A DNA stretch of 64,000 bases, taken from Holosporales bacterium (lineage in GTDB: Bacteria > Pseudomonadota > Alphaproteobacteria > JAJTHO01). Within the stretch, counting starts at the first letter, position 1. Every line of letters begins with the position of its first letter. The position numbers were made by a program, and so were the translations under genes. The stretch lies in assembly GCA_046338525.1 (NCBI GenBank), contig JBKDWF010000040.1, positions 46,764-110,763 on the forward strand. The letters run 5' to 3'. The notes under the pieces were generated by a model. The model saw nothing but the letters and a program-made list of their open reading frames with translations. It did no database searches and was not told where the DNA came from. Of this stretch, positions 1-64,000 are shown one piece after another.

Positions 1-522
1 GTCCTCCCCATCACCGGCAAAATCCCTAACCCCTCAGACTTCAACGATCCGGGGCAACAAAAAGCCGTCGCCCGCTCGCTGGAGTACATGGGCCTGACCC
101 CCGGCACACCGCTAAACAATATCCCTATTAATACCGTGTTCATCGGTAGCTGCACCAACAGCCGTATCGAAGACCTCCGCGCCGCCGCCAGTATCGCCAA
201 AGGCCGCCACGTCAAGACTGGCGTACGCGCCATGGTCGTCCCCGGCTCTGGCTTAGTCAAAGAGCAAGCCGAAAGCGAAGGCCTCGATAAAATTTTCCGC
301 GATGCCGGGTTTGACTGGCGAGAGCCGGGCTGTTCCATGTGCCTAGCCATGAACGCCGATCGCTTGGAGCCGGGGGAACGTTGCGCGTCCACCTCCAACC
401 GCAACTTTGAGGGTCGGCAAGGCAGGGGAGGGCGCACCCATCTTGTTAGCCCCATCATGGCCGCCGCCGCCGCCATCAACGGCCACCTGACCGACGTACG
501 GACGTTATTAACGAATCAGTAA
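1..522 (+). CDS. leuC: 3-isopropylmalate dehydratase large subunit, C-terminal part (5' end outside window)
   Basis: Frame 1 is open from base 1. The translation ...[14 protein letters not shown]...[15 protein letters not shown]...[12 protein letters not shown]... carries the aconitase-family LeuC C-terminal motifs (SCTNSR, GCSMCL). Confidence 0.85.
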
Positions 523-578
523 CCTTTACGCGCCTACATTCATTCCAAACGTTCCAATACAAAAGAGGGAGCGAAAGG

Positions 579-761
579 ATGCGGTTTGGATTACTGGTGT
601 TGACACTCTTCCTCTTGGGGGGGTGCAGTTTTATCTTTGGCAGCAAGGAAGTGCCTGATCCCGTCGGTATTGGCCGTGCCCCAGATGCTTTAAAACAAAG
701 TCCTTGTGCGTGCCTTGAAGTTCCTCAGCAATGGGGGCCGCTAATTGTTGGCAGCAGCTAA
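579..761 (+). CDS. Small lipoprotein (60 aa), candidate VirB7-like T4SS lipoprotein
   Basis: An AGGGAG RBS precedes the ATG. The protein has a signal peptide with lipobox LLGG|C. Its size and its position immediately upstream of virB8 fit VirB7-like lipoproteins. No sequence-level homology can be asserted. Confidence 0.45.
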   Translation: MRFGLLVLTLFLLGGCSFIFGSKEVPDPVGIGRAPDALKQSPCACLEVPQQWGPLIVGSS

Positions 762-776
762 GAATAGGAAATATTA

Positions 777-1511
777 ATGGGATTCGGCGACAAACTCAAG
801 GCGACTTTTGGCACCGTCAATAGCGGTGACTCACTGCGTCCTGCTCCCTACGCCGGAGAAGACAAGATGGGAGCGTACCCCGCCGATGTTAGCGTTCCCG
901 CATTAGAAGGCAAACGCCAACTGTTCACCACCCGCGTTTTCGCGTTGGCGTTTACCGTGAGCATGCTGCTCAACGTCGTGCTGGCCTTTAGCCTAAGCGT
1001 CCTCATGCCGCTCAAACGGGTTGAACCATTTTTGCTTACCTTCAGCGATAAGAGCCAGCAAATCGTCCGTGTTGAGCCTATCAGCAAGGACGCCAGCGGC
1101 TTTCAGCTTCTCATCGAGAGCATGGCGAATGAATTTGTCAAAATCCGCGAGGAATTTATTTTTGACGAACAGGAACAGCAACGGCGCTGGACACAATACA
1201 TAAGACCTCGCGTACCGCAGCGTGAGTTTGAGTCTTTTCTTAAGGAAAGGGCTGAAGTAATTCCCAAAATTCGCGATGCCGGCCTTGGACTAAATGTTGA
1301 AATCGTTAGAACACAACGAGTAAGTCCCAATACCATCGAAGTATACTTTGAAACAACAATCGTTGATAAACGCGGCACGGTTAAAGGGCGCAATTCTTAC
1401 ATTGCCCGCATTTCGTTTGGCTTCCGGCAACAGGCCATCTCCCTCAGTGAACAATATCTTAACCCTCTTGGGTTTACAGTGCTTACTTATCAACGGATAG
1501 AAGCACGATGA
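777..1511 (+). CDS. virB8: Type IV secretion system protein VirB8
   Basis: Bitopic architecture: a short N-terminus, one TM (FALAFTVSMLLNVVLAFSLSVLM), then a periplasmic NTF2-like domain ending in the VirB8-typical NPLGF motif. The stop overlaps the virB9 start (ATGA). Confidence 0.8.
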   Translation: MGFGDKLKATFGTVNSGDSLRPAPYAGEDKMGAYPADVSVPALEGKRQLFTTRVFALAFTVSMLLNVVLAFSLSVLMPLKRVEPFLLTFSDKSQQIVRVEPISKDASGFQLLIESMANEFVKIREEFIFDEQEQQRRWTQYIRPRVPQREFESFLKERAEVIPKIRDAGLGLNVEIVRTQRVSPNTIEVYFETTIVDKRGTVKGRNSYIARISFGFRQQAISLSEQYLNPLGFTVLTYQRIEAR

Positions 1512-3148
1512 AGGGGTTGTTACCCTTAATAGTTGGCCTCTTTTTAGCGTCTCATGCACAGGCGCAGATCGGCCTTGCGCCGCCGCTAGGCAACCCCAAC
1601 ACCGTTCAGGGCGGCGGACAGCCTGATTTTATTCAGCAAACACAGCAAGACATACAACAGCAATCCCAAGGCAACTACCCCGACATGGTGCGGGACTTAA
1701 CCCCCTTGGGGGCTATCCAGCAAAGCTGGAACAACCCCGTCCCCAGCAGTGGCCAGATTTCCCCCGGTATTGTCCGCTACGTCTGGCGACCCGACTACGT
1801 CATGGCTATCCGGACGCGGGAATTCATGCAAACCACTATTGAACTGCCGCAATGGGAGAGTATTTCAGAAATTATTTTAGGGGACAGAACCGTTTTTGAA
1901 GCTCAAAAACTAGGTAAAGACTATATGCTTGCCATCCGCCCCACGCATCCAGGGGCTGATACCAACATGACGGTCATTGGTTCATCGGGAAATATCTACA
2001 ATTTTTATCTACGTTCGGAAGGCTGGAATTCCAAAAACATCACGGACTTCACCGTATTTGTCTTAGCTAACCCAGCCAATGCAGGTGCTTCTAACAGCAT
2101 CGGGGCAGTTCCTCATGCCCCCGGCGCTGGAACACCTATAAACGCCCTTACCGGACAACCCTTTGTGAACCAGCCCATGAGCGGGCTTACTGGCACACCC
2201 AGCGGCACCGCTTTTACCGGCAACACCGCACCCACCACCCCAGAATTTGTGCGTTCCATTGCCTTTGATCCCACCAACCTGCGCTTTGATCTAAAGATTT
2301 ACGCCCCCACCCCTGCCGACGTTGAGATTGCCCCCCTGCGGGCATTTACCGATGGCCTGTGGACGTATTTTGACTACGGAGAGAAAGCCGACACGGTGCG
2401 CCGCCCCGTTGTCTTTCGTGTTGTGGATGGCGTGGACAGCATGGTCAACACCCGCACCATGGGGCCAAGAGGCAATATCATTGTTGCCGAAGCCATTGGC
2501 AATTTCACCCTGCGCAATGGTGATCGCGTCGTTTGTGTTTACCAAGCTGGTGCGCCAAGAACTTTTGAAGGCAACCGCAGCATGCCGCCGCCAGTGCCCA
2601 GTAATGATCCTTCCCTTTTCTTTAACAACCGCCTTGATGGCGCTGCCGACAACGGACTTGGCCCCCAGTATAGCGGCTCCCCCATTGGCGGCGTCAACCG
2701 TCAGCCTAATTTTGCCAACGGCAACGGCGGCGCGATTGGGGGAAATTCGGTTCCAGCCGTTGCTGGCCCCATCGCCGCTCAGGGCATTGCCAACTATCAA
2801 AATTCCCCCATTGTGCCGCTTCAGCCCGCGCCGCAACCTGGCAGTTACAGCCAAGCCTACGGCGGTGTAGCCAACAATATCAGCATCGCTGGCCCCGCCA
2901 GCGTCGGCGGCCCACAATTGTACAGCAACCTACCATCACCTACCCAGACACTACCCCCTGGCTATACCCGACCACAAAGCATCTATAATAACAATTCCAT
3001 CACCACAGTACCCGCAACCACCGGCATAGGTTTTGGCCAACGCCCCCCACTTCCATCCATACCCGTACTACCTTCCAGTGGCGCGCGTACCTACGAGCCA
3101 TCACAACCTCCATCCCCCGCTGCGCTGCAGCAAGGATGGATAAAGTAA
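1508..3148 (+). CDS. virB9: Type IV secretion system protein VirB9 (CagX/TrbG family) with long low-complexity linker and C-terminal tail
   Basis: Signal peptide MKGLLPLIVGLFLASHAQA. The N-domain (VRYVWRPDYVMAIRTREFMQTTIELPQWE...YNFYLRSEG) and C-domain (FDLKIYAPTPADVEIAPLRAFTDGLWTYFDYGE...FRVVDGVDSMVNTRT...FTLRNGDRVVCVY) match the VirB9 fold. A roughly 200-aa P/G/N/S/Q-rich tail follows. Confidence 0.8.
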   Translation: MKGLLPLIVGLFLASHAQAQIGLAPPLGNPNTVQGGGQPDFIQQTQQDIQQQSQGNYPDMVRDLTPLGAIQQSWNNPVPSSGQISPGIVRYVWRPDYVMAIRTREFMQTTIELPQWESISEIILGDRTVFEAQKLGKDYMLAIRPTHPGADTNMTVIGSSGNIYNFYLRSEGWNSKNITDFTVFVLANPANAGASNSIGAVPHAPGAGTPINALTGQPFVNQPMSGLTGTPSGTAFTGNTAPTTPEFVRSIAFDPTNLRFDLKIYAPTPADVEIAPLRAFTDGLWTYFDYGEKADTVRRPVVFRVVDGVDSMVNTRTMGPRGNIIVAEAIGNFTLRNGDRVVCVYQAGAPRTFEGNRSMPPPVPSNDPSLFFNNRLDGAADNGLGPQYSGSPIGGVNRQPNFANGNGGAIGGNSVPAVAGPIAAQGIANYQNSPIVPLQPAPQPGSYSQAYGGVANNISIAGPASVGGPQLYSNLPSPTQTLPPGYTRPQSIYNNNSITTVPATTGIGFGQRPPLPSIPVLPSSGARTYEPSQPPSPAALQQGWIK

Positions 3149-3174
3149 TACTACAAAAAATTAAGGAGAGAGCG

Positions 3175-4560
3175 ATGTTACAGAAAATAAAAAGCCACCA
3201 TTTGATCACCGCAGCCTTGTGCCTGTTGTTGATAGGCTGCGCGAGCACGCCATCAGAACAACCAACTGTAAAACCTGTACTACCTATTGCTATAGATAAC
3301 GCAACAAACCGGCCTTTCTTCTGGGCGTACCAAGATCACCTAGGAGACCCTCTACCAAACAGATCCATAAAATCCGTTGTTTTACCCGAAGCCTTGTTAT
3401 CTGATGTATTACTCGGATTAATCGCGGACAGCGATTTACAACTAAATATAGACCCGGAAATTTCTGATCGTGGCCTGCAAAACGTCAACCTATCTGGCAC
3501 CCTTTCCGAAGCGTTAAATACTCTAGCTCAAGATAATGATTTTTTCGTGCTAAGACAGGGGCAGACGCTATACCTGAAACACAGCCTCAGCTACACTGTG
3601 CCCTTGCCTCCATTGGGTTTTTTTAGCGATTATCAAAGAGATAACCCAAAAAGCAACGCGGCATTATATAACGCCTCCCGCAACCCTTACCGCTCTTTTG
3701 TTGAAGCCCTTACCGCCGCCGGAGCTGTCAGTGTCAACGTTGACAGCAAAGAACGTCTGCTTCACTTCACTGCCAGCCGCGCCAGTCTTGCCGCAGTAGA
3801 CGCATTCCTAGAAGAACAGCGCCGCCTACCTACTGTGGCTTTTCGCACCCGAATTATCAGCTACGCCAACACAGCGTCCCCCAACGATCTTATTCCCGGT
3901 GCTAAAGCACAGGGCGATGCTTGGTTAGGAAAATTCAATGCCGATGATATTGTTCGTCACCTTACCGCTCAACGCTTGGGTAATAGCGTTATTGAAAACG
4001 GTCTCATCATTGTTCCCCTTGGCGGTGAAATACACGCCTCCGCCGGGGTTAATTCTGCCACAGAAGGTTGTCCCATGCTGGACAATCCTATAGGAGCATC
4101 ACTGTTGCAAATCGCCACCAGGAATCAAGATGGTGTCTTAGGGGTAAGCCTTACCTTACAAGCTGTTAATCTAGAGCGTCCTAGTGTACCATGCCGCCTG
4201 CCCGATACTTTACCTTTAATTGCCAACACCCAAACCTTTAATATTGAAGGTGGACGTTCCGTGTTCTTGCCCGGTGTCACCATCGGCCAAGACCGCAACC
4301 TAGGTCTGATTCTCGAATCCCCAGCTATTATCGGCCACATTACCGTTAAACCACCCCGCCCATTTCCGTCTAAGCCATTAGTTGTTAACGGTACGGGTAT
4401 TAGCATTTCCCAAGTCACGCCCATCACTCAAGAGCAACCGCCCCTGAAACCTGAGGAGAAACCCGCAAAAGCAGAAAAAAACTCCAAAAACACTAAAGAT
4501 ATAAAATCAAAGAAGAAACACACTAATAAAAAACAAAACACCATCACGTCAGAACAATAA
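3175..4560 (+). CDS. Lipoprotein of unknown function with secretin-N0/STN-like segment, embedded in the T4SS cluster
   Basis: The start was chosen at the ATG at 3175, six nt after an AAGGAGAGAG SD. The ORF track starts it at 3136. Lipobox LLIG|C. The segment NVNLSGTLSEALNTLAQDNDFFVLRQGQTLYLK resembles secretin-N0/STN domains. A beta-rich C-terminal region and a Lys-rich tail follow. It is co-oriented between virB9 and virB10. Confidence 0.6.
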   Translation: MLQKIKSHHLITAALCLLLIGCASTPSEQPTVKPVLPIAIDNATNRPFFWAYQDHLGDPLPNRSIKSVVLPEALLSDVLLGLIADSDLQLNIDPEISDRGLQNVNLSGTLSEALNTLAQDNDFFVLRQGQTLYLKHSLSYTVPLPPLGFFSDYQRDNPKSNAALYNASRNPYRSFVEALTAAGAVSVNVDSKERLLHFTASRASLAAVDAFLEEQRRLPTVAFRTRIISYANTASPNDLIPGAKAQGDAWLGKFNADDIVRHLTAQRLGNSVIENGLIIVPLGGEIHASAGVNSATEGCPMLDNPIGASLLQIATRNQDGVLGVSLTLQAVNLERPSVPCRLPDTLPLIANTQTFNIEGGRSVFLPGVTIGQDRNLGLILESPAIIGHITVKPPRPFPSKPLVVNGTGISISQVTPITQEQPPLKPEEKPAKAEKNSKNTKDIKSKKKHTNKKQNTITSEQ

Positions 4561-4569
4561 AAGTGATTT

Positions 4570-6285
4570 ATGTCACAAATTTTATTGACATATTCTAATT
4601 TTTGGCGATACTGGATACATCGACAAGATCGAGGTAAACAGATCATGGATAAAAGCCCCGGCATTTTCGGGTTTCACAGTTTTTTGCTCATGGCTATTTT
4701 ATGCCTAGCGGTACTAGGCCTATCTGCCTGCGGCAAAGACGAACCGCCCAGCCCACAGCAACAACCGCAACAAGAGCAAAAAGCCGATACCACGCCAGTT
4801 CAGGATCTTCTCAACATTGCCAACCAACAAAAAGAGTCCCCAAAAAAACCAGCCCTCCTAAAAAATCTTACCGGCGACATCAATCTTGGTAGCGGCAATA
4901 CCATTGGCGACGATCAAATTCGTGATATTACTCTTGAAAATGAAGGCGATGAACCACTCACCATCAAAAACATCACCCTCAACCCCCAAAATGTAACGGA
5001 ATTTGTTCTCGGCGGTAATTGCCTAGCCGGAGTTGTGCTTGATCCTTCACGAAAAGCATGCCGCTTAGAAGTTACCTTCAGACCCGTTAACAACCAAGAA
5101 ATTTCCGCCAGCATTGTTATCACCCACACAGGACAAAATGACACTCTCATAATTCAACTTTCCGGTTCCGGTGCAGAAGCCTATATTCCCCCAGAAATTG
5201 CTCAAGAAAAACCCACAGAACCTACCCAACAGCAGATCGAAGCCATGCGTCTGCAGATGGAACGACGCCAGGGACGGCTCTCCAGCACCCCATCGCTCAA
5301 GGGGCAGCTCCGCAATCAATGGATTATGTCCGACGCCGACTACAAAGATATCGGTTACGGTAAAACAACAGCCACCTTTCCCATTGATAGAACGCGGATG
5401 ATTACCAGCGATCGCTATATTCCTGCTGTCTTGGAAAATACCATCAGTTCACAAATTCCCAGAGGCCGGGTTGTTGCCGTTATTGAAAACCACGTTTATT
5501 CTGCCGAAGGTAGAAACATCCTTATCCCAGCAGGTAGCCGCGCTATTGGCGAATACGATGGCTCTAATAAGGCCGGAACGTCACGCCTTACCGTTGTTTG
5601 GAACCGTATCATTCGCCCCGACGGTGTTGGTATAAATGTTCGCTCCCCTTCCGCCGATCCTATGGGGCGTGTTGGTTTAATTGGTGATGTTGACAATCGC
5701 CTTTTCGATAGATTCGGCGTACCTCTACTGATATCCGCCATTGGTGTTGCCGCCAATTACGCCGCCTCACCCTCACAGGTCACTACCACCACGACCACAG
5801 GAGCATTGGGCATTCTTGGAACATCCACTTCAGAAACAACTACTCGGGAAAATCAAGCCGCACGGCAGTTCAGTGCCGATGCAGTACAAAAATCCCAAGA
5901 GTTCATCCAAAACACAATTTCAATTCAACCAATTATTACTGTTCCAGCCGGAACACGCTTCGTTATACTTCCCACACAGGATATCGAATTCAAAAGCCCG
6001 CAGCTCCTCACCGTTGCGGGAGAAGCGGGCAATATTGTCAGCCAAGCGCAGGCTCTTATTCGCGCCCTACAACGCGGAGACATCGCTGGCGGCTCAGAGC
6101 GGCTTATTGAAATTATTGGCCAAGTATCAAAAGCCGGCGCAATGGGGCAGCCAGGATTCGATACGAGCGGCTCTCCTACTGGTGCTTTTGGTGTTGATAA
6201 CAGCGGCACCAATCAAGTAGGAGGTGCCGCAAATAGTTACGGGCCGGGCCGCTCCAATATTAACCCTCCTATAAATAAGCCATAA
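4570..6285 (+). CDS. virB10: Type IV secretion system protein VirB10 (TrbI family)
   Basis: It has a short N-terminus, one hydrophobic segment and a PQ-rich region. The C-terminal VirB10/TrbI domain follows: AVLENTISSQIPRGRVVAVIENHVYSAEGRNILIPAGSRAIGEY...RLTVVWNRIIRPDGVGINV...GDVDNRLFDRFG. The start could instead be the ATG at 4645, which has a GAGG RBS and an LSAC lipobox-like motif. Confidence 0.85.
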   Translation: MSQILLTYSNFWRYWIHRQDRGKQIMDKSPGIFGFHSFLLMAILCLAVLGLSACGKDEPPSPQQQPQQEQKADTTPVQDLLNIANQQKESPKKPALLKNLTGDINLGSGNTIGDDQIRDITLENEGDEPLTIKNITLNPQNVTEFVLGGNCLAGVVLDPSRKACRLEVTFRPVNNQEISASIVITHTGQNDTLIIQLSGSGAEAYIPPEIAQEKPTEPTQQQIEAMRLQMERRQGRLSSTPSLKGQLRNQWIMSDADYKDIGYGKTTATFPIDRTRMITSDRYIPAVLENTISSQIPRGRVVAVIENHVYSAEGRNILIPAGSRAIGEYDGSNKAGTSRLTVVWNRIIRPDGVGINVRSPSADPMGRVGLIGDVDNRLFDRFGVPLLISAIGVAANYAASPSQVTTTTTTGALGILGTSTSETTTRENQAARQFSADAVQKSQEFIQNTISIQPIITVPAGTRFVILPTQDIEFKSPQLLTVAGEAGNIVSQAQALIRALQRGDIAGGSERLIEIIGQVSKAGAMGQPGFDTSGSPTGAFGVDNSGTNQVGGAANSYGPGRSNINPPINKP

Positions 6286-6289
6286 TTTT

Positions 6290-7396
6290 ATGAGCACCCT
6301 CAACAACAGCACCGCCCTTGACAATCCCCTACTCCTAAGGGCTCTGGAACCTATTGAAAATTATTATTCTAGTTCTGCAGTAGAAGAAATCGCCATCAAC
6401 CGCCCTGGCGAAATCATGATCAAAAAACATGGCAAATCTGGATGGGAGACAGTAACAGCAGAAGAGTTAAACCTGCGAAGCCTGCACGCTTTGTGCCGTA
6501 TGCTTGCCAATGTTACCGAACAATCTTTTGATCTCAACGATCTTCCTATTCTTGCAGCGACCTTGCCGCAAGGTCATCGTTTTCAAGCTGTACTTGGCAC
6601 CAACGTACGCTACGAAATGGGGGATACCAATGGCGTGGCAATATGCATAAGACGCTTTGATCTTAATAAAAAATTTAGCCTAGATGATTTTGATTTACGC
6701 CCACAACAAAAAGCTAAAGAAGACCTGGTGCACCGGGGCGTTGAAAAGAAACGTTACAGCGATTTTCCTTACGAAGATTTGGTATCAGCCGTACAACATG
6801 GTGAAGCTGTATTAATATCCGGGGCAACGTCCACAGGAAAAACAACATTTTTAAATGCACTTATTGATTTTATTCCACGCGATCGGCGTATTGTTACCGT
6901 AGAAGATACTCGGGAAGTTGTCGTACCTCACCCTAATCGAGTTCACTTTGTTGTCTCGCGTACCGCTGGAGCCAATAAAATTGGCTATACTCATATTCTC
7001 GACACCGTTGTTCGCATGACTCCTGATGTTATTGTTTGCGGAGAGGTTTCCGTCACAAATGCCAAGAGCATTTACCGTCTGATGACAACGGGGCATTCAA
7101 ACTTTATGGCAACTATTCACGCCGATTCACCGGAAATGGCACTACGCGCGTTTTGGCAAAACCTTACTCAGACCGATCCAGAACTTGATGCCGAAGCCGC
7201 CGTCGAAATTCTCGCCCGCAGCTTTGGCCGGATTGTACAAATTGACCGCTCCTCCGGTAAGCGCATTATAACCGCTGTGGATGCGCCAAATCTGGTTAAA
7301 AAAGTCGCTCATGAAGCATCGGGCATGACAATGGTACAAAAACCTGCTAATACACCAAAAACAAGAGGAAAAAAAGATGGTTCTAAGCCCTTTTAA
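6290..7396 (+). CDS. virB11: Type IV secretion system ATPase VirB11
   Basis: Walker A GATSTGKTT, followed by VTVEDTREV, a Walker B region and a His-box. The N-terminal domain matches VirB11/TrbB traffic ATPases. Confidence 0.9.
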   Translation: MSTLNNSTALDNPLLLRALEPIENYYSSSAVEEIAINRPGEIMIKKHGKSGWETVTAEELNLRSLHALCRMLANVTEQSFDLNDLPILAATLPQGHRFQAVLGTNVRYEMGDTNGVAICIRRFDLNKKFSLDDFDLRPQQKAKEDLVHRGVEKKRYSDFPYEDLVSAVQHGEAVLISGATSTGKTTFLNALIDFIPRDRRIVTVEDTREVVVPHPNRVHFVVSRTAGANKIGYTHILDTVVRMTPDVIVCGEVSVTNAKSIYRLMTTGHSNFMATIHADSPEMALRAFWQNLTQTDPELDAEAAVEILARSFGRIVQIDRSSGKRIITAVDAPNLVKKVAHEASGMTMVQKPANTPKTRGKKDGSKPF

Positions 7397-9461
7397 CCGC
7401 CAAGATTACGCCGAACAGAAACAGGCAACACTATACCTTTTTCAAGTACTTATCGGCTCTATTATTGCCTTCTTTTTCTTTGTTCCCTTGGTCACAGCAA
7501 CGTACACATTTATTAAATTTGGTGTCTCCCAGAAAGTCGTTTTAGCGGTAGAACAATACTTTAGCATGGCCAAAAACCCCATTTCTTGGTGGCAATGGCA
7601 CCTAAACTGGATTACCACTATTCGCCATGGAAATCCTTATGATTGGAGATTTATTTTTTTACCCGTTGAGATTGTTACATCATTAGGCGGCACCTTGGTC
7701 GTTTTTGTCGGCTTTATGTTAAGCAATCCTTACACTTTTCTCGTCACGACTTTTGGAAACGCGCGCATGGCAACCAGCCGCGACATCGACAAGATGCAGC
7801 TCCTTAAAGGTTGGATCGTCGTTCTAGGCGAGTGTCAACGTAAATTTCTTAAGCTTCCTGAAACCTTATCCGTGTTGTGCGTCGCCCCCCCTGGAACAGG
7901 AAAGACAGTCGCTATTGTCGTACCTACTATCCTTACCTGCAATAATGTATCTATGATTATCAATGATGTTAAACCAGAACTGTTTGATATTACAAGCGGA
8001 TATCGCAGTCAACACAGTTTTTGCCTCAAACTAGAATGGGCTGCAACCGACAATCCGGAACGAGGCATTTTCTATCCCCGTTGGAACGCTCTCTCTCCTT
8101 CTTCTATGCCGCCCCCCGGCGCACAGCGCGACTTGTATATTGATCGCTTAGTGAATATTCTTATTGAAGAACCAAAAGGAAGTGCCGATCCACACTGGAC
8201 AAAACGTGGTCGAGCCGTACTGGCCGGATTTATCCACTATCTTTGTTCCAAAATAGAAGCGGGAAACTGGAATAATATCCCCCTGAACTGGCAAGGGAAA
8301 GAGCCAAGTATTCCCATGCTACTCGACTGGATGACCGAAGCCCAAATTTCTGCCCAAGAAAAAGTCGAGCAACTGCGTAAAACCAACCCAATGGCCGCCA
8401 TGAGCGCGGATCCCATGCGTGATCTGCTGACCGATGCCGTGAAAGAATGCCGTGCCGGTAATTACAGCAACCGCGCCATTTTAGAACTTACCGCGTTGGC
8501 TAATACACCTGATAAGGAACGTGGTTCTATCATGTCTACTATGGATGGGGGACTTGTCGTATTTAAAAACAAAGCTGTACGCGATCGTACCAGCCAAAGC
8601 GATTTTTCCTTCATGGACGTGCGCGGGATGCGCGATCCAGTCACGGGAGAATATAAACCAATGAGCATTTATGTCTGCGTGACTCAGCAAGACGCCAAAG
8701 CCTTGGGTGTTATCACCGGTCTTTTAGTCGAAGCTTTATCCGCTTGGCTTGTCGCCTATCCGCCAAAATCCACCACACCCGATGGTCAAAAAGTCGGACC
8801 CTTTCCGGCTTTGTTTGTCCTTGATGAGTTTCCGCAAATGCCTAAGCTAAGGGCTTTAATTGATGGTCCGGCTGTTGGTCGTGGGCAAAAAGTAAGTTTT
8901 TTAATGATTGGCCAAGACTTAGGACAAATCACAGCTGTATACGGAAAAGACGAAGTAGAAACTGTTATCTCAACCACCGCCGCCAAGGTTGTTCTTGCAC
9001 AAAACAACGAGACTACCGCAAAACGCTTTTCAGAAATGGTGGGTCAACGAACAGTAGAAACAGCATCGCGTTCTCGTACTATGGGGGTAAGCCGGGAAAC
9101 AAATCCATTTGCTGCCAACGTTCAACGCAGCTTACAAGGACAGCCGCTCCTCCGCCCCGAAGATTTTATGACCATCCCCAAAGGAAAGCACTACGTTCTT
9201 TACCAAGGATATCTGTCTAGGCCTATTTTATGCGATACACCAGCATATTATAAACACCCATTACTTAGAACCCTTGTGGACCCGAGCAAGGGTGGGAAAT
9301 ACAAAGCTGCTTCCCCTATGCCCGCTTTCATGACCGAACGCCGCAAAGCGGAATACTTAGCCGAACAAGAGCAAGAACATCTTAAAAAAGCCATGCAAGC
9401 CAGCCTAGAGATAGAAGAAACCCAAAAATCAAAACGCTTACCCATAAATTCCGGGGGCTAA
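7377..9461 (+). CDS. virD4: Type IV coupling protein VirD4/TraG family
   Basis: N-terminal TM helices, Walker A VAPPGTGKTV, a Walker B-like LFVLDEFPQM and the length (694 aa) fit T4CP. It overlaps the virB11 3' end by 20 nt. Confidence 0.9.
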   Translation: MVLSPFNRQDYAEQKQATLYLFQVLIGSIIAFFFFVPLVTATYTFIKFGVSQKVVLAVEQYFSMAKNPISWWQWHLNWITTIRHGNPYDWRFIFLPVEIVTSLGGTLVVFVGFMLSNPYTFLVTTFGNARMATSRDIDKMQLLKGWIVVLGECQRKFLKLPETLSVLCVAPPGTGKTVAIVVPTILTCNNVSMIINDVKPELFDITSGYRSQHSFCLKLEWAATDNPERGIFYPRWNALSPSSMPPPGAQRDLYIDRLVNILIEEPKGSADPHWTKRGRAVLAGFIHYLCSKIEAGNWNNIPLNWQGKEPSIPMLLDWMTEAQISAQEKVEQLRKTNPMAAMSADPMRDLLTDAVKECRAGNYSNRAILELTALANTPDKERGSIMSTMDGGLVVFKNKAVRDRTSQSDFSFMDVRGMRDPVTGEYKPMSIYVCVTQQDAKALGVITGLLVEALSAWLVAYPPKSTTPDGQKVGPFPALFVLDEFPQMPKLRALIDGPAVGRGQKVSFLMIGQDLGQITAVYGKDEVETVISTTAAKVVLAQNNETTAKRFSEMVGQRTVETASRSRTMGVSRETNPFAANVQRSLQGQPLLRPEDFMTIPKGKHYVLYQGYLSRPILCDTPAYYKHPLLRTLVDPSKGGKYKAASPMPAFMTERRKAEYLAEQEQEHLKKAMQASLEIEETQKSKRLPINSGG

Positions 9462-9555
9462 TCCATTAAAATGAAAACACATAATTTGTTCATTCCTCTT
9501 GACATAAACCACCATCTTTCCAACAAAAGAAAAACTTGTTTTTAGGATTTTTACC

Positions 9556-9933
9556 ATGGCACAACGTTTATACACTAAATCCCACGAATGGATTGAAGTT
9601 AATGGCGATACAGCCACCGTTGGCATTACTGATTATGCCCAACACGCATTAGGCGATGTTGTCTATGTTGATATACCCGCAGCCGGAAAAATCGTTACAG
9701 CCGGCGCACCTGCAGCAGTAGTGGAATCAGTAAAAGCCGCCAGTGAGGTTTATGCACCAGTTTCTGGAACAATTACAGAAAGTAACGCTACTATTCAACT
9801 TGATCCATCTCTGGTCAACCGTGCTGCTGATAACGACGGTTGGTTTTTTCGTCTAAAAATTGCTAATAATAATGAACTTAAAAACCTACTCGATGAAACG
9901 GCTTATAAAAATTTATTATCAAGTTTATCATAA
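9556..9933 (+). CDS. gcvH: Glycine cleavage system H protein
   Basis: YTKSHEWIEV...GITDYAQ...VESVKAASEVYAPVSG carries the lipoyl-lysine motif and is typical of GcvH (125 aa). Confidence 0.85.
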   Translation: MAQRLYTKSHEWIEVNGDTATVGITDYAQHALGDVVYVDIPAAGKIVTAGAPAAVVESVKAASEVYAPVSGTITESNATIQLDPSLVNRAADNDGWFFRLKIANNNELKNLLDETAYKNLLSSLS

Positions 9934-9939
9934 GATTTT

Positions 9940-10506
9940 TTGGAGGCTACTTTGCCCACTTTAACTTTGGCTGATTATTTTACCCTAACCAGACTTGTTG
10001 CGGTTGTACCGTTACTTTTATTCTGGTGGCTTCCAGGGGGTGCATGGTTAGCCTTTGCTGTGTTAGCTGTTGCCTGTCTTACAGATTTTGCCGACGGAAT
10101 TATTGCTCGTCATCGCAAGGAGATTTCCCCATTTGGAACCATGATCGACCCTATTGCGGATAAAGTCTTGGTTATCTCTGCTTTATTAATGCTCGCCTTA
10201 AGTGGGATTCTGACCCTAATAGGGTTGGTGGCGTTTTGGATTATCTTATGGCGGGAAATTATCGTTTCTGGCCTACGAGAATACTTGGCTCAGCGCGGCT
10301 TATCTATGCCAGTAACCCCCATGGCGAAATACAAAACTGCTGCGCAGATGCTTGCCCTGTCCGGGTTATTTTTTGAACACGCTTGGCGCGGCGGTAACGC
10401 TGGCGCGTGGCTGTGGAGCGAAGGCGGCTTACTGCTGGCCACCGTCCTGACAGTATGGACGGGCATTGCTTATGGTAAGGCGACGATTGAGGCGTTGAAA
10501 GGGTAG
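9940..10506 (+). CDS. pgsA: CDP-diacylglycerol--glycerol-3-phosphate 3-phosphatidyltransferase (CDP-alcohol phosphatidyltransferase family), TTG start
   Basis: CDP-OH_P_transferase motif DFADGIIARHRKEISPFGTMIDPIADKVLV in a multi-TM protein. The start is an in-frame TTG, GGAGG-preceded. Confidence 0.7.
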   Translation: MEATLPTLTLADYFTLTRLVAVVPLLLFWWLPGGAWLAFAVLAVACLTDFADGIIARHRKEISPFGTMIDPIADKVLVISALLMLALSGILTLIGLVAFWIILWREIIVSGLREYLAQRGLSMPVTPMAKYKTAAQMLALSGLFFEHAWRGGNAGAWLWSEGGLLLATVLTVWTGIAYGKATIEALKG

Positions 10507-10518
10507 GCCACCTCTATT

Positions 10519-10556
10519 AATACCATTTTGCAATCAATTGATTGTAAAATGGTATT
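10519..10556. terminator. Bidirectional hairpin between convergent pgsA and rsmB
   Basis: A 17-bp inverted repeat, aataccattttgcaatc / gattgtaaaatggtatt, with loop aatt and one mismatch. It overlaps the rsmB stop codon. Confidence 0.45.
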
Positions 10557-11847
10557 AGTTACGCTTCCACGCTGCCACAAAAAAACCATCTGTTCCATGT
10601 TGATGGGGCGTAAGCTGAAGACTATTTTCTTTAATCCCAACCAACTCACCCAACCCTGCCCTGCTGAATGCTTCTTTCATCACCAGCGGTGAAAATCCTA
10701 CTTCTACCTCATTAAACCAAGCAACTTGGGCATCATTTTCCTCACCAAGGAGTGAGCACGTCGCGTACCACAATTCTCCGCCCGGTTTTACTAATCGACC
10801 CGCCTGACTAAGAATAGCACGTTGCTTTGCTACTAATTCTTGAACATCTGCCGCCGTATAACGAAAACGGGCATCCGGGTTGCGTCGCCAAGTGCCAGTA
10901 CCTGTACACGGTGCATCAACTAAAACGCGATCGAATTTTCCGGCATTGCTAACGCACCAGCGATCTTCCATCAATCGCACCGTAGCGTTATGCACCCCCG
11001 CCTTGCGAATGCGGCGTTTGGCTTCCTCTAACCTCTTTGAAATAATATCAAGGGATACCAGCCTCCCCTTGTTTTCCATACTTGCAGCTAGAGCCAAACT
11101 TTTTCCCCCTGCACCGGCACAAAAATCAAGCACCGCCATTCCCGACTTTACCCCCACCAAGAGGGCAGCAAGCTGAGCCGCCTCATCCTGAATTTCCGCA
11201 TGCCCATTTTTCAAAGCAGGCAGACGATCAAAAGCAAAACGTTGACCTATCCTAATCCCCAACGGCGAGTGCGGCGTGGGCTGAGCGGACAAACCCGATG
11301 CCCTAACCTGCTCCAGCAACGCCATCCTATCAATGTGCAAGGTATTGACCCGCAAATCTACCGGTGCTTGTTTTTGTAGTGCATCAAGCAATATTGGCAG
11401 GCAATCCCCATAGCGCGCTTCCAACGTACTTGCCGCCCAGTCCGGACATTCTCCCTTCACCGCTAGCGGCATACTCACCTCGGCTTCGGTATCCACATGG
11501 AGACGTTCCAACTTTCGCCGCTCTCCGCCCGTTAGAGGTGCTGGAGCATATTGACTACCATTATAAATATTGGCCAGCGCTGCTGGCGTCTGACCCTCTA
11601 CAATAAGATGATACGCAAGAAGCCCCAAACGCGGCGTCCAATCTGCACCAGCCCGCACCAGCCTCCAAGTCAAGCGTACTCGGTACCGAAGAACACCATA
11701 CACTAATGCAGCAAGATGCTGCCTATCTCGGCTTCCTGCAAAACGATGTCTTCTACCCCAATGATGTAGCTCCCGATCCACAGGAACACCACCATGCGCA
11801 GCGGTAAGAATCTCTAAAGCCGCACTGGCCAACGCTGCCGGGGTCAT
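10555..11847 (-). CDS. rsmB: 16S rRNA (cytosine967-C5)-methyltransferase RsmB/Sun
   Basis: NusB-like N-terminus. SAM-binding motif DFCAGAGGKS. Motifs DRVLVDAPCTGTG and a PC/TC catalytic cysteine. Confidence 0.8.
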   Translation of the reverse strand: MTPAALASAALEILTAAHGGVPVDRELHHWGRRHRFAGSRDRQHLAALVYGVLRYRVRLTWRLVRAGADWTPRLGLLAYHLIVEGQTPAALANIYNGSQYAPAPLTGGERRKLERLHVDTEAEVSMPLAVKGECPDWAASTLEARYGDCLPILLDALQKQAPVDLRVNTLHIDRMALLEQVRASGLSAQPTPHSPLGIRIGQRFAFDRLPALKNGHAEIQDEAAQLAALLVGVKSGMAVLDFCAGAGGKSLALAASMENKGRLVSLDIISKRLEEAKRRIRKAGVHNATVRLMEDRWCVSNAGKFDRVLVDAPCTGTGTWRRNPDARFRYTAADVQELVAKQRAILSQAGRLVKPGGELWYATCSLLGEENDAQVAWFNEVEVGFSPLVMKEAFSRAGLGELVGIKENSLQLTPHQHGTDGFFVAAWKRN

Positions 11848-12938
11848 GATAGCACCGCCAGCACATCGGCATCTTTTACGTCCCGCCGTTCAACGGCGTT
11901 TCCAATAGAATTAAGCAAAATAAATGTTTTTTTACCACCAACGGTTTTTTTATCGCTTTCCATTACTTTTAATAAATCATGGGGTTTTAAAGTAAAGCTA
12001 GGCAATAAGTCTTTTAAAGTACGAGGATACTCAAGACCATCGAGATGATCCTCAATCGCCACTACTTGATGTGCTTCTAACATGTCTAAACGAGCCGACA
12101 ACCTTGCCGCAAGCCGAATTCCATACGCTACTGCTTCGCCATGAAGAAGAACACTGTTGTTATAACCAACAGCAGCTTCTAATGCATGACCAAACGTATG
12201 ACCAAAATTAAGCAATGCCCGAACTCCAGCTTCACGCTCATCTTTGCTAACGATTAAAGCTTTAGTACGACAGCTATGGGAAATAGCTATTTTTAAAGCT
12301 TCATCATCTCCGTCCAGTATTGCTTGGGCATGACTTTGGCACCATGCAAAAAAACTTGCATCATCAATAAGACCGTATTTTAAAATTTCCGCGTAACCAG
12401 CGCGACGTTCCCGCATGGGTAGTGTCTTTAAGCAATCCAGATCAATAATAACCCGCACCGGTTGGTAAAATGTTCCTATTAAATTTTTACCGGCATGAGT
12501 ATTGATGGCTGTTTTTCCGCCAACAGAACTATCCACTTGGGCTAAAAGAGTTGTAGGAATTTGAACAAAAGGAATACCCCGCAGGGCTATACTGGCCACA
12601 AAACCGCCCAAATCACCAACAACCCCTCCACCTAATGCAATGAGAAGCGTCTTACGATCAATAGGCCAACCTAGGATTTTTTCCAAAACTTCTTGTAAAA
12701 CGGTAAAACTTTTTGCTTCTTCTCCCGCAGGGACAATAAGAGGAAGAATAGCCTTGTTACCAAGAATTTTCTCAATAGTTTTTTGGTATAAAGGAGCAAC
12801 ATTTGTATCGCTAAGTAAGATAATTTTTTTGGTTACATCTAACCATGGTGTAAGCTCTTTTTCTAAATGTGCTAAGCTACCGTTAGAAATCGTAATGTCA
12901 TAACGATGATGCTGTGTTTGTACAGAAATAGAAGTCAT
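11844..12938 (-). CDS. aroB: 3-dehydroquinate synthase
   Basis: GGGVVGDLGGF, a KTAINT motif and HGEAV..GIR: NAD- and metal-binding motifs of AroB (364 aa). Confidence 0.9.
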   Translation of the reverse strand: MTSISVQTQHHRYDITISNGSLAHLEKELTPWLDVTKKIILLSDTNVAPLYQKTIEKILGNKAILPLIVPAGEEAKSFTVLQEVLEKILGWPIDRKTLLIALGGGVVGDLGGFVASIALRGIPFVQIPTTLLAQVDSSVGGKTAINTHAGKNLIGTFYQPVRVIIDLDCLKTLPMRERRAGYAEILKYGLIDDASFFAWCQSHAQAILDGDDEALKIAISHSCRTKALIVSKDEREAGVRALLNFGHTFGHALEAAVGYNNSVLLHGEAVAYGIRLAARLSARLDMLEAHQVVAIEDHLDGLEYPRTLKDLLPSFTLKPHDLLKVMESDKKTVGGKKTFILLNSIGNAVERRDVKDADVLAVLS

Positions 12939-13041
12939 CAGTAGAGTATAACCACTTTATTTTTTGAGAAAACTTAATAACACTCTTCTTCCTATAATTT
13001 TTTTTAGAAATGGTTGTAGTAGTAAGTAGTGCCCATAAAAG

Positions 13042-13272
13042 TGGGGATAACTTTTTTATCTTTTTTATACACAAAGTTTTCCACAGTTATTTGTATGAAA
13101 ATACTTTTTAAAATAAGGAATTAAAAATTATCCCCAAGGATTAAAGCACTTTTGTTCACAGTGTTTTTTTTACCAAAAACTCATATAAGAAGAATAGAGG
13201 AGTGCGTATAGTTTTGCTATACTCTTAAAATAGGCCTGTTATCCACAATCTATCCACAAGCCTATGGATAAT
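13042..13272. promoter_or_regulatory. Cluster of six DnaA-box-like 9-mers in AT-rich intergenic DNA (candidate oriC or DnaA-regulated region)
   Basis: One perfect box: TTATCCACA at 13239-13247. Five one-mismatch boxes: tggggataa at 13042-50 (reverse); TTTTCCACA at 13076-84; TTATCCCCA at 13128-36; CTATCCACA at 13250-58; tatggataa at 13263-71 (reverse). Confidence 0.45.
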
Positions 13273-13999
13273 TATAATTTGCTACAAAAACCTTTAGTAG
13301 CGACAACACCACAATCGCTAAAATTGCTATTCCCACAAGGATTTGCGCTGGAACAATAATAAAAAATATTTGTACCTGTGGCATGAGGCGTGACAACATT
13401 CCAACAGCTATATTGAAAATAATTCCTAAAATAAGCAGTGGTGCAGCTAATTGAACACCGATATGAAAAGCATCAGCGAAGATGCGGCTTAGATGATTGC
13501 TTGCATCAATAATATTGAATGTTGTACCAATAGGGAAAGAAATATAGCTTTGCGCCAAAGCCTTAAAGGTGTTGTGGTGAAGTTCAGCGGTAAAAATAGC
13601 AGTCACCCCAGCCATCGTTAAAAACACGGAAAATAAGTTGCCCTGTTGCCCAAGGCTTGGGTTTAACAGTGAGGCATTTGACATCCCTGTTTGTAAACCA
13701 ATAATAGAACCGGCAACATCCAAGGCACTGAGCAGAAATTTTGCCATTAATCCAAAAAAAACGCCAATGGCAATTTCTTGAATTATATAAACAAATGTTT
13801 GTAGACCACTTTCTGGAACAGAAGGAAGTGGGGTAAGAGGCCAAAGAACTAAGCTGAAAAGGATAGCAAAGGCTAGGCGCACTTTTGCAGGAACAAATAT
13901 TTGATCCAAGCCAGGCATTAAAGAAATAAGGCTCCCTACCCGACAAAAAGTCATTAAAAAAGCAAATGTTTCCTGCGGAAGAAGATTTAGCAGAGACAT
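13262..13999 (-). CDS. fliR: Flagellar biosynthetic protein FliR
   Basis: 245-aa polytopic membrane protein. Its N-terminus TFAFLMTFCRVGSLISLMPGLDQIFVPAKVRLAFAIL is typical of FliR. It lies directly downstream of fliQ. Confidence 0.85.
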   Translation of the reverse strand: MSLLNLLPQETFAFLMTFCRVGSLISLMPGLDQIFVPAKVRLAFAILFSLVLWPLTPLPSVPESGLQTFVYIIQEIAIGVFFGLMAKFLLSALDVAGSIIGLQTGMSNASLLNPSLGQQGNLFSVFLTMAGVTAIFTAELHHNTFKALAQSYISFPIGTTFNIIDASNHLSRIFADAFHIGVQLAAPLLILGIIFNIAVGMLSRLMPQVQIFFIIVPAQILVGIAILAIVVLSLLKVFVANYNYP

Positions 14000-14000
14000 C

Positions 14001-14267
14001 CTAACTGCCTTGAATCATGCGTTGGAAAAGTTCCAATGTGAATGATTGTAATGTGTTAAACATAAAAGGAAGAAACAACGCAGTTGCGGCAAAAACAGCA
14101 ATGACTTTTGGTACAAAAGACAAGGTGCTTTCTTGAATTTGGGTAAGAGCCTGAAACAAAGATATCACAAGTCCAACAATAAGAGTGATAATCAGCAGCG
14201 GCGCCCCAACCTTGAGGGTCGTCCAGAGCGCTTGTTGGGTAATCTCTAAAACATCACTGAAATTCAT
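14001..14267 (-). CDS. fliQ: Flagellar biosynthetic protein FliQ
   Basis: 88 aa with two TMs. The FliQ signature is QQALWTTLKVGAPLLIITLIVGLVISLFQALTQIQE. Confidence 0.85.
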   Translation of the reverse strand: MNFSDVLEITQQALWTTLKVGAPLLIITLIVGLVISLFQALTQIQESTLSFVPKVIAVFAATALFLPFMFNTLQSFTLELFQRMIQGS

Positions 14268-14327
14268 GGTTAAAGACTTAAAAGCAAAGAGTTGCCAAAT
14301 AGTAAATAACTGGGGAAATGTAAGATT

Positions 14328-15242
14328 ATGACGGTTCTTCTTTTACAGTGTTTAGTGCCTTTATATATTTATGTTTTATTAGGGTTTTATGCTGGGCGCG
14401 TTTTAAAAATAGACAGACAACAGGTGGCGCGCTTAGTGATTTATCTGATTGCACCGTTGATGTTTTTAGGGTCGGTGAGCATTGCGCCATTGGATATTAG
14501 GTATTTACTGTTACCAGTTGTTACTTTTTTTCTGGCAGTTGTTATGAGTGGATTGATGTTTTTTTTGTCGGGAAAGGTTTGTCCTGATGCTCGCCGTTAT
14601 CTTATCACTTCAGCATCTGGCACTGGAAATACAGGGTATTTTGGTGTCCCAGTATTTTTGAGTTTTGCTCAACCGGAATCATTGGGTGTGTATATGCTGG
14701 CAATGCTGGGGTTCACCTTTTTTGAGGCTAGTATAGGTTATTATCTTATTGCACGGGGCAATTATTCGGTGCGGGATAGTGTACGACGATTGTTCACATT
14801 ACCCACGTTATATGCAGTGGGGCTGGGGCTGTTGGTTAATGCGAGTGGGGCAGGTATTCCTGCTTGGATGTTGACGGGTCTTGAGCAGATACGCGGAGCC
14901 TATGTAGTACTTGGTATGATGTTGGTGGGTGTGGGATTATCTGCCGTTCGGCGACTTCAAGTTGATGTTCCTTTTACCTCAATGTTATTGTTGATGCGAT
15001 TTATTTTTTGGCCGCTGTTGGTAATGGGAGTGTTGGTTTTTGATTCTATATTTTTAGGGTTTTTTGATTCATTGGGGCGTACAGTTTTATGGGTGTTAGC
15101 GATTGTGCCGTTGGCGGCAAATACAGTGGCTTTTGCTAGTGAAATGAACCTGCATCCAGAAAAAACAGCTACGGCGGTAGTGATTAGCACAGTGTTAGCG
15201 GTGCTTACCGTGCCGCTTATTGCACCATTACTTTTCTTTTGA
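14328..15242 (+). CDS. AEC (auxin efflux carrier / malate permease-like) family transporter
   Basis: 304-aa polytopic membrane protein with two repeated five-TM halves typical of the AEC/Mleu family. Confidence 0.7.
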   Translation: MTVLLLQCLVPLYIYVLLGFYAGRVLKIDRQQVARLVIYLIAPLMFLGSVSIAPLDIRYLLLPVVTFFLAVVMSGLMFFLSGKVCPDARRYLITSASGTGNTGYFGVPVFLSFAQPESLGVYMLAMLGFTFFEASIGYYLIARGNYSVRDSVRRLFTLPTLYAVGLGLLVNASGAGIPAWMLTGLEQIRGAYVVLGMMLVGVGLSAVRRLQVDVPFTSMLLLMRFIFWPLLVMGVLVFDSIFLGFFDSLGRTVLWVLAIVPLAANTVAFASEMNLHPEKTATAVVISTVLAVLTVPLIAPLLFF

Positions 15243-15250
15243 TGGGGTCA

Positions 15251-15347
15251 TATACTCCTTGCACATGAAGAATGTGCAAGGGATTCGCTCAAGCGCCGCG
15301 CGGGCTGTACCACTCGCAAGCTTAGATAGGAAGTCTTCATGTGCGAG
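15251..15347. repeat. Structured ~100-bp repeat, copy 1 (second copy at 49651-49757)
   Basis: The 70-nt core tatactccttgcacatgaagaatgtgcaagggNttcgctcaag.gccgcgcgggctgtacc.ctcgcaag is about 95% identical to the second copy. It has an internal hairpin (ttgcacatg/catgtgcaa) and long-range complementarity (gcacatgaag...cttcatgtgc). It lies between convergent genes. Confidence 0.6.
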
Positions 15348-15834
15348 TAGATTCGGAAATTTTTTCCCCCCAAGACGCAACGAGTTTTTTTTGTATATTA
15401 ATATTGTTTTTTATAGCCGTTTCGTGACGCCAAATAAAAATGGCTCGAATAAGTTGTGGTAGAACAATAATTATACCCCATCCAAAGCCAGCAGCACACA
15501 AGATTCCAAGCCATTCACGGGCATCATTGAGAACATCAAACCCTGCCGCTAGGCTCCATCCTAAAGGAAGAACCTTAATGAGGGTTGGAGCAACACCAGC
15601 AGCATTCATAATAAGAACGGATAATGCTATACGTTTATTAGGATGTTTATCCCATGACCAAGCTACTAAACCGGGCAACATACCCAGTGTACAAAGGAGA
15701 ACTCCAGAAAGAGATATTAAAGATATACAGATAACAATAAGTCCGTAAAGAAATGTTATCTTTCCTGTCCACGAATTTTTTTCTGATTGTTTTTTGGCTT
15801 TAAGTGTTTCTTTTGATTTATCTAGGGTTACCAT
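15337..15834 (-). CDS. Small polytopic membrane protein (165 aa), hypothetical; downstream partner of the kinase-fold protein
   Basis: 3-4 predicted TM segments. It is four nt downstream of the 681-aa gene on the same strand. It is AT-rich like its partner. Confidence 0.55.
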   Translation of the reverse strand: MVTLDKSKETLKAKKQSEKNSWTGKITFLYGLIVICISLISLSGVLLCTLGMLPGLVAWSWDKHPNKRIALSVLIMNAAGVAPTLIKVLPLGWSLAAGFDVLNDAREWLGILCAAGFGWGIIIVLPQLIRAIFIWRHETAIKNNINIQKKLVASWGEKISESTRT

Positions 15835-15838
15835 GATT

Positions 15839-17884
15839 TTACATCCTCAATACGAAAAAAAAAATCGCAAAAAATAGAGCGACAATCGGAGAAAATCGTG
15901 CTGTTTTTAAAGCAACAAGGGCATTCATGTCGCGTAAAACATGGCGATGCAGAAGAATTTTTTTATCAAGTCTTACGTATTCGTTGCGTGCATTTTCAAA
16001 TTCGATAGAATCTTTCTGGCGTTCTTGGGGACTATCAATAATATCCAAAATTTCTGCAATATATCCATTTTCGGCAACCTGCTCAAGGCTTTTTCTAATC
16101 CGTGCTCGACGTGGCTCACTGTTAAAATAGTCAAGATTCTGTTTCAATGTATTACTAAACCAAGTTGTTATTTTTGGAAAAGATTTGTTACCATATTTTT
16201 GATTAATTAAATGAAAAATACGAAGCAAGGCAACGTGAGATATCCAAGGTTGGCTCGTATCGTTTAATCGATGGAAATACTCTTCTTTGAGAAATTTACA
16301 GCGGCTGGCAATAAAGGCAGCAAGATGTCGATCGATTACAGAATTTTTATAATTTTGATGGGCAGTTTTAGCAAGCGTAGCCTCAAGAGCTATCAAGATA
16401 TCCTCAATCTCTAAGACTATTGTATCTTCAAAAAGAGGGCTTAAGCATGGCACACGTGTATTGAGTTCATAGATACATCGTTCAAATCCATAGCCAAGAC
16501 CTTGATTTATTATAACTCCTTTGAGAAGTTCTAGAATTTTATCAAGGCGACTTTGTTCTTCAGAAACAATATCTTGAGCGCGCAACCAAGCAGATGCAAG
16601 TCCATATCGGATAATATCTACACAAAACTGTCGTTTTTGATTATCATAAAGTCCTGTGAGAAACAGACCACCAAGTCCAGCTACGTCAATGGCAATACCT
16701 TGATAAAACAAGGGAGCTTCGGGGTAGAGCGCAATTAAAGCTTTTGCACTGGTAACGTTGAGCGGTTGGTTAGTGCGCGTAGCAACGGCAAATATTTCAT
16801 GTAAGGAATTAGCAGTATCGTCGGATTCAAGACTTCGACGAAGCCAGATATTTATTTTATTATCTTGGAGAATTTTGACAGAACCACCATCTTTAGTTTT
16901 TCCTAACGCATAGACAAGAGAAGGAAGATTTATATAGTTCATATTATTAAATACCAACGCGCGACCAGCTTTTTTGGCGAATGTCGGTACCTTAGGAACA
17001 ATAGTTTGCCCCCCTAACCATTGTAATATATCATTAATTGTCCACCGATTATTTGGATTGTCATGAAGGCATCCTTTAAGAAAGTCCATGGTTTCTTTTG
17101 AAAAACGTTTGTCACCGATGAAGGTAGCTACGGTACCGTTGGTTGTTTTTTTAAAGAGGAGGCTGTCCAATGTAAGATTTTCAACGGGATTTCCCCCCTC
17201 TAAAAGATGAAGACTAAGCAAGCCAAGATTGTAAATGTCTTCTTGAAAGCTAGTGGTGTTTTTTTTATAAGCAGGTTCTACAAGCATCATTTCGATAGGC
17301 TCAACCGTAAAAGGAATCCGCCATCCAGGATGCCCCATAAAGCACTCACCTAAAACGATGGATGTTTTTGTATGATCTGTGTAAAAGATATTGCTTGGAG
17401 ACAATGCTCTGTAAAATAAAGAATTTTTATCAAGTTCGGCAAATGTATTGATAATGGGTCGAATAAAGCGTTCGCGAACATCCAATTCTGTCCAAGGTGT
17501 GATTTTTTGTTTCCCGTTGTCGGGAAATACTGACGATCCAGGTAAAGGAGTGATAACAAATAAAAGGCTGCCAAAACCGGCACCAAGTGTCTTTTTTTCA
17601 GATGCTTCAGGGTGAATAATAATTGTATCTGATGTTTTTTTGAGTTGTTCGATCATATCGTAGCGTGGCGACATTAATTTATCGGCCATAAAAGCAACCA
17701 TCAAACGTTCTTCGTTCAGTAAATCCGTTGCTTTAAAGGCAAAAACTTGACCGAAAGATAGGTCGTGCATAAATTGAGGGATAATATCCCCCATATGCAC
17801 AACATACCGATCATTCAGAATAATCCGATTTTTTTTACGGCCATCGATGCCGTTTTGAGATTGAGGCTCTTTTGTTGAATTCAC
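15839..17884 (-). CDS. Protein-kinase-fold protein with degenerate catalytic motifs (predicted pseudokinase/atypical kinase), C-terminal TM anchor
   Basis: Kinase subdomains are recognisable in canonical order and spacing: a degenerate Gly loop DLSFGQV; VAFM in place of VAIK (Lys to Met); a catalytic loop YRALSPSNIFY (cf. [HY]RDLKPENIL, Asp to Ala); GEC in place of DFG; VEP in place of APE; DIYNLGLLSLHLLEG (cf. DxWSxG); R280. About 370 aa of helical sequence follow. The protein ends in a hydrophobic tail, FSPIVALFFAIFFFVL. Confidence 0.6.
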   Translation of the reverse strand: MNSTKEPQSQNGIDGRKKNRIILNDRYVVHMGDIIPQFMHDLSFGQVFAFKATDLLNEERLMVAFMADKLMSPRYDMIEQLKKTSDTIIIHPEASEKKTLGAGFGSLLFVITPLPGSSVFPDNGKQKITPWTELDVRERFIRPIINTFAELDKNSLFYRALSPSNIFYTDHTKTSIVLGECFMGHPGWRIPFTVEPIEMMLVEPAYKKNTTSFQEDIYNLGLLSLHLLEGGNPVENLTLDSLLFKKTTNGTVATFIGDKRFSKETMDFLKGCLHDNPNNRWTINDILQWLGGQTIVPKVPTFAKKAGRALVFNNMNYINLPSLVYALGKTKDGGSVKILQDNKINIWLRRSLESDDTANSLHEIFAVATRTNQPLNVTSAKALIALYPEAPLFYQGIAIDVAGLGGLFLTGLYDNQKRQFCVDIIRYGLASAWLRAQDIVSEEQSRLDKILELLKGVIINQGLGYGFERCIYELNTRVPCLSPLFEDTIVLEIEDILIALEATLAKTAHQNYKNSVIDRHLAAFIASRCKFLKEEYFHRLNDTSQPWISHVALLRIFHLINQKYGNKSFPKITTWFSNTLKQNLDYFNSEPRRARIRKSLEQVAENGYIAEILDIIDSPQERQKDSIEFENARNEYVRLDKKILLHRHVLRDMNALVALKTARFSPIVALFFAIFFFVLRM

Positions 17885-18075
17885 GCTGAAATTAACCTTA
17901 ATTAGAATGAATAAAGATTAGGGTATTATAAAAGTACTAACCTTTGGTAATCGCTCATTGGTGGCTTGAGGTTAATAGAGATACCCTACAATTTACATTA
18001 TGCCCCTTGCTGTTAAGATTTGCCTGGCGTAAGGTGCGCTTCTATTTCAAACAGTAGAACAGCAAAGGGTGTGTC

Positions 18076-18582
18076 ATGGCAGGTTCGGTTAACAAAGTCA
18101 TATTGTTAGGAAATGTTGGAAAAGACCCAGAAATTCGAGCGCTTAGCAATGGGCAAAAGGTATGTAATCTTTCTTTGGCTACCAACGAAACGTGGCGTGA
18201 CAAGGCCACTGGCGAAAAGCGTGACAAAACAGAATGGCATCGTGTAGTTATTTTTAATGATAAAATCGCTGAGATAGCTGAAAAATATGTAAAAAAAGGC
18301 TCAAGAGTTTATATAGAGGGTGAGTTGCAAACCCGCAAGTGGACAGATAATGCCGGAGTTGAGCGGTACTCTACCGAGATTGTGCTGCAACGCTTTCGCG
18401 GTGAATTGACCCTTCTGGATGCGCCGCGAAGTGGCGAAAATACCAGTGAATACTCCGGTAACGGTGGAAATGCCAGCTTCGGTCAGGTACGCGGCGGTAA
18501 TTCTGTTGCAAGCAATAGGGCACCTGCTTTCGGTGCCACAGCAGATGCCCCGGCACTGATGGATGATGAAATTCCTTTTTGA
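18076..18582 (+). CDS. ssb: Single-stranded DNA-binding protein
   Basis: OB-fold N-terminus (NKVILLGNVGKDPEIR...TEWHRVV.F). Gly/Asn-rich linker. Acidic tail DDEIPF. Confidence 0.9.
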   Translation: MAGSVNKVILLGNVGKDPEIRALSNGQKVCNLSLATNETWRDKATGEKRDKTEWHRVVIFNDKIAEIAEKYVKKGSRVYIEGELQTRKWTDNAGVERYSTEIVLQRFRGELTLLDAPRSGENTSEYSGNGGNASFGQVRGGNSVASNRAPAFGATADAPALMDDEIPF

Positions 18583-18730
18583 TCTTAATGCTTATCTTGG
18601 GTAGAAGTGCGTTGATATCTTTGCTGCTTGAGCAAAGTTGAGATATCAAAACAAAGGCAAAAAATCATAAAACTTCTTGCACGATAGAGTGCTACAAGCT
18701 AGCACAAACATAGATTGTAGAGGTGAAGTT

Positions 18731-19396
18731 ATGCGTGTTTTTCTTTGTCTCGTTGTTACGTTGTTTAGTTTTTTTTCGATTCCGGCAATGGCACAAACCA
18801 CTGTCGCAGAACGCTTGTTAATTAATGCAGAAATAACCGCACGAAAATTGCTTAATAATGAAAATTTCTCCGATGCTCGTGATATGTTGCGCCGTAGTCG
18901 GGCCGTTATTATTGTTCCAAATTTTTATCGTGGTGGTTTTATTTTAGGAGCTGCCGGTGGTACAGGGGTAATTTTAGCCAAAGATAACAGCGGTACTTGG
19001 GGGTATCCGGGCTTTGTAAATATAGGCAGCTTAAGTGCTGGATTACAGATTGGTTTTTCGGGGTCTGAACTCATTGTATTTGTCATTACGAACGATGGCC
19101 TTTCTTCCATCATTAATAACCAAGTCCGTATTGGCGGCAATGCCGGACTTTCGATCGCCACGTTTGGTGGGGATGTCGGTGGAGCTAAAGGCCTGACTAC
19201 TGATGCAGATTATATTATTTATGCCAAATCAGCAGGGCTGTACGCGGGGTTATCTCTTGAAGGTTCTGTTATTGAGGCTCGCCCCGATATTGCGCGGGAT
19301 TTTTATGGTGAGTCTGCGGCTTTATACCCGATTTTAATTGATAAAAAATACACCGACAGCAGGGCTGATAAGTTGCGGGATATATTGGTGCAGTAG
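18731..19396 (+). CDS. Secreted SYLF/Ysc84 (DUF500) domain protein
   Basis: The start was chosen at the GAGGTGAAG-preceded ATG. Signal peptide MRVFLCLVVTLFSFFSIPAMA. Gly-rich repeats (GAAGGTGVILAKD...LQIGFSGSEL...GGNAGLSIATFGG) are typical of the SYLF lipid-binding domain. Confidence 0.7.
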   Translation: MRVFLCLVVTLFSFFSIPAMAQTTVAERLLINAEITARKLLNNENFSDARDMLRRSRAVIIVPNFYRGGFILGAAGGTGVILAKDNSGTWGYPGFVNIGSLSAGLQIGFSGSELIVFVITNDGLSSIINNQVRIGGNAGLSIATFGGDVGGAKGLTTDADYIIYAKSAGLYAGLSLEGSVIEARPDIARDFYGESAALYPILIDKKYTDSRADKLRDILVQ

Positions 19397-19615
19397 TGGC
19401 GGGGCACCTTTATTAACCCATTTATGGGGCGATTGCCGTTTCTAGCACAGTCTTATAAGGAGGGTATTAGAGGTGGCGGCAGCGGTTTAATTGCAAAATG
19501 TTTTTGATTTTATTTTGTTTTCTATGGTCACTGACCGATTTTTGAAAATAAGTAGCTTTTAATCATGCTTTATGATAGAGTCTTTTTAATTTATTTTATA
19601 AGAGAGACGTACCTC

Positions 19616-20206
19616 ATGACTGAAAATAAAGTCCAACAACAGCCCCTCCACCTTGAAGACATTGCAGCAATTGCCGTTGCTCTATTTGATGATGAACAAC
19701 GCCTTGCTTTTGTCAGAAAAATAAACCCGGTCAAGGTGACGGAAACGTCCCTTAGTCTTTTAAATTTGCCCCAATCCATTGAACTTTCCGCTCGGGTTGC
19801 CGCCCACGGCATTGAAGGGCGCTATCTGGGTTTAATCATCGGTATTGACGAGATTGACAATGGCATTCTTGATTATAAAGTTACCGGGAAATCAGAATAT
19901 CTTGAAATTATTGTGGAAGAAATGGCTTCTCGGGGCAATCTTCCTTTTGAACAAGACCCAAATTTTCACCGCGTTTCGGCCATCATCACAGCAGCGCAAA
20001 TGGTGGTCAACGATCTAGGACCAGAAGACCCTGTGGCACAGGGAATTCTCAAACGTGGTCAAGAGTTGGCCAGCCTTACTCCGGGTACTAGGGAACGAGC
20101 CGAAGCGACCAAAGATTTTCTTGATGATATGTTCGAATACCTTGAACGCAATTTGCCCGGCGGCAAAAAAGACACCGCAGGGACACCAAAAAAGAAAATC
20201 AAGTGA
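19616..20206 (+). CDS. Hypothetical acidic protein (196 aa), translationally coupled to coaD
   Basis: ORF with an AGAGAG RBS. Its stop TGA overlaps the coaD GTG start (GTGA). No family recognised. Confidence 0.5.
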   Translation: MTENKVQQQPLHLEDIAAIAVALFDDEQRLAFVRKINPVKVTETSLSLLNLPQSIELSARVAAHGIEGRYLGLIIGIDEIDNGILDYKVTGKSEYLEIIVEEMASRGNLPFEQDPNFHRVSAIITAAQMVVNDLGPEDPVAQGILKRGQELASLTPGTRERAEATKDFLDDMFEYLERNLPGGKKDTAGTPKKKIK

Positions 20207-20718
20207 AAACAGGAATTTATCCTGGCACTTTTGATCCACCTACCAATGGGCATTTCGATATTATAAGCCGCGCGGCGCGGCTGGTGGATCGTCTGATTGT
20301 GGCGGTTGCCCCTAATGCAGGAAAAAATCCGTTGTTTACCCCTGCGGATCGGGTGTCCATGCTTGAGGAACACCTGCCAAACTTAAAATTGGTTAGCCTT
20401 CCTCAAGTACAGATGATGCGCGGGCTGTTAGTGGATTTTGCCCACGATCATGATGCTACCGTTATCTTTCGTGGACTACGTGCGGTGGCAGACTTTGATT
20501 ATGAATTACAGATGGCCATGATGAACACACGGCTTGCCCCTCATATTGAAACGGTTTTTCTTATGGCTTCGGAAACCCATCAATTTCTGGCATCCAAGTT
20601 AGTTAAAGAAGTTGCTTTTCTGGGCGGCGATATCAGTTCTTTCGTCCCTGAAAGTATACAGCGGCATTTATCCGCCAAGCAAAGCTTCATTCAAGCGGCC
20701 GCTGTCGGCCAGTCATAA
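20203..20718 (+). CDS. coaD: Phosphopantetheine adenylyltransferase
   Basis: The N-terminus, read as MKTGIYPGTFDPPTNGHFDIISRA with the GTG start, carries the (H/T)xGH nucleotidyltransferase motif. It is 171 aa. Confidence 0.9.
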   Translation: MKTGIYPGTFDPPTNGHFDIISRAARLVDRLIVAVAPNAGKNPLFTPADRVSMLEEHLPNLKLVSLPQVQMMRGLLVDFAHDHDATVIFRGLRAVADFDYELQMAMMNTRLAPHIETVFLMASETHQFLASKLVKEVAFLGGDISSFVPESIQRHLSAKQSFIQAAAVGQS

Positions 20719-21707
20719 CCAAGGCTCAGTGATTGATCCAAAGTACGCTCTAAGATGTACCGAGCTACCCTATCGCTGGAAAAACGGTTGTGAATAGTGT
20801 GCCAGCCTGCTTTAGCCATTTCTTGACGGGCGGCATCATGCCCGGCGTAAAAACGAATTTTCTCCCCCAACTCTTCCAAGCTACTATAAAAACCAATTTC
20901 TTCCTCGGTAAACAAATCCGCAAAACCTGTAGCTCGATCAACAAAGGTCAACAGACCATTCCCCATGTATTGAGCCATGCGATCAGAGGAATACAGGTAG
21001 TTATCGCTACGGCGACTAAGCGAGAGACCCATTTTTGCATCCACCAACGCTTCAAGATAGGCCGCACCGCCAATATACCCTTGCTTCATACCGGGAAGGC
21101 GGAATCGTACATGGGGGCAAGTGTGCTGTAGAGCCTCCAAAAATGGCGGTCTTGGATCATTTTTCATAATGCCGCCAATGGCATAGAAAACATCCGTGTT
21201 TTGATTTGTATAGGCAAAAGCTTGCCCGGTTTCCATGCTGGCATCCACAGGATTAGGCATGAAATACACCTTGGCCCGATGACCGCCCAATGGATGCAGG
21301 GCATCCCCTGCGGTGGTGATAAACACGGTATCAACGCTGCTCAACCGATTTTTAATATCGAGAAGATTTTGCTCCTGAAACAGTGGGTCAACATTGCGGT
21401 AAGCAATACGTACGTCCGGTAAAAAAAGCCGTACCGCCGCCAGCGTTGCATTCAGGAGCATCTCCGTATGCCCGAGCAAAATGACTTCAGGTTTGTATTC
21501 TCGACAATACCGAATAAACGCAGCATTCATTGCCGGCAAGCCAAATTGCCGCGATAAAAAAGGTGTTGATCCCCGTGCAATCAGGCGATCATCAAAATGC
21601 AGAACCGTATGCCCCAAGCGAATAAAGCCATGGTGCAGCTTTTGCATAATACCGTAGTGCATGTTGGGGCGAAAATGCCCGGCTAAAAGAATACGAAGAG
21701 GGCGCAT
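20691..21707 (-). CDS. GT-B fold glycosyltransferase-like protein (GT4/CgeB-like)
   Basis: 338 aa with an EX7E-like motif (EEIGFYSSLEE) near the C-terminus. The N-terminal Rossmann-like region (RILLAGHF...VILLGHTE) fits GT-B. Confidence 0.55.
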   Translation of the reverse strand: MRPLRILLAGHFRPNMHYGIMQKLHHGFIRLGHTVLHFDDRLIARGSTPFLSRQFGLPAMNAAFIRYCREYKPEVILLGHTEMLLNATLAAVRLFLPDVRIAYRNVDPLFQEQNLLDIKNRLSSVDTVFITTAGDALHPLGGHRAKVYFMPNPVDASMETGQAFAYTNQNTDVFYAIGGIMKNDPRPPFLEALQHTCPHVRFRLPGMKQGYIGGAAYLEALVDAKMGLSLSRRSDNYLYSSDRMAQYMGNGLLTFVDRATGFADLFTEEEIGFYSSLEELGEKIRFYAGHDAARQEMAKAGWHTIHNRFSSDRVARYILERTLDQSLSLGYDWPTAAA

Positions 21708-21739
21708 TACTTACACCATAAGGCTTCGGCATTAAACAC

Positions 21740-22285
21740 TTATGCTGTTTGTGCTTTCTTGGTGCTGGCTTTTTCTAAGGCCACATTAAATTCTGCTAGC
21801 GAGCAAAGGCCAAGCTCTACTGGATTGATTGATTTTAGATTTTTTTGATTCCAGTGCTCTTTGTCTCGGATGCGAGCGATGGTTGTTTTTGTGGTGCCGA
21901 TAAGCTTGCAAATTGCTGCATCGCTCAATTCTGGGTGTGTTTTAATAAGATAAAAAATAGCATCGGGTTTTTCTCCACGTTTTGTTACTGGAGTATAACG
22001 AGGTCCCTTAACCCGCGGTAAAGCCTTGGGAAGCGTGTTGCTTACAAGGGTCAGACGTGCATCAGGATCGGCTTCACAACGACGAATTTCCTCCAATGTT
22101 AATTGATTAGCAGCTACCGGATCAGCGGGGCGAATCTGGGCATGCACCTCTCCATCGGCCAACGCCTGAATTTCAAGGCTATGCAAACCGCTAAACGTCC
22201 CAATCTGTTCAAATGTTAAAGCGGTATTTTCCAGCAACCAAGCAGCGGTGGCCTTAGGCAACAGGGGGCGGTGCAACGAACTCAT
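21740..22285 (-). CDS. DUF1013-family protein (alphaproteobacteria-specific)
   Basis: The N-terminus LLPKATAAWLLENTALTFEQIGTFSGLHSLEIQALADGEV matches the conserved DUF1013 N-terminal block seen across alphaproteobacteria. Confidence 0.65.
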   Translation of the reverse strand: MSSLHRPLLPKATAAWLLENTALTFEQIGTFSGLHSLEIQALADGEVHAQIRPADPVAANQLTLEEIRRCEADPDARLTLVSNTLPKALPRVKGPRYTPVTKRGEKPDAIFYLIKTHPELSDAAICKLIGTTKTTIARIRDKEHWNQKNLKSINPVELGLCSLAEFNVALEKASTKKAQTA

Positions 22286-22625
22286 AAAAACCTCATTTTT
22301 GGGAAAATCACGGCATTAATACGACTTTGCCGTAAAAATTACCAGCTCTAAGTAACGAATAGCTGTTAGCGCAATCCGCATTGAAAAACTGCCTTATTCT
22401 CCTACCTTATTCAGGTCTGTGTGGTAAGCTAAGCAGAACCAATACTAATTTACAGTCTATTGAGTAATTTAAAAACCCCATATCTCCAGTAAACATATTG
22501 TGTTTTTCTTGCTATTATTCTCGAACTTATAACGCCCTAATCCGCTGCCTTACGGCGGCTATCTCTCCCGAGAGGCTATCCTGTACACACAAGTCTCATG
22601 AGCCTATGGAAGGGCGCGGTGCAGC

Positions 22626-22733
22626 CCCCTCTCCCGCGCAGCGGGGGAGGGCCGGGGAGGGGGTGAAAAGCCATTGGTTTTTCTTATTTTAAATACCCCC
22701 TTCCTCACCTTCCCCCGCTGCGCGGGAGAAGGA
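22626..22733. repeat. GC-rich extended inverted repeat (nested hairpins) downstream of trpB
   Basis: ccctctcccgcgcagcgggggagg at 22626-48 pairs with ccttcccccgctgcgcgggagaagg at 22711-33. Nested inner arms are ggagggggt and acccccttcc, around a roughly 30-nt AT-rich loop. Each outer arm is itself partly self-complementary (cccgc-gca-gcggg). Confidence 0.5.
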
Positions 22734-22901
22734 GGCAACGGGCGGCGGCGTTATACCCCGATAATGCTGGGAAAGAGCCAATTTCAGGACTTGTGTGCAT
22801 AGGGTAGCGCCCTGCGGGAGGGTGTGCCGCTGGCGTCGTTGGATGGTGAACTGCGCAAAGCGGCCTTGGCCGAAGGGGTGTATTATCAGCCAGTATCCTA
22901 T

Positions 22902-24083
22902 TCATAAAACAATCCCCAACGCCGCTCCCACTGTAAAAATATCCTTATCCCCCCTACCACACAGGTTCATGACCAGCAAATGATCCTTCGGCAGTGCCGG
23001 CGCGATTTTAAGGACATAGGCCAAAGCGTGGGCGGGTTCTAGTGCGGGGAGGATGCCCTCAGTGCGGGCGAGGTGCTGAAACGCCGCCAGGGCTTCGGCG
23101 TCGGTGGCGCTGGCGTATTCCACCCGGCCGGTGTCGTGGAGGTAGGCGTGTTCCGGGCCGATGCCGGGGTAGTCCAGCCCGGCGGCGATGGAGTGCCCCT
23201 CGACAATCTGGCCGTCGTCGTCTTGGAGCAGGTAGGTTTTATTGCCGTGGAGAACGCCGGGAAGGCCGCCGGCGAGGCTGGCGGCGTGTGCGCCGGTGTG
23301 CAGACCCCTGCCCGCGGCTTCCACGCCAATCATCCGCACGCCGGGATCGTTCAGGAACGGGTGAAACAGGCCCAAGGCGTTGGAGCCGCCGCCGATGCAG
23401 GCAATGAGGGTATCAGGCAGGCGGCCTTCGGCGGCGTGCACCTGCTCCCGCGTTTCCCGGCCAATGATGGTGTGAAAATCCCGCACCATGGTTGGGTACG
23501 GGTGCGGCCCGGCGGCGGTGCCGATGAGGTAGTAGGTATCATCCACCCGCGCCACCCATTCCCGCAGGGCTTCGTTCATGGCGTCTTTCAGGGTCTTGGT
23601 GCCCGTGCTGGCCGGGCGCACGTCGGCCCCGAGGAGTTTCATGCGAAAGACGTTGGGGGCTTGCCGTTCAATATCTTTGGTGCCCATGAAGATGGTGCAT
23701 TCTAGTCCAAACAAGGCGCAGACAGTGGCGGTGGCCACGCCGTGTTGCCCTGCCCCGGTTTCGGCAATAATCCGTTTTTTGCCCATGCGCTTTGCCAGAA
23801 GAATCTGGCCCAGGCAGTTGTTAATCTTGTGGGAACCGGTGTGGTTCAGCTCATCGCGTTTGAAGTAAACTTTTGCCCCGCCCAGTTCGCTGGTAAGCCG
23901 TTTGGCAAAATACAGCGGCGACGGACGACCGACGTAGTGGGTGAGGTAGTGGTTTAGCTCCGCCTGAAACGTGGGGTCTTCCCGCGCCGCTTCATAGGCT
24001 TTTGTAACCTCGATAAGCAACGGCATGAGGGTTTCGGAGACATACTGGCCGCCGTACACGCCAAAGTGGGAAGCAAGCTGCAT
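22902..24083 (-). CDS. trpB: Tryptophan synthase beta chain
   Basis: PLP-lysine motif [15 protein letters not shown] and GGGSNA(L)G: TrpB1 hallmarks (393 aa). Confidence 0.9.
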
Positions 24084-24086
24084 AAT

Positions 24087-26240
24087 TTACCCTACCAGCA
24101 CTGGAAGCGCTTTTTCAAACACCACCGTATAATCGGCAATCGTTCCCAAATCCTTGCCGTTCACCCGCACTTTTCCTGGCGTTACCGTCCCTAGACGGCG
24201 CAGGGGAAGGCCAGCAAAGGCTTCCGGGGTTTCGGTTACGACGAGGTAGCGTCCCTGATCCTCGCCAAACAAAAACGCCGGGGTTTCGGGCACATCGGCA
24301 ATCTCAAAGCCAAGGCCGCTGGCCATGCCCATGTGGGCCAAGCCGACCAGCAAGCCGCCGCCGGACAGATCGTGGCAGGCCTGAACACTGCCAGCGGCAA
24401 TGGCCCGGCGCACGGCTTCACCGTGGTGGGCTTCAAGGGTTAAATCCACCGGGGGCGGGGTTTCAAATTCTATGCCGTCGATAATCTCGCGGTAGCGGGA
24501 ACAACCAAGCCAGCCCGTGCTCTCCCCCAGCAGGTAAATCCCCTGCCCGGCCTGAATAAAGGCATTGCCCACGCGGTTGCGGTAATCGTTGAGCAGGCCG
24601 ACAGCCCCCACCACCGGGGTGGGGAGAATCGGTTGGCCGTTGGTTTCATTGTACAGCGAGACGTTACCCGACACGATGGGGGCGTGCAGGGCGCGGCAGG
24701 CCTCGCCCATTCCCTGCAGCGCGCCGACAAGCTGCCCCATGATGAGGGGTTTTTGCGGGTTGCCGAAGTTGAGGTTGTTGGTAAGGGCTAGGGGTGTTGC
24801 GCCGACAGCGTTTAGATTCCTGCATGCTTCCGCCACGGCTTGACGGCCTCCCATGACGGGATCCGCCTGGCAGTAGCGCGGCGTGCAGTCCGTGGCCATA
24901 GCCAAGGCTTTGTCGGTGCCATACACCCGCACCACGGCGGCATCACCGCCGGAATCGGCGAGGGTCTGGTTGCCGACGCTGCGGTCATACTGTTCCCAAA
25001 TCCAGCGTTTGCTGGCCATGGAGGGGTGCCCCAGCAGTTTTTTCAGGGTATCGGGAAGGGAATGCCTCCAAGTGACTGCGCTATCGTTGCAGTGCGCTGC
25101 CGCCGGGGTGGGCACATAGGGGCGGTCATACTCCGGCATGCCTTCGGCAATGGCGGCTAGGGGGATATGGGCCACTTGGTGGCCGTGGTGATCCAAAATC
25201 AGCACAGGCTCGGCAATCAGTTCCCCAATCACGGCAAAATCCACGCCCCAGCGGCGGAAGATTTCCTGCGCCGCCGCTTCACGGCCTGGTTTGAGCACCA
25301 TGAGCATCCGCTCTTGGCTTTCGGACAGCATCATCTCGTAGGCCGTCATCTGGGTTTCCCGCTGCGGCACTTTGTCGAGATCAAGGCGCACGCCAATGCC
25401 GCCCTTGGCCGCCATTTCAACGGAGGAAGACGTTAGTCCCGCCGCGCCCATGTCCTGAATCGCCACAATAGCGTCCGAGGCCATGAGTTCAAGGCAGGCT
25501 TCCAGCAGTAGCTTTTCCACAAACGGATCGCCCACCTGCACCGTTGGGCGCTTGCTGTCGGCATCGTCGGCAAATTCCGCCGAAGCCATGCTGGCCCCTT
25601 TGATGCCGTCCCGGCCTGTCTTGGCACCCACATACACCACGGGGTTGCCGATTCCGGCGGCGGCGGCGTAGAAAATTTTATCCTGCTTTGCAATGCCCAC
25701 GGTCATGGCGTTGACGAGGATGTTGCCGTTGTAGGCCGGGTGAAATTCACACTCCCCGCCCACGGTGGGAATCCCCATGCAGTTGCCGTAACCGCCAATG
25801 CCAGCGACAACGCCTTGCACTAGGGCTTTGGTCTTTGGGTGATCCGGCGCGCCAAACCGCAGGGCGTTGAGGTTGGCAATGGGGCGTGCCCCCATGGTGA
25901 ACACATCGCGGAGGATGCCGCCCACGCCGGTGGCCGCGCCTTGGTAGGGTTCGATAAATGAGGGGTGGTTGTGGCTCTCAATCTTAAACACCGCCGCCAG
26001 GCCGTCGCCAATATCAATGACCCCTGCGTTCTCCCCCGGGCCTTGGATGACCCACGGCGCGGTGGTGGGAAGTTTTTTGAGGTGAATTTTGGAGGATTTA
26101 TAGCTGCAATGCTCGCTCCACAGCACCGAGAAAATCCCCAATTCCGTCAAGTTGGGCGTTCGTCCCAGCAGGTTTAGGATTAAATGGTACTCATCTTCGG
26201 ACAAACCGTGGTCAAGGGCGATGTTCAGCATAATGCCCAA
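24087..26240 (-). CDS. purL: Phosphoribosylformylglycinamidine synthase subunit PurL
   Basis: 717-aa small PurL with duplicated AIR-synthase-like domains ([20 protein letters not shown]...). Confidence 0.9.
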
Positions 26241-26254
26241 GGTTTTACTTAAAC

Positions 26255-28906
26255 CTAGGCAAACATGCCACGGAAAAAATCATCGGCGGTGCGGGCGTGG
26301 GCGGCGAGGGTCTGTTCGGCGGCCTCGATGCTGGCCTCGTTTAAGATTGCTGCTGTTTGGGCATTGACCCCTTTGGTGAGGCGCAAAAGGTTTTGGAGCT
26401 GTTGATAAAGCTCATAAATAGTGGCCAGCGAAGCGGTGTCGCTTTCAGCGCGCAGGGCCGCGGCGGTACTCTGGTAATGCTTCCCGCCCAGCAGTTGCCG
26501 TGTCTGGGCAATAAACTCCAGCGTCACCATCCCGCCGGGGATATTTTTAACGTCCCAAACGTTTTTGGGCGGATGCGCCGCCGCCCGGCGGTCGTGCATG
26601 GTTTTAGCATCACTTTTAAGCACTTGAGCATCGCGCGGCAGGGCTAACAATGCTGGCATAATACCTTGTAATTTATGACACAATCCCGCATCCCCGGCCA
26701 CGGGGCGGGCGCAGGTCAGGGCCAAAAACTCCCACGTCTGCGCGGAACCCGTGCGGTAATAGGCCTCAAAGGCCTTGAAGGACGATGCCACCGCTCCCGC
26801 TTCCCCGTCGGGGCGCAGGCGGGTGTCCACCTCGTACAGCGGCTGTAAGGCCCTGTCGGCCGGCAGGGTGAGGGCTGAGAGCACCCGCTGGGCAAGGCGA
26901 TTGTAATACACGGGGGCGGCTAGGGGCTTGCCGCCGTCTGAGCTTGCCCCATCGGGCGCATCATAGACAAACACCAGATCGAGATCGGAACCAATGGCCA
27001 AGGCGTTACTCCCCAACTTGCCAAAGCCCAGCACGGCAAAGCCGCTGCCGGGCACATGGCCGTGGACAGCGGCGAAATCGGCCCGGACAATCTCCAACAC
27101 TGCCCGGACGCAGGCTTCGGCCAGTGCCGTGAGCCAAGTGCCAATTGTTGCCGCTTCAGGGGCTTGCTGAAACACCCGAATCATCAAACTAAACAGCCAG
27201 TCGCGTTGCCATAAACCAAGGGCGCGCAGCTTTTCTTCCCGCCCGTCCCGCTGGGCTAGGGTGGCGGTGAGATCGTCGGTGAGGCTTTCCGGCGGCGGCA
27301 GGGCCGCATCGGCCTGTCGCATCAACAGGGTATCCATGAGATGCGGCTGGGCCAGCACGATTTCTGCCAGCGGCGGGGCGCTGGTCATGATGGCCACTAG
27401 GGTGGACAGCACGGCGGGGTTGGATTTTAGGAGAGCAAACAACTGCACCCCGGCGCTGAGGCGGGAGATAAACTGATCAAAGGCCAAGACCCCGGCATCG
27501 GGCGCGTCGCTGGCCGCGCACGCCTCCAGCACCAAGGGGGTAATTTCTAACAATAGTTGCTGCGCCCTAGGGGTCATCAGCACGCGGTAGCCTCGGTTAT
27601 GCCAACGGTGCAGGCATGCCGCCACCACCTTTGGATCGCGAAACCCCATGGAGGTTAGGGTTTGCAGCATCCCGTCCCCCACCTCGGCGGTGAACTGGGT
27701 CAGGTCGGCCTTGGGCTTGGCGTCGGTGTTTTCAAACAGGGCGCTGTAGGCGTCGGCAACATGGCGGCGGTGGGTGTCCAGAACGGTGCGGAAATGGGCG
27801 GTGTCGGGATAGCTAAAACTCTGCGCCACTTGCTCCAAATCCTCAGGAACAATAGGCAAACGGTGGGTTTGCTCATCGTGCAGCAACTGAATCCGGTGTT
27901 CCGTCTTGCGCAGGAAAACATACGCCTCCCAAAGCTGGGAGGCGGTGACGGAAAACAGCCGCCCGGTTTCCACCAACGCATCCAAGGCCTCTAAGGTGCT
28001 GCGCCCGCGCAGGCGTTTGTCGCGCCCTCCCCAGATAAGCTGCTGCGTCTGCACAAAAAACTCAACCTCACGGATGCCGCCAAGGCCGGTTTTGATGTTG
28101 AGGCCCGGGGCGGCGGGGGTGAAGGATCGCTGGGGGTTAATCTGGGTTTTGATGGCGTGGATTTCATCAAGGGCGGCAAAATCGAGGCTGCGCCGCCAAA
28201 CAAACGGCTGTATCAGGCGGGTAAACTCGGCCCCGGCCACGGGGTCGCCGGCGATGACCCGAGCCTTGATCATCGCCGCCCGTTCCCAGGTTGCGGCAAT
28301 CGAACTGTAATACGTCTCCGCTGCGGCCAGCGAGACAGCCAGCGGCGTGGACGACGGATCCGGGCGCAATCGCAGGTCGGTGCGGAAAACATACCCGTCG
28401 GCGGTATGCGCTGAGAGAATTTCTGTCATGCGGCGCACTAGGCGCACGGCCATGGCCTGAGCCTCACCCTTGGTGAGATGGGCACGAAGGCGGGCATCGT
28501 CATAAAAAACGATGAGGTCAATATCGCTGGAAAAATTCAGCTCCTCCGCCCCCAGTTTGCCCATGCCAACGACGACAAGCCCCGCGTGGGGGGCATAGGG
28601 TGGGGGCAAGGCAAACTGAAGCCGTCCGGCCTGCTGGGCCTCATTGAGGCTTGCCTCTAGGGCTTTTTCCACAGCGATGCAGGCAAAACGACTCAGAGCC
28701 GCCGTCTGTTCCAGCAGCGGCAGAGTATCGGTAAATTCCGCGTGCGCGAGATAAAGAAGCAACCGCTGACGATGCTGGCGCAGAGCCAGCATCGTTGCGG
28801 CGGCATCGTCGGTGGGGATAGTGGCGGCTTCGGCTTCTAGGCGAGCCAGTATTTGCTCGCCTAGGGTTGGTGGAGAGGGTGTTACCTCAGGCCATCGGGC
28901 TTCCAA
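26255..28906 (-). CDS. glnE: Bifunctional glutamine synthetase adenylyltransferase/adenylyl-removing enzyme
   Basis: Two nucleotidyltransferase domains: [21 protein letters not shown] and [21 protein letters not shown]. Confidence 0.85.
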
Positions 28907-28963
28907 AGGGGGGAGGAAGGTGCCGAAGGCTACAAGAGAAAATTTTATAATACTAAACTTTGT

Positions 28964-29134
28964 TTATTGGTTTATTGCAGAACCAATTCTAGAGAAACTC
29001 TCGCTTACGTCCGCTCTTAGCAAGCTAAGCACAGCAATAAGGGCAACAGCGATTAAGGACGCCAGCAAGGCATATTCTATTATGGTCACCCCAGAGGTAT
29101 CCCGACGCAGCCGGGTAAAAAGTTTTTTAATCAT
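28964..29134 (-). CDS. flp: Flp/Fap family type IVb pilin precursor (56 aa)
   Basis: Translated by hand from the minus strand. The ORF is under 60 aa and so is absent from the ORF track: MIKKLFTRLRRDTSGVTIIEYALLASLIAVALIAVLSLLRADVSESFSRIGSAINQ. A GGAGA RBS lies 8 nt upstream. The canonical Flp prepilin motif G/VTxIEYxL is followed by a hydrophobic helix. Confidence 0.7.
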   Translation of the reverse strand: MIKKLFTRLRRDTSGVTIIEYALLASLIAVALIAVLSLLRADVSESFSRIGSAINQ

Positions 29135-29299
29135 AACGATGTCTCCTTTATAGAATGCTCGGTAGCGTCCCTGTGTGTTATCGTCAATACAAGATAACGC
29201 CGACCCAGATTTCGATTACAAAGGCACTATACAGCAGCATTCGTTAAAAAAGAGTTAATTTTTGACACGCTCTCTTTTTTTAGTTTTATACTCAACATT

Positions 29300-30229
29300 A
29301 TGCCTCAAAGTCTGACCGTTATCGTTCCTGTGTACAACGAAGCCCGCGCCTTAGCTCTGTTTTGGCAGCGGGTTTCTCCTATTCTGGAGGCCAGCCATTT
29401 AATGTGGTCGGTGCTGTTTGTTGATGATGGCAGTCGTGACGATACCTTTGCTTATATTCAGCAATTAGCCAAAGAGCATCCCGATCATGTTCGCGGCATA
29501 CGGCTTGCCCGGAATTTTGGTAAGGAACGGGCCTTGGCCGCCGGTCTTGATCGCACTGCGGCGGATATTACGATTATTATGGACGTGGATTTGCAAGACC
29601 CGCCGGAACTGATTCCCGAGATGCTGGAGGCGTGGCGCAAGGGTGCCGCCGTTGTCATGACCGCCCGGCGGGGCCGGGGGGAAGATTCTTGGCCAAAAAA
29701 AATTACGGCCCGTTTTTTTTATAAAATCTACAATGTGATTGCCCGGGTGCCCATTGAGGAAAACGCGAGTGATTTTTGTTTGTTGACAAAACCTGCGGTA
29801 GAAGCCCTGCGCCAATTGCGGGAGCGGTGCCGTTTTACCAAAGGCTTGCTGGCGTGGATTGGGTTCACGCCAGTGCATTTATATTATGATCGCCCAGCGC
29901 GGAGTGACGGCACTTCGTCGCGTTGGCGACCCTTAGGATTATGGCGGTTTGCCTTGGACGGGCTAACGAGTTTCAGCACCCGGCCCCTGCACGCTTGGAC
30001 GTATATTGGGCTGATTATCGCTAGCGTCTCGTTTCTTTTTGGGGCTAGCATTCTGGTGCGGACGTTGTTGTTCGGTGCGGATTTGCCGGGCTACGCATCC
30101 TTGATGGTAGTGATAACCTTTTTGGGCGGGGTGCAACTGGTAAGCCTTGGTGTGATCGGCGAATACTTGGGGCGAATCTACGCCGAGGTTAAGGGGCGGC
30201 CGTTGTATCTGGTGCGGGAGGAGTGCTGA
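29300..30229 (+). CDS. GT2-family polyprenyl-phosphate glycosyltransferase (ArnC/GtrB/Dpm1-like)
   Basis: VIVPVYNE...VDDGSRDDT...DVDLQDPP (DXD) are GT-A GT2 motifs. Two C-terminal TM helices are typical of bactoprenol-phosphate sugar transferases. Confidence 0.8.
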   Translation: MPQSLTVIVPVYNEARALALFWQRVSPILEASHLMWSVLFVDDGSRDDTFAYIQQLAKEHPDHVRGIRLARNFGKERALAAGLDRTAADITIIMDVDLQDPPELIPEMLEAWRKGAAVVMTARRGRGEDSWPKKITARFFYKIYNVIARVPIEENASDFCLLTKPAVEALRQLRERCRFTKGLLAWIGFTPVHLYYDRPARSDGTSSRWRPLGLWRFALDGLTSFSTRPLHAWTYIGLIIASVSFLFGASILVRTLLFGADLPGYASLMVVITFLGGVQLVSLGVIGEYLGRIYAEVKGRPLYLVREEC

Positions 30230-31823
30230 GGGGCAGCAACACACAGCCGTTCATGAAAACCTCATAGCTAGGCACTTTTAGGAGCGGCAGGAAACATCCA
30301 CGCAGTGTTTCCATGCCCGACTGGTTCAGAAAATACGCTATGAAATCTTCAGGCATTTTTACGGCACCTGCCTTATGTAATTTGTATTTATGGCGGTCAA
30401 CGACAACCAATCCGGCGGCACGAAGATCGTTTTTAGTGAAGGCATCCAGAAGGCTGACTTCTCTAGGATAGGTTGTAAGATTGCTCGCTGGTTGAAAATA
30501 CCAGAGTGCGCCAACGGTATTTTTGTTTTTCCACGGCACGGTGTTAGGTGTGGGAAACGGAGTGAACGGGGTTGTTGTCAGGCTAATATACGAAACAGAG
30601 GACGGAATATCGGCTAGGCGGGTACGAATCTCATGCTCTGATGTCCACATAAGAACATCGCTTTTTTTTGCTGTCACATTGTTAAAAGCCATTGGAAAAA
30701 AAAGCACTAAAGCCATAGCCAGCAACCCGACCAGCCGGTGGCTTGCTAAACAATACGCCCAGCCGACAATGAGCGAGGAAAGAATAAAAACCCCCGTATA
30801 ATGGTACGTGAAACCACGCATCTGAGCCAGCGCGAGGAGAAAAAAGCCGCCCGCGAGAATCAGGCTCCAGAATAAAAATTTATTTTGAATGTCTGGTAAG
30901 GTATAGCGTTTACGTATAAGCAGAATGCTCAAGGGAATGCCGGGAAGACTCATACTAACATTGCGCAAAATCGTGAAATCAAATCCATCATAACGTGCAT
31001 AAATCATCGTGAGAATAGGCAGCAGCGTTTCCATAAAGTACCGCTCTTGCGTCCAGACAACGCCGCAAAAAAGCAGTCCCATGCTAACGGAGGCAATGCT
31101 TTCAACACTCAACACCCACGACCAGAAACACCGCCGAACAAGCGTGCCAACGGCCACTATGATAAAAAGAATGCCCGCTTGAGGCTTGAGGCACACCGCT
31201 ATTCCGGCCAGAATACCAATAAGAAGGCGAATGCCTTTGTGCAGAATAATCTTCTCGGTGCGCAGGAAAGTCGCCAGTCCAAACGGCAACCACCATGCAA
31301 ACAACAGGTGATCCCGCTGGCCAAAAATCATGCCGGGCAGCAAAAATAAACCGTAGGCCAGCAACACGGCCATCATCCGCCATTGCCAGCCTTGTAAACC
31401 CGGTATCCGGCGCAGTGCCGCGACACAAAGCGCCCAGCCTGCGAGCAAGGCCCCCGCAAAAAATGCACGAAAACACCAGAGAATTGACCAGCCTGTCTGT
31501 TGTGCCACCCAAGCGGGCAAAAGGTTCAGGTAAATCATCATGGGCGGGTTGGTTTCCACGCCCGCGGTGGGATAAATGGGATAGGCACCATCAACGACCC
31601 GTTGTGCCAATAATAGCAACCAAGCGTTGTCAGTATTAAAAGGCACCAAGGCCTGATTGATTTGGGACAGTAAGATAATGCCAGCCGTTATCCAGCCCCA
31701 ATAGGGCGCGGCTGCGATAAACCAGCGGGGCGGCGTTGAGGGTGCTGCCGTTAAAAAGTTTAATATCTTGTTGAGTAATTTAAAGATAGCCAAGGTGTGA
31801 TTCTTAATTTTGTGATGGGTCAT
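30189..31823 (-). CDS. GT-C fold membrane glycosyltransferase (ArnT/PMT-like, GT39/GT83 family)
   Basis: 544 aa with about 11-13 TMs, a first periplasmic loop carrying acidic residues (NTDNAW...RVVDG), and a C-terminal periplasmic domain. Convergent with the GT2 gene, with a 41-nt 3' overlap. Confidence 0.65.
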   Translation of the reverse strand: MTHHKIKNHTLAIFKLLNKILNFLTAAPSTPPRWFIAAAPYWGWITAGIILLSQINQALVPFNTDNAWLLLLAQRVVDGAYPIYPTAGVETNPPMMIYLNLLPAWVAQQTGWSILWCFRAFFAGALLAGWALCVAALRRIPGLQGWQWRMMAVLLAYGLFLLPGMIFGQRDHLLFAWWLPFGLATFLRTEKIILHKGIRLLIGILAGIAVCLKPQAGILFIIVAVGTLVRRCFWSWVLSVESIASVSMGLLFCGVVWTQERYFMETLLPILTMIYARYDGFDFTILRNVSMSLPGIPLSILLIRKRYTLPDIQNKFLFWSLILAGGFFLLALAQMRGFTYHYTGVFILSSLIVGWAYCLASHRLVGLLAMALVLFFPMAFNNVTAKKSDVLMWTSEHEIRTRLADIPSSVSYISLTTTPFTPFPTPNTVPWKNKNTVGALWYFQPASNLTTYPREVSLLDAFTKNDLRAAGLVVVDRHKYKLHKAGAVKMPEDFIAYFLNQSGMETLRGCFLPLLKVPSYEVFMNGCVLLPLSTPPAPDTTAAP

Positions 31824-31934
31824 AATTGGAAAATATTTTCTTTAGGATCAATTAAAAAACTGTTTCTTGCCGAAGGATTGGACGTTCAGAATAATGCCTT
31901 GTCAAAATACGCCCAAAAGCCTACACCCAGCTTT

Positions 31935-32552
31935 ATGAGCGACTATTCTCTTAATATCACGGACGTAGCCGTGGCGGCCCTCATTTCTATCTCTGTGTTG
32001 GTGGGCGTTATTCGGGGCTTTGTTAAAGAGGTGCTGAGCATTGCCTCATGGGTGTTGGCCATTGTTGCCGCTGGTTTAGCGTACAAACCAAGCCTTCCCT
32101 TTTGGGAGGGGGCTGTTGGGGACGGCGTGCTGGCGCATATTGCGGCGTTCAGCAGCGTTTTTGTCGGCGTCCTTGCCACCGCTCTTATCATCACTGCCCG
32201 CATTAGCCGTAAGGTGGACAGCGGCCCTCTGGGCGGCATGGATCGCACCTTTGGTGCCGGTTTTGGTGCCGCGCGAGGGGTAGCTATTGTTTGTCTGGCG
32301 TTTTTATTATTTTTGGGAATTCGACCTGGCGATAAATCCCATGAAAATCTTCCAGGTTGGCTCAGTAATGCAGAAACCCTGCCTTACATTAAAAAAATCA
32401 CCGTTGCTGTTATCGATAAGCTGCCAAAAAGCGCAAAAAAACAACTGCCTAAAATTGAAGAAGCACCTGAAAAAATAAAAACCCCTGAAGAGCCACCCGT
32501 GGTGAAAAAGCTGCAAGAGACAAAACGCAGCGTGAATGTTATAATATTATGA
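31935..32552 (+). CDS. cvpA: Colicin V production protein CvpA family membrane protein
   Basis: Four TMs, with ITDVAVAALISISVLVGVIRGFVKEVLSIASW typical of CvpA. It lies immediately upstream of purF, the conserved cvpA-purF arrangement. The start was chosen at the Met at 31935. The ORF track extends to 31797. Confidence 0.75.
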   Translation: MSDYSLNITDVAVAALISISVLVGVIRGFVKEVLSIASWVLAIVAAGLAYKPSLPFWEGAVGDGVLAHIAAFSSVFVGVLATALIITARISRKVDSGPLGGMDRTFGAGFGAARGVAIVCLAFLLFLGIRPGDKSHENLPGWLSNAETLPYIKKITVAVIDKLPKSAKKQLPKIEEAPEKIKTPEEPPVVKKLQETKRSVNVIIL

Positions 32553-33955
32553 TGCCGTTGCACGACGATGATAAGATGCATGAAGAATGCGGGGTTTTTG
32601 GGATTATTGGCAGTGATGCCGCCGCCTCCCATGTGGCGTTAGGCCTGCACGCCCTCCAGCACCGGGGCCAGGAAGCCGCCGGGATAGTCAGTACCGACGG
32701 ACAGCAATTCTACGCTGAACGTGCCTTGGGATTAGTGGGCGATACCTTTGCCGATAGCGCAGTTATCCGGCGTCTGATAGGCCAAGCAGCTATTGGCCAT
32801 GTGCGCTACGCCACCACGGGGGCGACGATCCTCCGCAACGTGCAGCCGTTGTTTGCAGAGCTGACTTTCGGCGGGTTTGCCCTAGCCCATAACGGCAATC
32901 TTACCAATGCGTTGACGCTTAGAAAGCAACTCATTGCTCAGGGAAGTATTTTTCAGGCCACCACCGACACCGAAGTCATCATTCATCTCATGGCCCATAG
33001 CAAGGCCAGCGATGTTGCCGAACGCCTCATTGATGCCCTCAAGCAGGTCACGGGGGCGTATTCTCTTGTATGTCTTACGGAAAATACCATTCTTGGGGTG
33101 CGCGATCCGGCGGGGGTTCGGCCTTTGGTGTTGGGGCGGCTGCACGGGGCACCGATTCTGGCCTCGGAGACGTGCGCGTTGGAAATCATTGGCGCAACCC
33201 TTGAGCGTGACGTTGCGCCGGGGGAGATGGTTATTCTTCATGCCGATGGCCGGGTGGAGAGCCGCCTGCCCTTTGCGCCGCATCCGTCGCGGTTTTGTAT
33301 TTTTGAGTATGTGTATTTTGCCCGCCCGGACAGTGAACTTGATAAAAAGAGCGTGTACGCGGTGCGGCGGCGCATTGGCGCGGAATTGGCTTTTGAAGCT
33401 CCGACTGAGGCTGATGTGATTATCCCTGTCCCGGATTCGGGCGTTCCGGCCGCTATTGGTTATGCCCAGGCGGCGGCGATCCCGTTTGAGCTTGGCATTA
33501 TTCGTAATCATTATGTGGGCCGCACCTTTATTCAGCCCACGGATCATATTCGCCATTTGGGGGTGCGCCTCAAGCATAGCCCTAACCGGGCGGAACTTCA
33601 GGGCAAGCGTGTGGTGCTGGTGGATGACAGCATCGTGCGCGGCACCACTTCGGTGAAGATTGTTGAAATGGTGCGCGCCGCCGGGGCACGGGAAGTCCAC
33701 ATGCGTATTGCCAGCCCCCCCACCATGAACCCTTGTTTTTATGGCATAGATACTCCGTCTAAAGACAAGCTTCTGGCCAGCCGGATGAGCGTGGAGGAAA
33801 TGCGGCAGTTTATTGGGGCCGATAGCCTAGCGTTCCTATCGCTGGATGGCCTGTACCGAGCCGTGGGTGAGGCAAAACGTAATAATGAGATGCCCCAATA
33901 CTGCGATGCCTGTTTTTCGGGGGAGTACCCCTTGCCGCTGATAGACAATCAATGA
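32549..33955 (+). CDS. purF: Amidophosphoribosyltransferase
   Basis: N-terminal Ntn Cys (..ECGVFGIIG) and PRTase motif VVLVDDSIVRGTTS. 468 aa. Confidence 0.9.
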   Translation: MMPLHDDDKMHEECGVFGIIGSDAAASHVALGLHALQHRGQEAAGIVSTDGQQFYAERALGLVGDTFADSAVIRRLIGQAAIGHVRYATTGATILRNVQPLFAELTFGGFALAHNGNLTNALTLRKQLIAQGSIFQATTDTEVIIHLMAHSKASDVAERLIDALKQVTGAYSLVCLTENTILGVRDPAGVRPLVLGRLHGAPILASETCALEIIGATLERDVAPGEMVILHADGRVESRLPFAPHPSRFCIFEYVYFARPDSELDKKSVYAVRRRIGAELAFEAPTEADVIIPVPDSGVPAAIGYAQAAAIPFELGIIRNHYVGRTFIQPTDHIRHLGVRLKHSPNRAELQGKRVVLVDDSIVRGTTSVKIVEMVRAAGAREVHMRIASPPTMNPCFYGIDTPSKDKLLASRMSVEEMRQFIGADSLAFLSLDGLYRAVGEAKRNNEMPQYCDACFSGEYPLPLIDNQ

Positions 33956-33999
33956 GTTAAGTGCAATTTACCTTGCAAATTCGGAGTTGATCTCCTAAT

Positions 34000-35190
34000 A
34001 TGCACGGCATGCTGCAACGATGGATTGCCCCAACAGTCGAAAAAACCCTTAAGAAAGTCCCTGCGGTGGCCTTGCTGGGGCCGCGTCAAATTGGCAAGAC
34101 AACCTTGGCAAAACGCATCTCGGAAACCCGTCCCGCGCTTTATCTTGATCTTGAATCCCCTAGAGATATTATCCGACTCGATGATCCCAGTGCGTTTTTG
34201 GCGCAGCACGCGGATAAGCTTGTTATTTTGGATGAAATTCAGCGCAAGCCCGATCTTTTTATGGTGCTGCGCGGTATTATTGATGAAAATCGCCGCGTCG
34301 GGAAAAAGGGCGAGCAATTCCTTTTGCTTGGGTCCGCTTCTATGGAGTTGCTGCGGCAATCCTCGGAAAGTCTTGCGGGGCGCATTCATTATATTGAGAT
34401 GAGCGGGCTGAATGCCCTTGAAATAAAATATACTGCGCCCTCTGATGTGCAGCGGCTGTGGCTGCGCGGCGGCTTTCCGGACAGTTATCTTGCCGATTCT
34501 GACGCGGACAGCATGGAATGGCTGGAAATGTTTGTTCGCACCTACCTGGAGCGCGATGTGCCGCAGATGGGTTTCCGTATTCCTGCAACCCGTCTTCGCC
34601 GATTGTGGACGATGGTTGCACATTGCCAAGGCGAAACACTTAACCTTTCTAAACTTGGCGGCAATCTTGAGGTTGATGGAAAGACGGTGCGTCATTACAT
34701 TGATGTTCTGGTTGATTTGATGCTGGTGCGGCGGCTTGAGCCTTGGCACACGAACGTCAAAAAGCGTCTGGTAAAATCGCCCCGTTTTTATGTGCGGGAC
34801 AGCGGTATCCTCCACCGATTGCTTGATATTGCCGATTACAATGGCCTGCTGTCCCATCCTGTTCTGGGCAAAAGTTGGGAGGGGTTTGTGGTTGAGAATA
34901 TTCATTCCGTTCTCCCTAATACTGTGGAGAGCTATTATTATCGAACTGCAGCAGGGGTTGAAATTGATCTGTTGCTCAAGTTTTCCCACAAGGACATTTG
35001 GGCCATTGAAATCAAAAACGGCACCATGCCTAAAGTGACTTCAGGCTTCCACCAAGCCTGTGAGGATATAGGCGTAACACAGAAAATTATCGTTCATGGC
35101 GGGGAGGATGACTTTCCGCTTGCTCATGCAACAAAGGCGTTGTCGTTGCTGTCTTTTATGAAACACCTCACCCAGCAGCTTGGTCAGTAA
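34000..35190 (+). CDS. AAA+ ATPase with DUF4143 (COG1373 family)
   Basis: Walker A LLGPRQIGKTTLAKR and Walker B LVILDEIQ. The C-terminal DUF4143-like region has the conserved spacing of this family. Confidence 0.7.
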   Translation: MHGMLQRWIAPTVEKTLKKVPAVALLGPRQIGKTTLAKRISETRPALYLDLESPRDIIRLDDPSAFLAQHADKLVILDEIQRKPDLFMVLRGIIDENRRVGKKGEQFLLLGSASMELLRQSSESLAGRIHYIEMSGLNALEIKYTAPSDVQRLWLRGGFPDSYLADSDADSMEWLEMFVRTYLERDVPQMGFRIPATRLRRLWTMVAHCQGETLNLSKLGGNLEVDGKTVRHYIDVLVDLMLVRRLEPWHTNVKKRLVKSPRFYVRDSGILHRLLDIADYNGLLSHPVLGKSWEGFVVENIHSVLPNTVESYYYRTAAGVEIDLLLKFSHKDIWAIEIKNGTMPKVTSGFHQACEDIGVTQKIIVHGGEDDFPLAHATKALSLLSFMKHLTQQLGQ

Positions 35191-36773
35191 GCCGCCGCAT
35201 ACGTCACCGGAAAACGCCGCTCCCGCCCCAAAGCGCGGCGGCTAACTTTTGGCCCAGGGGGACTTTGTCGGCGTTTGTGTTCGCTAGCGTGCAGCAGTGC
35301 CGCCGTTTTTCGTACCAACGCTTCGGGATAGCCCGCAGCAAGCAAGTGTTCCGGGCTTTCTTCCCGTTCTACTAGAGCCTTAAGCACGTTATCTAACACC
35401 GGGTACGGCGGTAGGGTATCCTCATCGCGTTGATCGTCCCGCAGCTCGGCACTGGGGGCGCGGCAAAGGAGTCGTTCCGGGAACACAGGCGATTGTTCAT
35501 TGCGCCACCGGGCTAGGGCATAGACATCGGTTTTGTACACATCTTTCAGCGGCGCATAACCGCCGCACATATCTCCGTACAGTGTGGTGTACCCCGTCGA
35601 AAACTCAGATTTATTTCCGGTGGCTAACAGCAAGCGGCCTTCCTGGTTGCTGATCCCCATTAACAAGGTGCCCCGCACCCGGGCTTGGATGTTTTCCGCC
35701 GCTGTACCCGTTAGGCCAGGCAATGCCGTATGGCTGGCGGCAAGCACCCCATCAATGGGCACTACCTTATGCGCCGTGCCAAGATTATTAGCGACCAAGG
35801 CCGCGTCCTCAAAGCTTGCCGTGCTGGTAAACTGTGTCGGCAGCATCACCGTTGCCACGTTCCCTGCGCCCAACGCATCGGCGGCCAAGGCGGCCACCAA
35901 CGCGGAATCCATGCCGCCGGAAAGGCCGAGGACAGCCTTTGAGAAACCATTATTCCTAGCGTGTTCCTGTAACCCGAACACTAGGGCTTGATAAACGCTG
36001 GCCCAATGTGTCAGCGGGGCAGAAAAAACAGTTAATGCTTTTAAGGTATTACTGATCCATGAGAAAGACGCGGTTGCTTCGGTAAACAAGGGTAGTTCAC
36101 TAAGAACCCTTCCCTGCCCGTCCATGGCAAACCCGCCGCCATCAAACACCACGTCATCCTGACCCGCCAGAAGATTAGCATAGAGCAACGGAAGGCCTGC
36201 GGTGCGGGCAACGCTCAGGCGTTCTTGGTGCTTGCCAATATCCCACGGGGAGGCGTTTAGGGTGATGAGCAGTTCCGCCCCCTGCCCGCGCAGGTGGGCG
36301 GCGGGCTCTGGGTGCCAGAGGTCCTCACAGATAATGATTCCAAGCCTTATTCCGCGCCAAGAGAGTACATCGGGCAAGCCGCCCGGGGTGAAGTAGCGTT
36401 TTTCATCAAAAACCCCGGTGTTGGGCAGAATATGCTTGCGGGCAACAACTTGTACCGTAGAGCCTTCAATGAGAAGAGCGACATTATAAAGTCGCCCATC
36501 TGCCTCACGCCAGGGGCATCCAAAGAGTAGTGCAGGATCGCCGGGCTTAGTCTGTGCCGCAATACCCTGCACTGCTGTGTGACACGCCTCAATAAACGAA
36601 GGGCGCAGCCATAGGTCATCCGCCGGATATCCAGAGATAAAACACTCGGGAAAAATAAGCATATCGGTTCTACCCGCTAGGGCACGCCGTTTTTCAAGAA
36701 CTAGGCTACTATTATTGACGATCGCTCCTACCACAGAAGGGAGTTGGCAGAGCGCAAAAGAGACGGACACCAT
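35184..36773 (-). CDS. nadE: Glutamine-dependent NAD+ synthetase
   Basis: N-terminal CN-hydrolase domain (catalytic Cys in IICEDLWHP). C-terminal PP-loop SGGMDSALVAAL. Confidence 0.85.
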   Translation of the reverse strand: MVSVSFALCQLPSVVGAIVNNSSLVLEKRRALAGRTDMLIFPECFISGYPADDLWLRPSFIEACHTAVQGIAAQTKPGDPALLFGCPWREADGRLYNVALLIEGSTVQVVARKHILPNTGVFDEKRYFTPGGLPDVLSWRGIRLGIIICEDLWHPEPAAHLRGQGAELLITLNASPWDIGKHQERLSVARTAGLPLLYANLLAGQDDVVFDGGGFAMDGQGRVLSELPLFTEATASFSWISNTLKALTVFSAPLTHWASVYQALVFGLQEHARNNGFSKAVLGLSGGMDSALVAALAADALGAGNVATVMLPTQFTSTASFEDAALVANNLGTAHKVVPIDGVLAASHTALPGLTGTAAENIQARVRGTLLMGISNQEGRLLLATGNKSEFSTGYTTLYGDMCGGYAPLKDVYKTDVYALARWRNEQSPVFPERLLCRAPSAELRDDQRDEDTLPPYPVLDNVLKALVEREESPEHLLAAGYPEALVRKTAALLHASEHKRRQSPPGPKVSRRALGRERRFPVTYAAAY

Positions 36774-36784
36774 GTACCGTCCCC

Positions 36785-37288
36785 CTACCCTAACACCACG
36801 GTTCCGCGATATACAGCTGCAACGCCGGTTCGGCTAAGTTCCGCAAGGCCAAGTGGAACAAGACTATTAACAAACGCCGTAATTTTTTCGGGTATGTCTG
36901 TTAGCTCAAATACAAAGGAATCTTTTGTTGTGTCAATGATATGGGCGTGAAAATCTTCTGCTATACGCTGGCTTTTTTGTAGTTGTTCGTCAGTGCCTAG
37001 AACTTTAACAAGTACTAATTCCTTAGCAATCAACGGTGCCGTTATCGTCAGATCATGGCAAACATGAACCGGTATAAGGCGAGAAAGTTGAGCTTTAATT
37101 TGTTCTAGTACGGCATGGGTGCCGCTGGTAACAATAGTAATCCGGGAGAGTGTGGCGGCTTTATCAACGGTGGCAACGCTAAGACTCTCAATGTTATAGC
37201 CACGGCCGGAAAAAAGTCCAATGACTCGGGCTAAAACGCCCGGTTCATTATCCACCAGAGCAGCAAGGGTACGTGTTTCAACAGACAT
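36785..37288 (-). CDS. ilvH: Acetolactate synthase small (regulatory) subunit
   Basis: ACT domain N-terminus LAALVDNEPGVLARVIGLFSGRGYNIESLSV. 167 aa. Confidence 0.85.
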   Translation of the reverse strand: MSVETRTLAALVDNEPGVLARVIGLFSGRGYNIESLSVATVDKAATLSRITIVTSGTHAVLEQIKAQLSRLIPVHVCHDLTITAPLIAKELVLVKVLGTDEQLQKSQRIAEDFHAHIIDTTKDSFVFELTDIPEKITAFVNSLVPLGLAELSRTGVAAVYRGTVVLG

Positions 37289-37293
37289 TCTTT

Positions 37294-38106
37294 TTAATAA
37301 AGCAAGCGCATCCGTAAGGCAAGCAAGGGATAACAGCGCATCAGACGTTCGTATAAGGCACGCCTTTTTGAAATTGGCAGCAATCCCATGCTACCGTCAT
37401 GAAAAATATAACTCTTTGCTTTTTCGGCCAAGATGGGGAAATACTGGGCTGCAGCTAGGGCGCGACGGTGGGCGGCTTTGGTATTGGCCGGCAAGCTATA
37501 ACAAGACGTTATGACACCGTGCCAGATAAACCCCCCCTTAGTGAGTAGGCGCAACCAAAAATCCCAATCTTCAAAATGATTTAAACCGACATCGAGTCCA
37601 CCCACAGCAAGGCCAGTCAGGCGGCGAAACACCACCGCCTGAATCGGCATTTGGTTTCGTTGACGCAGCAGGTGTGAGCTTGCAGGCAATGGCGGCGCAG
37701 CGCGGCGGCAAAGTACCTTATCTCCTTGTACATATTCAATATCAGCTCTGGCTACTGCTGCTACTGCCTGTGGATTTTTTTCTATTAAAAAAACAAGGAC
37801 TTGCAGATGGTTTGGGTACAGCTTGTCGTCGTCGTCAAGAAAACAGCAGTAGTCGCCTATTGCCTGCTGCAAGGCGAAGTTACCGGCATTACAACGGCCT
37901 TTGCCCGGATTGCGATAAAGCCGCACTCGAGTGTGTACGGTATCGGGAAAACCTTTGATAATCGTTGCCGCATCACTCGGGCCGTCTTCGACAACAACAA
38001 TTTCCCAAGCATCAACGGTTTGTGCAACAACAGAATCTATAGCCTGACGCAATAAATGTTCACGCCCAGCAACCGTGCGGATAAGGATAGTCGTTTTAGG
38101 CAGCAA
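37294..38106 (-). CDS. GT2-family glycosyltransferase (start uncertain, probably TTG overlapping the GST stop)
   Basis: IRTVAGREHLLRQAIDSVVAQT...VVVEDGPSD...DDDD are GT-A motifs. The ORF track extends to 38172 and would then overlap the upstream GST gene by 77 nt. An in-frame TTG near 38106 removes the overlap. Confidence 0.55.
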   Translation of the reverse strand: MLPKTTILIRTVAGREHLLRQAIDSVVAQTVDAWEIVVVEDGPSDAATIIKGFPDTVHTRVRLYRNPGKGRCNAGNFALQQAIGDYCCFLDDDDKLYPNHLQVLVFLIEKNPQAVAAVARADIEYVQGDKVLCRRAAPPLPASSHLLRQRNQMPIQAVVFRRLTGLAVGGLDVGLNHFEDWDFWLRLLTKGGFIWHGVITSCYSLPANTKAAHRRALAAAQYFPILAEKAKSYIFHDGSMGLLPISKRRALYERLMRCYPLLALRMRLLY

Positions 38107-38731
38107 CAGCCGTATACTCAACGTGTTCGGCAAGTAAGGCTTTTTGGTATGCAGGACGAGTAATAACAGCACGAATTAATCGTTCGACGTTGTTGCCGAG
38201 GGGAATGGGGCGGGGGAAATAGCCATTCCAATTGGCAATAACAGCTAGTAAAATATCCGGGGCTGTAAGAACATCGCCAGCAACGTATTTTTTGCCCGCT
38301 AGGTGGGCATCTAGGTCAGCCCATTTCGTTTCAATGTCTTGAAGAGCAGCTTCAAGCAGCTTCTCTTGAACGACTCCGCTTTCACTGTTGCGCATTAGCC
38401 AAAACACCCGGCTGTAAGCAGGGTGAAGACTCGCGTTAGCCCAGCATAACCATTCCAAGGCTTGAGCTTTTTCAAAACCATGATGCGGGAATAATGCGCT
38501 GTCATGTTTGTCGCAAAGGTACAAAATGATGGCCGCGCCTTCTCGCAGGATCAAGTTGCCGTCAACAAGTACAGGCACTTGACCACGGGGATTAATGGCA
38601 AGAAATTCAGGAGCTTTATTTTTCCCCTCGCGGATGCTGACGTTTTTAAGTTCGACTGCGGCATCAAGCTCGTTAAGTATAACATGAATGCTCATGGAAC
38701 ATGAGCCGGGCGAATAATATAACTGGTACAT
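38096..38731 (-). CDS. Glutathione S-transferase
   Basis: Thioredoxin-like N-domain with MYQLYYSPGSCS...INPRGQVPVL, and a helical C-domain. Confidence 0.8.
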   Translation of the reverse strand: MYQLYYSPGSCSMSIHVILNELDAAVELKNVSIREGKNKAPEFLAINPRGQVPVLVDGNLILREGAAIILYLCDKHDSALFPHHGFEKAQALEWLCWANASLHPAYSRVFWLMRNSESGVVQEKLLEAALQDIETKWADLDAHLAGKKYVAGDVLTAPDILLAVIANWNGYFPRPIPLGNNVERLIRAVITRPAYQKALLAEHVEYTAVAA

Positions 38732-38746
38732 AAGATTATCCTTATC

Positions 38747-39757
38747 CTAGTGATAATTTAACGAGCCTGCCTTACCCCAAAACACACGGTATGCGAAGAT
38801 TGTATAGCCGATAAGCACCGGTAATACAAGCAATGCTCCCACCAGAATGATCATTAATGATTCGGGTGCACTGGCGGCTTCAAAAATGGTCATTTGCTGC
38901 GGCACAATGTACGGGAAAAAGCTATAAGCTAGACCCAAAAAGCACAGCAGAAAAATGACCACGGTCACGGCAAAAGGAACCCAGCAATGTCGATCGTTGG
39001 GCTTTGGTAGTTGAGCCAACACGCGATCCAGAAATAAAATTAACGCACCGCTCAGCAACGGAATCGGAAGTAAAAACAAAAACTCAGGCCATGAAAACCA
39101 CTTGTCAAAAATACGAGTACTCACAAGCGGGGTTGTGGCCGAAACCACGAGAATACCAAACGCTGTTACCCATAAGCTAATCCTAGACCAGCGAATGGCC
39201 TTACGCTGTAATTCCCCCTCGGCTTTCATGATAAGCCAGCTTGAACCAATCAGAGCGTAGCCCCCAGCTACACAAAAACCAACAAACGTGGAAAACAAGG
39301 CTGCTTCATAGGTTTTACTGAAACCTAAGATATACGATCCTAACATGTGCCCTTGGGCTAAAGCGGTTATCAAAGACCCCAAGAAAAATGCGGCATCCCA
39401 ATATTCTTTATGCTCGACGTGGGCTTTAGCTCGAAAATCGAAAGCTACGCCGCGGAGGATAAGACCCACCAGCATCAAGGCAACTGGCAAATACAAGTTG
39501 GTTAAAATCACCCCATGCGCCATGGGAAAAGCGACCAACAGAATTCCAACCCCAAGAACCAGCCAAGTTTCATTGGCATCCCAAAAAGGTCCAATGGAGG
39601 CAATCATGGTGTCTTTTTCCTTATCCGTTCCTGCTGGTGTTAAAATCCCAACGCCTAGGTCGTAGCCATCAAGGATAGCGTAAATGAGCATCGCTAAACC
39701 CATGAGAAAGGCAAACACTATGGGTAGCCAAGTACCATTAGCAAAGAAGGATTCCAT
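38747..39757 (-). CDS. cydB: Cytochrome bd ubiquinol oxidase subunit II
   Basis: Polytopic membrane protein immediately downstream of cydA, with a 4-nt gap. The start was chosen at MESFFANGTWLPIVFAFLMG. The ORF track extends to 39829 and would overlap cydA. Confidence 0.85.
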   Translation of the reverse strand: MESFFANGTWLPIVFAFLMGLAMLIYAILDGYDLGVGILTPAGTDKEKDTMIASIGPFWDANETWLVLGVGILLVAFPMAHGVILTNLYLPVALMLVGLILRGVAFDFRAKAHVEHKEYWDAAFFLGSLITALAQGHMLGSYILGFSKTYEAALFSTFVGFCVAGGYALIGSSWLIMKAEGELQRKAIRWSRISLWVTAFGILVVSATTPLVSTRIFDKWFSWPEFLFLLPIPLLSGALILFLDRVLAQLPKPNDRHCWVPFAVTVVIFLLCFLGLAYSFFPYIVPQQMTIFEAASAPESLMIILVGALLVLPVLIGYTIFAYRVFWGKAGSLNYH

Positions 39758-39761
39758 TTGG

Positions 39762-41120
39762 CTACTCCGCTGGAGATAAGACAAGAGGATTGCGTGAGGC
39801 TGTGGCAACAGCGACGGGTTGCCCCGCACGACGAGCCATAAAGAACAAAGTGCTTATAAATGCAATAAGTAGCACTGTATAAACAATAAGATAAATCCCC
39901 AAGGTAAAAGCAATAGAAGACGCAGGAACTGTCGATACGGCATCTTTGGTACGGAGCAAACCATATACAAGATAGGGTTGACGGCCAATTTCCGACACAT
40001 ACCATCCGGCAACGGTTGCAATCCACCCTGCAAAAGTGGTGGCTGTCAAAATACGGGCGAGAGTCTTAGTAATTGTGCCGCGTCGATGCAGGCGATATGC
40101 AGCCCACCAAGATACAGTGAGCATCACTACGCCCACAAATACCATTATTCTGAAGCTCCAGAAAACTTTAGCAACAGGCGGATGTTCACCTTCAAATTCA
40201 TTAAGCCCACGAATAACGCCATTCCAGTCGTGGGTCAGCACAAGACTAGCCAAGCCTGGAATTTCAAGAGAAGTCCCGTTGCTTCGAGTCTGTTGATTAG
40301 GCATGCCAAGTAATACTAAGGGTGCTCCGGCTTTTGTTTCCCATAAGCCCTCTATTGCTGCAATTTTGGCAGGTTGATGTTTTAAAGTGTTGAGACCGTG
40401 TAAATCGCCAACGATAATTTGAATTGGAATTAACAGAGCAGCGGTATAAACACCTGTTTTTATAGATAAAAAAACCGCTCTAGCGCGATCGCCACGCAAC
40501 CAACGATACGCGGAAATTCCTGCCACCAAAAAACTCGCGGTTAACCCTGAAGCAAGCAACATATGAATCATTCGGTATGGCATCGATGGGTTGAAAATAA
40601 TCGCTGCCCAATCTGTGGCGTGAGCCTTGCCGTCAATCATCTCAAACCCAACGGGGGTTTGCATCCAGCTATTGAGCACTATAATCCAGAACGCTGAGAG
40701 GGTTGTACCAAAAGCAACCAACACTGTTGCTGTTGTGTGCGCGCGTCTAGAGACTCGGTTCGCTCCAAACAGCATGATACCCAAAAAGGTTGCTTCTAAA
40801 AAAAACGCCGTCAATACCTCGTAGCCTAACAATGGGCCGGCAATGTTCCCGACCGTTTCCATAAAACCTGGCCAATTGGTACCGAACTGAAATGACATGG
40901 TAATGCCACTGACAACGCCCAAGGCAAAGCACAAGGCGAAAATTTTAGTCCAAAAGAGGTATGTATCCATCCATGCTGGATCATTGGTGGCATTAAAGCG
41001 TAATTTAAAAAAAAGTAATATCCAGCCCAAGGCGATAGTGATAGACGGGAAAAGAATGTGAAAGGTAATGTTGGCGGCAAATTGAATACGCGCCAAAACA
41101 AAAGGATCAAGATCAAGCAT
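39762..41120 (-). CDS. cydA: Cytochrome bd ubiquinol oxidase subunit I (short Q-loop type)
   Basis: The N-terminus LARIQFAANITFHILFPSITIALGW and the GWYVSEIGRQPY motif are CydA hallmarks. 452 aa. Confidence 0.9.
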   Translation of the reverse strand: MLDLDPFVLARIQFAANITFHILFPSITIALGWILLFFKLRFNATNDPAWMDTYLFWTKIFALCFALGVVSGITMSFQFGTNWPGFMETVGNIAGPLLGYEVLTAFFLEATFLGIMLFGANRVSRRAHTTATVLVAFGTTLSAFWIIVLNSWMQTPVGFEMIDGKAHATDWAAIIFNPSMPYRMIHMLLASGLTASFLVAGISAYRWLRGDRARAVFLSIKTGVYTAALLIPIQIIVGDLHGLNTLKHQPAKIAAIEGLWETKAGAPLVLLGMPNQQTRSNGTSLEIPGLASLVLTHDWNGVIRGLNEFEGEHPPVAKVFWSFRIMVFVGVVMLTVSWWAAYRLHRRGTITKTLARILTATTFAGWIATVAGWYVSEIGRQPYLVYGLLRTKDAVSTVPASSIAFTLGIYLIVYTVLLIAFISTLFFMARRAGQPVAVATASRNPLVLSPAE

Positions 41121-41175
41121 AGATACGTTCCTTAGAGAAAATTCTTACAAAAAATAAGGCTACTATGCAAGTTTT

Positions 41176-42519
41176 CTAACTATAACTCCCCTTTAGTCTG
41201 GAACGGGCTTTTTCTGAGCCTAATAAAGGCAGTAGAACAGATAGTTCTGGTCCATGCTCTTGCCCTGTTAGGGCTAGGCGAATAGGCATATAGAGAGCCG
41301 CACCTTTGCGTCCGGTCTTTTCTTTTACCGCAAAAAGCCACGGCGCGACATCTTGAGCCTGTACTTCTTGAGGTAACAACGCCGCAGCAATGGTTGTTAG
41401 ATCAAGATCGCGCAGCACCGGTTCTATATTGAGGCATAAAATTTTATACCATCCCTCAACATCACGAAATTTTGTTATATTGCCCCGCACAGCCTGCCAA
41501 AAAGCCTCATTAGCATTGTTTATACCAAGCGCACGAAGCTTGGGCACCGCCACGGTAAATGGCATGCCTTGCAATAAATGCGCATTAAGATTTAACAGTT
41601 CTTGTTCATCAAATCGGGCTGTAGAGGGGCTGTATTTCTTTAAATCAAATTCAGTTACCAGTTCATCCAGTGTAGTTTTGGCTTCAATGGGATCGCTGCT
41701 GCCCAATTTTGTAAGATGACTATTAAGCGCCATCGCTTCTATGCCTTCATTGTCACGCAAATGCTCAAGACTTAAAGAGCCAAGGCGTTTTGATAGACCT
41801 TCTCCCGCGGCATTGGTCAATAGGGGTAAATGCCCATAAACTGGCGGTGTTCCGCCTAAGGCTTCAGTCAATTGAATTTGTGCGGCGGTATTGGTAATAT
41901 GGTCATCGCCGCGAAAGACATGAGATATATTGAAATCAATATCATCAACAACACTAGCCAACGTGTAGATGGGGCGATTATCACTGCGGAAAAGCACTGG
42001 ATCAGAGAGATTGCCCCCCTGAAAGTGCAAATCGCCTTTGATGGCATCGTGCCAATGAATATCCCCATGGTTTAGCAGAAAACGCCAATGGGGTTTAATG
42101 CCTTTATCAAGGAGGGTTTGTTTTTCATGTGTTGTTAATGCGAGTGCCGCCCGGTCGTAAATAGGCGGTTTATGTTGTGCGAGTTGCACCTTGCGTTTTA
42201 AGGCAAGTTCTTCGGGTGTTTCAAAGCAGGGGTATAGCCGTTCCTCCGCGAGCAATTTTTCAAACGCCCATTGGTAGCGTGCCATGCGTTTTGATTGACG
42301 ATCAAATACCTGCCATTCTAGGTTAAGCCATTTTAGGTCTTTTTGAATGCCCTCGGCGAAAGCTTCTGTAGAACGTTCATCATCGGTATCGTCAAGGCGC
42401 AGCATAAATTCGCCGCCGTGTTTTTTGGCAAACAGCCAGTTAATGAGTGCCACGCGGGCATTACCAACATGTAATTTTCCGGTGGGGCTGGGAGCAAAGC
42501 GAACACGAATAGAGGTCAT
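41176..42519 (-). CDS. gltX: Glutamate--tRNA ligase
   Basis: HIGH-region PSPTGKLHVGNAR and KMSKS-like GLSKRLGS. 447 aa. Confidence 0.9.
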   Translation of the reverse strand: MTSIRVRFAPSPTGKLHVGNARVALINWLFAKKHGGEFMLRLDDTDDERSTEAFAEGIQKDLKWLNLEWQVFDRQSKRMARYQWAFEKLLAEERLYPCFETPEELALKRKVQLAQHKPPIYDRAALALTTHEKQTLLDKGIKPHWRFLLNHGDIHWHDAIKGDLHFQGGNLSDPVLFRSDNRPIYTLASVVDDIDFNISHVFRGDDHITNTAAQIQLTEALGGTPPVYGHLPLLTNAAGEGLSKRLGSLSLEHLRDNEGIEAMALNSHLTKLGSSDPIEAKTTLDELVTEFDLKKYSPSTARFDEQELLNLNAHLLQGMPFTVAVPKLRALGINNANEAFWQAVRGNITKFRDVEGWYKILCLNIEPVLRDLDLTTIAAALLPQEVQAQDVAPWLFAVKEKTGRKGAALYMPIRLALTGQEHGPELSVLLPLLGSEKARSRLKGSYS

Positions 42520-42564
42520 AGCGTAAAAGTGTAGCCCTCCGTTATTTTTCTGACAACGGGTCAG

Positions 42565-43026
42565 TTAGTTGCCGATGGCCTGTAGTACTTCTTTTGCGTG
42601 GTTATCAACTTTTACTTTTGGCCATATTTTTTCTATTTTTCCTTCTTTATCAATAAGAAAGGTCGTACGCTCGATGCCCATATATTTTTTTCCGTACATG
42701 CTTTTTTCTACCCAGACACCGTAGGCTTCGGTAATGGTGCCCTCGGTATCGGCCAACAGTGGGAAGTTCAGATCGAATTTTTTTACAAATTTCGCGTGGC
42801 TGGCGGTATCGTCGCGCGAAACACCCAAGATAACGGCGTCAACGCCGCTAAAATCTGGCAAGGCATCGCGAAAGCCGCAGGCCTGTTTCGTGCACCCGGG
42901 TGTGTCGTCTTTGGGGTAGAAATACAGCACCACATATTGGCCACGAAATTGGGCGAGGGTGAGGGTTTTTCCGGCGTCGGTAACGGCGGTGAAATCGGGG
43001 GCAGGACTTCCAATAGTGATGGTCAT
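42565..43026 (-). CDS. bcp: Thiol peroxidase Bcp (peroxiredoxin)
   Basis: FYPKDDTPGCTKQAC active-site motif. 153 aa. Confidence 0.85.
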   Translation of the reverse strand: MTITIGSPAPDFTAVTDAGKTLTLAQFRGQYVVLYFYPKDDTPGCTKQACGFRDALPDFSGVDAVILGVSRDDTASHAKFVKKFDLNFPLLADTEGTITEAYGVWVEKSMYGKKYMGIERTTFLIDKEGKIEKIWPKVKVDNHAKEVLQAIGN

Positions 43027-43056
43027 GGCCTCAGTATGAAGCCTCTTTCTTATCGG

Positions 43057-44247
43057 TCAAGCCGAATCGTCATCACTTTGAAGCTGCGTCAGTGCTGCCC
43101 GTTGTGCCGCATGAAACCGTCCCTCATGGAGGGCTGCTCGAATTTCCCGCATTAAGCGGTTCATGAAAAAGATATTATGCTGCACGAGGAGCAAAAACCC
43201 CAGTGGTTCCCCGGTACGGGTAAGATGATGCAGATAAGCACGGCTGTGATCCCGGCAGGTTGGGCAGGCGCAGCCTTCCTGAAGCGGTCTGTCGTCGTTG
43301 GCGTAGCGGGCGTTGCGGAGGTTCAGGCGTTCGCGCTTGTTGGGGTATAATGCCCCGCCGTGCCGCGCCAAACGGGTGGGGTGAACGCAATCGAAGCTGT
43401 CAATACCCTGGGCTACGTTGACCCAGATATCCCGGATACCGCCAATGCCGAGGAGGTGGGTTGGCCGTTCCCGGTGGGCGTGGTTCATGGCGTAGCCGAC
43501 AACCTCATCCATTTGCGCGCTGGTGCCGCCGAGACTGCCGCCCACGGCTTGGCCGAAAAAGGGCCGCTCGGCAAGGTTTTTAGCTGCGTCTGCCCGCAAG
43601 TCGGGGTACACGCCGCCCTGGATAATGCCGTAGAGGGCTTGTTGCCCGGTATCTTCATGCTGGAATTCGGTCAGACAGCGATCGGCCCAGCGTTGGCTGA
43701 GCCGTAGGGAGTTTTCCGTGTACGCCCGGTCGGCGTGGTAGGGGGTGCACTCATCCAACACGAGAATCAGATCGGCACCCAGCTTGCGCTGAATGGTAAT
43801 GGCTCCCTCCGGGGTGAGGGTGTGCATCCGGCCATCCACGTAGCTGCGGAACGTCGCCCCTTCTTCGGTAATGGCGGATAGGGTTTTGCCGTTCTTGCGG
43901 GCACCGCGTCCCTTGATCTCATCGGCAATAAGGCCATGCCCCAGTGAGAAAATCTGAAAGCCTCCGGAATCGGTGAGCATCGGGCGTCGCCAGCCGGTAA
44001 ATTCTTGGAGTCCTCCCCGTGCCGCCATGTGTTCCGCGCCGGGTTGCAGCATCAGGTGGTAGGTGTTGGAGAGGATAATATCGGTACCAAGCTCGGTCAG
44101 CATCGCCGGGCTAGCTACGCGCATGGCGGCCTTAGTAGCGCAAAAGATAAATGCTGGAGTGGAAAAAGAGCCGTGAGGGGTGCTCAACACCCCGGCGCGG
44201 GCGCGACTTGTGGCATCAAGCGTAGTAATGGTAAAAGAAAACGACAT
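43057..44247 (-). CDS. tgt: Queuine tRNA-ribosyltransferase
   Basis: LTDSGGFQIFSL and a Zn site CxCxxC...H (CACPTCRDHSRAYLHH). Confidence 0.9.
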   Translation of the reverse strand: MSFSFTITTLDATSRARAGVLSTPHGSFSTPAFIFCATKAAMRVASPAMLTELGTDIILSNTYHLMLQPGAEHMAARGGLQEFTGWRRPMLTDSGGFQIFSLGHGLIADEIKGRGARKNGKTLSAITEEGATFRSYVDGRMHTLTPEGAITIQRKLGADLILVLDECTPYHADRAYTENSLRLSQRWADRCLTEFQHEDTGQQALYGIIQGGVYPDLRADAAKNLAERPFFGQAVGGSLGGTSAQMDEVVGYAMNHAHRERPTHLLGIGGIRDIWVNVAQGIDSFDCVHPTRLARHGGALYPNKRERLNLRNARYANDDRPLQEGCACPTCRDHSRAYLHHLTRTGEPLGFLLLVQHNIFFMNRLMREIRAALHEGRFHAAQRAALTQLQSDDDSA

Positions 44248-44274
44248 TCTTGCTACGTTTCATGCAAAACTTGG

Positions 44275-45690
44275 TTAGTCTCCAGTTTGCAGTCTATCGA
44301 CTAATTGTCGTACGGTTGGAATAAAACCATTGGAATAAAAAGGGTCATCGGCAAAGCGATACGCATTATGACCGGCAAACATGAGATCGTGATCCGGATC
44401 GCTACCGTGGGCAATATTTTGGAGGGTTTTTTGAATACAAAAGGAGCGTGGATCGGCGCGGCGCCCTGTAGTGCCCGATTCATCTTGTGACCAGTTGCTG
44501 AATTGACAAGCGGATAGGCAGCCCATGCAGTCTATCTGATCTTGTAGAATGGTTGCTGCGCGTTCTTGGGTGACAAACACCAATGTTGAATCTGGGGTTC
44601 GCAATGCTTCGGTAAAGCCCGCAGCGATCCAATCTTCTGCCCGGTGGCGGTCTTCGGCCGTAAGGTAAACAGGCCGCTTACGAGGGCCGATACCAAGCTC
44701 AGCGATATGTTCGCCTATTGCTTCGGGAGTGTAGGCTACTTGGCGTTCCGAACGCTCGATCAATTCGTGGAGGAAAGAGTTTCGCACAGCAGAAGAGTAG
44801 AAACCAGTCGGGCTAAATTTGTTAAGAAAAACATCGCCTTTTTTAAGGTTTAGGAGCTTTTCTTTCCAGCTTTTTGAAATCGGGCTTTCTGTTGTTACCA
44901 ACGGACGGGTGCCAAATTGAAAGGCGATTGCCCCAATTTCTGGGTTATTGAGCCAGTCTTGCCATTCACGCAAAAACCACACACCCCCGGCCATAATAAT
45001 TGGTGTGTTCTTCAGGCCTACTTCGTTCATCTGCTGGCGTAGGGCAACCACACGGGGGTAGGGGTCTTCGGGTTTTTCCGGATTTTCGCTGTTGGATAAG
45101 CCGTTATGCCCGCCGGCAAGCCACGGGTCTTCATAGACGACACCACCTAAAAATTCAGCGGCCTTATAATATGCCCGTTTCCACAAGGCGCGAAAAGCCC
45201 TGGCGGAAGAAACAATGGGAAAATAGTGCACACCAAATTTGGCGGAAATTTCAGCAAGACGGTAGGGCATTCCTGCGCCGCATGTGACCCCATTGATGAG
45301 GCCTTTCGCGCCCTCTAAAATACCATGCAAAATGCGTTCTGCGCCGCCCATTTCCCACAATACATTCATGTGAATGCGGCCAAAACCACTGGCGCGTTCA
45401 AAGGCGATTTTTGCCTGGGTGATGCCGCCCTTGATGGCGTAGCGGATCAGTTCCTCATGGCGTTCCCGGCGGGTTTTTCCATGATAGATTTGGGGTAAGG
45501 GATTTCCTTGGTCGTCGTAAAAATCGGCATTAACACCGGAGAACGTTCCCATGCCTCCGGCAGCGGCCCAAGCACCGCTGGACAAGCCACTGCTCACGGC
45601 AATACCCTTACCGCCTTCAATAAGGGGCAGGTACTCCTTGCCGCCAATGAGGACGGGACTCAACGTAAAGGCCACAGGCAATCCTTTCAC
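44275..45690 (-). CDS. Nitronate monooxygenase (NMO/2-nitropropane dioxygenase) family FMN-dependent oxidoreductase, long form
   Basis: TIM-barrel NMO-like motifs (IIMAGGV...GAIAFQFGTRPLVT). At 471 aa it is larger than typical NMO. Its function is not assignable. Confidence 0.65.
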   Translation of the reverse strand: MKGLPVAFTLSPVLIGGKEYLPLIEGGKGIAVSSGLSSGAWAAAGGMGTFSGVNADFYDDQGNPLPQIYHGKTRRERHEELIRYAIKGGITQAKIAFERASGFGRIHMNVLWEMGGAERILHGILEGAKGLINGVTCGAGMPYRLAEISAKFGVHYFPIVSSARAFRALWKRAYYKAAEFLGGVVYEDPWLAGGHNGLSNSENPEKPEDPYPRVVALRQQMNEVGLKNTPIIMAGGVWFLREWQDWLNNPEIGAIAFQFGTRPLVTTESPISKSWKEKLLNLKKGDVFLNKFSPTGFYSSAVRNSFLHELIERSERQVAYTPEAIGEHIAELGIGPRKRPVYLTAEDRHRAEDWIAAGFTEALRTPDSTLVFVTQERAATILQDQIDCMGCLSACQFSNWSQDESGTTGRRADPRSFCIQKTLQNIAHGSDPDHDLMFAGHNAYRFADDPFYSNGFIPTVRQLVDRLQTGD

Positions 45691-45718
45691 CTAAAAAGCC
45701 TTTGACGGATACTGCTTT

Positions 45719-46834
45719 TTAAGATTTCTGTAAAGTCTTATCCCCAATAGATTGGGCTTTCTGCCCCGGCCGTAGGCGATTTTGCCCTGAAATTACTACC
45801 ATGTTGCCTGATGTTATCCCGCTGAGAATTTCTACTTCACCGATTCGACGTAGGCCAAGGGTTACAGATTTGTGCTCTAGCAGCCCTTGCTCTGTTAGTA
45901 CGAGGACTAAGAATTTATTGCCTTGGGGAATAATGGCAGTTTCAGGAACAAAGAACGCTTCGGGTTTTTCTGAAACGGTAATTTGTACTCGGGCAAAATA
46001 CCCAGGTCGCAAAAGACCATCTGGGTTAGGGACAAGAGCGCGCACCGGCACACTGCGATCCTTTACATCCACTAGGGGATCAAGGGCAGTAATAGTGCCG
46101 CTAAAATTTCGTTCGGGTACTGCATCGACGTTTATAGTAACCTTTTGCCCTGTGGTAATGCGTCCTGCGTCTATTTCAGGGATGGCGAAATCCACTTTTA
46201 TTGGGTCAAGGGTGGCTAGACTGACGATATCTTGTCCGGCTTTAACATACTCTCCGGGGCTAACCCGGCGTAGACCTACCATTCCAGCAAAAGGGGCATG
46301 CAGGGCAGTTTTATCGAGCCGTGCTTTTGCAAGATCAACGGTGGCTTCGGCACTTTTAAGCTTTGCTAAAGCTTCATCGCGCAGGCGTTCAGATACTGCT
46401 TCGGAGCGAATTAAAGTATTTGTTCGGCGATAGTTGGCTTGAGCCAGAATAAGATTTGCTTCGGCTTGGGCGAGATCCGCGCTGGTGACTCTTTGATCAA
46501 GGGTAATTAATGGTGCATCTTTTTTCACCATGGCACCTTCTTCAAAATGGATATTGTCTACAATGCCTGCAACTTCAGGGCGAATAATCACGCTTTCATT
46601 GGCGCGAAGGCTTCCTACGGCGCGCAGAGTAATAGAGAGGGTTTGTGGCATTACGGTGATGGTTTCTACCAAGGTGGGTGGAGGTGCCGGAGGATGCGAG
46701 CCTGAACCGAAGAGATTTTGCAGAATAATAGTTACTACTATTGCAATACCGAGAATTGTTGACGTGCGCTGACGTTGCGGCAGTCCGCGCCATTTTGAGG
46801 AGATTTTCTGTAGCCAAGGGGTGGTGGATAACAT
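45719..46834 (-). CDS. Efflux periplasmic adaptor (membrane fusion protein, HlyD/RND-MFP family)
   Basis: N-terminal TM, coiled-coil hairpin (ADLAQAEANLILAQANYRR...EATVDLAKARL) and barrel domains. No cognate pump gene is adjacent. Confidence 0.7.
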   Translation of the reverse strand: MLSTTPWLQKISSKWRGLPQRQRTSTILGIAIVVTIILQNLFGSGSHPPAPPPTLVETITVMPQTLSITLRAVGSLRANESVIIRPEVAGIVDNIHFEEGAMVKKDAPLITLDQRVTSADLAQAEANLILAQANYRRTNTLIRSEAVSERLRDEALAKLKSAEATVDLAKARLDKTALHAPFAGMVGLRRVSPGEYVKAGQDIVSLATLDPIKVDFAIPEIDAGRITTGQKVTINVDAVPERNFSGTITALDPLVDVKDRSVPVRALVPNPDGLLRPGYFARVQITVSEKPEAFFVPETAIIPQGNKFLVLVLTEQGLLEHKSVTLGLRRIGEVEILSGITSGNMVVISGQNRLRPGQKAQSIGDKTLQKS

Positions 46835-47231
46835 TGCCGGTTAACTATCCTGCTGTGGCAGTATTTTAGCAAGGAAAAAATTGCCTTTGTTGGTTTTTTA
46901 TTAATAAAAATCAAGCATTTCAACGCTCTTTTCGTGGGTTGGCATGGGCTATGCTTTATTAAGGGTGATAACCGCAGGGTTTATCATGAATAGCCCTATA
47001 TTAATTTCATTTTTTGGCCAATTGGTGTCGTCAGATAGTTGCTCATCCCCATCAATGGACAGATGCCCCTAGGTGGTTCTTGGTAGAAAAAGCATAATAC
47101 ATTGTATTATATGTTAATTTTTTAAAATAAACCGAAAGGTTGATTTTTTATTTACTTTTTCTTCAAAATAAAATAAGATTTATAAATAAAATTAAAAATA
47201 AATAGTGATTTTTTTTATAAAGGAGGTTGCA

Positions 47232-48119
47232 ATGCGTGCTGTTGCTGTTTTGTGTCCGGTATCCTTACTGGCTGTGGCTGTTGCTCCTTTTGCTTTTGCT
47301 AATAGCAACGATGTGCCGCGGAGCCTGAATAACAGTATCCTTGGCAAAAATCCGGCAGTGTTTGCCGAACAAGATTATGATGCCGTGTTGCAGGATTACC
47401 TGTCTTTATTTGAAGTCAATGGTATTGGCTATCGTTTTGTTGGTTTGGCAGAAGGTACACTACGCCTTGCAAATGATGGAAGTCGCATGCAACGCACGAA
47501 TGCTTGGTATGGTCATAAAGATAGTGGCAATGGCCAAAAAAACATTGGCTTTTGCAGTATTAACGGTCGCTTCTTTGGGCGCTTCATTGCTGGTGTAGAG
47601 GCCGCCGAACGCAACGGCACACAGGCTCGTGATAAAGCCATTGAAAAAGCTGAACACGCAGTATGTTTTGAAGGGTTTGTTCGACCAATGATGCAGGCTA
47701 CCATTAATCTCTATCAACAAGAAAAGATTGTGCCCACATCTGCTGCGGCGATCTTAACGGCTCTTTTAGCGGTGGATGTATCCATTCAGGCAGGCAAAGA
47801 TGATGGCCGGAAATTTTTGAATAAAATGCTGCCGGCGTTAATTCGGTGGCAACGTGGTGAAGCCGAAATGCCAAGCTTTAGTGCTTATATGAAAAAAGCT
47901 GGAACTGTCCGGTTGGCGTTGCTGGATGGAAAAAACGGGGCTTATGATCCTAAAAAAGACCCTCGTTGGGCGGAACACCGCGGCTTAAATGCTTTGCAGC
48001 CAGAAATACTCTTGGCAACTAATGACAATCAGGATGACAATCAAGATAGCCAATTGTTTCGCAAATTGTTGTGGTATGTGGAGGATGATCAAGCCTTACA
48101 AACGGCAATGACCCAGTAA
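47232..48119 (+). CDS. Secreted GH46 chitosanase-like protein (catalytic Glu apparently not conserved)
   Basis: The start was chosen at the ATG five nt after AGGAGG. Signal peptide MRAVAVLCPVSLLAVAVAPFAFA. SGNGQKNIGFCSING aligns with the GH46 signature GDGRGYTGGIIGFCSG. The AT-rich 5' flank is notable. Confidence 0.5.
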   Translation: MRAVAVLCPVSLLAVAVAPFAFANSNDVPRSLNNSILGKNPAVFAEQDYDAVLQDYLSLFEVNGIGYRFVGLAEGTLRLANDGSRMQRTNAWYGHKDSGNGQKNIGFCSINGRFFGRFIAGVEAAERNGTQARDKAIEKAEHAVCFEGFVRPMMQATINLYQQEKIVPTSAAAILTALLAVDVSIQAGKDDGRKFLNKMLPALIRWQRGEAEMPSFSAYMKKAGTVRLALLDGKNGAYDPKKDPRWAEHRGLNALQPEILLATNDNQDDNQDSQLFRKLLWYVEDDQALQTAMTQ

Positions 48120-48124
48120 CCAAG

Positions 48125-48847
48125 TTAACCTGACCAAGTTAATGCTCGAATGACTCCGTGTAGGGTTTGCACCTCTTGCGTCGTTAGATTTGTACGCAGC
48201 AACAGTGCCCGTAAATTCTGCACCATTTTTGGTTTTTTCTCTGGAACTCGCCAAAAATTGGCGGCATCCAGTGCACCTTCCAAATGCTCGAAAAGATGTT
48301 GGTAGTCGGTATTCGTGGCAAGATTTCGTGGAGTAGTCACTGTATCCGAGTTTTCGCGAAGCTGATTCCAGATGGGGTTGGCTACCAACAATGCGGCCTG
48401 AGAAAGATTTAATGAAGAAAATACAGGATTTAAGGTAATGCTGATGATAGCGGTAGCCAAGGAGATTTCTTCATTGGAAAGCCCCGTACGCTCCGCCCCT
48501 AGCAAAATCGCTATCTCTTCGCCATGCCGGGCGGCGGCAGCAATATGCGTGGCGGCATCGATTTGGGTCAAGACGGGTTTATCCACCTCGCGGGGGCGGG
48601 CGGTGGTGGCAAAAACGTGCGTGAATGGGGCAATAGCACTGCCTAAGTCGTCATGGATCGAGGCGTTATGGACAAGATGATCCGCCCCGGCACTACAGGC
48701 AAGGGCGGCCTCACGGCTCCACCCTTGCCGGGGGGCGACGAGGCGCAGGCGTTCAATGCCGCAGTTGTATAAGGCTCGTGCGGTCATGCCGATATTCTCG
48801 CCAATCTGGGGGCGCACCAGAACGAACGTAACGCGATCTAAGAGCAT
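48125..48847 (-). CDS. SpoU/TrmH-family RNA 2'-O-methyltransferase (TrmJ-like)
   Basis: VLVRPQIGENIGMTARALYNCG and SPOUT-knot motifs. The start was chosen at MLLDRVTFVLV. Confidence 0.75.
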   Translation of the reverse strand: MLLDRVTFVLVRPQIGENIGMTARALYNCGIERLRLVAPRQGWSREAALACSAGADHLVHNASIHDDLGSAIAPFTHVFATTARPREVDKPVLTQIDAATHIAAAARHGEEIAILLGAERTGLSNEEISLATAIISITLNPVFSSLNLSQAALLVANPIWNQLRENSDTVTTPRNLATNTDYQHLFEHLEGALDAANFWRVPEKKPKMVQNLRALLLRTNLTTQEVQTLHGVIRALTWSG

Positions 48848-49593
48848 ACGACGGCGTGATTGACAGGGCCTTGCCCCTTGCCAAAACCCGGGGCGGTGGC
48901 AATGGCTTGCTGTAAGTAGGAGAACGCCCAAGCGATAGCCTCGCCCAATGGCATTCCTTGAGCCAAGCCGGCAGCGATAGCGGCGGCATAGGTACAGCCC
49001 GTGCCGTGGGTATGCCGGGTATGCTGGCGCGGGGCGGTAAAGCGTTCGATCTCTCCTATATTAGTTAGGAGGCGATCAATGACGGTTTCCCCCTCATCAT
49101 GGCCGCCTTTGAGAAGAACAGCCCCAGCCCCGGCGGCCAGCAAGGCCTGCACCCCGCCCAAGGCTTCAGCTTCGGGGATATTCGGTGTCACCACCATCGC
49201 TCGCGGCACTAAATGGATGAGCAAGGCATTCACCGCACTATCCTCCAGCAGGCGCGCCCCGCCCTTGGCCACCATGACAGGGTCCAGCACTAAGGGAATG
49301 GTTGGATAGGGCTTTAAGGCTTGCGCTACCGCCGCAATAACTTCCGCCGTGTGCAGCATGCCAATTTTCACGGCATCGGCTCCAATATCATCAAGAACAA
49401 CCTTGATTTGCTGGGCAACAAATTCTGGGGGCACAGGATAAACTCCATGTACACCTAGGGTATTTTGCGCCGTCAGGGCGGTAATCGCCGTCATGGCATA
49501 CCCGCCTAAAACGGTGATAGTTTTAATATCGGCCTGAATTCCTGCGCCGCCCCCGGAGTCGGAGCCGGCAATCGTTAAAACACGTCCGTGCAT
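48838..49593 (-). CDS. thiD: Hydroxymethylpyrimidine/phosphomethylpyrimidine kinase
   Basis: VLTIAGSDSGGGAGIQADIKT and a ribokinase-fold C-terminus. The start was chosen at MHGRVLTIAG. The longer ORF in the track (to 49719) reads through the repeat element. Confidence 0.85.
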   Translation of the reverse strand: MHGRVLTIAGSDSGGGAGIQADIKTITVLGGYAMTAITALTAQNTLGVHGVYPVPPEFVAQQIKVVLDDIGADAVKIGMLHTAEVIAAVAQALKPYPTIPLVLDPVMVAKGGARLLEDSAVNALLIHLVPRAMVVTPNIPEAEALGGVQALLAAGAGAVLLKGGHDEGETVIDRLLTNIGEIERFTAPRQHTRHTHGTGCTYAAAIAAGLAQGMPLGEAIAWAFSYLQQAIATAPGFGKGQGPVNHAVVCS

Positions 49594-49650
49594 GAGAGTA
49601 GTATTGAGCGATTGCTTTATAAAAAGCAATCTGTGGTTATTGCCATACGG

Positions 49651-49757
49651 TATACTCCTTGCACATGAAGAATGTGCAAGGGCTTCGCTCAAGTGCCGCG
49701 CGGGCTGTACCGCTCGCAAGATTGAGAGGGGAAGCTTTGATGTGCGAGCGGTATACT
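49651..49757. repeat. Structured ~100-bp repeat, copy 2, abutting the 3' end of tRNA-Gly
   Basis: About 95% identical to 15251-15320 over the 70-nt core. Short direct repeats cggtatact at both ends. It ends about 12 nt from the tRNA-Gly 3' end. Confidence 0.6.
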
Positions 49758-49769
49758 GAGTAAAACATC

Positions 49770-49844
49770 TGGAGCGGGTGAAGGGATTCGAACCCTCGAC
49801 CCCAACCTTGGCAAGGTTGTGCTCTACCCCTGAGCTACACCCGC
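49770..49844 (-). tRNA. tRNA-Gly (anticodon GCC), CCA encoded
   Basis: The minus-strand sequence gcgggtgtagctcaggggtagagcacaaccttgccaaggttggggtcgagggttcgaatcccttcacccgctcca folds as a cloverleaf. Anticodon loop ttGCCaa. Confidence 0.9.
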
Positions 49845-49860
49845 ATCCGACAGAACAGCA

Positions 49861-49888
49861 ACTATAGCGTCGAGAAAATTGGTTGCAA
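49861..49888 (-). promoter_or_regulatory. Putative sigma70-type promoter for tRNA-Gly
   Basis: On the minus strand TTGCAA-N16-TATAGT lies about 15 nt upstream of the tRNA 5' end. Confidence 0.3.
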
Positions 49889-49928
49889 GAGTTCTATTGG
49901 TTGAATTTTTTATCAATAAAAAACAATG

Positions 49929-50897
49929 TCAAGCAGTCTCTAGTCCACATTCGGCCAGTAACGCCCGATCCGCCGCCGCATCATTATTTCCCGTGGTGAG
50001 GAGTTTTTCACCGTAAAAAATAGAATTTGCCCCGGCGATAAAACACAACACCTGGGCTTCTCGTGACAACACGGCTCGCCCGGCGGATAGGCGTACCCTA
50101 GCAGAGGGCAACATGATGCGCGCCCCGGCCACCATCCGCACCAAATCAAGCGGATCAACAGGCGGGCGGTTGGCCAGCGGCGTGCCTGGCGCAGCTACCA
50201 GCGCATTAATGGGAACGCTTTGCGGGGTTGGGGTAAGGGAAGCCAAGGTGGTGAGCATCTGCGCCCTATCACGCCAAGATTCGCCCATGCCAATGATACC
50301 GCCGCAGCAGGTGCTAATACCCGCGGCAGCTACGTTTTTTAGTGTTGTCAGTCGGTCATCGTACGTCCTCGTGCTGATAATGGTGTTGTAGTAATCCTCA
50401 CCCGTATCCAGATTGTGGTTGTAAGCGGTTAGGCCAGCCTCTTTGAGGCGCGCGGCCTGTTCCGCGCTCAGCATCCCCAAGGTGACGCAAGCTTCCATCC
50501 CGAGGTCACGAACACCGCGCACCATATCGCAGACGCGGTTAAATTGTTCCTCCGCTTTGGGATTGCCTTTTGGAGCGCTGCGCCAGGCAGCGCCCATGCA
50601 AAAGCGACTAGCTCCAGCATTTTTGGCTTTGTGTGCGGCTTCCAGCACCGTAGCCACAGGTAATAAATCTTCCTTTGTGGTTCCGGTAGCACTGAAATGG
50701 GCGGATTGGGGACAGTAAGAGCAATCTTCCGGACAGCCGCCGGTCTTGATGGACAGCAAGCTGGCAAGCTGTACCTCTCCGGCCGGGAAATGCTGACGAT
50801 GCACGCTGGCGGCTTCAAAGAGGAGATCGGGGAGGGGACGCTGTAACAGGGCTTCGGCACCCTCTACTGTCCACGGAGATGATGAAGATACGGTCAT
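49929..50897 (-). CDS. bioB: Biotin synthase
   Basis: Radical-SAM CxxxCxxC ([11 protein letters not shown]). BioB C-terminus. The start was chosen at [13 protein letters not shown]. Confidence 0.9.
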
Positions 50898-50949
50898 GGG
50901 GCTTTCATAAAGCCTAGCACCATGTTGCACAATCCTGTAAAAAGAGGCC

Positions 50950-51261
50950 ATGACAACCACAGGAGATTCTGACTCAGAGGCGTTACTTGCCCTGCAGCGT
51001 GCTTGGCAAAGCCAAATTGCAGCAACACTGCACGACCCACAGACTGCAGCAGCGATGTTGCCATTGATGCAAGTATGGCAACAACTTGCCGCAGCGCAGC
51101 AAACCCCGTATGCTGCGGCGACTTCTTATGCTTGCACCCCGTCCACTACCGTTACACCAGAGTTTGGCGGCTCTCAGCACGCTGTGCTTGCCGAACGTAT
51201 TACCCTTCTTGAACAAAGACTTGCAGCCTTGGAAAAACGCCTCGCCCGCCTCGAATCCTGA
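50950..51261 (+). CDS. Small hypothetical protein with C-terminal coiled coil (possible PhaE/PhaR-like partner of the PhaC-like gene)
   Basis: 103-aa ORF ending in the heptad-like [26 protein letters not shown]. It lies directly upstream of the PhaC-like gene and diverges from bioB. High-GC context, so the coding call is tentative. Confidence 0.4.
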
Positions 51262-51334
51262 ACTTCGTACAACAGCGACGTTTGCGGCGGTACAATGGGC
51301 AAAATTTCAATCTGGTGTGGCGCGGCTTGCCAGT

Positions 51335-52279
51335 ATGCCGCCCGTGGTAATGTCATCCCCGTTGGGAAGGATAGCAGCCCATTGGGGCGGCACTACACTC
51401 TACGACGCCGGTGCTCCGCTTGGAAAGACGCGCTACCGAGTACTGTTAATTCCTTCGCTGATTAATAAAGCACGGATTTTTTCGTTGAATGAAAAGAAAA
51501 ATATCATCTCATTCCTACGTGATGCCGGGGTGCACTGTTATATCCTAGACTGGGGTATACCAGATAAAGACGAACGATCGTTTCAGTGTCAGGATTTCTT
51601 AGAGCAGCGTCTTTTGCCCGCAGTGGATCATCTCTTGTCGTTGACTGATACCGCACCCCTTGGCCTGCTGGGGTATTGTATGGGCGGATTATTTGCAGCA
51701 GCGGCGGCTAAACATCGAGAAGAGCATCTTTCGGCTTTAATCCTGTTAGCGACGCCGTGGGATTTTCATGCAGCCGCCCCGGCAGGCATACGGGTATGGC
51801 TCGCTGGGCTTCGGCCCACATGGGAAAATATTTTGCGCCAACCCGGAATCATGCCCATAGATGGGGTTCAGGCGTTGCTGCTCAGTCTTGATCCGTTTGG
51901 GACAGTTAACCGTTATATCGCTTTTTCTGACCAAGATAATGTCGATGAAAACAAGCAATTTCAAAGAATTGAACATTGGTTGGCCGATGGTGTGCCGTTG
52001 CCCTATGGGGTGTTACGAGAAGCTTTGTTTTCATGGTATCTGGATAATGATCCCTATACTAAGGGTTGGAATGGAATAAAATCTGAGAATTTATCCCTCC
52101 CAGTGCTAGTTGTGGCACCACAGCGCGACGGCATCGTACCTACTGCATCAGCACGAGCATTTAAAACTCATCAACAAACAGTTTTATCTCCTGCCACGGG
52201 GCATCTGGGTATGGTAGCAGGACGACATAGTATGGAACGGGTTTTTGTGCCACTTCTGCAGTGGCTTTATAGCATATGA
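51335..52279 (+). CDS. Class III PHA synthase PhaC-like alpha/beta hydrolase (lipase-box Cys)
   Basis: CYILDWGIPDKDERSFQCQDFLE...LLGYCMGGLFAAAAAA (a G-x-C-x-G box) ...LLATPWDF resembles class III PhaC. The start is uncertain (ATG 51335 or GTG 51316). The 51086 start in the ORF track gives an R/P/L-rich N-terminus and was rejected. Confidence 0.65.
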   Translation: MPPVVMSSPLGRIAAHWGGTTLYDAGAPLGKTRYRVLLIPSLINKARIFSLNEKKNIISFLRDAGVHCYILDWGIPDKDERSFQCQDFLEQRLLPAVDHLLSLTDTAPLGLLGYCMGGLFAAAAAKHREEHLSALILLATPWDFHAAAPAGIRVWLAGLRPTWENILRQPGIMPIDGVQALLLSLDPFGTVNRYIAFSDQDNVDENKQFQRIEHWLADGVPLPYGVLREALFSWYLDNDPYTKGWNGIKSENLSLPVLVVAPQRDGIVPTASARAFKTHQQTVLSPATGHLGMVAGRHSMERVFVPLLQWLYSI

Positions 52280-52890
52280 TCATTGCAGATATTTTTGCGC
52301 GGCTTGCTCGAGAAAATCCCCGGCCGCAATCGGAACTGCAATATACTAGTCCGTTTACGCTGCTTGTTGCAGTGTCTTTGTCGGCGCAGGCCACGGATGC
52401 CTCTGTCAACAAGGCTACTCCGGCTCTTTTTGCTGTGGCACCCACCCCAAGGGCATTAGCCTTGCTCGGGGAAGATGGCATCCGACCCTACATTAAAACT
52501 ATTGGTTTGTTTAACAGCAAAGCACGTAATCTTGCGGCAATGGCGCATATGCTGGTGCAAGAATACGCAAGCCAAGTACCAGATAATATTCACGATCTGA
52601 TGCGGTTGCCCGGTGTGGGGCGAAAAACCGCCAATGTCATTCTGAACGTGGCTTTTGGTCACCCCACCATCGCAGTGGACACCCACGTTTTTCGGGTCAG
52701 TCGCCGTCTCGGGTTGTCCTCGGCGCTTACTCCCGACGGGGTAGAAAATGATTTGCTCCGCTGTATTCCAGAACAATATTTACAACACGCCCATCACTGG
52801 TTGATTCTTTTGGGAAGGTATGTTTGCATCGCACGAAAACCAAGATGCGCTGAGTGCGTTCTGAATGATATTTGCCCAAAATTTATTTAA
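52276..52890 (+). CDS. nth: Endonuclease III
   Basis: HhH-GPD motif (LPGVGRKTANVIL) and a C-terminal 4Fe-4S cluster CxxxxxxCxxCxxxxxC. Confidence 0.9.
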   Translation: MIIADIFARLARENPRPQSELQYTSPFTLLVAVSLSAQATDASVNKATPALFAVAPTPRALALLGEDGIRPYIKTIGLFNSKARNLAAMAHMLVQEYASQVPDNIHDLMRLPGVGRKTANVILNVAFGHPTIAVDTHVFRVSRRLGLSSALTPDGVENDLLRCIPEQYLQHAHHWLILLGRYVCIARKPRCAECVLNDICPKFI

Positions 52891-53137
52891 ACCGAAGCTT
52901 TGCTATCAACAATGCACTCGCCAATATGAGACTGACAAAGTTGGATAGAATAATCGGCAAGCTGTCTAGGAGCAAACCATAGACAAACCAACCGATAATA
53001 CCCGTTACATAAATCGCCAGCGTTCCCACAGAAAGCGCAGATGTATCGCGGCTGCGCCACGCTTTTAGCACCTGAGGGGCGAAGGCAACCGCCGTTAAGG
53101 TACCAGCCGCATAGCCAATAAGCTCAGTTACACTCAC
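52883..53137 (-). CDS. SemiSWEET / PQ-loop family small membrane transporter
   Basis: About 84 aa with three TMs and a PQ motif (AFAPQVLKAWRSRDTSALS). It closely resembles bacterial SemiSWEETs. Its GTG start overlaps the upstream epimerase stop (GTGA). Confidence 0.65.
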   Translation of the reverse strand: MSVTELIGYAAGTLTAVAFAPQVLKAWRSRDTSALSVGTLAIYVTGIIGWFVYGLLLDSLPIILSNFVSLILASALLIAKLRFK

Positions 53138-54081
53138 GATACACTCCCCGCAGACCAGCGTCCGCCCGGACGACAAGCTTCAAGATATTGTGGCAACACA
53201 GCGTCCAGATCGGTGGCTGTGATATCAAGAGCTTTTAGCCCCGGTGCGTCCTGAGGAACGATGTTATCTGTTGTGAGCAAGCGTAGTTGATCGCGCGTAA
53301 AAAAAGGCTTAGGCAGAAATTTTTGCAGCCACGCTAATGCCCCTGCCACACCCCATGGCAACGGCAAGAACAATACGTGTTGTTGTGTTATTTTTATAAT
53401 ATACTGTAAGCATTCTTTAAAAGTCAGCACTTCATTGCCGCCAAGATAATAAGTCATGCCCTGCGTGTCGCTTCGTTGCGCGGCATAAAGGACTGCCTTG
53501 GCTACATCACCGACATATACAGGTTGAAATTTTGTCCGCCCCCCACCGATGAGTGGCAAAATGGGTATGAACCGCGCCATTTGAGCAAACTTTTGAAAAA
53601 ATCCATCGCCATGACCAAAAATTAAGGAGGGGCGTATTACTATTGCTTCAGGAAAAGCCCGCCGTACTGCGTCTTCCGCTTCGGCCTTGGTGCGTGCATA
53701 GACCGACGTACTGTTTTTATCCGCCGCTAACGACGATACTTGGATGAATCTCTCTGCTCCGGCACGGGCAGCAGCGCGGGCAAGTAAATTACTGATATCA
53801 ACATGCACGCGGGTAAAGGTATTTTGACGGTTTTCCGTTAAGATGCCAATAAGATTAACCACCACATCCGCTTTGGAGAGCATCTGCACAAGATTGGGTT
53901 CCTTAAGCTCTAGCGGCAAAGCCGTGATCTGACCCACAAAGCCCGATGTTTTCAGTGGTAAAACACGTTCTGAGTTTCTGGTGGGTACACCAATGCGATA
54001 ACCAGCTTTGGCTAAAGCTTCCACAACTTGACGCCCAACAAACCCCGTACCCCCAAATACAAAAGCTGTTTTGTAGTGCAT
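53134..54081 (-). CDS. NAD-dependent epimerase/dehydratase, complex I NDUFA9-like
   Basis: Rossmann motif FVFGGTGFVGRQVV. Length 315 aa. Confidence 0.8.
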   Translation of the reverse strand: MHYKTAFVFGGTGFVGRQVVEALAKAGYRIGVPTRNSERVLPLKTSGFVGQITALPLELKEPNLVQMLSKADVVVNLIGILTENRQNTFTRVHVDISNLLARAAARAGAERFIQVSSLAADKNSTSVYARTKAEAEDAVRRAFPEAIVIRPSLIFGHGDGFFQKFAQMARFIPILPLIGGGRTKFQPVYVGDVAKAVLYAAQRSDTQGMTYYLGGNEVLTFKECLQYIIKITQQHVLFLPLPWGVAGALAWLQKFLPKPFFTRDQLRLLTTDNIVPQDAPGLKALDITATDLDAVLPQYLEACRPGGRWSAGSVS

Positions 54082-54173
54082 TCCTGAACTCCCGGACAGG
54101 CTCCTTTTTGCAGGGTGTTGCTTGTAAAAGCAACACCCCTGTTTTTTTGAGCATGGGTGTATATAATGCGCCG

Positions 54174-55733
54174 ATGTCGTTTTTAGAAGTCACCCGTCTC
54201 ACCGCCCGTTTTGGTAATAATTCCCCCTGCTTACAGGATATTAATTTTTCCATGATGACGGCTGAGACCTTGGCCGTGGTGGGGGAGAGCGGATCGGGAA
54301 AAACGGTATTGGGACTGTCTATTCTGAATTTGTTAGCAGGCCGAGTTCAGTATGATCTGAAGAGTCAGATCATTTTTCGGGGAATCAATCTTCTACAGGC
54401 GAGTCAAAAAGACCTGGTCACTCTACGCGGTGGGGCAATAGGCTTTGTTTTTCAGGAACCCATGACCGCCCTTAATCCTTTACATCGGGTTGGCCGGCAA
54501 TTGGAGGAAGCGCTACGATTGCACCAACCAACCATCTCTAAAAAAGCCCGGACTGATAAAGTTTATAATGCATTAGAAGGTATGGGTCTCAACGGTCATT
54601 TAGCGCATCGGTATCCGCACCAGCTTTCGGGTGGGCAACGTCAACGGGTGCTTTTGGCATTGGCCCTCATCAACGATCCGGCATTGCTCATAGCGGATGA
54701 ACCAACCACGGCTCTAGATGCTCAGGTGCGCGGCCAGATTGTGTCTCTCATCAAAAAGGAACAGCAGCGGCGCGGGCTTTCGGTCTTGCTTATCAGCCAT
54801 GATCTTGCTCTTGTTCGAAACTGGGCGGATCGGGCGGTGGTGCTTCATAAAGGCGCGGTGGTCGAAACGGGCACGGTGCGGCAGCTTATCGCAACCCCCA
54901 AGCAACCTTATACCCAAAGCCTTTTTACCCAGCACTATCCGCAAACTCAGGTAGCGGCATGTATGGGTCGGGATATCCTGCTGACCATGGAGGATTTTCA
55001 GGTCAGTCTCCGCGGCCAAGGATTTTGGCGTCGCCGTAACGTGCCCATTGTTCACGGCGTGTCCGTGCGCCTTGAGACCGGGCAAACTTTAGGGATTATT
55101 GGGGAAAGCGGATCGGGAAAAACCACGTTGGCGCGGGCTTTGTTACGGCTTTTACCCGCTAAAGGCAGAGTTTGCTTTGATGGCCAGGATTGGCTGGCTC
55201 TAGAAGGCAGTGCCCTGCGCCGTGCTAGGCGCGGGATGCAGATTGTGTTTCAAGACCCTTTTGGTAGTCTTAATCCCCGGCTGCTAGTCGGAAATTGTGT
55301 GGCGGAAGGGTTGCGGGTGCATGAACCAAACGCCGATCCGGTGTCACGCACCACGCAACTGCTGGCTAGCGTCGGTCTTGAAGCGGCCTTTGCCCAGCGT
55401 TATCCTCATGAGCTTTCCGGCGGTCAGCGGCAACGGGTTGCCCTCGCACGGGCAATGGCCGTGGGTGCCAAGCTCATTGTTTTAGATGAACCAACTTCGG
55501 CTCTAGACGCTCATGTAGCGGTGCAGATTGTCGCCTTACTGCAACACCTGCAACAGACCAAAGGCCTATCTTATATTATTGTTAGCCATGATTTGGCGGT
55601 TATCAAGGCTCTTAGTCAACAGGTTGTTGTTCTTAAAGAAGGAAAAGTTGTAGAACAAGGAGCAACAGCAGGAGTATTTTCAGCACCGAAAAATAGTTAT
55701 ACACAGGCACTGATGGCCGCCGGCTATTTATGA
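54174..55733 (+). CDS. ABC transporter ATP-binding protein with two fused ATPase domains (YejF/DppDF-like)
   Basis: Two Walker A motifs (GESGSGKT twice), two signature motifs (LSGGQRQRV twice) and two Walker B motifs. The start was chosen at MSFLEVTRL. Confidence 0.8.
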   Translation: MSFLEVTRLTARFGNNSPCLQDINFSMMTAETLAVVGESGSGKTVLGLSILNLLAGRVQYDLKSQIIFRGINLLQASQKDLVTLRGGAIGFVFQEPMTALNPLHRVGRQLEEALRLHQPTISKKARTDKVYNALEGMGLNGHLAHRYPHQLSGGQRQRVLLALALINDPALLIADEPTTALDAQVRGQIVSLIKKEQQRRGLSVLLISHDLALVRNWADRAVVLHKGAVVETGTVRQLIATPKQPYTQSLFTQHYPQTQVAACMGRDILLTMEDFQVSLRGQGFWRRRNVPIVHGVSVRLETGQTLGIIGESGSGKTTLARALLRLLPAKGRVCFDGQDWLALEGSALRRARRGMQIVFQDPFGSLNPRLLVGNCVAEGLRVHEPNADPVSRTTQLLASVGLEAAFAQRYPHELSGGQRQRVALARAMAVGAKLIVLDEPTSALDAHVAVQIVALLQHLQQTKGLSYIIVSHDLAVIKALSQQVVVLKEGKVVEQGATAGVFSAPKNSYTQALMAAGYL

Positions 55734-57295
55734 ACAGCCTCTCGTGTTGTCGTGAATTTTAGGTTAGGAAAATCATCTTGGGTTTTTGTTAAGTGCCAAG
55801 CGTTACGGGCTAAAAACACGACGCAGCCATCGTGATCCACTCCGACAGCGCTGCGGTTGGCAGTACGGAAGCGTTCGAGGTCGCTCGCCCCCCCAAACAC
55901 CCAGCGCACGGCATGGGCAGTAGTAGCCTCAAACCGAGCCGCGACGTTGTATTCACTACGCAGGCGTTCGGTGAGGATTTCGAACTGCAAAGGTCCGGCC
56001 ACGCCCACTACTACCTCGCCGCCATCATCTGGCCGAAATACTTGGCTTGCCCCTTCTTCCGCGAGGTGGTCTAGGGCTTTATCAAGATGCTTGCGACGCA
56101 AGGGATCGGACAAGTGGACTCTTTGCAAGTATTCTGGTGCAAAGGATGGAACGCCGGTGAAATGCAGGCTCTCTCCCTCGGTCAGGGTATCGCCAATCCG
56201 AAGGTTGCCATGACCGGGAATGCCGATAACATCGCCTGCTTCGGCGCTTTCCGCTGTCTCTCGTTCATTGGCCAAGAAAAGCACGGCGTTGTGCACGGCC
56301 ATGGTCTTGTTACTACGCACATGGAGCAGCTTCATCCCCCGACGAAAGGTTCCCGAGGCTAGGCGCATAAAGGCGATCCTATCCCGATGTTTGGGATCCA
56401 TGTTGGCCTGAATTTTGAAGACAAAGCCTGAACACTGTTTTTCTTCCGGTGCGACAACTCTCTCAATCGCCGCCTGAGGCCGGGGTGGTGGGGCAAAGCG
56501 GTGGATACCGTCTAATAGTTCCCGCACCCCGAAGTTATTGACGGCACTGCCAAAAAATACCGGTGTTTGATGCCCGGCAAGGTATTCCGCCGTATCAAAC
56601 ACAGGGCATAGGCCCTTAGCCATAGCAACATGTTCATGGAGTGCTGCTCGGTGCTCTTCGGGTAAACGCTCCACCAAGAGCGGATCATCAAGCCCCTTAC
56701 AGGCAATGGCATCGGTTAGACGATTGTTGTAACTACGATCGAAAAGAATCAATTGCTGCTGAAACAAATCATACACCCCGTGAAAGTCACGCCCCATACC
56801 AATGGGCAGACTGGCTGGGGTAGCGATAAGTGCCAGCTTGTCTTCAATTTCAGATATCAATTCAAAAGGGTCACGCGCCTCGCGATCCATTTTATTGATA
56901 AAGGTAATAATGGGAATATTACGCAGGCGGCAGACGGCAAAGAGCTTCAGCGTTTGGCTCTCAATCCCCTTGGCCCCGTCCAGCACCATGATCGCCGAAT
57001 CACAAGCCGTCAGGGTGCGGTAGGTATCTTCCGAAAAATCCTCATGCCCAGGGGTATCCAGCAGGTTGAACGTCATTCCCTGCCAGTCGAAAGTCATCAC
57101 CGATGCTGTGACGGAAATTCCCCGTGCGCGTTCCACCGCCATCCAGTCTGAACGGGCGCGGCGGGCATCGCCCTTGGCTTTCACCGCCCCGGCAAGCTGA
57201 ATTGCGCCGCCGAACAGCAACAGCTTTTCCGTCAGCGTGGTCTTCCCAGCATCAGGGTGGGCGATAATGGCAAAGGTACGACGCGGCGTAGGCAT
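55724..57295 (-). CDS. prfC: Peptide chain release factor 3
   Basis: GTPase domain AIIAHPDAGKTTLTEKLL...DTPGHEDF...NKMD. 523 aa. Confidence 0.9.
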   Translation of the reverse strand: MPTPRRTFAIIAHPDAGKTTLTEKLLLFGGAIQLAGAVKAKGDARRARSDWMAVERARGISVTASVMTFDWQGMTFNLLDTPGHEDFSEDTYRTLTACDSAIMVLDGAKGIESQTLKLFAVCRLRNIPIITFINKMDREARDPFELISEIEDKLALIATPASLPIGMGRDFHGVYDLFQQQLILFDRSYNNRLTDAIACKGLDDPLLVERLPEEHRAALHEHVAMAKGLCPVFDTAEYLAGHQTPVFFGSAVNNFGVRELLDGIHRFAPPPRPQAAIERVVAPEEKQCSGFVFKIQANMDPKHRDRIAFMRLASGTFRRGMKLLHVRSNKTMAVHNAVLFLANERETAESAEAGDVIGIPGHGNLRIGDTLTEGESLHFTGVPSFAPEYLQRVHLSDPLRRKHLDKALDHLAEEGASQVFRPDDGGEVVVGVAGPLQFEILTERLRSEYNVAARFEATTAHAVRWVFGGASDLERFRTANRSAVGVDHDGCVVFLARNAWHLTKTQDDFPNLKFTTTREAVHK

Positions 57296-57316
57296 GGGAG
57301 AATCTTGTAACGTGCT

Positions 57317-58999
57317 CTACAGCACCAGCGGCTTGTACCGCAGGCGTTTGGGGTTCAAGATGGTATCCTCACCAAGGCGGCGTTTGGCATCTTCCTCATA
57401 AGCTTGGTAGTTGCCCTCAAACCACTCTACATGGCTGTCCCCCTCGAAGGAGAGAATATGGGTGGCCACGCGATCGAGGAACCAGCGATCGTGGGAAATA
57501 ACGACGGCACAGCCGGCAAAATCCAGCAGCGCATCTTCCAGTGCGCGCAGGGTTTCCACGTCCAGATCGTTGGTCGGTTCATCAAGGAGCAGGACATTAG
57601 CACCGCTTTTAAGCATCTTGGCTAGATGCACCCGGTTGCGCTCTCCTCCAGAGAGTTGCCCAACTTTTTTTTGCTGATCCGCGCCGCGAAAGTTAAAGGC
57701 GGCGCAATAGGCGCGACTAGGCATTTTTCGTTTGCCCAATAGCACTTCATCTAACCCATCGGAGATTTCTTCCCACACGGTTTTATTGGGTGCAAGTGTA
57801 TCCCGTGACTGATCAACATACCCCAGCACTACAGTTTCACCGACTTTGAAAGTACCCTGATCGGGCTTTTCATTGCCGGTAATCATACGAAAAAGGGTGG
57901 TTTTTCCCGCCCCGTTGGGGCCAATCACGCCGACAATGCCGCCGGGGGGCAGACGGAACGATAAATCGTCGATGAGCAAGCGATCGCCAAAACCCTTGGA
58001 CAAATGGTTGGCCTCAATAACCACATCCCCCAGACGTGGGCCAGCCGGAATAATAATCTGCGCCTGATCGAGGCTTTTCTTCCCCTCATTGGCCAGTAGT
58101 TCCTCATAGGCTTTAATCCGTGCCTTACTTTTGGCTTGGCGGGCTTTGGGGGAGCTGCGCACCCACTCAAGTTCTGCGGCAAGGGTTTTTTGCCGGGCGG
58201 CTTCGCCCTTTTCTTCTTGCGCCATGCGCTTTTCACGGGCGATGAGCCAAGTGGTGTAATTGCCCTCTAGTGGAATCCCTTGACCGCGATCAACCTCTAA
58301 AATCCATTGGGCGACGTTATCAAGGAAATAGCGATCGTGGGTGATAGTGACGACGGTGCCTTGGTATTCTTCAAGGTGACGCTGCAGCCATGCCACCGAT
58401 TCGGCATCTAGGTGGTTGGTGGGTTCATCCAGCAGCAACAAGTCCGGCTTTTGCAGCAGCAGGCGGCACAACGCCACCCGGCGGCGTTCCCCCCCTGAGA
58501 GATTATCTACAATCGCCTCACTGGGTGGGCAACGCAGGGCATCCATGGCAATTTCAAGCTGGCGATCAATTTCCCAGCCGTTGACGGCATCGATTTGTTC
58601 TTGCAGTTCGCCCTGTTCCGCCAGCAGGGTGTTCATGTCATCTTCGCTCATCTCCCCGGCAAACTTCGCGGAGATTTCGTTAAAACGAGCCAATAAGGCC
58701 TTGGTTTTTCCCATGCCCGCCAAGACGTTTTCATAGACCGTTTTGCCGGCATCGAGGGCAGGTTCTTGGGGCAGAAAGCCTACAGTAGCCCCGGCGGCAA
58801 CAAAGGCCTCCCCGGAAAAATCCTTGTCCAGCCCGGCCATAATCCGCAGCAAGGTAGACTTCCCGGCCCCGTTGGGGCCGATAACGCCAATCTTGGCTCC
58901 GGGCAAAAACGACAGCCAGACATCCTTAATCAGTTCACGACCGGTGGGCAGGACTTTACGCAGTCCCTTCATCACATAAATATATTGGTAAGAAGCCAT
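57317..58999 (-). CDS. ettA: Energy-dependent translational throttle protein EttA (ABC-F ATPase)
   Basis: The N-terminus [16 protein letters not shown].. is characteristic of EttA. Two ABC domains, 560 aa. Confidence 0.9.
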
Positions 59000-59075
59000 G
59001 ATGGGGTGGTTAGCATGGCCTCATGATTATTTCCAGCGCACATTATTATAACAAGGCTATCTTCAATCTCGTCCC

Positions 59076-60839
59076 TTACGCCGCCGCTTGATCAATCCCT
59101 GTCGCCAGCCGCACATCTTCAAGGATAACACCGAGGCGCTCTCGTCCCTGCCACTCATCCCGCTTGAGGGTTGCTACCGCGTCCACCAATCCCCCCCGCC
59201 GGGCCATGAGAGCCGCCATCAGGCCGGTTTCCTCGGCGCGAAAGATCATGGACGACACACGACTGTTTCCCAACGGGTCTTCTAACATGACGCGCAGATG
59301 ACCTTTGCCCACTGGCTCCATATACCCTAGGCGTACCCCGGACAGCAAAAAGCGCGGCTGAGGATTACCCATACCGAAAGGAGCCATAGCCTCCAAATGC
59401 CCAGCCAGAAAGAGCGTTGCGGTGGCAAGGGGCAGGGGGGCATCGTATTCTAGGCTTGGTTCCGGTAGAGCGGCTTTGGCCACTGCCTCCTGACAAAACG
59501 CGGTAAACGCGGGAATGCTTGCAGCCGGCAAACTAAACCCCGCCGCCGCTGCGTGGCCACCCCCGGCGGTGAGCAAACCCGCCGCTTTAGCCGCGAGAAT
59601 AATATTGCCAAGGTGCAGGCCAAGGGCACTGCGGCCACTACCTTTAGCCATGCCGTTGTGGATGCTCAGGCACAGGGCAGGGCGGGTGTATTTCTCCTTG
59701 AGCCGTCCGGCAACAATACCAATGACCCCTTCATGCCACCCTTCGCCGGCGGCAATAATAATGGACGCTTCCGGTGATGCAGCAGCTTGAGCCAGCGCAG
59801 CTTCCAACACCTGTTGTTCCAGCGTCTGGCGTTCCCGGTTGAGATCATCAAGTTGTTGAGCCAGCACTTTTGCCCGAATCGGATCCGTGCAGGTGAGCAG
59901 CTGCGTCCCCAGACTTGACAACCCTACGCGCCCCCCGGCGTTAATTCGTGGTCCCAGCAGAAAGCCGCAATGATAGGCCGACGGTACGCTATTCATGTTG
60001 GCGACGGCCATCAGGGCTTTCATCCCCTCATTACGTTGCCCTGCCATCACTTTAAGGCCTTGAGCCACAAACGCCCTGTTCAGTCCCGTCAGGGGTACTA
60101 CGTCCGCCACCGTTCCCAGAGCCACGATGTCCAAAAACTGCTGCAAGTTCGGCTTTGGCCTAGCCTCATTAAAGAACCCCCGCTGTTCCAGCGCCGTGTT
60201 CAACGCCACTAGCACCAGAAAGCATACCCCCACCGCCGCCAGGTTTTTGCATGGGCTTTCCTGATCCCGGCGGTTAGGGTTTACCACTGCCACCGCCGGG
60301 GGCAGGGTATCCTCCCCCAAGTGGTGATCAATGACCATGATGTCTAGCCCGGCTTTTTGTGCGGCCTCCAGCGGCGCAAAGGCCGTGACGCCGCAATCGA
60401 CGGTGATGACTAACTTTGCCCCTTCCGCGGCCAAGCGTTCTAGCCCCGTAGCGTTAGGACCGTAACCATCCTTTTGCCGATCGGGAATATAATAGCCAGC
60501 CTCAAGACCAAGAGCAGTAAAGTAGTTTAGCAGCAACGCCGTAGAGGTAGCCCCATCCACGTCATAATCACCCCAAACGATAATCTTCTCATCGCCTTGT
60601 ATAGCTTGAACCAGCCGGGCGACGGCCTCTCGCATTCCATGCAAATGATAAGGATTGGGAAGGCTGGTCTTTAATTTAGGCGTTAAATAGTCGGGAGCAT
60701 CATCAGCATGAAACCCTCGCGCCGCCAGCACTTGGGCTAAAATTTCTGGTAAGCCAAGCCGTTGGGCTAGTGTTAATACCTGCCGATAATCGTGATTCGC
60801 TTGCCGCCACGTCTTGTTCGTGAACGATATTCCCACCAT
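59076..60839 (-). CDS. recJ: Single-stranded-DNA-specific exonuclease RecJ
   Basis: DHH motifs (DYDVDGATS, VIDHH) and a DHHA1 domain. 587 aa. Confidence 0.9.
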   Translation of the reverse strand: MVGISFTNKTWRQANHDYRQVLTLAQRLGLPEILAQVLAARGFHADDAPDYLTPKLKTSLPNPYHLHGMREAVARLVQAIQGDEKIIVWGDYDVDGATSTALLLNYFTALGLEAGYYIPDRQKDGYGPNATGLERLAAEGAKLVITVDCGVTAFAPLEAAQKAGLDIMVIDHHLGEDTLPPAVAVVNPNRRDQESPCKNLAAVGVCFLVLVALNTALEQRGFFNEARPKPNLQQFLDIVALGTVADVVPLTGLNRAFVAQGLKVMAGQRNEGMKALMAVANMNSVPSAYHCGFLLGPRINAGGRVGLSSLGTQLLTCTDPIRAKVLAQQLDDLNRERQTLEQQVLEAALAQAAASPEASIIIAAGEGWHEGVIGIVAGRLKEKYTRPALCLSIHNGMAKGSGRSALGLHLGNIILAAKAAGLLTAGGGHAAAAGFSLPAASIPAFTAFCQEAVAKAALPEPSLEYDAPLPLATATLFLAGHLEAMAPFGMGNPQPRFLLSGVRLGYMEPVGKGHLRVMLEDPLGNSRVSSMIFRAEETGLMAALMARRGGLVDAVATLKRDEWQGRERLGVILEDVRLATGIDQAAA

Positions 60840-60841
60840 TA

Positions 60842-62197
60842 TTAAAACAGTGACTTCACCGCCGCGATGACATCACCGGTACTCGGTAGGGCTAGCTTTT
60901 CTAGGTTGGCTGCATAAGGCAACGGTACATCTTTGCCGGTTACCCGCAGCACTGGGGCATCGAGGTGATCAAAAAACTGCTCCATTGCTAGTGCCGCAAT
61001 TTCCGACCCTATTCCGGCTACGGGCCAGCCTTCCTCCACCGTGACTAAGCGGTTTGTTTTGCGAACGCTGGCGGCAATTGTTGCCGTATCTAGGGGGCGC
61101 ACAGTACGCAGATCAATGACCTCACAGGAAATACCTTGTTCAGCTAATGCTTGAGCGGCATCGAGGGCGTATTTTACTGCAATGGAAAAGGCTACCAAGG
61201 TGACATCGGTGCCCTCACGGACGACTTTTGCCTTGCCAATGGGCAAGACATAATCGGGGTTTGTAGGCACATCAAACGACCAGCCGTAGGTAATTTCATT
61301 TTCCAAAAAGATTACCGGGTTATTGTCACGAATAGCGGCCTTCAATAGACCCTTAGCATCGGCAGCACTGTACGGTGCAATAACCTTAAGTCCAGGAATG
61401 TGGGCATACCAACTTGCATAACACTGAGAATGCTGGGCTCCCACCCGTGAAGCCGCGCCGTTGGGGCCGCGGAACACGATAGGACAACCCATTTGGCCAC
61501 CAGACATGTACAGCGTTTTCGCGGCTGAGTTAATAATATGATCAATGGCCTGCATGGCAAAGTTGAAAGTCATAAATTCCACAATAGGACGCAGACGCAT
61601 GAACGCCGCTCCTACCGCTAATCCCGCAAAGCCGTGCTCAGTAATAGGAGTATCAATTACCCGTCGGGCACTGAATTCTTGAAGTAACCCTTGGGTAATC
61701 TTATACGCTCCTTGGTATTCAGCCACTTCCTCGCCCATGACAAAAACATTTTCATCCCGGCGCATTTCTTCAGCCATAGCGTCGCGTAAAGCTTCCCGCA
61801 CCGTTATTTTTACCGTCTCACCCATCTTAGGATCGTCGCCCAGAGGGGCGGCAGGAAGAGCGTAGGATGTTGGGACTACTGGCGCATTGGCTAAGGAAGC
61901 GATGGGGTGGCCTAAAGACTGATTGCTGTTGGCCGCCAAGGAGGCGGTATCTTCGCCCTCACCCAAGATAATGGCAATGGGGGTATTGACCTTAACGCCT
62001 TCGGTGCCGGCACTGATGAGGATTTTACCAAGAATACCCTCGTCTACTGCCTCGACCTCCATCGTGGCCTTGTCGGTTTCAATCTCGGCGATGACATCAC
62101 CGGCGCGAATTGTGTCGCCCTCATTTTTTGTCCAACGGGCAAGAGTACCCTCGGTCATTGTGGGGGAAAGAGCTGGCATTAAAATATTAACAGACAT
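60842..62197 (-). CDS. pdhB: Pyruvate dehydrogenase E1 component beta subunit with N-terminal lipoyl domain
   Basis: Lipoyl domain ([16 protein letters not shown]) fused to a transketolase-like E1-beta. This arrangement is typical of alphaproteobacteria. Confidence 0.9.
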
Positions 62198-62461
62198 GGG
62201 TTTTTCCTTACAATAGCTTATTCAAATAAATCCTAATGATTCCCCGTGCGCCCCAGAAGTATTTTTGTTTCCGAAGTACGGCAAATCAACAGCCAAGCGG
62301 GTTTTATAGGGCATTGTCTAGTGCCGCTTCCGCCAAAATGCCTTGCACGCTGGCTTTAAGGGTTGGAGCCACCCGAAATTTAATTTTCTCAGTTTTTGCC
62401 ATCATCGGTACTCCTACTTGGGTATTGCACCCCATTTGTGGGAACAAATCAATCTCCCGCC

Positions 62462-63487
62462 TTATGCCACCAAAATATCCGTCCACAATTCAGACACATC
62501 CGGTTCAGGGCTTGTTTGTGAAAACTCTGCCGCATCGGTCACAATCACCTTAATATCGGCTTCGATTTTCTTGAACGTAGCCTCATCCACTCCTTGGGCG
62601 GTTAGTAATGCATGAAGACGGTTTATAGGATCGCGCTCCGTACGCATTTTCTCCAATTCTTCTTTGCTGCGGTATTTTGCCGGATCGGACATGGAATGAC
62701 CACGGTAGCGATATGTTTTCATTTCCATAATGAATGGGCCATTGCCAGTCTTCACATAGGCAACCGCATCCTTAGCCGCGGCATTTACCGCCAATACATC
62801 CATGCCGTCTACCGCTACGCCGGGAATGCCGAAGCCTTCGCCGCGCTTATACAAATCTACTGTGGCCGAAGCGCGAGCCACGCTGGTTCCCATGCCGTAT
62901 TGATTGTTTTCAATGACATAAATGACAGGCAATTTCCACAGGCTGGCCATGTTAAAGGCCTCGTACACTTGGCCTTGGTTTACTGCCCCATCTCCTAGGT
63001 AGGTGAGGCACAAATTGTTCTCACCTCTATATTTATAAGCAAAGCCAATGCCGGTTCCAATAGGCACTTGGGCACCAACAATACCATGGCCACCGTAAAA
63101 ATTCTTTTCACGGCTGAACATGTGCATTGAGCCGCCCTTGCCCCGGGAATACCCGGAAGCCCGACCCGTCAGCTCCGCCATCACGCCGCGGGCGTCCATG
63201 CCGCAGGCCAACATATGACCATGATCGCGGTAACTCGTGACCACGCTATCGGCGGGAGTAATGGCATCCTGCAAGCCAACCACCACGGCTTCTTGCCCAA
63301 TATATAAATGACAAAAACCACCAATCAGGCCCATGCCGTATAATTGCCCCGCGCGCTCTTCAAATCGCCTAATTAGCAACATCTCTCGGTAGTAATGCAA
63401 TAATTTAGCACTATTGTCACCAGTACCCTTAGGGTTATCTGTGGTTTTTGGAGACGACTTCTTGCTTTTGGTCATAAAATTACTCAC
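62462..63487 (-). CDS. pdhA: Pyruvate dehydrogenase E1 component alpha subunit
   Basis: TPP-binding GDGAVNQG. Phosphorylation-loop-like YRYRGHSMSDP. 341 aa. Confidence 0.9.
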   Translation of the reverse strand: MSNFMTKSKKSSPKTTDNPKGTGDNSAKLLHYYREMLLIRRFEERAGQLYGMGLIGGFCHLYIGQEAVVVGLQDAITPADSVVTSYRDHGHMLACGMDARGVMAELTGRASGYSRGKGGSMHMFSREKNFYGGHGIVGAQVPIGTGIGFAYKYRGENNLCLTYLGDGAVNQGQVYEAFNMASLWKLPVIYVIENNQYGMGTSVARASATVDLYKRGEGFGIPGVAVDGMDVLAVNAAAKDAVAYVKTGNGPFIMEMKTYRYRGHSMSDPAKYRSKEELEKMRTERDPINRLHALLTAQGVDEATFKKIEADIKVIVTDAAEFSQTSPEPDVSELWTDILVA

Positions 63488-63529
63488 CTGCCAAGAATGG
63501 CGGTGTACTCCGAATAGAAACGTAACTCA

Positions 63530-63560
63530 AGCAAAAGCCTTGCTGCAGTGCAGCAAGGCT
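63530..63560 (-). terminator. Rho-independent terminator downstream of trpE
   Basis: 10-bp stem agccttgctg / cagcaaggct with loop cagtg. Read on the minus strand it is followed by TTTTGCTTG. Confidence 0.55.
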
Positions 63561-64000
63561 TATCGGTAAGAGTGCGCCATATCCGCTGCTTTCATCATGA
63601 CTCCAGCTTTGTTCTCCGTTTCCGTAAATTCGGATACCGGATCACTATCCGCTACGATCCCGGCTCCTGCTTGTACCGTAAGATAACCATCTTTGAGCAA
63701 CACGGTACGCAAAGCAATACAGGTATCTGCATCCCCCCCGGCACCAAGATATCCTACTGCACCCGCGTAAAAACTCCGTCGTATTGGCTCCAACTCATCA
63801 ATAATCTGGCATGCACGAATCTTTGGTGCGCCGGAAACGGTACCTGCTGGGAATCCTGCTAGAATAGCGTCTAATACATCTTTTTCAGGGGAAAGCTCCC
63901 CCTCCACTGTTGAGCTAATGTGCATAACATGGGAATACCGTTCCACCACAAATTGTTCTGGAACACGAACGCTGCCAGGGATAGCCACCCGCCCTACATC
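63560..64000 (-). CDS. trpE: Anthranilate synthase component I (TrpE/PabB family), C-terminal part; 5' end outside window
   Basis: Chorismate-binding C-terminus: GAPKIRACQIIDELEPIRRSFYAGAVGYLGAGGDADTCIALRT. Confidence 0.75.
   Translation of the reverse strand, partial: DVGRVAIPGSVRVPEQFVVERYSHVMHISSTVEGELSPEKDVLDAILAGFPAGTVSGAPKIRACQIIDELEPIRRSFYAGAVGYLGAGGDADTCIALRTVLLKDGYLTVQAGAGIVADSDPVSEFTETENKAGVMMKAADMAHSYR

Follow-up and report, generated by a model that had tools for sequence, protein, structure and literature searches.

A relaxase-less VirB7-VirD4 islet among core genes of a Holosporales-labelled bacterium, probably part of a dispersed chromosomal type IV secretion system

The rvh effector-translocating system is a chromosomal P-type type IV secretion system (T4SS) whose genes lie in islets among core genes; one of these islets carries B7-B8-B9-B10-B11-D4 without a relaxase, with virB7 directly 5' of virB8 and a KSP-Cys-type motif in its product, and the system probably arose from a mobile element before being inherited vertically (PMC2653234; Schon et al. 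2022, PMC9352585). Its hallmarks are duplicates of B4, B8 and B9, multicopy B6 and the lack of B5 (PMC2653234; PMC9352585). The X-T4SSs are also chromosomal and sometimes occupy two segments, virB7-11 and virB1-6 (PMC3093366, Souza et al. 2011; PMC6536674, Sgro et al. 2019). The islet described here resembles rvh in layout but, judging from its proteins, appears to have arisen separately.

The islet was found in a window of 64 kb, the whole stretch of DNA analysed, from an uncultured alphaproteobacterium labelled Holosporales and not Rickettsiales. Seven genes, all on the + strand and bounded exactly at 579-9461, stand in the order proposed by the first-pass annotation: a VirB7-like lipoprotein gene (579-761, 60 aa), virB8 (777-1511), virB9 (1508-3148, 546 aa), a gene for a lipoprotein that we call X (3136-4560, 474 aa), virB10 (4570-6285, 571 aa, or 546 aa from M26), virB11 (6290-7396, 368 aa) and virD4 (7377-9461, 694 aa). 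In keeping with the proposed translational coupling, the genes are tightly packed, with overlaps of 4 nt (B8/B9), 13 nt (B9/X) and 20 nt (B11/D4) and remaining gaps of 4-15 nt, and all seven reading frames are intact, ATPase motifs included. As had also been noted, the islet is embedded in the core genome: it begins 56 nt after the 3' end of leuC (88-522, +; NCBIfam leuC 5e-74), and 94 nt separate virD4 from gcvH (9556-9933, +), which with pgsA (together 9556-10506, +) continues on the strand of the islet. No terminator-like site was seen in the virD4-gcvH gap. The 10 kb further upstream of leuC hold mnmG, parA, ruvX, gmk, glyA and ispE and no T4SS genes, and the locus is identical in several independent assemblies (JGI, Logan, ENA, NCBI MAGs).

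The reported lack of virB2-B6 and of a relaxase was confirmed: a Pfam scan of every window ORF of at least 100 aa, and BLAST with VirB2-B6, MobA and DnaB queries taken from the closest complete systems, found neither these nor an integrase in the 64 kb. Likewise, no tRNA target or repeat occurs within the 64 kb or the 10 kb further upstream. A relaxase-less sub-cluster that lies apart from virB2-B6 and within core genes is very unlikely to be capable of self-transfer. The description of the core genes as mid-to-high in GC needs qualifying, since the window averages 50% GC and core-gene GC3 ranges gene by gene from 0.25 to 0.74; the T4SS genes are mid-range (0.38-0.57), and their composition is not island-like. 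With its leu, trp, pur and aro pathways retained, along with genes for flagella and cytochrome bd, the organism is not a reduced intracellular symbiont.

In a neighbour-joining tree of one protein, VirD4, the window sequence falls (96% bootstrap) in a chromosomal clade of 'Holosporales'-labelled freshwater MAGs, Telmatospirillum and gut alphaproteobacteria, among them the cultured Telmatospirillum siberiense. Telmatospirillum is a free-living genus. VirD4 of the 17 other clade members in the tree is 40-79% identical to that of the window, and their T4SS genes are partitioned differently, every time among housekeeping genes: as D4-B7-B8-B9-X-B10-B11 adjoining nuoI, as B10-B11-D4 adjoining nusG or fliD, as virD4 alone, or as B3-B4 islets, one of which stands separately in a gut-bacterial relative. 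The sister group (98%) consists of contiguous T4SSs with a MobA/MobL relaxase on alphaproteobacterial megaplasmids, and a search of 72,556 plasmid records returned four alphaproteobacterial megaplasmids as the closest homologues (VirD4 34-41% identical; ordinary TraG about 25%). We consider that the islet probably belongs to a dispersed, vertically inherited chromosomal P-type T4SS that descended from a relaxase-linked megaplasmid system, was altered within the clade and exports protein.

The first-pass annotation had instead taken the relaxase-less, split layout as a hallmark of rvh. The architecture is indeed rvh-like, but the expected kinship is not found in the proteins. In BLASTP with Rickettsia Rvh sequences taken from the PMC2653234 supplement, RvhD4 matched the window VirD4 at 22.7% identity and 119 bits, against 34% and 248 bits for an IncU TraG, and in the tree it lies outside the chromosomal clade, grouped with TraG beyond the 96% split. 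RvhB11 scored 32% and 154 bits, below VirB11 of a Microvirga megaplasmid (38%, 222 bits); RvhB8b had no match in the islet, and RvhB9a matched over 74 residues only. By these comparisons, Rvh proteins are no closer to the islet proteins than generic P-type T4SS proteins are. A virB6/virB7 split also occurs in some chromosomal bacteria-killing X-T4SSs (PMC6536674), so that the split is not an rvh hallmark.

Both predicted lipoproteins carry a lipobox, LLGGC in the 60-aa protein and LLIGC in X. The 60-aa protein matched nothing in Pfam or NCBIfam; its VirB7-like identity is upheld by its place directly upstream of virB8 and by a conserved motif, GIG...LK(Q/R)SPCAC(L)E.PQ, whose K-x-SPC part, with the second Cys after K-x-S-P, resembles the [KI]KSP-Cys of Rickettsia VirB7 and ComB7 (PMC2653234). 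Orthologues occupy the same place in the clade (L010, 66% identical; L011, L079, L080) and in the relaxase-linked systems L070, L071 and L081. VirB8 has an N-terminal transmembrane helix and a periplasmic domain (Pfam VirB8 9.7e-23), with Bartonella VirB8 (1.5e-8) and R. typhi RvhB8-II (1.4e-4) as its best PDB sequence matches. A 480-bp hyperdivergent recombination tract distinguishes virB8 between strains (about 1019-1500; 76 differences from L077/L078, with flanks 0-1% different). VirB9 comprises a signal peptide, two domains separated by a low-complexity insert and a P/G/Q-rich tail of about 200 aa (Pfam CagX 1.4e-26; NCBIfam VirB9 1e-21; PDB TrwF 8.9e-8), and differs from strain variants at 0-2 positions only.

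X, which has a lysine-rich tail and possibly starts at M14 (3175), matched no Pfam, NCBIfam or PDB entry on its own, and its homologues form just 12 clusters among 1.84 billion representative proteins. Two of the 12 are genuine Secretin proteins (P0165 and P0166; Pfam 2.9e-17 at residues 317-488 of P0165), and hhalign of the X-clade profile against these two gave a probability of 99.2% and an E value of 1.6e-19 over X residues 60-304. A secretin could not be demonstrated in the C-terminal third, the conserved barrel segments are lacking, and the AF2 model (pLDDT 33) is unusable. The slot of X between virB9 and virB10 is common to L010, L011, L080 and L079, and one relative has it filled by a genuine secretin together with genes resembling those of type IV pili. 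These profile matches indicate that X is a secretin-derived outer-membrane lipoprotein; the feature is particular to the chromosomal clade.

VirB10, for which M26 (4645) is an alternative start, has an Ig-like domain at roughly residues 100-200 and, towards the C terminus, a TrbI barrel domain at 278-474 (Pfam TrbI 2.2e-46 with weak Ig-like matches; NCBIfam VirB10 4.5e-46, ComB10 2.9e-42, choice-of-anchor D 1.2e-8), and its best PDB sequence match is ComB10 (3.8e-29). Its signal peptide is closed by a lipobox, LSAC, that is present in all nine clade members examined and missing in L070, L071, L081 and RvhB10; this lipobox, in place of the usual VirB10 transmembrane anchor, is particular to the chromosomal clade.

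VirB11 has an intact Walker A motif (GATSTGKTT; NCBIfam VirB11 1.3e-58, Pfam T2SSE 2.4e-25; PDB Brucella VirB11 2.7e-24) and shows no non-synonymous difference between strains. VirD4 has N-terminal transmembrane helices, Walker A (APPGTGKT) and Walker B (FVLDEFPQ) motifs and the Pfam domains T4SS-DNA_transf (5.9e-59), TraG-D_C and TrwB_AAD_bind; its AF2 model (pLDDT 90.6) has Cag-beta (5.6e-23) and TrwB as best solved folds. Purifying selection acts on VirD4 (dN/dS 0.04-0.10), VirB11, VirB9 and VirB8 (0-0.13 over the four). In X and VirB10, dN/dS is raised, to 0.3-0.9 on few substitutions (0.28-0.68 for X), which could also mean relaxed constraint.

We propose that the chromosome of the clade ancestor captured a conjugative, relaxase-linked T4SS from alphaproteobacterial megaplasmids, and that the system was then fragmented in a different way in each lineage. 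In this clade VirB10 has become a lipoprotein, and a secretin-derived lipoprotein has its gene between virB9 and virB10. The islet encodes the outer-membrane and periplasmic core (VirB7-like lipoprotein, VirB9, VirB10 and the accessory X) together with VirB8, an assembly factor, and, of the three motor ATPases, VirB11 and VirD4, the latter being the substrate receptor. VirB2-B6, which form the inner-membrane and pilus parts, presumably have their genes in another part of the genome; the gut relative, too, has VirB3-VirB4 in an islet of their own. X may decorate the outer-membrane core complex, by analogy with the N0 domain of Xanthomonas VirB7 or with DotD. A domesticated system that exports proteins is most likely, and we infer in this sense that the T4SS is 'effector-type': VirD4 would recruit protein substrates, which would be pushed by contact into another cell, either bacterial or eukaryotic. 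No effector, secretion signal or immunity gene was recognised, which counts against this reading.

The recipient is the point of the best-surviving alternative, in which the system kills bacteria on contact, functionally like an X-T4SS, rather than manipulating a host; we regard it as possible but on balance unlikely. The chromosomal location, the virB6/virB7 split and an additional lipoprotein whose N-terminal domains are of secretin type and recall the N0 domain of X-T4SS VirB7 are in keeping with it, as are a clade that holds cultured T. siberiense and gut bacteria, a window organism that is no reduced symbiont, and the proposal of such a role for ancestral rvh (PMC9352585). However, the VirB7-like protein, only 60 aa long, lacks an N0 domain, neither an XVIPCD effector nor an immunity pair was recognised, and Xanthomonas VirB10 (1.9e-17) and VirB9 (0.11) match more weakly than ComB10 or TrwE/TrwF. 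An apparatus that still conjugates or mobilises DNA, with its relaxase and oriT elsewhere in the genome, is improbable. The retention of VirD4 under strong selection would suit it, and in the nearest complete relatives the genes run colinear with a MobA/MobL (MOBQ) relaxase, a DnaB-like helicase, a primase and topoisomerase III, but the relaxase, integrase, tRNA target and repeat are missing from the 64 kb and the 10 kb further upstream, the composition is not that of an island, and the differing islets among core genes in the 17 other clade members of the tree are incompatible with transfer as a unit. The earlier view that this is not a conjugative element thus holds for the relaxase-less, core-embedded window copy, which no longer looks conjugative, and not for its lineage, whose ancestry is conjugative.

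Marginally less probable still is a hybrid in which VirB8-B11/D4 works with a type-IV-pilus-like filament instead of or beside VirB2-B6, X being a secretin-like port or its remnant. It draws on the L079/L007 lineage, whose gene order, joined from two loci with proteins 50-77% identical, runs B7-B8-B9-secretin-165aa-PilB/GspE-like ATPase-PilC/GspF-like platform-290aa-158aa-Wzy_C-two pilin-like proteins-B10-B11-D4, and in which the secretin is homologous to X and shares its position. The window, however, encodes neither a pilus ATPase nor a platform protein or pilin, X is without the barrel segments, and VirB3-VirB4 of the gut relative indicates that classical inner parts exist in the clade; moreover, IncI plasmids show that a T4SS may simply be encoded alongside an accessory type IVb pilus. 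Decay of an integrated conjugative element, with the islet as its non-functional remnant, is very improbable: the missing partner genes and the raised dN/dS of X and VirB10 would agree with decay, but the ORFs and ATPase motifs are intact, virB8, virB9, virB11 and virD4 are constrained, and the gene set is conserved across a broad clade at 40-79% identity. Descent from the rvh system shared with Rickettsia, Anaplasma and related genera is the weakest reading and scarcely credible, since the common islet layout, the placement and motif of the VirB7-like protein, and the ComB10 match of VirB10 beside the ComB affinity of rvh B7/B9 (PMC2653234) are outweighed by the BLASTP and tree results, which contradict it, the Holosporales label and the lack of a B8 or B9 duplicate in the window.

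Compared with the described systems, the islet of the proposed domesticated T4SS differs from rvh in host lineage, in the lack of a specific sequence relationship, and in its X subunit and VirB10 lipobox, neither of which rvh has. It shares with the X-T4SSs an extra secretin-type domain carried by an outer-membrane lipoprotein that is assigned to the core complex; there, N0 is fused to VirB7, whereas the window has a minimal VirB7 and carries the secretin-type domains on a separate 474-aa protein, and neither XVIPCD effectors nor close sequence similarity link the two. Lipoprotein secretins occur in type IVb pili, for instance PilN in the IncI thin pilus. X, P0165 and P0166 are likewise lipoproteins, the latter two with N-terminal domains preceding the Secretin domain, and the L079 secretin is followed by pilus ATPase and platform genes; X differs in having no detectable Secretin domain and in being encoded within a virB operon. 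Helicobacter ComB, which serves DNA uptake, provides the best solved-structure match of VirB10, with all scores below family cut-offs; it is not known to have VirD4 or VirB11, both of which the islet has. The megaplasmid T4SSs of Erythrobacter aureus (NZ_CP031358), Sphingosinicella (NZ_CP035502) and Microvirga (NZ_CP069357) differ in being contiguous from B2 to D4 beside the relaxase and replication genes named above, in lacking X, and in a VirB10 with the usual transmembrane anchor and no Ig-like domain by Pfam, but they share with the islet the small lipoprotein motif, the B7-B8-B9-B10-B11-D4 order and identities of 35-41% in VirD4, 37-38% in VirB11 and 35-36% in VirB9.

The seven genes of the islet (579-9461) all lie on the + strand, exactly at the coordinates given in the first-pass annotation; they encode a small VirB7-like lipoprotein of 60 aa (579-761; lipobox LLGGC), VirB8 (777-1511; Pfam, 9.7e-23), VirB9 (1508-3148; Pfam CagX, 1.4e-26), a 474-aa lipoprotein that we call X (3136-4560), VirB10 (4570-6285; Pfam TrbI, 2.2e-46), VirB11 (6290-7396; NCBIfam, 1.3e-58) and VirD4 (7377-9461; Pfam, 5.9e-59). 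VirB8, VirB9, VirB10, VirB11 and VirD4 carry their characteristic domains (Pfam/NCBIfam E-values of 1e-22 to 6e-59), which identifies a P-type (class A, VirB/VirD4) type IV secretion system (T4SS). The lipobox, small size and position of the 60-aa lipoprotein fit VirB7, but a P[ILV]NK motif is not clearly present and none of the profiles matched. The genes are tightly packed, with overlaps of 4 nt (virB8/virB9), 13 nt (virB9/X) and 20 nt (virB11/virD4) and gaps of 4-15 nt elsewhere, and a promoter and terminator scan gave no signal beyond shuffled expectation. All seven reading frames and the Walker motifs are intact, and the predicted structure of VirD4 (pLDDT 90.6) matches the Cag-beta and TrwB folds.

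The islet is bounded by the 3' end of leuC and by gcvH-pgsA, all on the same strand, in line with the earlier placement between leuC and gcvH, and its sequence is matched base for base in several independent assemblies. The earlier statement that virB2-B6 and a relaxase are missing also held: neither Pfam, scanned over every window ORF of at least 100 aa, nor BLAST with the VirB2-B6, MobA/MobL and DnaB sequences of the closest complete systems detected virB2-B6 or anything else T4SS-related in the window outside the islet, and neither virB2, virB3, virB4 and virB6 nor a relaxase was found in the 64-kb window or a further 10 kb upstream. A VirB4-profile scan of metagenomes returned at least 15 loci, none of the matches listed being from the source samples. 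The remaining window genes are housekeeping genes (purL, glnE, trpB, cydAB, gltX, tgt, pdhAB, recJ, prfC, fliQR and others), and a JGI contig shows mnmG, parA, ruvX, gmk, glyA and ispE in the next 10 kb upstream. A conjugative element (ICE or plasmid) would be recognized by a MOB relaxase and oriT near its T4SS genes and by an integrase with an attachment site at a tRNA or repeat; neither a relaxase nor an integrase occurs in the window or the 10 kb upstream, Pfam detected no integrase among window ORFs of at least 100 aa, and the only tRNA calls in the window, at 39.3 and 49.8 kb, are 30-40 kb from the islet. The islet is likewise not a compositional island, as core-gene GC3 varies so widely that the values of the T4SS genes (0.38-0.57) fall within its range.

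Several features of the surroundings deserve mention in their own right. The leuC gene (88-522) precedes the islet without leuD, no leuD (aconitase C-terminal domain) is seen anywhere in the window, and the T4SS islet may have split the leuCD pair. Core-gene GC3 is hugely variable, from 0.67-0.74 in leuC, trpB, purL, glnE and tgt to 0.25-0.32 in gcvH, aroB, fliR and a kinase-like gene, and the trpB-purL-glnE block of about 61% GC adjoins regions of about 40% GC (e.g. 22902-28906 versus 11844-17884); this gene-to-gene contrast suggests that several biosynthetic genes are of foreign origin or that the genome is a mosaic. One of the tRNA calls, an ARAGORN tRNA-Ser with the unusual anticodon ACT (39283-39356, + strand), lies within cydB on the opposite strand and is probably a false positive.

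Comparison with strain variants that are 98.6% identical gave dN/dS values of 0.04-0.10 for VirD4, 0 for VirB11, 0 for VirB9, 0.13 for VirB8 and 0.28-0.68 for X. Within virB8, a 480-bp hyperdivergent tract (1019-1500) differs from two strain variants, L077 and L078, at 76 positions and is flanked by sequence that is about 99-100% identical, which points to a recombination or gene-conversion patch in the VirB8 periplasmic domain derived from a divergent allele. We speculate that a paralogous virB8 could be the donor; the window holds one virB8 and one virB9. The two domains of VirB9 (1508-3148) are separated by a low-complexity insert, and the protein has a P/G/Q/S-rich tail of about 200 aa. 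The virB9 gene is near-invariant among strains (0-2 differences in 1641 nt); the neighbouring X and VirB10, by contrast, gather non-synonymous changes.

A VirD4 identical to that of the window, as well as near-identical ones, is deposited as 'MAG: Holosporales bacterium', the taxonomy being the depositors' label. More distant relatives (40-79% identity) are found in alphaproteobacterial MAGs, some of them from Lake Mendota, in Telmatospirillum and in a large set of gut MAGs that bear the labels Azospirillum or Acetobacter sp. CAG or Candidatus Enterousia. The T4SS genes are divided differently in each lineage, always amid core genes: the 79% relative has nuoI-virD4-B7-B8-B9-X-B10-B11; elsewhere the order is B7-B8-B9-X-B10-B11-D4, B10-B11-D4 adjoins secE-nusG or other core genes, or virD4 stands wholly alone, and in gut relatives an orphan virD4 lies at a distance of 6 kb from a VirB3-VirB4 islet. 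Such lineage-specific partitions amid core genes argue for long chromosomal residence and vertical inheritance, unlike a mobile element.

A further window gene recurs near virD4 in some of these genomes. The window encodes, at 15337-17884 on the - strand, a 681-aa protein with a weak, sub-threshold protein-kinase-like match (3.9e-7) and a membrane anchor at its C-terminus, whose 165-aa neighbour lies 6 kb from virD4. In six loci of gut alphaproteobacteria (L028, at 739-3263, L030, L036, L039, L047 and L067), a kinase-like protein of 22-24% identity is encoded 7-9 kb away from the orphan virD4, and the 165-aa partner is found in two of the six (L028 and L067). No other window gene recurs among these loci, save ssb in L030. 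A functional link is possible.

The nearest complete systems are found on megaplasmids. A tblastn search of 72,556 plasmids with VirD4 gave four matches at 34-41% identity, all on alphaproteobacterial megaplasmids, below which ordinary TraG proteins fall to about 25% identity. Three of the four (Erythrobacter, Sphingosinicella and Microvirga) carry a contiguous MobA/MobL-(DnaB)-B2-B3-B4-B5-B6-small lipoprotein-B8-B9-B10-B11-D4 array, followed by topoisomerase III, primase and ribonucleotide reductase genes. Every window component except X has a homologue there, in the same order and with the motif of the small lipoprotein included. In a single-protein, neighbour-joining tree of VirD4 (29 sequences, 655 columns, 300 bootstraps, with supports computed as splits), the scattered chromosomal forms make up one clade (96%), hereafter the chromosomal clade, whose sister is the relaxase-linked megaplasmid clade (98%). 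The large megaplasmid module (L070, L071 and L081, from Erythrobacter, Microvirga and Sphingosinicella) is conserved and of interest in itself: alongside a full T4SS it brings together the MobA/MobL relaxase, the DnaB-like helicase, topoisomerase III, Rad52, CHC2 primase, SSB, ribonucleotide reductase and a protein of about 1400 aa. It looks like an under-recognised family of conjugative elements, two of the three megaplasmids being typed 'non-mobilizable' by MOB-suite.

VirB10 differs between the two clades at its N-terminus, which in all nine chromosomal-clade members examined is a signal peptide that ends with a lipobox (LSAC|GKDE in the window) and in the three relaxase-linked sister systems, as in RvhB10 of Rickettsia, is the canonical cytoplasmic segment followed by a transmembrane helix. 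The VirB10 proteins of the chromosomal clade also match an Ig-like domain, weakly in the window and more strongly in Telmatospirillum; Pfam detected none in the megaplasmid VirB10s.

The other peculiarity of the core is X, which by itself has no match in Pfam, NCBIfam or the PDB. Word-based searches with X gave only 2 hits. When 1.84 billion representative proteins were searched exhaustively with phmmer, only 12 clusters of homologues emerged, and among them the distant pair P0165 and P0166 are true secretins (PF00263, 2.9e-17, residues 317-488 of P0165). When the X-clade profile was aligned with P0165/P0166 by hhalign, residues 60-304 of X matched with a probability of 99.2% (E 1.6e-19), a span that takes in the N-terminal domains and roughly the initial 30 residues of the secretin domain. 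PF00263 itself was detected in none of the 10 X-clade members (alignment A5), even at E<=1, the X-clade profile did not match GspD, and the C-terminal piece of X gave an hhalign probability of only 7%, the rest of X being without conserved barrel segments. Beyond residues 60-304, X is not demonstrably a secretin. X diverges fast, with 36% identity (37% with the start set by the gene caller) where VirD4 has 79%, and an AF2 model made from a two-sequence alignment was unusable (pLDDT 33). In the locus of the 79% relative (L010), the X orthologue as called (5954-7384) lacks a signal peptide and is preceded by a 75-aa ORF (5697-5924), which may reflect a frameshift or a mis-called start.

Genomic position gives X a second tie to P0165. 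The P0165 gene directly follows virB8-virB9 and is itself followed by genes for a PilB/GspE-like ATPase, a PilC/GspF-like platform protein and small membrane proteins, and in L007, a closely related locus, the order runs on through a Wzy_C protein and two pilin-like proteins to virB10-virB11-virD4; joined together, the two orders show virB9 and virB10 enclosing a type-IV-pilus-like module in this lineage. The nested module (L079:5851-15272 and L007:1-12037, from a relative with a 1.6 Mb genome) comprises a lipoprotein secretin, the ATPase, the platform protein, two small membrane proteins, the Wzy_C protein and the two pilin-like proteins. In four other lineages the position of the secretin is taken by X, which shares with P0165 both the N-terminal domains and the place in the gene order. 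Xanthomonas VirB7 and DotD, with their N0 domains (PMC3093366, PMC6536674), offer an analogy by which X may build a ring at the periphery of the core complex.

The islet most probably encodes the outer-membrane/periplasmic core, together with two ATPases, of a domesticated and dispersed T4SS. A single scheme could accommodate its features, and we offer it tentatively, judging it somewhat less probable than its alternatives taken together: a MOBQ-type conjugative T4SS would have been domesticated once and scattered over the chromosome and its envelope-spanning core rebuilt, VirB10 losing its inner-membrane helix to become a lipoprotein with an Ig-like domain, and a secretin from a type-IV-pilus module being recruited as an additional subunit at the outer membrane and reduced later. 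A living intermediate, or a true hybrid of T4SS and type IV filament, might then be seen in the lineage whose complete pilus module lies between virB9 and virB10. If confirmed, a lipid-anchored VirB10 and a secretin-derived subunit would challenge the picture of VirB10 as an energy sensor that spans both membranes and would tie T4SSs to type IV filament architectures.

The presence of VirD4 with no relaxase linked to it, and the dispersal of the genes, speak for proteins as the substrates. Rich metabolism and flagellar genes in the window organism, and a clade that takes in the cultured Telmatospirillum siberiense as well as gut bacteria, make an interbacterial role as plausible as the manipulation of a eukaryotic host. 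Telmatospirillum is free-living, and the clade offers a possibly culturable model.

Among known chromosomal systems, the X-T4SS of Xanthomonadales is defined by chromosomal location, by an N0 domain at the C-terminus of VirB7, by a complete set of 12 subunits and by XVIPCD effectors (PMC6536674). The window system shares the chromosomal location, but its 60-aa VirB7-like lipoprotein lacks the N0 domain. Within Holosporales, amoeba-associated members carry plasmid-borne archetypal vir operons and F-like tra clusters (PMC5751055), one Hepatincola strain has a reduced T4SS (PMC9992710), and a recent review puts the type VI system first among candidates for host interaction, with no discussion of such a T4SS (PMC11909080). 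Our literature search did not find the dispersed family, the VirB10 lipobox or a secretin-derived subunit of a virB operon described, which is no proof of novelty.

The first-pass annotation had assigned the islet to rvh, the vir homolog T4SS of Rickettsiales, on account of its split layout and its coupling protein without a relaxase. The scattered rvh is treated as a signature of Rickettsiales (PMC11077975, PMC9352585, PMC10847448), is regarded as a key step to host association (PMC11077975, PMC9352585) and has as its hallmarks duplicated VirB4, VirB8 and VirB9, a multicopy VirB6 and the lack of VirB5 (PMC11077975). Like rvh, the window system consists of islets scattered amid chromosomal core genes without a linked relaxase, and its small lipoprotein, directly upstream of virB8, carries K-Q-S-P-C, close to the [KI]KSP-Cys motif reported in Rickettsia VirB7 and ComB7 (Gillespie et al., PMC2653234). 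The host, however, is labelled Holosporales by its depositors, not Rickettsiales, and the split layout is not diagnostic, because a virB6/virB7 split is also known from some chromosomal X-T4SS loci (PMC6536674). Descent from rvh was not borne out by the proteins either. Against the complete Rickettsia sequences that Gillespie et al. (2009; PMC2653234) give in their Figure S9, window VirD4 shares 22.7% identity with RvhD4 (119 bits), which has 34% (248 bits) with IncU TraG; window VirB11 shares 32% with RvhB11 (154 bits) and 38% with Microvirga VirB11 (222 bits); VirB10 shares 30% with RvhB10 across 168 residues, VirB9 shares 26% with RvhB9a across 74 residues, and VirB8 and RvhB8b do not match. 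In the VirD4 tree, RvhD4 lies outside the chromosomal clade, with the TraG outgroups across the 96% split. L064, a locus from a 'Rickettsiales bacterium' MAG, was rejected as an rvh proxy; it does not pair with RvhD4 (1% bootstrap) and is of another type, with an insert of about 700 aa between B10 and B11 that it has in common with a Thalassospira plasmid system. The weak Rvh matches and the placement of RvhD4 together indicate that the resemblance to rvh is architectural and convergent rather than one of descent. A second, independent 'archipelago' T4SS would have arisen in alphaproteobacteria outside Rickettsiales, an unrelated lineage having reached an rvh-like, dispersed and relaxase-free layout in bacteria that include Telmatospirillum and abundant gut members, and it would offer a separate case in which to ask why T4SSs break up once domesticated and what use they serve.

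Follow-up and report, generated by a model that had tools for sequence, protein, structure and literature searches.

Outer-membrane complexes of T4SSs recruit lineage-specific extra components, among them DotC, DotD and DotH, Cag3, CagT and CagM, and the N0 domain of Xanthomonas VirB7. N0 domains, whether carried by secretins, by DotD or by Xanthomonas VirB7, serve as docking and ring modules. The N0 lipoproteins DotD of Legionella and VirB7 of Xanthomonas are small (about 140-160 aa) and consist of N0 only. Type IVb pilus secretins such as BfpB (EPEC, PDB 9u5s) and PilN (R64, TIGR02520) are lipoprotein-anchored, lack a pilotin-type S-domain and are built of N0, N3 and secretin core, in this order. 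A precedent for joint work of a VirB9 fold and a secretin is RcpA, the Tad secretin, whose N-domain is VirB9-like (PMC10499894). In a full-text literature search, no virB operon was described as containing a gene of secretin origin, virB9-secretin loci were not reported, and no T4SS outer-membrane extra was described as stemming from a full secretin.

The gene analysed here, hereafter gene X, was found between virB9 and virB10 in the window, i.e. the whole 64-kb stretch of DNA that was analysed. The operon had the co-oriented order virB7-virB8-virB9-X-virB10-virB11-virD4 and comprised the following features:

579..761, + strand: VirB7-like lipoprotein of 60 aa (lipobox LLGGC), kept upstream of virB8 in related loci
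777..1511, + strand: VirB8 (PF04335, E 1e-22)
1508..3148, + strand: VirB9, 546 aa, with a long Pro/Gly/Gln-rich C-terminal tail (PF03524, E 1e-26; TIGR02781)
3163..3168, + strand: Shine-Dalgarno AAGGAG, read from the sequence, 6 nt ahead of the X ATG at 3175
3175..4560, + strand: gene X, 461-aa lipoprotein and trimmed secretin homologue (ORF, Shine-Dalgarno, hhalign, Foldseek, selection)
4570..6285, + strand: VirB10, likely start 4645 (PF03743, E 2e-46; Ig-like matches)
6290..7396, + strand: VirB11 (TIGR02788, E 1e-58)
7377..9461, + strand: VirD4 coupling protein (PF02534, E 6e-59)

The co-oriented, tightly packed 461-aa gene reported between virB9 and virB10 in a preliminary description is thus real, as judged from its ORF, its Shine-Dalgarno sequence and the Pfam/NCBIfam assignments of its neighbours. 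It lies 26 nt from the virB9 stop (3148) and is separated from virB10 by 9 nt (start at 4570) or 84 nt (start at 4645). An alternative in-frame ATG at 3136, overlapping the end of virB9, was the choice of the JGI gene caller and yields 474 aa; the nearest X homologue begins at the equivalent of 3175. Scanning for promoters and terminators around X gave no signal above that of shuffled sequences. The vir cluster is flanked by leuC and gcvH, amid housekeeping genes, and is therefore chromosomal. A 90% identical VirB9 was found in a Holosporales MAG. VirB10 has an Ig-like domain and starts with a signal peptide of lipoprotein type (LGLSAC), whose lipobox was conserved in all VirB10 of the loci assigned below to class A. 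The idea that X stands in for VirB7 was considered and dropped, as the operon already has its own VirB7-like lipoprotein gene (579-761).

X matched no Pfam or NCBIfam model and no PDB sequence, and phmmer and profile searches against PDB sequences returned nothing significant. A word-indexed search, queried once with X and once with the family alignment, yielded the self cluster and one 78% relative among the matches listed. Exhaustive phmmer against 1.84 billion cluster representatives produced 13 matches and a family of about 10 clusters. Nine of these matches (P0002, P0056-P0061, P0063 and P0064; 355-651 aa) were X-family clusters sharing 22-36% identity with X, except P0002 at 78%. The long proteins P0062 and P0066 (2138 and 1626 aa), which matched in 7 and 11 short stretches, were set aside as probably spurious. 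P0065 and P0067 matched residues ~57-230 of X (E 5e-5 and 4e-4) and are genuine lipoprotein secretins, recognized by PF00263 (E 3e-17 and 5e-18) and also by the NCBIfam MshL and PilN models; these intermediate true secretins in turn matched BfpB at E 4e-16 (phmmer). PF00263 matched neither X at E <= 0.1 nor eight of its relatives at E <= 1. With the secretin of locus L043 (see below) as tblastn query, X was matched at E 2e-7, and tblastn of X against plasmids gave a single weak match, a Rhodoferax plasmid secretin.

Profile comparison established the relationship. Hhalign of a 12-member X alignment against the two PF00263-positive lipoprotein secretins gave a probability of 99.3% (E 2e-20) over X residues 47-291, and a near-global alignment of the same type reached the last beta-strand. 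An AlphaFold2 model of the X monomer, based on a 12-row alignment, had a pLDDT of ~90 over residues 45-398, with residues 1-43 and about 399-461 disordered; from the X sequence alone the pLDDT was 33 and the model meaningless. By secondary structure, the former model comprises an N0 fold (68-135), an N3-like alpha/beta domain (137-217) and a beta-rich domain (220-386). In a Foldseek comparison of this model with the PDB, the top 39 matches were all secretins, BfpB leading (E 1e-10), followed by InvG, PilQ, GspD and pIV; the two true secretins were among the rows of the alignment behind this model and may have biased its fold, and the hhalign evidence is independent of predicted structure. X is homologous to secretins over its whole folded length, from the pre-N0 motif through the last strand. 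Its identity and origin as a descendant of a BfpB/PilN-type (type IVb pilus) lipoprotein secretin are well supported. The structural similarity to N0 domains and secretins anticipated by the preliminary description was thereby borne out, as was its suggestion that X is xenologous to the VirB set.

Distribution of the gene was analysed by using VirB9 as an anchor, which led to 32 genomic loci, annotated together with earlier loci by HMMs. Class A, defined by virB10 downstream, consisted of the window, L001-L011, L013, L017-L025, L041, L042 and L047. An X-type gene occupied the virB9-virB10 slot in 21/21 sequence-distinct loci with virB10 downstream of this VirB9 type, in line with the co-conservation expected earlier of a component of this vir cluster. 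L030, a member of the VirB9 clade, has lost both X and virB10 at the locus, and the short contigs bearing the X homologues L012 and L015 show no vir genes.

Class-B loci display virB7-like, virB8 and virB9 genes followed by a full PF00263 secretin and by pilus-type genes. A first group, termed tight, consists of L014, L027-L029, L031 (Dongiaceae), L035, L043 and L046, plus L032, which was placed here by its virB9-secretin junction alone as the contig ends inside the secretin gene. The order behind the secretin in this group is a ~170-aa protein, an MshE/PilB-like ATPase, a GspF/PilC-like platform protein and two membrane proteins; in L043 a genuine virB11 lies behind the pilus cassette, and no virB10 is visible at the locus. 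The spaced group is exemplified by Telmatospirillum siberiense (L044), whose locus starts with VirB2, VirB4, three unassigned ORFs, VirB8 and VirB9 and continues with a TcpQ-domain protein, a PilN-type secretin, PilO, an unassigned 206-aa ORF, the ATPase and the platform protein. This gene set is an R64-like type IVb pilus set. No virB10 was seen at class-B loci, and no T4bP cassette gene (ATPase, platform) was found in the 64-kb window or at any class-A locus. A colinear pilus cassette without virB8 and virB9 is present on the conjugative plasmid of Rhodoferax ferrireducens T118.

In a neighbour-joining VirB9 tree, rooted on one distant canonical virB8-9-10-11-D4 locus (L045), the topology was ((class A, class-B tight), class-B spaced), in which class A and B-spaced each had a bootstrap of 100, B-tight one of 81 and the grouping of A with B-tight one of 91. 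The phylogeny of secretins and X was congruent with that of VirB9, X being nearer in sequence to B-tight secretins than to B-spaced ones. On the simplest reading of these data, which relies on a distance method with a single distant outgroup, virB9 would already have been followed by a pilus secretin in the common ancestor of class A and both B clades, and on the class-A stem the other pilus genes would have been lost or replaced and the secretin trimmed. Considering X as a gene 'inserted' between virB9 and virB10, as initially described, is thus misleading, since the loci and the VirB9 tree place a secretin gene behind virB9 in the ancestor of the three clades.

The domain organization of X is as follows:

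3175..3240, + strand: lipoprotein signal peptide, lipobox LLIG-C22 with Ala at +2 (sequence and conserved Cys column)
3241..3369, + strand: disordered tether (aa 23-44) and pre-N0 motif RPFFW...GDPLPNRSIK (aa 45-65) (pLDDT; shared motif)
3370..3582, + strand: N0 domain, aa 66-136, fold beta-alpha-beta-beta-alpha-beta-beta in the model
3583..3831, + strand: LPPLG strand/linker and N3-like alpha/beta domain, aa 137-219 (beta-alpha-beta-beta-alpha; alignment to true secretins)
3832..4338, + strand: trimmed secretin core, aa 220-388 (segment lengths; gates mapped through BfpB)
4069..4071, + strand: Cys299 (Gate-1 stump), found in every X-family member and in no class-B secretin
4192..4194, + strand: Cys340 (Gate-2 stump), which probably pairs with Cys299 in a disulfide
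4339..4557, + strand: Pro/Lys-rich disordered C-terminal tail, aa 389-461 (pLDDT below 50)

The N-terminus, MLQKIKSHHLITAALCLLLIG-C22-ASTP, carries a classical lipobox with Ala at +2, and the Cys column was kept in all X-family members and in the related true secretins of the alignment. Three further traits given by the preliminary description were recovered together with this lipobox: the N-terminal N0-like region, the beta-rich C-terminal half, which is beta-rich in the model, and the Lys-rich tail, a Lys/Pro segment predicted to be disordered. The peptide NVNLSGTLSEALNTLAQDNDFFVLRQGQTLYLK (residues 103-135), quoted there for its N0 resemblance, lies inside the N0 fold of the model, where it runs from strand 3 through helix 2 to strands 4-5. 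Model confidence climbs from a pLDDT below 50 to ~88 at residue 45, where the pre-N0 motif, also present in class-B secretins, begins. L144, P145, P146 and G148 are invariant in the family. The tail has a mean pairwise identity of 0.04 in the family and is missing from many members. As in secretins, N0 is followed by an N3-type ring-building domain.

Segment lengths were measured between conserved anchors in an alignment of 22 X-family proteins with 16 related true secretins. The figures below compare the X-family median with the median of the nine class-B tight secretins:

N0: 71 aa in X, 71 aa in true secretins
Helix plus two strands: 35 aa in X, 35 aa in true secretins
First strand plus lip: 13 aa in X, 50 aa in true secretins
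Gate 1 loop: 16 aa in X, 34 aa in true secretins
Central hairpin: 24 aa in X, 25 aa in true secretins
Gate 2 loop: 11 aa (range 11-14) in X, 23 aa in true secretins
Next strands: 20 aa in X, 21 aa in true secretins
Pre-last-strand loop (VP..G..PF motif): 5 aa (range 5-7) in X, 33 aa in true secretins
Last strand: 12 aa in X, 12 aa in true secretins

These lengths indicate a core in which the strands have been held and four excursions cut. Inner and outer barrel strands are present at the monomer level (segment lengths, Foldseek), and the trimming of the gate tips, the lip and the VP..G..PF loop was seen in all 22 X-family members. By the same measure, X possesses neither the channel-closing Gate 1 and Gate 2 hairpins nor the membrane-interacting lip and amphipathic helical loop. 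We take the VP..G..PF loop before the last strand to be the amphipathic helical loop of other secretins. The latter is conserved and adjoins the inner leaflet (PMC10499894). Gate positions were mapped via the phmmer alignment of P0065 with BfpB, assuming that PDB chain numbering equals UniProt numbering minus 17, onto the published domain map (gate 1, 406-430; gate 2, 461-479; outer barrel, 307-392 and 495-545; PMC12114550). An assignment of the 33-aa pre-last-strand loop as Gate 2 was rejected, since this mapping places it in an outer-barrel segment and Gate 2 in the preceding loop. Exactly two mature Cys, 29-67 residues apart, occur in 22/22 X-family proteins and none in class-B tight secretins; Cys299 and Cys340 may form a disulfide stapling the two gate stumps. 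X thus belongs to the secretin superfamily by descent and fold, yet is not filed as a functional secretin because it fails the Pfam model and is without gates, lip and loop.

X is co-inherited with virB9 and held under purifying selection. Its dN/dS was 0.10, 0.07 and 0.18 in three species pairs, ratios that are approximate because dS is near saturation. It is the fastest-evolving gene of the operon (dN 0.15 versus 0.03-0.10 for the other six), with a dN 2-3 times that of VirB8, VirB9 and VirB10. The best-conserved parts of the protein are the last strand (0.39 mean identity), N0, the pre-N0 motif and the LPPLG segment. The dN/dS ratios and this conservation pattern therefore point to a maintained gene and not to a decaying remnant.

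X shares with BfpB and PilN the lipoprotein anchor without S-domain and the order N0, N3, secretin core; unlike them, it is devoid of most of Gate 1, Gate 2, lip and pre-last-strand loop, adds the Cys pair, fails PF00263 and neighbours VirB9 and VirB10 instead of pilus ATPase and platform genes. With class-B secretins (L043, L014, L044) it has in common its place directly after virB8-virB9, a 71-aa N0, the LPP(L/V) motif and the strand lengths. The class-B proteins differ in being PF00263-positive, with intact gates and no mature Cys pair, and in having T4bP-like ATPase, platform and PilO-like genes behind them. Within the 64-kb window X has no genetic tie to a T2SS, T3SS, T4P or phage-export ATPase or platform, such a tie being present in class-B loci. 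RcpA likewise brings a VirB9-like fold and a secretin domain into one outer-membrane assembly (PMC10499894); it is one fused, gated secretin, whereas VirB9 and the gate-less X are separate genes. As an N0 lipoprotein encoded inside a T4SS operon, X probably works most like the N0-bearing T4SS accessory lipoproteins, of which DotD and Xanthomonas VirB7 may be regarded as functional analogues, X adding an N3-like domain and a secretin-derived barrel core.

Our favoured explanation, to which we give slightly better than an even chance, is that X forms an outer-membrane-tethered, gate-less, secretin-derived ring docked on the VirB7/9/10 core. X would no longer be a gated pilus pore. It would oligomerize via its retained N0/N3 domains and barrel strands into a lipid-tethered ring, which would dock on VirB9, perhaps also on the lipoprotein VirB10, and enlarge or scaffold the T4SS outer-membrane core complex. 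Against a ring, loss of the lip and of the pre-last-strand loop could abolish assembly or membrane association. Evolution 2-3 times faster than that of the neighbours, the failure of PF00263 to detect the X family and the absence of vir genes around L012 and L015 also count against this explanation. A rather unlikely alternative is that X acts as a transient assembly or pilotin-like factor, or as a periplasmic spacer, positioning VirB9/VirB10 via N0 and its lipid anchor; such a task would suit a lipoprotein that bears an N0 docking domain on a long flexible tether, has lost its membrane-interacting loops and evolves faster than its structural neighbours. If N0 were all that counted, however, it would be hard to see why every strand of the barrel core has retained its length and why conservation peaks in the last strand. 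The bolder possibility that X provides a permanently open ring or sleeve in the VirB/D4 outer-membrane conduit, class-B loci being T4SS/T4bP hybrids in which the secretin replaces VirB10 in its outer-membrane role, is in our opinion distinctly doubtful.

It is improbable that X is still the outer-membrane pore of a T4P or T2SS-like system encoded elsewhere, its vir position being a historical leftover. Its closest full-length relatives do serve T4bP-like cassettes and the part of the genome inspected amounted to 64 kb, but every family member has shortened Gate 1/Gate 2 tips, lip and VP..G..PF loop, cassette genes are absent from the window and from class-A loci, and the operon position of X is stable across lineages sharing just 22-35% identity. 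We likewise see little chance that X is a decaying relic of a lost pilus cassette without a T4SS role, possibly having taken up an unrelated function as an envelope lipoprotein. Such decay would fit the highest dN of the operon, the progressive shortening (355-651 aa) with a variable tail and the loss of X and virB10 in L030; it is opposed by a dN/dS of 0.07-0.18, by ORFs that are intact in all lineages and by the invariance of the lipobox, the LPPLG motif and the Cys pair. Kinship with DotD or with TraK/TraV had been proposed by the preliminary description, with X then regarded as an N0 lipoprotein whose beta-rich C-terminal half would be novel and unrelated. This proposal is largely refuted and very improbable: the C-terminal half aligns strand-for-strand with secretin domains, its best relatives, by structure as well as by sequence, are full secretins instead of DotD or TraK, and hhalign, Foldseek and segment lengths indicate a BfpB/PilN-type secretin homologue throughout. 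No sequence or profile membership in the DotD family or in F-type TraK/TraV was found for X.

Under the favoured reading of a docked, gate-less ring, X is a candidate new T4SS structural subunit in Holosporales-like bacteria, among which are intracellular symbionts of protists. Its family represents a natural 'minimal secretin', which could reveal the parts required for ring assembly. The loci described here would also outline a traceable path, running from a conjugation-associated type IVb pilus cassette located behind virB9 to the later co-option of one of its components. If the open-ring possibility were true, this would be the first T4SS with a secretin architecture. Finally, the largest potential gain lies with the hybrid class-B loci: virB-plus-secretin loci occur in free-living Alphaproteobacteria, including the cultured Telmatospirillum siberiense, which makes the relationship between VirB9 and secretins experimentally testable.

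VirB9 of the window was unusually long, and the neighboring features discussed here included an alternative start for X, the 461-aa lipoprotein gene (3175-4560, +) lying between virB9 and virB10:

1508-3148, VirB9, 546 aa
3136-3174, alternative start of X at an in-frame upstream ATG (3136), with a 13-nt overlap with the virB9 stop
4585-4612, sigma-70-like site (TTGACA, 16 nt, GATACT), 10/12 match
4570-6285, VirB10, likely start at 4645

The CagX domain of this VirB9 contained a Gly/Pro/Thr-rich linker of about 60 aa and was accompanied by a C-terminal tail of about 200 aa, rich in Pro/Gly/Gln/Ser; tail length differed between relatives (404-623 aa). Regarding X, the JGI gene caller chose the ATG at 3136, giving a 474-aa product, but the Shine-Dalgarno site and the closest homologue favour a predicted start at 3175. 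The sigma-70-like site, lying downstream of the X stop and ahead of the probable start of virB10 (4645), was the best match within the first 10 kb of the window, a region in which the total number of such sites was not above that of shuffled sequences; the site may act as an internal promoter or have arisen by chance.

Related loci carrying a full secretin after virB9 (class B) were found in a tight form (L014, L027-L029, L031, L032, L035, L043 and L046) and a spaced form (L033, L034, L037-L039, L044 and L048). Their hosts were free-living or uncultured Alphaproteobacteria (Dongiaceae, Telmatospirillum, Rhodospirillales MAGs), including the cultured T. siberiense 26-4b1. In these loci, virB7-like, virB8 and virB9 genes were followed by the lipoprotein secretin and by type IVb-pilus-like genes encoding a PilO-like protein, an MshE/PilB-like ATPase and a GspF-like platform. 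No virB10 was seen within the visible extent of the class-B loci, and L043 carried a true virB11 downstream of the secretin/pilus cassette. Class-B loci may be hybrids of a T4SS and a T4bP, or they may represent an accessory pilus for conjugation lodged inside a vir operon. A colinear cassette was found on a conjugative plasmid of type MOBH/MPF_T:

10416-18861 of NC_007901.1 (Rhodoferax ferrireducens T118 plasmid, L049), class-B-colinear cassette

It encoded a PulD-like protein, a secretin sharing 33% identity with that of L043, a hypothetical protein, an ATPase, a T2SS-F protein and two further hypotheticals. A PRTRC system adjoined this cassette, and virB8/9 were not adjacent to it.

Two X-family members, of 518 aa (L012, 595-2151) and 355 aa (L015, 1407-2474), were located on short contigs where vir genes were not visible around them, and hisI adjoined one of the two; either these contigs are too short to include the operon, or the X gene is separable from it. 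On a complete 1.87-Mb chromosome (OY970150.1, L030) belonging to the same VirB9 clade as the loci with an X-type gene between virB9 and virB10 (class A), virB7-like, virB8 and virB9 genes were present (7010-9521) and followed by unrelated genes, X and virB10 both being absent downstream of virB9; this locus looks rearranged or degenerating. A short motif near the extreme C-terminus, (G)VIVNP.(D/H)GL or DDGLG, was shared by some X-family proteins (P0056, P0059 and that of L008, 8901-10397) and one class-B secretin (P0065), and was not found in the window X.

Elsewhere in the window, one ORF weakly matched a eukaryote-type protein kinase domain:

15839-17884 (-), 681-aa ORF, PF00069 match

The match had an E value of 4e-7 and fell slightly short of the gathering score. 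This Holosporales genome bears a T4SS, and the ORF is a possible candidate for an effector.

Whereas classical VirB10 proteins have a cytoplasmic tail, a TM helix and a Pro-rich region, the window VirB10 displayed in their place a lipoprotein-type signal peptide (…AVLGLSAC-GKDE) and, behind it, a two-Cys Ig-like domain (HYDIN/VesB-like, choice-of-anchor D). Both lipobox and Ig-like domain were kept in every class-A VirB10. If VirB10 is indeed lipid-anchored, this would alter the coupling of the outer complex to the inner membrane.

Follow-up and report, generated by a model that had tools for sequence, protein, structure and literature searches.

The replication systems closest to the locus considered here are the DnaA-dependent oriC regions of Escherichia coli and Bacillus subtilis and, among alphaproteobacteria, the Caulobacter Cori and Rickettsiales-type origins, reported by Brassinga (2002) and Ioannidis (2007; PMC1914354). 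Partition and gid genes usually lie near origins, and a COG1253-type gene is a boundary gene of Wolbachia and Ehrlichia origins. Dense clusters of DnaA boxes are also found at loci that are not origins, namely, datA and DARS1/2 of E. coli and the DBCs of B. subtilis; to our knowledge, no locus of this non-origin kind has been described in Alphaproteobacteria. The Caulobacter/Rickettsiales-type origin is characterized by a hemE, COG1806 or COG1253 boundary and by CtrA and IHF sites; origins with varied boundary genes have already been documented in the class, as has a scarcity of CtrA sites among its intracellular members (PMC1914354). On the side of duplex opening, the basal unwinding system (BUS) consists of two co-oriented DnaA boxes directly adjoining a series of trios (PMC10721633), and can be searched for with a rule that calls for a box with at most two mismatches, a spacer of 0–16 nt and an uninterrupted series of at least three NAN trios of the correct polarity (PMC8287927).

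Here we describe a probable origin at a 323-bp intergenic gap (12939..13261) between fliR and aroB, located in a 64-kb stretch of DNA (64,000 nucleotides, hereafter the window) from an uncultured Holosporales alphaproteobacterium that is known from metagenome contigs only. By the ORF map and family matches, the gap is non-coding and ~28% GC, compared with 38–62% GC in its surroundings, and is one of two stretches of the window with the lowest GC content. It lies upstream of aroB and downstream of fliR (Table 1). Four independent assemblies besides the window span the fliR–aroB junction near-identically; the junction is therefore real and no assembly artefact. The genes of the window form an ordinary chromosomal set that comprises a virB8–virD4 operon, gcvH, pgsA, rsmB, aroB, fliQR, ssb, and coaD, followed by trpB, purL, glnE, purF, nadE, cydAB, gltX, tgt, and bioB, with nth, prfC, recJ, and pdhAB also encoded. 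An AAA_14/DUF4143 ATPase gene (34000–35190) stands amid the housekeeping genes, opposite an antisense 346-aa ORF without a family match.

Table 1. Coordinates of the fliR–aroB gap features, the boundary genes and the rearranged block, in window numbering; "relative" refers to the diverged genome that shares the junction
Feature	Coordinates	Strand	Remarks
aroB (3-dehydroquinate synthase)	11844..12938	-	TIGR01357, 367 bits; boundary gene on the left, reading away from the gap
Candidate DNA unwinding element (favoured)	12985..13012	.	AT-rich, …CTTCCTATAATTTTTTTTAGAAAT…; just beyond the trio-like run; putative unwinding
Trio-like run	13016..13030	+	Invariant GTAGTAGTAAGTAGT with TAG TAG TAA (13017–13025), 16 nt 5′ of box 1
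DnaA box 1	13042..13050	-	TTATCCCCA; + strand reads TGGGGATAA; faces the trio-like run; relative has TTATCCCCG at the homologous place
DnaA box 2	13065..13073	+	TTATACACA; relative: TTATTCACA
DnaA box 3	13077..13085	+	TTTTCCACA; 3 bp past box 2; relative identical
Alternative candidate unwinding element	13087..13127	.	Lowest duplex stability within the gap; separates box 3 from box 4
DnaA box 4	13128..13136	+	TTATCCCCA; relative: TAATCCCCA
Weak box	13152..13160	+	TTGTTCACA, 2 mismatches; not kept in the relative
DnaA box 5	13239..13247	+	Perfect TTATCCACA; relative identical
DnaA box 6	13250..13258	+	CTATCCACA; 2 bp past box 5, co-oriented; relative: TTATGCACA
DnaA box 7	13263..13271	-	TTATCCATA; overlaps the fliR stop and last codons; partly kept in the relative
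fliR	13262..13999	-	TIGR01400, 169.4 bits vs cut-off 168.6; right boundary gene, ends at the gap
Inverted block	9556..17884	.	8.3 kb: gcvH, pgsA, rsmB, aroB, gap, fliR, fliQ, Mem_trans, 165-aa gene, kinase

Searches for another identity of the gap returned little. It matched no Rfam family (a sub-threshold chance match only, E = 0.84), contained no credible ORF (the small ORFs are AT-rich noise), gave nothing convincing in a scan for consensus promoters and terminators, and had zero similarity to the 72,556 plasmids of a plasmid database. With no noncoding RNA family, ORF or plasmid similarity to account for it, no other explanation of the gap was found. The genome itself is compositionally very patchy. 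GC content is very uneven between adjacent genes, from ~38% in a kinase-like gene and its neighbours (15839–17884) to ~61% across trpB, purL, and glnE (22902–28906), and a second extreme AT-rich intergenic region of the window (46835–47204, ~25% GC), which contains the least stable 30-mers, sits between divergent genes, one of the HlyD family and one unknown, and holds zero DnaA boxes.

The most distinctive property of the gap is its array of DnaA boxes. A search of both strands for 9-mers within one mismatch of TTATCCACA found seven between 13042 and 13271. The earlier note on this DNA, made from the sequence alone, had called a cluster of six; the cluster stands, and the count becomes seven. 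Its other descriptions of the array agree with our results: a single perfect box at 13239–13247 (our box 5, the sole perfect TTATCCACA in the 64-kb window), a real tandem pair TTATCCACAatCTATCCACA, boxes on both strands (1 and 7 on the minus strand, the others on the plus), and fliR and aroB as flanking genes, which the TIGR01400 and TIGR01357 matches bear out. The ~25% GC that it gave for the region is revised to a measured 29% for 13042–13272. That the density, which it held to be unusual for an ordinary promoter, is far beyond chance is clear from 5000 dinucleotide-preserving shuffles of the region, which contained on average 0.08–0.11 boxes and at most 2, none reaching 7; nowhere else in the 64 kb does a 231-bp segment contain two or more. 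A weighted box score over 300 bp is 16.5 at the gap and 4.0 at the next-best place in a 91.5-kb composite of the region (see below), and stays at or below 4.5 across ~150 kb of unrelated loci. No second cluster exists in the 91.5 kb, a span that includes gidAB–parAB. The gap thus holds a box cluster well above chance in non-coding DNA, as is expected of an oriC. Within it, two 40-nt segments (13042–13081 and 13097–13136) are 70% complementary and make up an imperfect inverted repeat, with boxes 1 and 4 as its outer ends.

In its layout the array resembles the R1/DUE region of E. coli oriC and box6/7 of B. subtilis incC, with TTATCCACA-type boxes on both strands and pairs 2–3 bp apart. Unlike E. 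coli oriC, it is devoid of GATC sites and 13-mer repeats. The likeness to Rickettsiales-type origins lies in an AT-rich intergenic region that exceeds 300 bp and contains DnaA boxes, whose binding sites are more conserved than their surroundings (PMC1914354); unlike in those origins, the boxes are more numerous (7 vs 2–5) and closer to the E. coli consensus. As a dense, conserved, non-coding box cluster between unrelated housekeeping genes, the gap also resembles E. coli datA and DARS1/2 and the DBCs of B. subtilis.

The boxes can be compared with one diverged relative, on which the conservation of the junction rests. It carries the fliR–gap–aroB arrangement in loci L020–L023, including NCBI MAG GCA_046318675.1 (a 175-kb contig; locus L021 below), with AroB 75% and FliR 90% identical to those of the window. 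Neutral divergence is extensive: across seven flanking genes, window and L021 agree at 49% of four-fold degenerate sites, near saturation. Box positions are identical at 49/54 (91%), compared with 173/269 (64%) of the non-box positions of the gap (Fisher p = 8e-5). Because box identity so exceeds that of the rest of the gap and of the neutral sites, the DnaA boxes are under purifying selection. Other invariant runs fall at 12969–12984, 12993–13004 (inside the AT-rich stretch next to the trio-like run) and 13016–13030, and the most conserved 120 bp (12969–13055) lie directly upstream of aroB.

Wider sampling added little. Four contigs with identical AroB have nearly the same gap as the window and hence give no footprinting information. 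Scans of genome and metagenome contigs with AroB found only distant relatives (36–53% identical), none with an aroB-adjacent box cluster, and GTDB species representatives included no close relative; the informative relatives were reached through protein searches and the contigs behind them. A box cluster near aroB was likewise absent from more distant AroB relatives at 45–62% identity. In one of these, L016 (AroB 62% identical), both the box cluster and a skew minimum are absent from 21 kb, which is uninformative on the position of the origin in its own lineage. There, at 9463–12427, aroK–aroB is followed by a COG1253-type CNNM/CBS/CorC gene, and gidA–gidB–parA–parB (17526–21116), with a perfect parS TGTTTCACGTGAAACA at 19534, lies within 10 kb of aroK–aroB–COG1253. 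The relatives of the ParA-like protein (L039–L043) stand in unrelated gene contexts and carry no information on the gap.

At the aroB end, the gap has an arrangement suggestive of duplex opening. Read on the plus strand, it consists of the AT-rich stretch 12985–13012, GTAGTAGTAAGTAGT, a G, CCCATAAAAG, and TGGGGATAA, that is, box 1; a 16-nt spacer containing GCCC separates this box from the TAGTAGTAA run. The terminal box thereby faces a short GC-containing spacer, 5′-TAG/TAA-3′ triplets and AT-rich DNA, as in the E. coli and B. subtilis origins. The polarity is that of the E. coli DUE-R/R1 junction, …TAT TAG GAT CGCACTGCCC TGTGGATAA, an established oriC sequence that was verified against 5425 E. 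coli genomes. In both the window and L021, TGGGGATAA, the 16-nt spacer and TAGTAGTAA conform to the BUS search rule, whose specificity is low (~3% chance per box, ~20% over 7–8 boxes). Unlike a canonical BUS, with its usual spacer of 10–13 nt, the gap has one of 16 nt, the maximum of the rule, and just three in-frame trios, next to a single box and not a co-oriented pair: at the aroB end the trios are faced by box 1 alone. A second arrangement reminiscent of an unwinding system stands at the fliR end (13239–13279), where the pair 5/6, both boxes in one orientation, is separated by 9 nt from four minus-strand NAN triplets inside the last codons of fliR. A nearest-neighbour stability scan gave −28.6 kcal/mol for the 30-mer 13102–13131, so that AT-rich, easily melted DNA adjoins the boxes, on sequence, both here and at 12985–13012. 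We favour the aroB side as the putative place of duplex opening; the aroB promoter may also lie within 12985–13012.

For the long-range strand composition, the window was extended to a 91.5-kb composite (L033 reversed + L027 + window + L030 reversed), in which L027 is from the strain of the window (1 mismatch in 11.5 kb) and L033 from a strain ~96% identical. Cumulative GC skew along the composite has its global minimum at 12726, ~200 bp from the gap. In the 20.7-kb locus L021 the minimum (10818) falls inside the homologous gap (10739–11058), which is both the lowest-GC spot and the sole box cluster of that locus; skew is uniformly negative over 10 kb on its left side and uniformly positive over 10 kb on its right. 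Since genes on either side are mostly on the plus strand in L021, gene direction does not explain the switch. In the lineage of the window, too, the sign of the third-codon-position skew does not depend on the strand of the gene: on the right side of the gap, plus-strand skew is +0.11 in plus genes (n = 13) and +0.09 in minus genes (n = 30), and from −0.9 to 12.9 kb it is strongly negative for genes of both strands (virB10 −0.49, rsmB −0.49). AT skew flips at the gap as well, in the opposite sense to GC skew, in both genomes. The type IV secretion system (T4SS) operon (777–9461) has a strongly negative third-position GC skew on its coding strand, from −0.27 to −0.49.

A cumulative GC-skew minimum is thus found at the locus in composite and relative alike, and the gap coincides with a switch in strand composition, as does a canonical DnaA-dependent oriC. 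The local switch is solid. At long range the profile is blocky, with no clean V, and the left arm is unlike that of a clean origin. The right arm stays positive for ~43 kb; the negative left arm spans only ~14.5 kb, covering an aconitase-like gene, virB8–virD4, gcvH, rsmB, and aroB. Beyond these, the composite is flat to slightly positive at −19 to −2 kb and negative again at 56–66 kb. A skew-inverted block abutting the gap would produce the same local minimum.

The two genomes differ in gene order around the gap. The 8.3-kb block of Table 1 is inverted as a unit relative to L021 (6227–14395; Holosporales MAG GCA_046318675.1); the gap divides it into arms of 3.4 and 4.6 kb, which makes the inversion roughly symmetrical, and the skew V is retained in both genomes. 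In the relative the order is virB…virD4, kinase…fliQ fliR, gap, aroB rsmB pgsA gcvH, argD argF hsp33…aat parB; in the lineage of the window it runs argD…aat parB parA gidB SIS gidA ParA-like, ruvX…glyA…ispE…, and then virB8…virD4, gcvH pgsA rsmB aroB, gap, fliR fliQ…kinase, ssb…. The virB block remains on the negative-skew side in both. An inverted block with retained skew is the pattern expected of symmetric inversions centred on an origin. The argD…parB block, directly right of the inverted block in the relative and 22–39 kb left in the window lineage, has changed sides without inversion, which may explain part of the flat skew left of the window.

Origin-associated genes are present in this neighbourhood. 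In the window lineage, gidA–gidB–parA–parB is found 22–29 kb to the left, and its transcription runs away from the gap; in the relative, parB is 9.7 kb from the gap and the par operon points towards it. With its alphaproteobacterial host, GC-skew shift and nearby gidAB–parAB, the locus resembles Caulobacter Cori and Rickettsiales-type origins (PMC1914354). The operon in L033 (1530–6973, roughly −9.9 to −15 kb on the numbering of the window) encodes a ParA-like protein (220 aa), gidA, SIS, gidB, parA, and parB, and thus includes two ParA-family ATPases and an extra SIS-domain gene; a parS consensus, allowing up to 3 mismatches, was not found in the L033-side sequence around it. The T4SS operon is Rickettsiales-style (virB8, virB9, a 474-aa gene, virB10, virB11, virD4) and points towards the gap in both genomes. 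Gene orientation as a whole converges on the gap, and of the ~78 genes in the 91.5-kb composite only about a third run in the direction of forks that would leave it; co-orientation of genes with departing forks, a statistical tendency and no strict requirement, is therefore not seen here. The convergent genes prompted consideration of a terminus, which is ruled out by the origin sign of the skew switch and the nearby gidAB–parAB, and which would leave a conserved array of DnaA boxes unaccounted for.

Several marks of described origins are missing. The boundaries are fliR and aroB and not, as in Rickettsiales-type origins, hemE with COG1806 or COG1253, none of which was found in the annotated 91.5 kb, and unlike canonical origins the gap adjoins neither dnaA nor gidA. 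None of dnaA, dnaN, hemE, and parAB is among the genes of the window, and neither dnaA nor hemE occurs across the annotated composite. Unlike Caulobacter/Rickettsiales-type origins, the gap also has no CtrA, IHF or GANTC motifs: CtrA (TTAA-N7-TTAA) has no match in the gap of either genome even with one mismatch, at which shuffles give 2.5; IHF, in two published consensus forms including WATCA-N5-WTR, has none in either gap; and the same holds for GANTC, GATC, and parS. A TrcR-family (PF06242) gene at 21740–22285 suggests that the organism has at least some of the cell-cycle regulators of alphaproteobacteria, despite a gap without CtrA sites.

Taken together, the gap is best explained as the chromosomal replication origin (oriC) of this Holosporales bacterium, because it combines a unique, selected array of seven boxes, an AT-rich spot, a GC and AT switch shared by two genomes of different gene order, a position at the pivot of an inversion and the proximity of gidAB–parAB. 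We assign this reading a probability of about 0.72. The earlier note had proposed a candidate origin, and its proposal is upheld in part: selection on the boxes, the skew switch in two genomes, the gap-centred inversion, nearby gidAB–parAB and the lack of a competing cluster in 91.5 kb speak for it, and the short left skew arm and the gene orientation against it. The note's other option, a dnaA promoter, is rejected, as dnaA is absent from the window and its extensions. It was right that the site is not hemE-adjacent, at least within 91.5 kb, where hemE is absent; the CtrA and IHF sites that it named as worth a search did not turn up in the gap.

Binding of DnaA, the site of unwinding and origin firing at the gap are predicted from sequence features. 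DnaA would occupy the high-affinity boxes, namely, the perfect box 5 and boxes 1, 3, 4, and 6, and would oligomerise onto closely spaced neighbours in the pairs 5/6 (2 bp) and 2/3 (3 bp). Starting at box 1, an ATP-DnaA filament may then grow along the conserved TAG-TAG-TAA run and melt the AT-rich DNA next to it (~12985–13012), allowing helicase loading, and forks would depart from the gap in both directions.

Two of the competing explanations can be set aside with some assurance. A moderately AT-rich consensus in a region of 29% GC might accumulate box-like words by chance and without function; this is hardly credible, and we consider it refuted, because none of the 5000 composition-matched shuffles reached 7 boxes (maximum 2) and box conservation (91%) is far above that of neutral sites (49%). 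Nor is it at all probable that the gap is an oriV with DnaA boxes, still active or left as a remnant, that belongs to an integrated plasmid or conjugative element tied to the adjacent T4SS genes. The virB8–virD4 genes do lie 3.5 kb away in a block with a skew of its own, and farther out the region encodes ssb and an orphan ParA-like ATPase; on the other hand, no rep gene, iterons, relaxase or integrase was found near the gap, none of the 72,556 plasmids is similar to it, and the housekeeping genes that flank it (aroB, rsmB, pgsA, gcvH, fliQR) stay attached to it when the block inverts relative to the T4SS genes. The virB8–D4 layout, moreover, resembles the chromosomal Rickettsiales-type system.

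A more substantial alternative, which we nonetheless consider unlikely, is that the cluster is not an origin and serves DnaA titration or modulation in the manner of datA, DARS or DBC loci, a DnaA-controlled aroB–rsmB promoter, or both, with oriC elsewhere, for instance, at hemE. DnaA-box clusters of similar density occur outside oriC in B. subtilis, mostly in origin-proximal positions. Conserved boxes are probably functional binding sites, which alone does not place the start of replication at the gap; the most conserved 120 bp could contain the promoter of aroB, directly downstream; and a non-origin cluster beside a skew-inverted block would fit both the shortness of the left arm and the convergence of genes. 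The absence of hemE, dnaA, CtrA, and IHF, typical of alphaproteobacterial origins (criteria from PMC1914354), points the same way. Against this reading, datA/DARS/DBC loci are not known to match a skew switch or to pivot an inversion, and the gap does both: GC and AT skew change sign within a few hundred bases of the cluster in two rearranged genomes, the inversion is centred on it, and it is the only one in the 91.5 kb around gidAB–parAB. The IHF site that datA requires is absent, as is any IHF or Fis site such as datA and DARS2 need, and the consensus promoter scan of the gap found nothing. Seven boxes over 230 bp with an AT-rich, trio-flanked end are origin-like, not promoter-like. A non-origin cluster leaves unexplained the coincidence of the switch, the inversion pivot and the sole cluster. 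In the more particular version of an origin-proximal DnaA reservoir or regulatory locus, conserved as such (datA/DARS-like, or a DnaA switch on aroB–rsmB) and with a local skew switch produced by block rearrangements, the proposal is doubtful.

If the gap is indeed oriC, the replication origin would be fixed for an uncultured, intracellular lineage of alphaproteobacteria within the Holosporales. This would provide a zero point for the ordering of MAG contigs, a reference point for coverage-based (peak-to-trough) growth-rate estimates in metagenomes and a reference for interpreting genome rearrangements in Holosporales. The known picture of bacterial origin function is unchanged by the finding. 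The untypical features of the gap, as its sequence presents them, are its fliR/aroB boundaries, its E. coli-like boxes and its lack of recognisable CtrA, IHF or CcrM sites. It would thus be an added case of an alphaproteobacterial origin without a hemE boundary or such sites, with an E. coli-like array of consensus boxes instead, and would bear on the reach of CtrA control of initiation within the class.

Follow-up and report, generated by a model that had tools for sequence, protein, structure and literature searches.

A probably non-catalytic Hanks-type pseudokinase, with a putative membrane anchor, encoded beside a small membrane protein in Holosporales

Replacement of catalytic residues within a protein-kinase fold raises the question of what the fold is retained for. 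This question is posed by a gene in a window of 64,000 nucleotides (i.e. the whole stretch of DNA that was analysed) from a Holosporales genome. The earlier note had described kinase motifs in the encoded protein in the order and spacing of PKA, with key residues replaced, and had likened the pattern to pseudokinases that evolved new chemistry. The gene pair under study and the adjoining intergenic region are as follows:

15839..17884, minus strand: pseudokinase gene, 681 amino acids, GTG start at 17884 and stop at 15839-15841 (from the open reading frame list)
15337..15834, minus strand: partner gene for a 165-amino-acid membrane protein, beginning 4 nt past the pseudokinase stop codon
17885..18075, no strand: intergenic stretch that separates the pseudokinase gene from the divergent ssb, presumed promoter region

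The pair is neighboured in the window by fliQ/fliR and ssb. A 681-amino-acid product is also annotated for a Holosporales MAG protein that is 95% identical. As compared to a 79%-identical ortholog, the whole gene exhibited a dN/dS of 0.11, with values of 0.084 for the kinase domain, 0.13 for the C-domain and 0.22 for the partner gene; a neighbouring transporter gene exhibited a similar value to the pseudokinase gene (0.11). Purifying selection acts on the pseudokinase gene in Holosporales.

The kinase-like part of the protein was examined using sequence, profile and structure comparisons.

17000..17827, minus strand: Hanks-type pseudokinase domain, residues ~20-295

The N-terminal ~295 residues were shown to form a complete bilobal kinase fold. 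The Pfam Pkinase family (PF00069) matched residues 139-288, i.e. the C-lobe only, with an E-value of 3.9e-7 and 30.2 bits as compared to a gathering cut-off of 31.7; all six sequences tested matched PF00069, the best with an E-value of 1.2e-7. A phmmer search of the PDB returned protein kinases only, with SLK as the top match (4.9e-5). When a profile of six sequences (the window protein and its five closest homologs) was compared to the PDB, 645 PDB sequences were matched (E 3e-10), the best 60 of these 645 were all protein kinases, and the catalytic loop was aligned to HRDLKPSN. Comparisons of the family using hhalign gave 97-98% for PknB (E 1e-11 to 3e-13) and 95-97% for PKA. An AlphaFold2 model built with 150 family sequences (pLDDT 92.7, pTM 0.88) replaced one built with six (pLDDT 58), in which the catalytic region was unmodelled. 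The new model exhibited the complete kinase secondary-structure order (beta1 27-34, beta3 61-67, alphaC 75-83, alphaE 133-153, alphaF 214-229, alphaI 283-290) in a predicted bilobal fold of the Hanks-type (ePK) class, in which the N-lobe comprises five strands and alphaC, and the C-lobe is helical and includes alphaF-alphaI. As Pfam, phmmer, profile, hhalign and AlphaFold2 results all gave a kinase, a chance origin of the motif order was ruled out. The earlier note had proposed that the fold is conserved and that structure prediction and profile-profile searches be used as a check, with a failure to find a kinase fold speaking against it; both were run and found the fold, and the proposal was borne out by the PDB profile search, hhalign and the AlphaFold2 model.

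The extent of catalytic loss was assessed over 155 aligned sequences, i.e. the window protein and 154 relatives. Two degenerate motifs are central:

17390..17413, minus strand: degenerate catalytic loop YRALSPSN, residues 158-165, catalytic Asp absent and Asn kept
17342..17353, minus strand: LGEC at the DFG position, residues 178-181

A script located each motif of the earlier note at its assigned residues (DLSFGQV 41-47, VAFM 63-66, E79, YRALSPSN 158-165, LGEC 178-181, VEP 202-204, DIYNLG 216-221 and R280); a second VEP is present at 194-196. The beta3 Lys is lost, as had been claimed: A64 corresponds to the Ala of VAIK and no Lys follows two residues later, this position being M66 in the window protein, V/I/L/A/M in 152/155 sequences and mainly V/I/L in the family, where the strand reads F-A-L-V-C. 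The HRD Asp is likewise replaced, by A160, with Asp at this position in 0/155 sequences and a family loop consensus of H-R-[A/G/N/S]-I-R-P-x-N. Alignment using hhalign placed S162 at Lys168, where 135 of the 155 sequences have Arg, and N165 at Asn171, whose supposed conservation was confirmed (N in 152/155). Replacement of DFG by LGEC was also upheld, as hhalign aligned E180 to PKA Asp184, the DFG Asp, in agreement with the model, where strand beta8 (176-178) ends two residues before E180; Gly occupies position 179 in 154/155 sequences, and position 180 has Glu in 87 and Asp in 62. The equivalences of D216 (alphaF Asp) and Arg280 hold, both residues being invariant in the family, and the activation segment is of full length, with 37 residues from E180 to D216 as in PKA. 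The reading of VEP for APE stood in part, with V202-E203-P204 aligning to A-P-E but E203 not being conserved; the family motif is A-x-P, indicating Pro in place of the APE Glu (133/155). The candidate alphaC Glu, E79, was not supported, with Glu in just 18/155 sequences.

Across the family, the Gly loop reads LDxPxA with a conserved Pro and the Gly-rich loop (GxGxxG) is absent. Small residues are kept at the two N-lobe positions that in kinases sandwich adenine (A49 in 142/155, A64 in 141/155), R74 at the start of alphaC is near-invariant (152/155), and the structural core of the C-lobe is retained (the His-Arg of the family HRD, the Asn171 and DFG-Asp equivalents, the alphaF Asp and Arg280-Trp). 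Two of the Lys, HRD Asp and DFG Asp are missing in 155/155 sequences, a pseudokinase being defined by sequence as lacking at least one of the three, and M66, A160 and the lack of a Gly-rich loop separate the window protein from competent Ser/Thr kinases, the acidic residue at DFG alone remaining. The claimed absence of canonical phosphotransfer therefore extends beyond the window copy, as the required residues are missing family-wide (155 aligned). The suggestion that metal and nucleotide contacts may persist was sustained for Asn171 and the acidic DFG residue (149/155) but not for the Gly loop, Lys or alphaC Glu, which are lost. The protein is a real, catalytically disabled bacterial protein-kinase fold, which we infer does not transfer phosphate.

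The window copy exhibited the fewest conserved positions of the 155 sequences (58/78, whereas the others keep at least 61, median 72), keeping 27/41 in the kinase domain and 31/37 in the C-domain. Family-conserved pocket residues are lost in this copy (H158Y, R162S, Q190I and R208K), which argues against chemistry in the Holosporales copy. Constraint on the fold has persisted despite these losses. The window protein is a divergent member of an already inactive family and not a newly evolved enzyme.

Beyond the kinase domain, the chain comprises the following features:

16031..16999, minus strand: family-specific helical domain, residues 296-618 (~320), from the AlphaFold2 model and conservation
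15842..16030, minus strand: long C-terminal helix, residues 619-680, continuous in the model
15845-15904, minus strand: putative membrane anchor, residues 661-680, the last ~20, hydrophobic (hydropathy)

The helical domain contains two short beta-hairpins in the model (310-317 and 392-399), invariant Y472, C480 and D518, and near-invariant W347, W433, G464, G466, E468, R469 and H520. A profile search with this domain found neither a Pfam family nor a relative among PDB sequences. Matches to designed armadillo repeats lacked a significant stretch, and scattered DUFs appeared in 1-2 of 44 members; both were rejected as noise. The hairpin and helices occur twice in the model, but no internal duplication was detectable using hhalign (probability 1.7%). 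PDB fold-match lists were saturated by kinases. The pTM of 0.88 suggests that the kinase and C-terminal domains pack as a single unit. The hydrophobic tail, also present in distant homologs, is predicted to be a C-terminal membrane anchor.

The partner gene is preceded by GAGGA, located within the last codons of the pseudokinase gene. Its product is basic at the N-terminus, is hydrophobic over residues 26-60, 68-91 and 107-135, and carries a conserved W-G motif at its C-terminus. A homolog of ~165 amino acids is encoded directly downstream of the pseudokinase gene in 81/85 loci, and the stop codon of the one gene often overlaps the start codon of the other. The partner belongs to no family in Pfam, NCBIfam or PADLOC; a relationship to exosortases was rejected, as the lone match (20 bits against a cut-off of 225) was obtained for the window copy only and is a hydrophobic-segment artefact. 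This gene adjacency suggests that the pseudokinase probably works in a complex with the partner.

Distribution of the family was examined using two types of search. Word-indexed homolog searches with a single sequence or with 6- and 150-sequence profiles returned the same five proteins each time, suggesting an orphan; this status was overturned by exhaustive HMMER searches, which yielded 1142 clusters (50% identity) of full-length proteins of ~670-700 amino acids at E<=1e-30. Relatives are encoded in at least 375 species genomes, with members in Azospirillum, Magnetospirillum, Thalassospira, SAR116 and Holosporales, the closest being in Holosporales MAGs. Family members are named only "protein kinase family protein" or "hypothetical" in their sources, and no description of this family was found in the literature. 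A stable order, hisZ-purA-pseudokinase-partner, is observed in Rhodospirillales, convergent with rpoH-rluD; of the about 72 loci whose flanks extend far enough, 61 have rpoH in convergent orientation to the pair. The hisZ-purA/rpoH-rluD arrangement, which is the only contextual lead on a cellular process, has been lost in the Holosporales genome of the window. A link to flagellar export was rejected, as fliQ and fliR adjoin the pair in Holosporales alone. A defence-system reading was also rejected, the PADLOC/NCBIfam matches (MkoA, MAD6 and LanL) covering only the generic kinase domain and falling far below cut-offs.

Known kinase-fold systems were compared to the family. With PknB of M. tuberculosis and other Hanks-type kinases it shares the loop frame H-R-x-[IL]-[KR]-P-x-N, the alphaF Asp, Arg280, the GHI helices and a membrane-tethered cytoplasmic kinase domain. 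Unlike PknB, the family lacks the beta3 Lys, the Gly-rich loop, a conserved alphaC Glu, the catalytic Asp and the APE Glu, has its predicted anchor at the very end of the chain and no sensor domain outside the cell, and adds a family-specific helical domain of ~320 residues in the cytoplasm and a small membrane protein as its obligate partner. SelO and SidJ resemble the family in loss of the catalytic Asp and retention of the Asn and a metal-binding acidic residue. Both enzymes retain the ATP-binding Lys, whereas the family does not, and SidJ is distinguished by migration of its nucleotide pocket, an IQ helix that binds calmodulin and its setting as a Legionella effector; neither a dependence on calmodulin nor an effector setting was found for this family. 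The SelO Pfam family (UPF0061) was not matched at E<=10 by the window protein or at E<=1 by five relatives, which together with the absent Lys places the protein outside SelO. The SelO/SidJ-type new chemistry that the earlier note had seen in this pattern was not upheld, given the lack of a SelO Pfam match, the missing N-lobe ATP contacts and the Holosporales pocket losses; such chemistry in this family is neither supported nor excluded.

Seven bacterial pseudokinase families have been catalogued, i.e. ActPs1-3, GLW, CP1, DYD and DLHK (O'Boyle et al. 2025, PMC12599244), and none of their published motifs matches this family. Like this family, GLW is proteobacterial, hydrophobic at the beta3 Lys, devoid of the HRD Asp and has a TM C-terminal to the pseudokinase domain. 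GLW proteins have G-L-W for HRD, a poly-Leu beta3 (LLLL/W) and no DFG Asp in 100% of cases (PMC12599244; bioRxiv 10.1101/2025.01.12.632604), whereas this family has H-R-A, F-A-L-V-C and L-G-[E/D]-C, with an acidic DFG residue, and thus falls outside GLW. EssB/YukC of the Firmicute T7SSb has a cytoplasmic N-terminal pseudokinase in which all catalytic motifs are degraded and one span, and acts as a membrane scaffold (PMC12599244). It offers a works-like analogy for an N-terminal pseudokinase with a scaffold role at the membrane, but is from another phylum and ends in an extracellular domain rather than a predicted membrane anchor. No specific sequence relationship to EssB/YukC was found and no type VII genes were present in 85 loci, the neighbours being purA, hisZ, rpoH and rluD, or fliQ/fliR and ssb in the window; the family is therefore not EssB/YukC. 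The pseudokinase domain of MviN/MurJ (ActPs3) is a membrane-attached, nucleotide-free docking module in envelope biogenesis (PMC12599244); it differs in being actinobacterial, in an activation-loop deletion of ~40 residues and in fusion to a flippase, the membrane protein of this family being separate and small. By its motifs, the family is a bacterial pseudokinase variant that has not been catalogued.

Its function is most likely that of a non-catalytic, membrane-tethered scaffold or switch. We consider it reasonably probable that the protein is a non-catalytic Hanks-type pseudokinase, tethered by its C-terminal anchor and probably complexed with the downstream partner. The anchor would hold the pseudokinase at the cytoplasmic face of the inner membrane, where the kinase fold would provide a rigid platform for docking or a switch between conformations; most family members may still bind a ligand or metal via the retained Arg/Asn/acidic cluster. 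By analogy with EssB/YukC or MviN, which scaffold machinery, the pseudokinase and partner may transmit or organise something at the membrane. The Asn171, acidic DFG residue and Arg at the Lys168 position are kept beyond the strict need of a pure scaffold. Their retention could mean binding of a ligand, metal or nucleotide, or even catalysis.

A refinement of this explanation, possible but rather unlikely, is that the pseudo-active site is a non-catalytic switch in which occupancy by a ligand, nucleotide or metal, contacted via the family residues R162, N165 and E/D180, alters conformation and signals through the partner. Conservation of N165 (152/155), an acidic residue 180 (149/155), Arg at the Lys168 position (135/155) and small residues (A49 and A64) where kinases sandwich adenine is consistent with such a site, as is ATP binding by some Lys-less pseudokinases (bioRxiv 10.1101/2025.01.12.632604), but the Gly loop is now L-D-x-P-x-A, the beta3 position is hydrophobic, the alphaC Glu is not conserved and the window protein has Ser at R162 and Tyr at H158. 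It is unlikely that the fold was repurposed as an atypical enzyme for SelO-like AMPylation, SidJ-like glutamylation or another transfer, with the Asn and acidic residue binding metal and recruited residues such as R74 or a Cys, His or Asp of the C-domain taking part. The retained Asn171 and DFG-Asp equivalents, near-invariant R74, invariant C480 and D518, near-invariant H520 and the packing of the two domains as one unit suggested by the pTM would suit an enzyme; against this, likeness to SelO/SidJ stops at the generic kinase fold in both sequence and fold comparisons, all N-lobe nucleotide contacts are lost, purifying selection persists on the Holosporales copy despite its missing pocket residues and, the membrane partner aside, no conserved candidate substrate gene is nearby. 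Improbable, too, is an undescribed two-protein inner-membrane module of Rhodospirillales, SAR116 and Holosporales, in which phospho-ligand binding or non-kinase chemistry would feed a housekeeping process, e.g. RpoH control; its repurposed pocket would combine the Arg-Asn-Glu/Asp cluster with Cys, Asp and His residues that are invariant in the attached domain.

The window also contains VirB10, VirB11 and VirD4 genes at 4570-9461, and the closest relatives are from MAGs of Holosporales, which live inside eukaryotic cells (PMC11909080). An effector aimed at the host of an endosymbiont, exported by this type IV secretion system (T4SS) 6-13 kb away in the manner of Legionella kinase-like effectors, is nevertheless very improbable, since the family occurs widely among free-living Rhodospirillales and SAR116, where its neighbours are housekeeping genes (purA, rpoH), has a predicted membrane anchor and an obligate membrane partner, and is not adjacent to T4SS genes in other genomes. 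Similarly low is the probability of a decaying, functionless relic in a reduced endosymbiont genome: the window copy does keep the fewest conserved positions, but its reading frame of 681 amino acids is intact, its dN/dS is similar to that of the transporter gene and the partner gene has been kept beside it.

The large family, its fixed architecture, partner and neighbourhood, and its survival in endosymbiotic Holosporales point to a conserved housekeeping role at the membrane for the favoured non-catalytic, membrane-tethered pseudokinase. Bacterial pseudokinases are barely studied, and none of the seven families in the 2025 classification has these motifs. The family occurs in the well-studied and genetically tractable Azospirillum, Magnetospirillum and Thalassospira and in the abundant marine SAR116, providing a clean system in which to ask what role a dead kinase fold has in bacteria. 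Sharing of the gene pair also provides a small, independent character that connects Holosporales to Rhodospirillales.

The ORF at 15839..17884 (minus strand) begins with a GTG codon and encodes 681 residues. The Pkinase model of Pfam matched only the C-lobe of this protein (E 3.9e-7; 30.2 bits against a gathering score of 31.7 bits), and the PDB sequences matched by phmmer were exclusively protein kinases. A six-sequence profile (i.e. the window protein and its five closest homologs) matched PDB kinases with an E of 3e-10, pairing the catalytic-loop stretch vvyRalrPsnlfY with VVHRDLKPSNILY. Using an alignment of 150 family sequences, hhalign probabilities were 97-98% against PknB and 95-97% against PKA. 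AlphaFold2 produced a poor model from six sequences only (pLDDT 58); with the 150 family sequences, pLDDT was 92.7 and pTM 0.88, and the order of kinase secondary-structure elements was complete. The kinase likeness is real, both statistically and structurally, and the conserved fold claimed in an earlier note holds.

Elements of the predicted model of the window protein
N-lobe: beta1 27-34, beta2 46-54, beta3 61-67, alphaC 75-83, beta4/5 94-113
C-lobe: alphaE 133-153, beta7/8 166-178, alphaF 214-229, alphaG/alphaH/alphaI up to 290
Residues 296-618 (nt 16031-16999, minus strand): family-specific region, mostly helical with two short hairpins
Residues 619-680: C-terminal helix, unbroken

The hydrophobic C-terminal tail ends a 60-residue helix. 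No relative of the domain at 296-618 was detectable by sequence among PDB sequences or in Pfam, nor was an internal repeat by hhalign. Within this domain Y472, C480 and D518 are invariant and H520, E468 and R469 near-invariant; conserved Cys also occurs at two other sites in most family members (C181, 123/155 aligned sequences; position 67, 102/155), and these residues may form a metal or redox site.

A script check found all motifs of the earlier note at the residues quoted (i.e. DLSFGQV 41-47, VAFM 63-66, E79, YRALSPSN 158-165, LGEC 178-181, VEP 202-204, DIYNLG 216-221 and R280). For the Gly-rich loop, the window segment was aligned to PKA L49-G55.

Kinase motifs (PKA), window residue and counts among 155 sequences (the window protein and 154 relatives)
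Gly-rich loop: L42-F48, single Gly (G45); family L-D-x-P-x-A, Pro in 103
VAIK Ala: A64; Ala in 141
VAIK Lys: M66; V 75, I 47, L 16; any Lys within 62-68 in only 4
alphaC Glu: E79; Glu in just 18
HRD His: Y158; His in 144
HRD Arg: R159; R 121, G 30
HRD Asp: A160; A 103, G 16, N 12, S 11; Asp in none
Lys168: S162; Arg in 135
Asn171: N165; Asn in 152
DFG Asp: E180; E 87, D 62
APE: V202-E203-P204; family A-x-P, Pro in 133
alphaF Asp220: D216; Asp in 154
Arg280: R280; Arg in 152

E180 pairs with PKA Asp184 in the hhalign alignment and is the second residue past strand beta8 in the model; the 37 residues (inclusive) from E180 to D216 equal the Asp184-Asp220 spacing of PKA. As VEP sits at the APE position, the APE Glu has been lost across the family. 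G179, W281 and W289 are essentially invariant. The degenerate motif pattern characterises the whole family and is no accident of this copy. The residue map of the earlier note was correct except for the alphaC Glu, which is rarely Glu in relatives, and its claim that canonical phosphotransfer has been lost was borne out: the Lys, Gly loop, alphaC Glu, catalytic base and APE Glu are missing, and the C-lobe core is retained. Two insertions, FMHD (residues 38-41, just N-terminal to the degenerate Gly loop) and K207 (one residue, activation segment), occur in the Holosporales proteins and are absent from all other members (gaps in 152/155).

A word-indexed protein search returned just five relatives, two Holosporales-type proteins (95% and 79% identity) and three from Alphaproteobacteria MAGs (25-29%). 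Exhaustive HMMER searching of 1.84 billion cluster representatives yielded 1142 at E<=1e-30, and almost all of the best 150 matched over their full length (~620-780 residues). When one genome per species was scanned, at least 375 genomes encoded a relative, with hosts including many Azospirillum species, Magnetospirillum, Magnetospira, Thalassospira, Telmatospirillum, Roseospira, Terasakiella, Tistlia, Aliidongia, Dongiaceae, Stellaceae, Virgifigura and the SAR116 cluster. Source annotations read "protein kinase family protein" or "hypothetical protein", and NCBIfam and Pfam hold no model for the family beyond the generic kinase domain.

The gene directly downstream encodes a putative membrane partner.

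15337..15834, minus strand: 165-residue ORF, beginning 4 nt past the pseudokinase stop codon

GAGGA lies ahead of this ORF within the final pseudokinase codons. The product is rich in Lys at its N-terminus, contains three hydrophobic stretches, belongs to no family in Pfam, NCBIfam or PADLOC, and shares P54, A58, D62, N77, G80, G118-W119, P126 and W155-G156 invariantly with its homologs. A partner homolog directly follows the pseudokinase gene in 81/85 related loci, and the stop codon of the one often overlaps the start codon of the other; contig ends account for two of the four exceptions. Among the best 80 of the at least 375 species genomes, hosts of the pair were Rhodospirillales-like lineages, SAR116 and Holosporales, which fits a derivation of Holosporales from within Rhodospirillales, where they have been placed (PMC6447387). 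The pair is also present in a few MAGs under the labels Rhizobium, Asaia or Patescibacteria; these MAGs may be mislabelled bins.

In Rhodospirillales the surrounding block is very stable, hisZ-purA-pseudokinase-partner being convergent with rpoH-rluD (L006-L085; L001, 6163-14766). Among about 70 loci with sufficient flank for scoring, purA closely preceded the pseudokinase gene in the same orientation in 66 (median distance 122 nt), with hisZ ahead of purA in 60, while rpoH was convergent and downstream in 61 and followed by rluD in 55. Adjacency to rpoH, a heat-shock sigma factor gene, is a functional lead only. In the window this context has been lost: here and in L005, the Holosporales relative with the 79%-identical ortholog, the pair is relocated between a Mem_trans transporter with fliQ-fliR and, on the other side, ssb, so that the pair itself is the sole constant association.

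Two genes away from the pair, at 13262-14267 (minus strand), are fliR (Bac_export_1) and fliQ (Bac_export_3), genes of flagellar or type III export, in an arrangement shared with L005; the nearest relatives of the genome are Holosporales MAGs. T4SS genes occupy 4570-9461 (plus strand; TrbI/VirB10-like 4570-6285, VirB11-type ATPase 6290-7396, VirD4/TraG coupling protein 7377-9461), with more ORFs upstream at 777-4560. A clear homolog of the transcriptional cell-cycle regulator TrcR is encoded at 21740-22285 (minus strand; Pfam E 1.5e-55). G+C swings within 12000-30000, from 0.38-0.43 over 12-20 kb, which includes the pair, to 0.55-0.61 over 22-30 kb (PLP-dependent enzyme, purL, glnE); compositional heterogeneity, gene transfer and assembly chimerism are possibilities.

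Of 78 positions conserved in >=80% of the family (41 in the kinase domain, 37 in the C-terminal domain), the window protein retains 58, the lowest among the 155 (others: median 72, minimum 61). The losses fall mainly within the kinase domain (27/41 kept, against 31/37 in the C-terminal domain) and include H158Y, R162S, P185H, Q190I, G206Y, R208K, G209N and G211T. Relic status is nevertheless unlikely, given a dN/dS of 0.11 against the 79%-identical ortholog (kinase domain 0.084, C-domain 0.13; partner gene 0.22; neighbouring transporter 0.11 and fliR 0.065). Selection maintains the gene and there is no decay.

The pseudokinase, predicted to be cytoplasmic and tail-anchored, would form a complex with its small polytopic partner and may act at the inner membrane as a scaffold or as a conformational switch. 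Such a role has been described for EssB/YukC and the MviN pseudokinase domain in other phyla (PMC12599244), and it is in this proposed role that the window family resembles them. The loss of several pocket residues from a still-constrained Holosporales copy favours a structural role, at least there. Most members conserve an Arg/Asn/acidic cluster, which would allow for a switch in which this cluster binds a ligand, nucleotide or metal. The same cluster might support non-kinase chemistry, as the earlier note had proposed by analogy with SelO and SidJ; this is less likely than ligand binding, as pocket residues are missing from the window copy and yet the gene is constrained, and the analogy itself found no support. 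Secretion as an effector, suggested by the nearby T4SS genes, is unlikely for a protein with relatives across so many species and a stable purA/rpoH neighbourhood in Rhodospirillales.

A 2025 catalogue of bacterial pseudokinases distinguishes seven families (ActPs1-3, GLW, CP1, DYD and DLHK), all of which differ from this one in motifs and architectures. The family of the window protein is large, uncharacterised and apparently absent from catalogues; its members are bacterial pseudokinases that are anchored in the membrane and have a fixed partner, and the window protein is a divergent representative from Holosporales.
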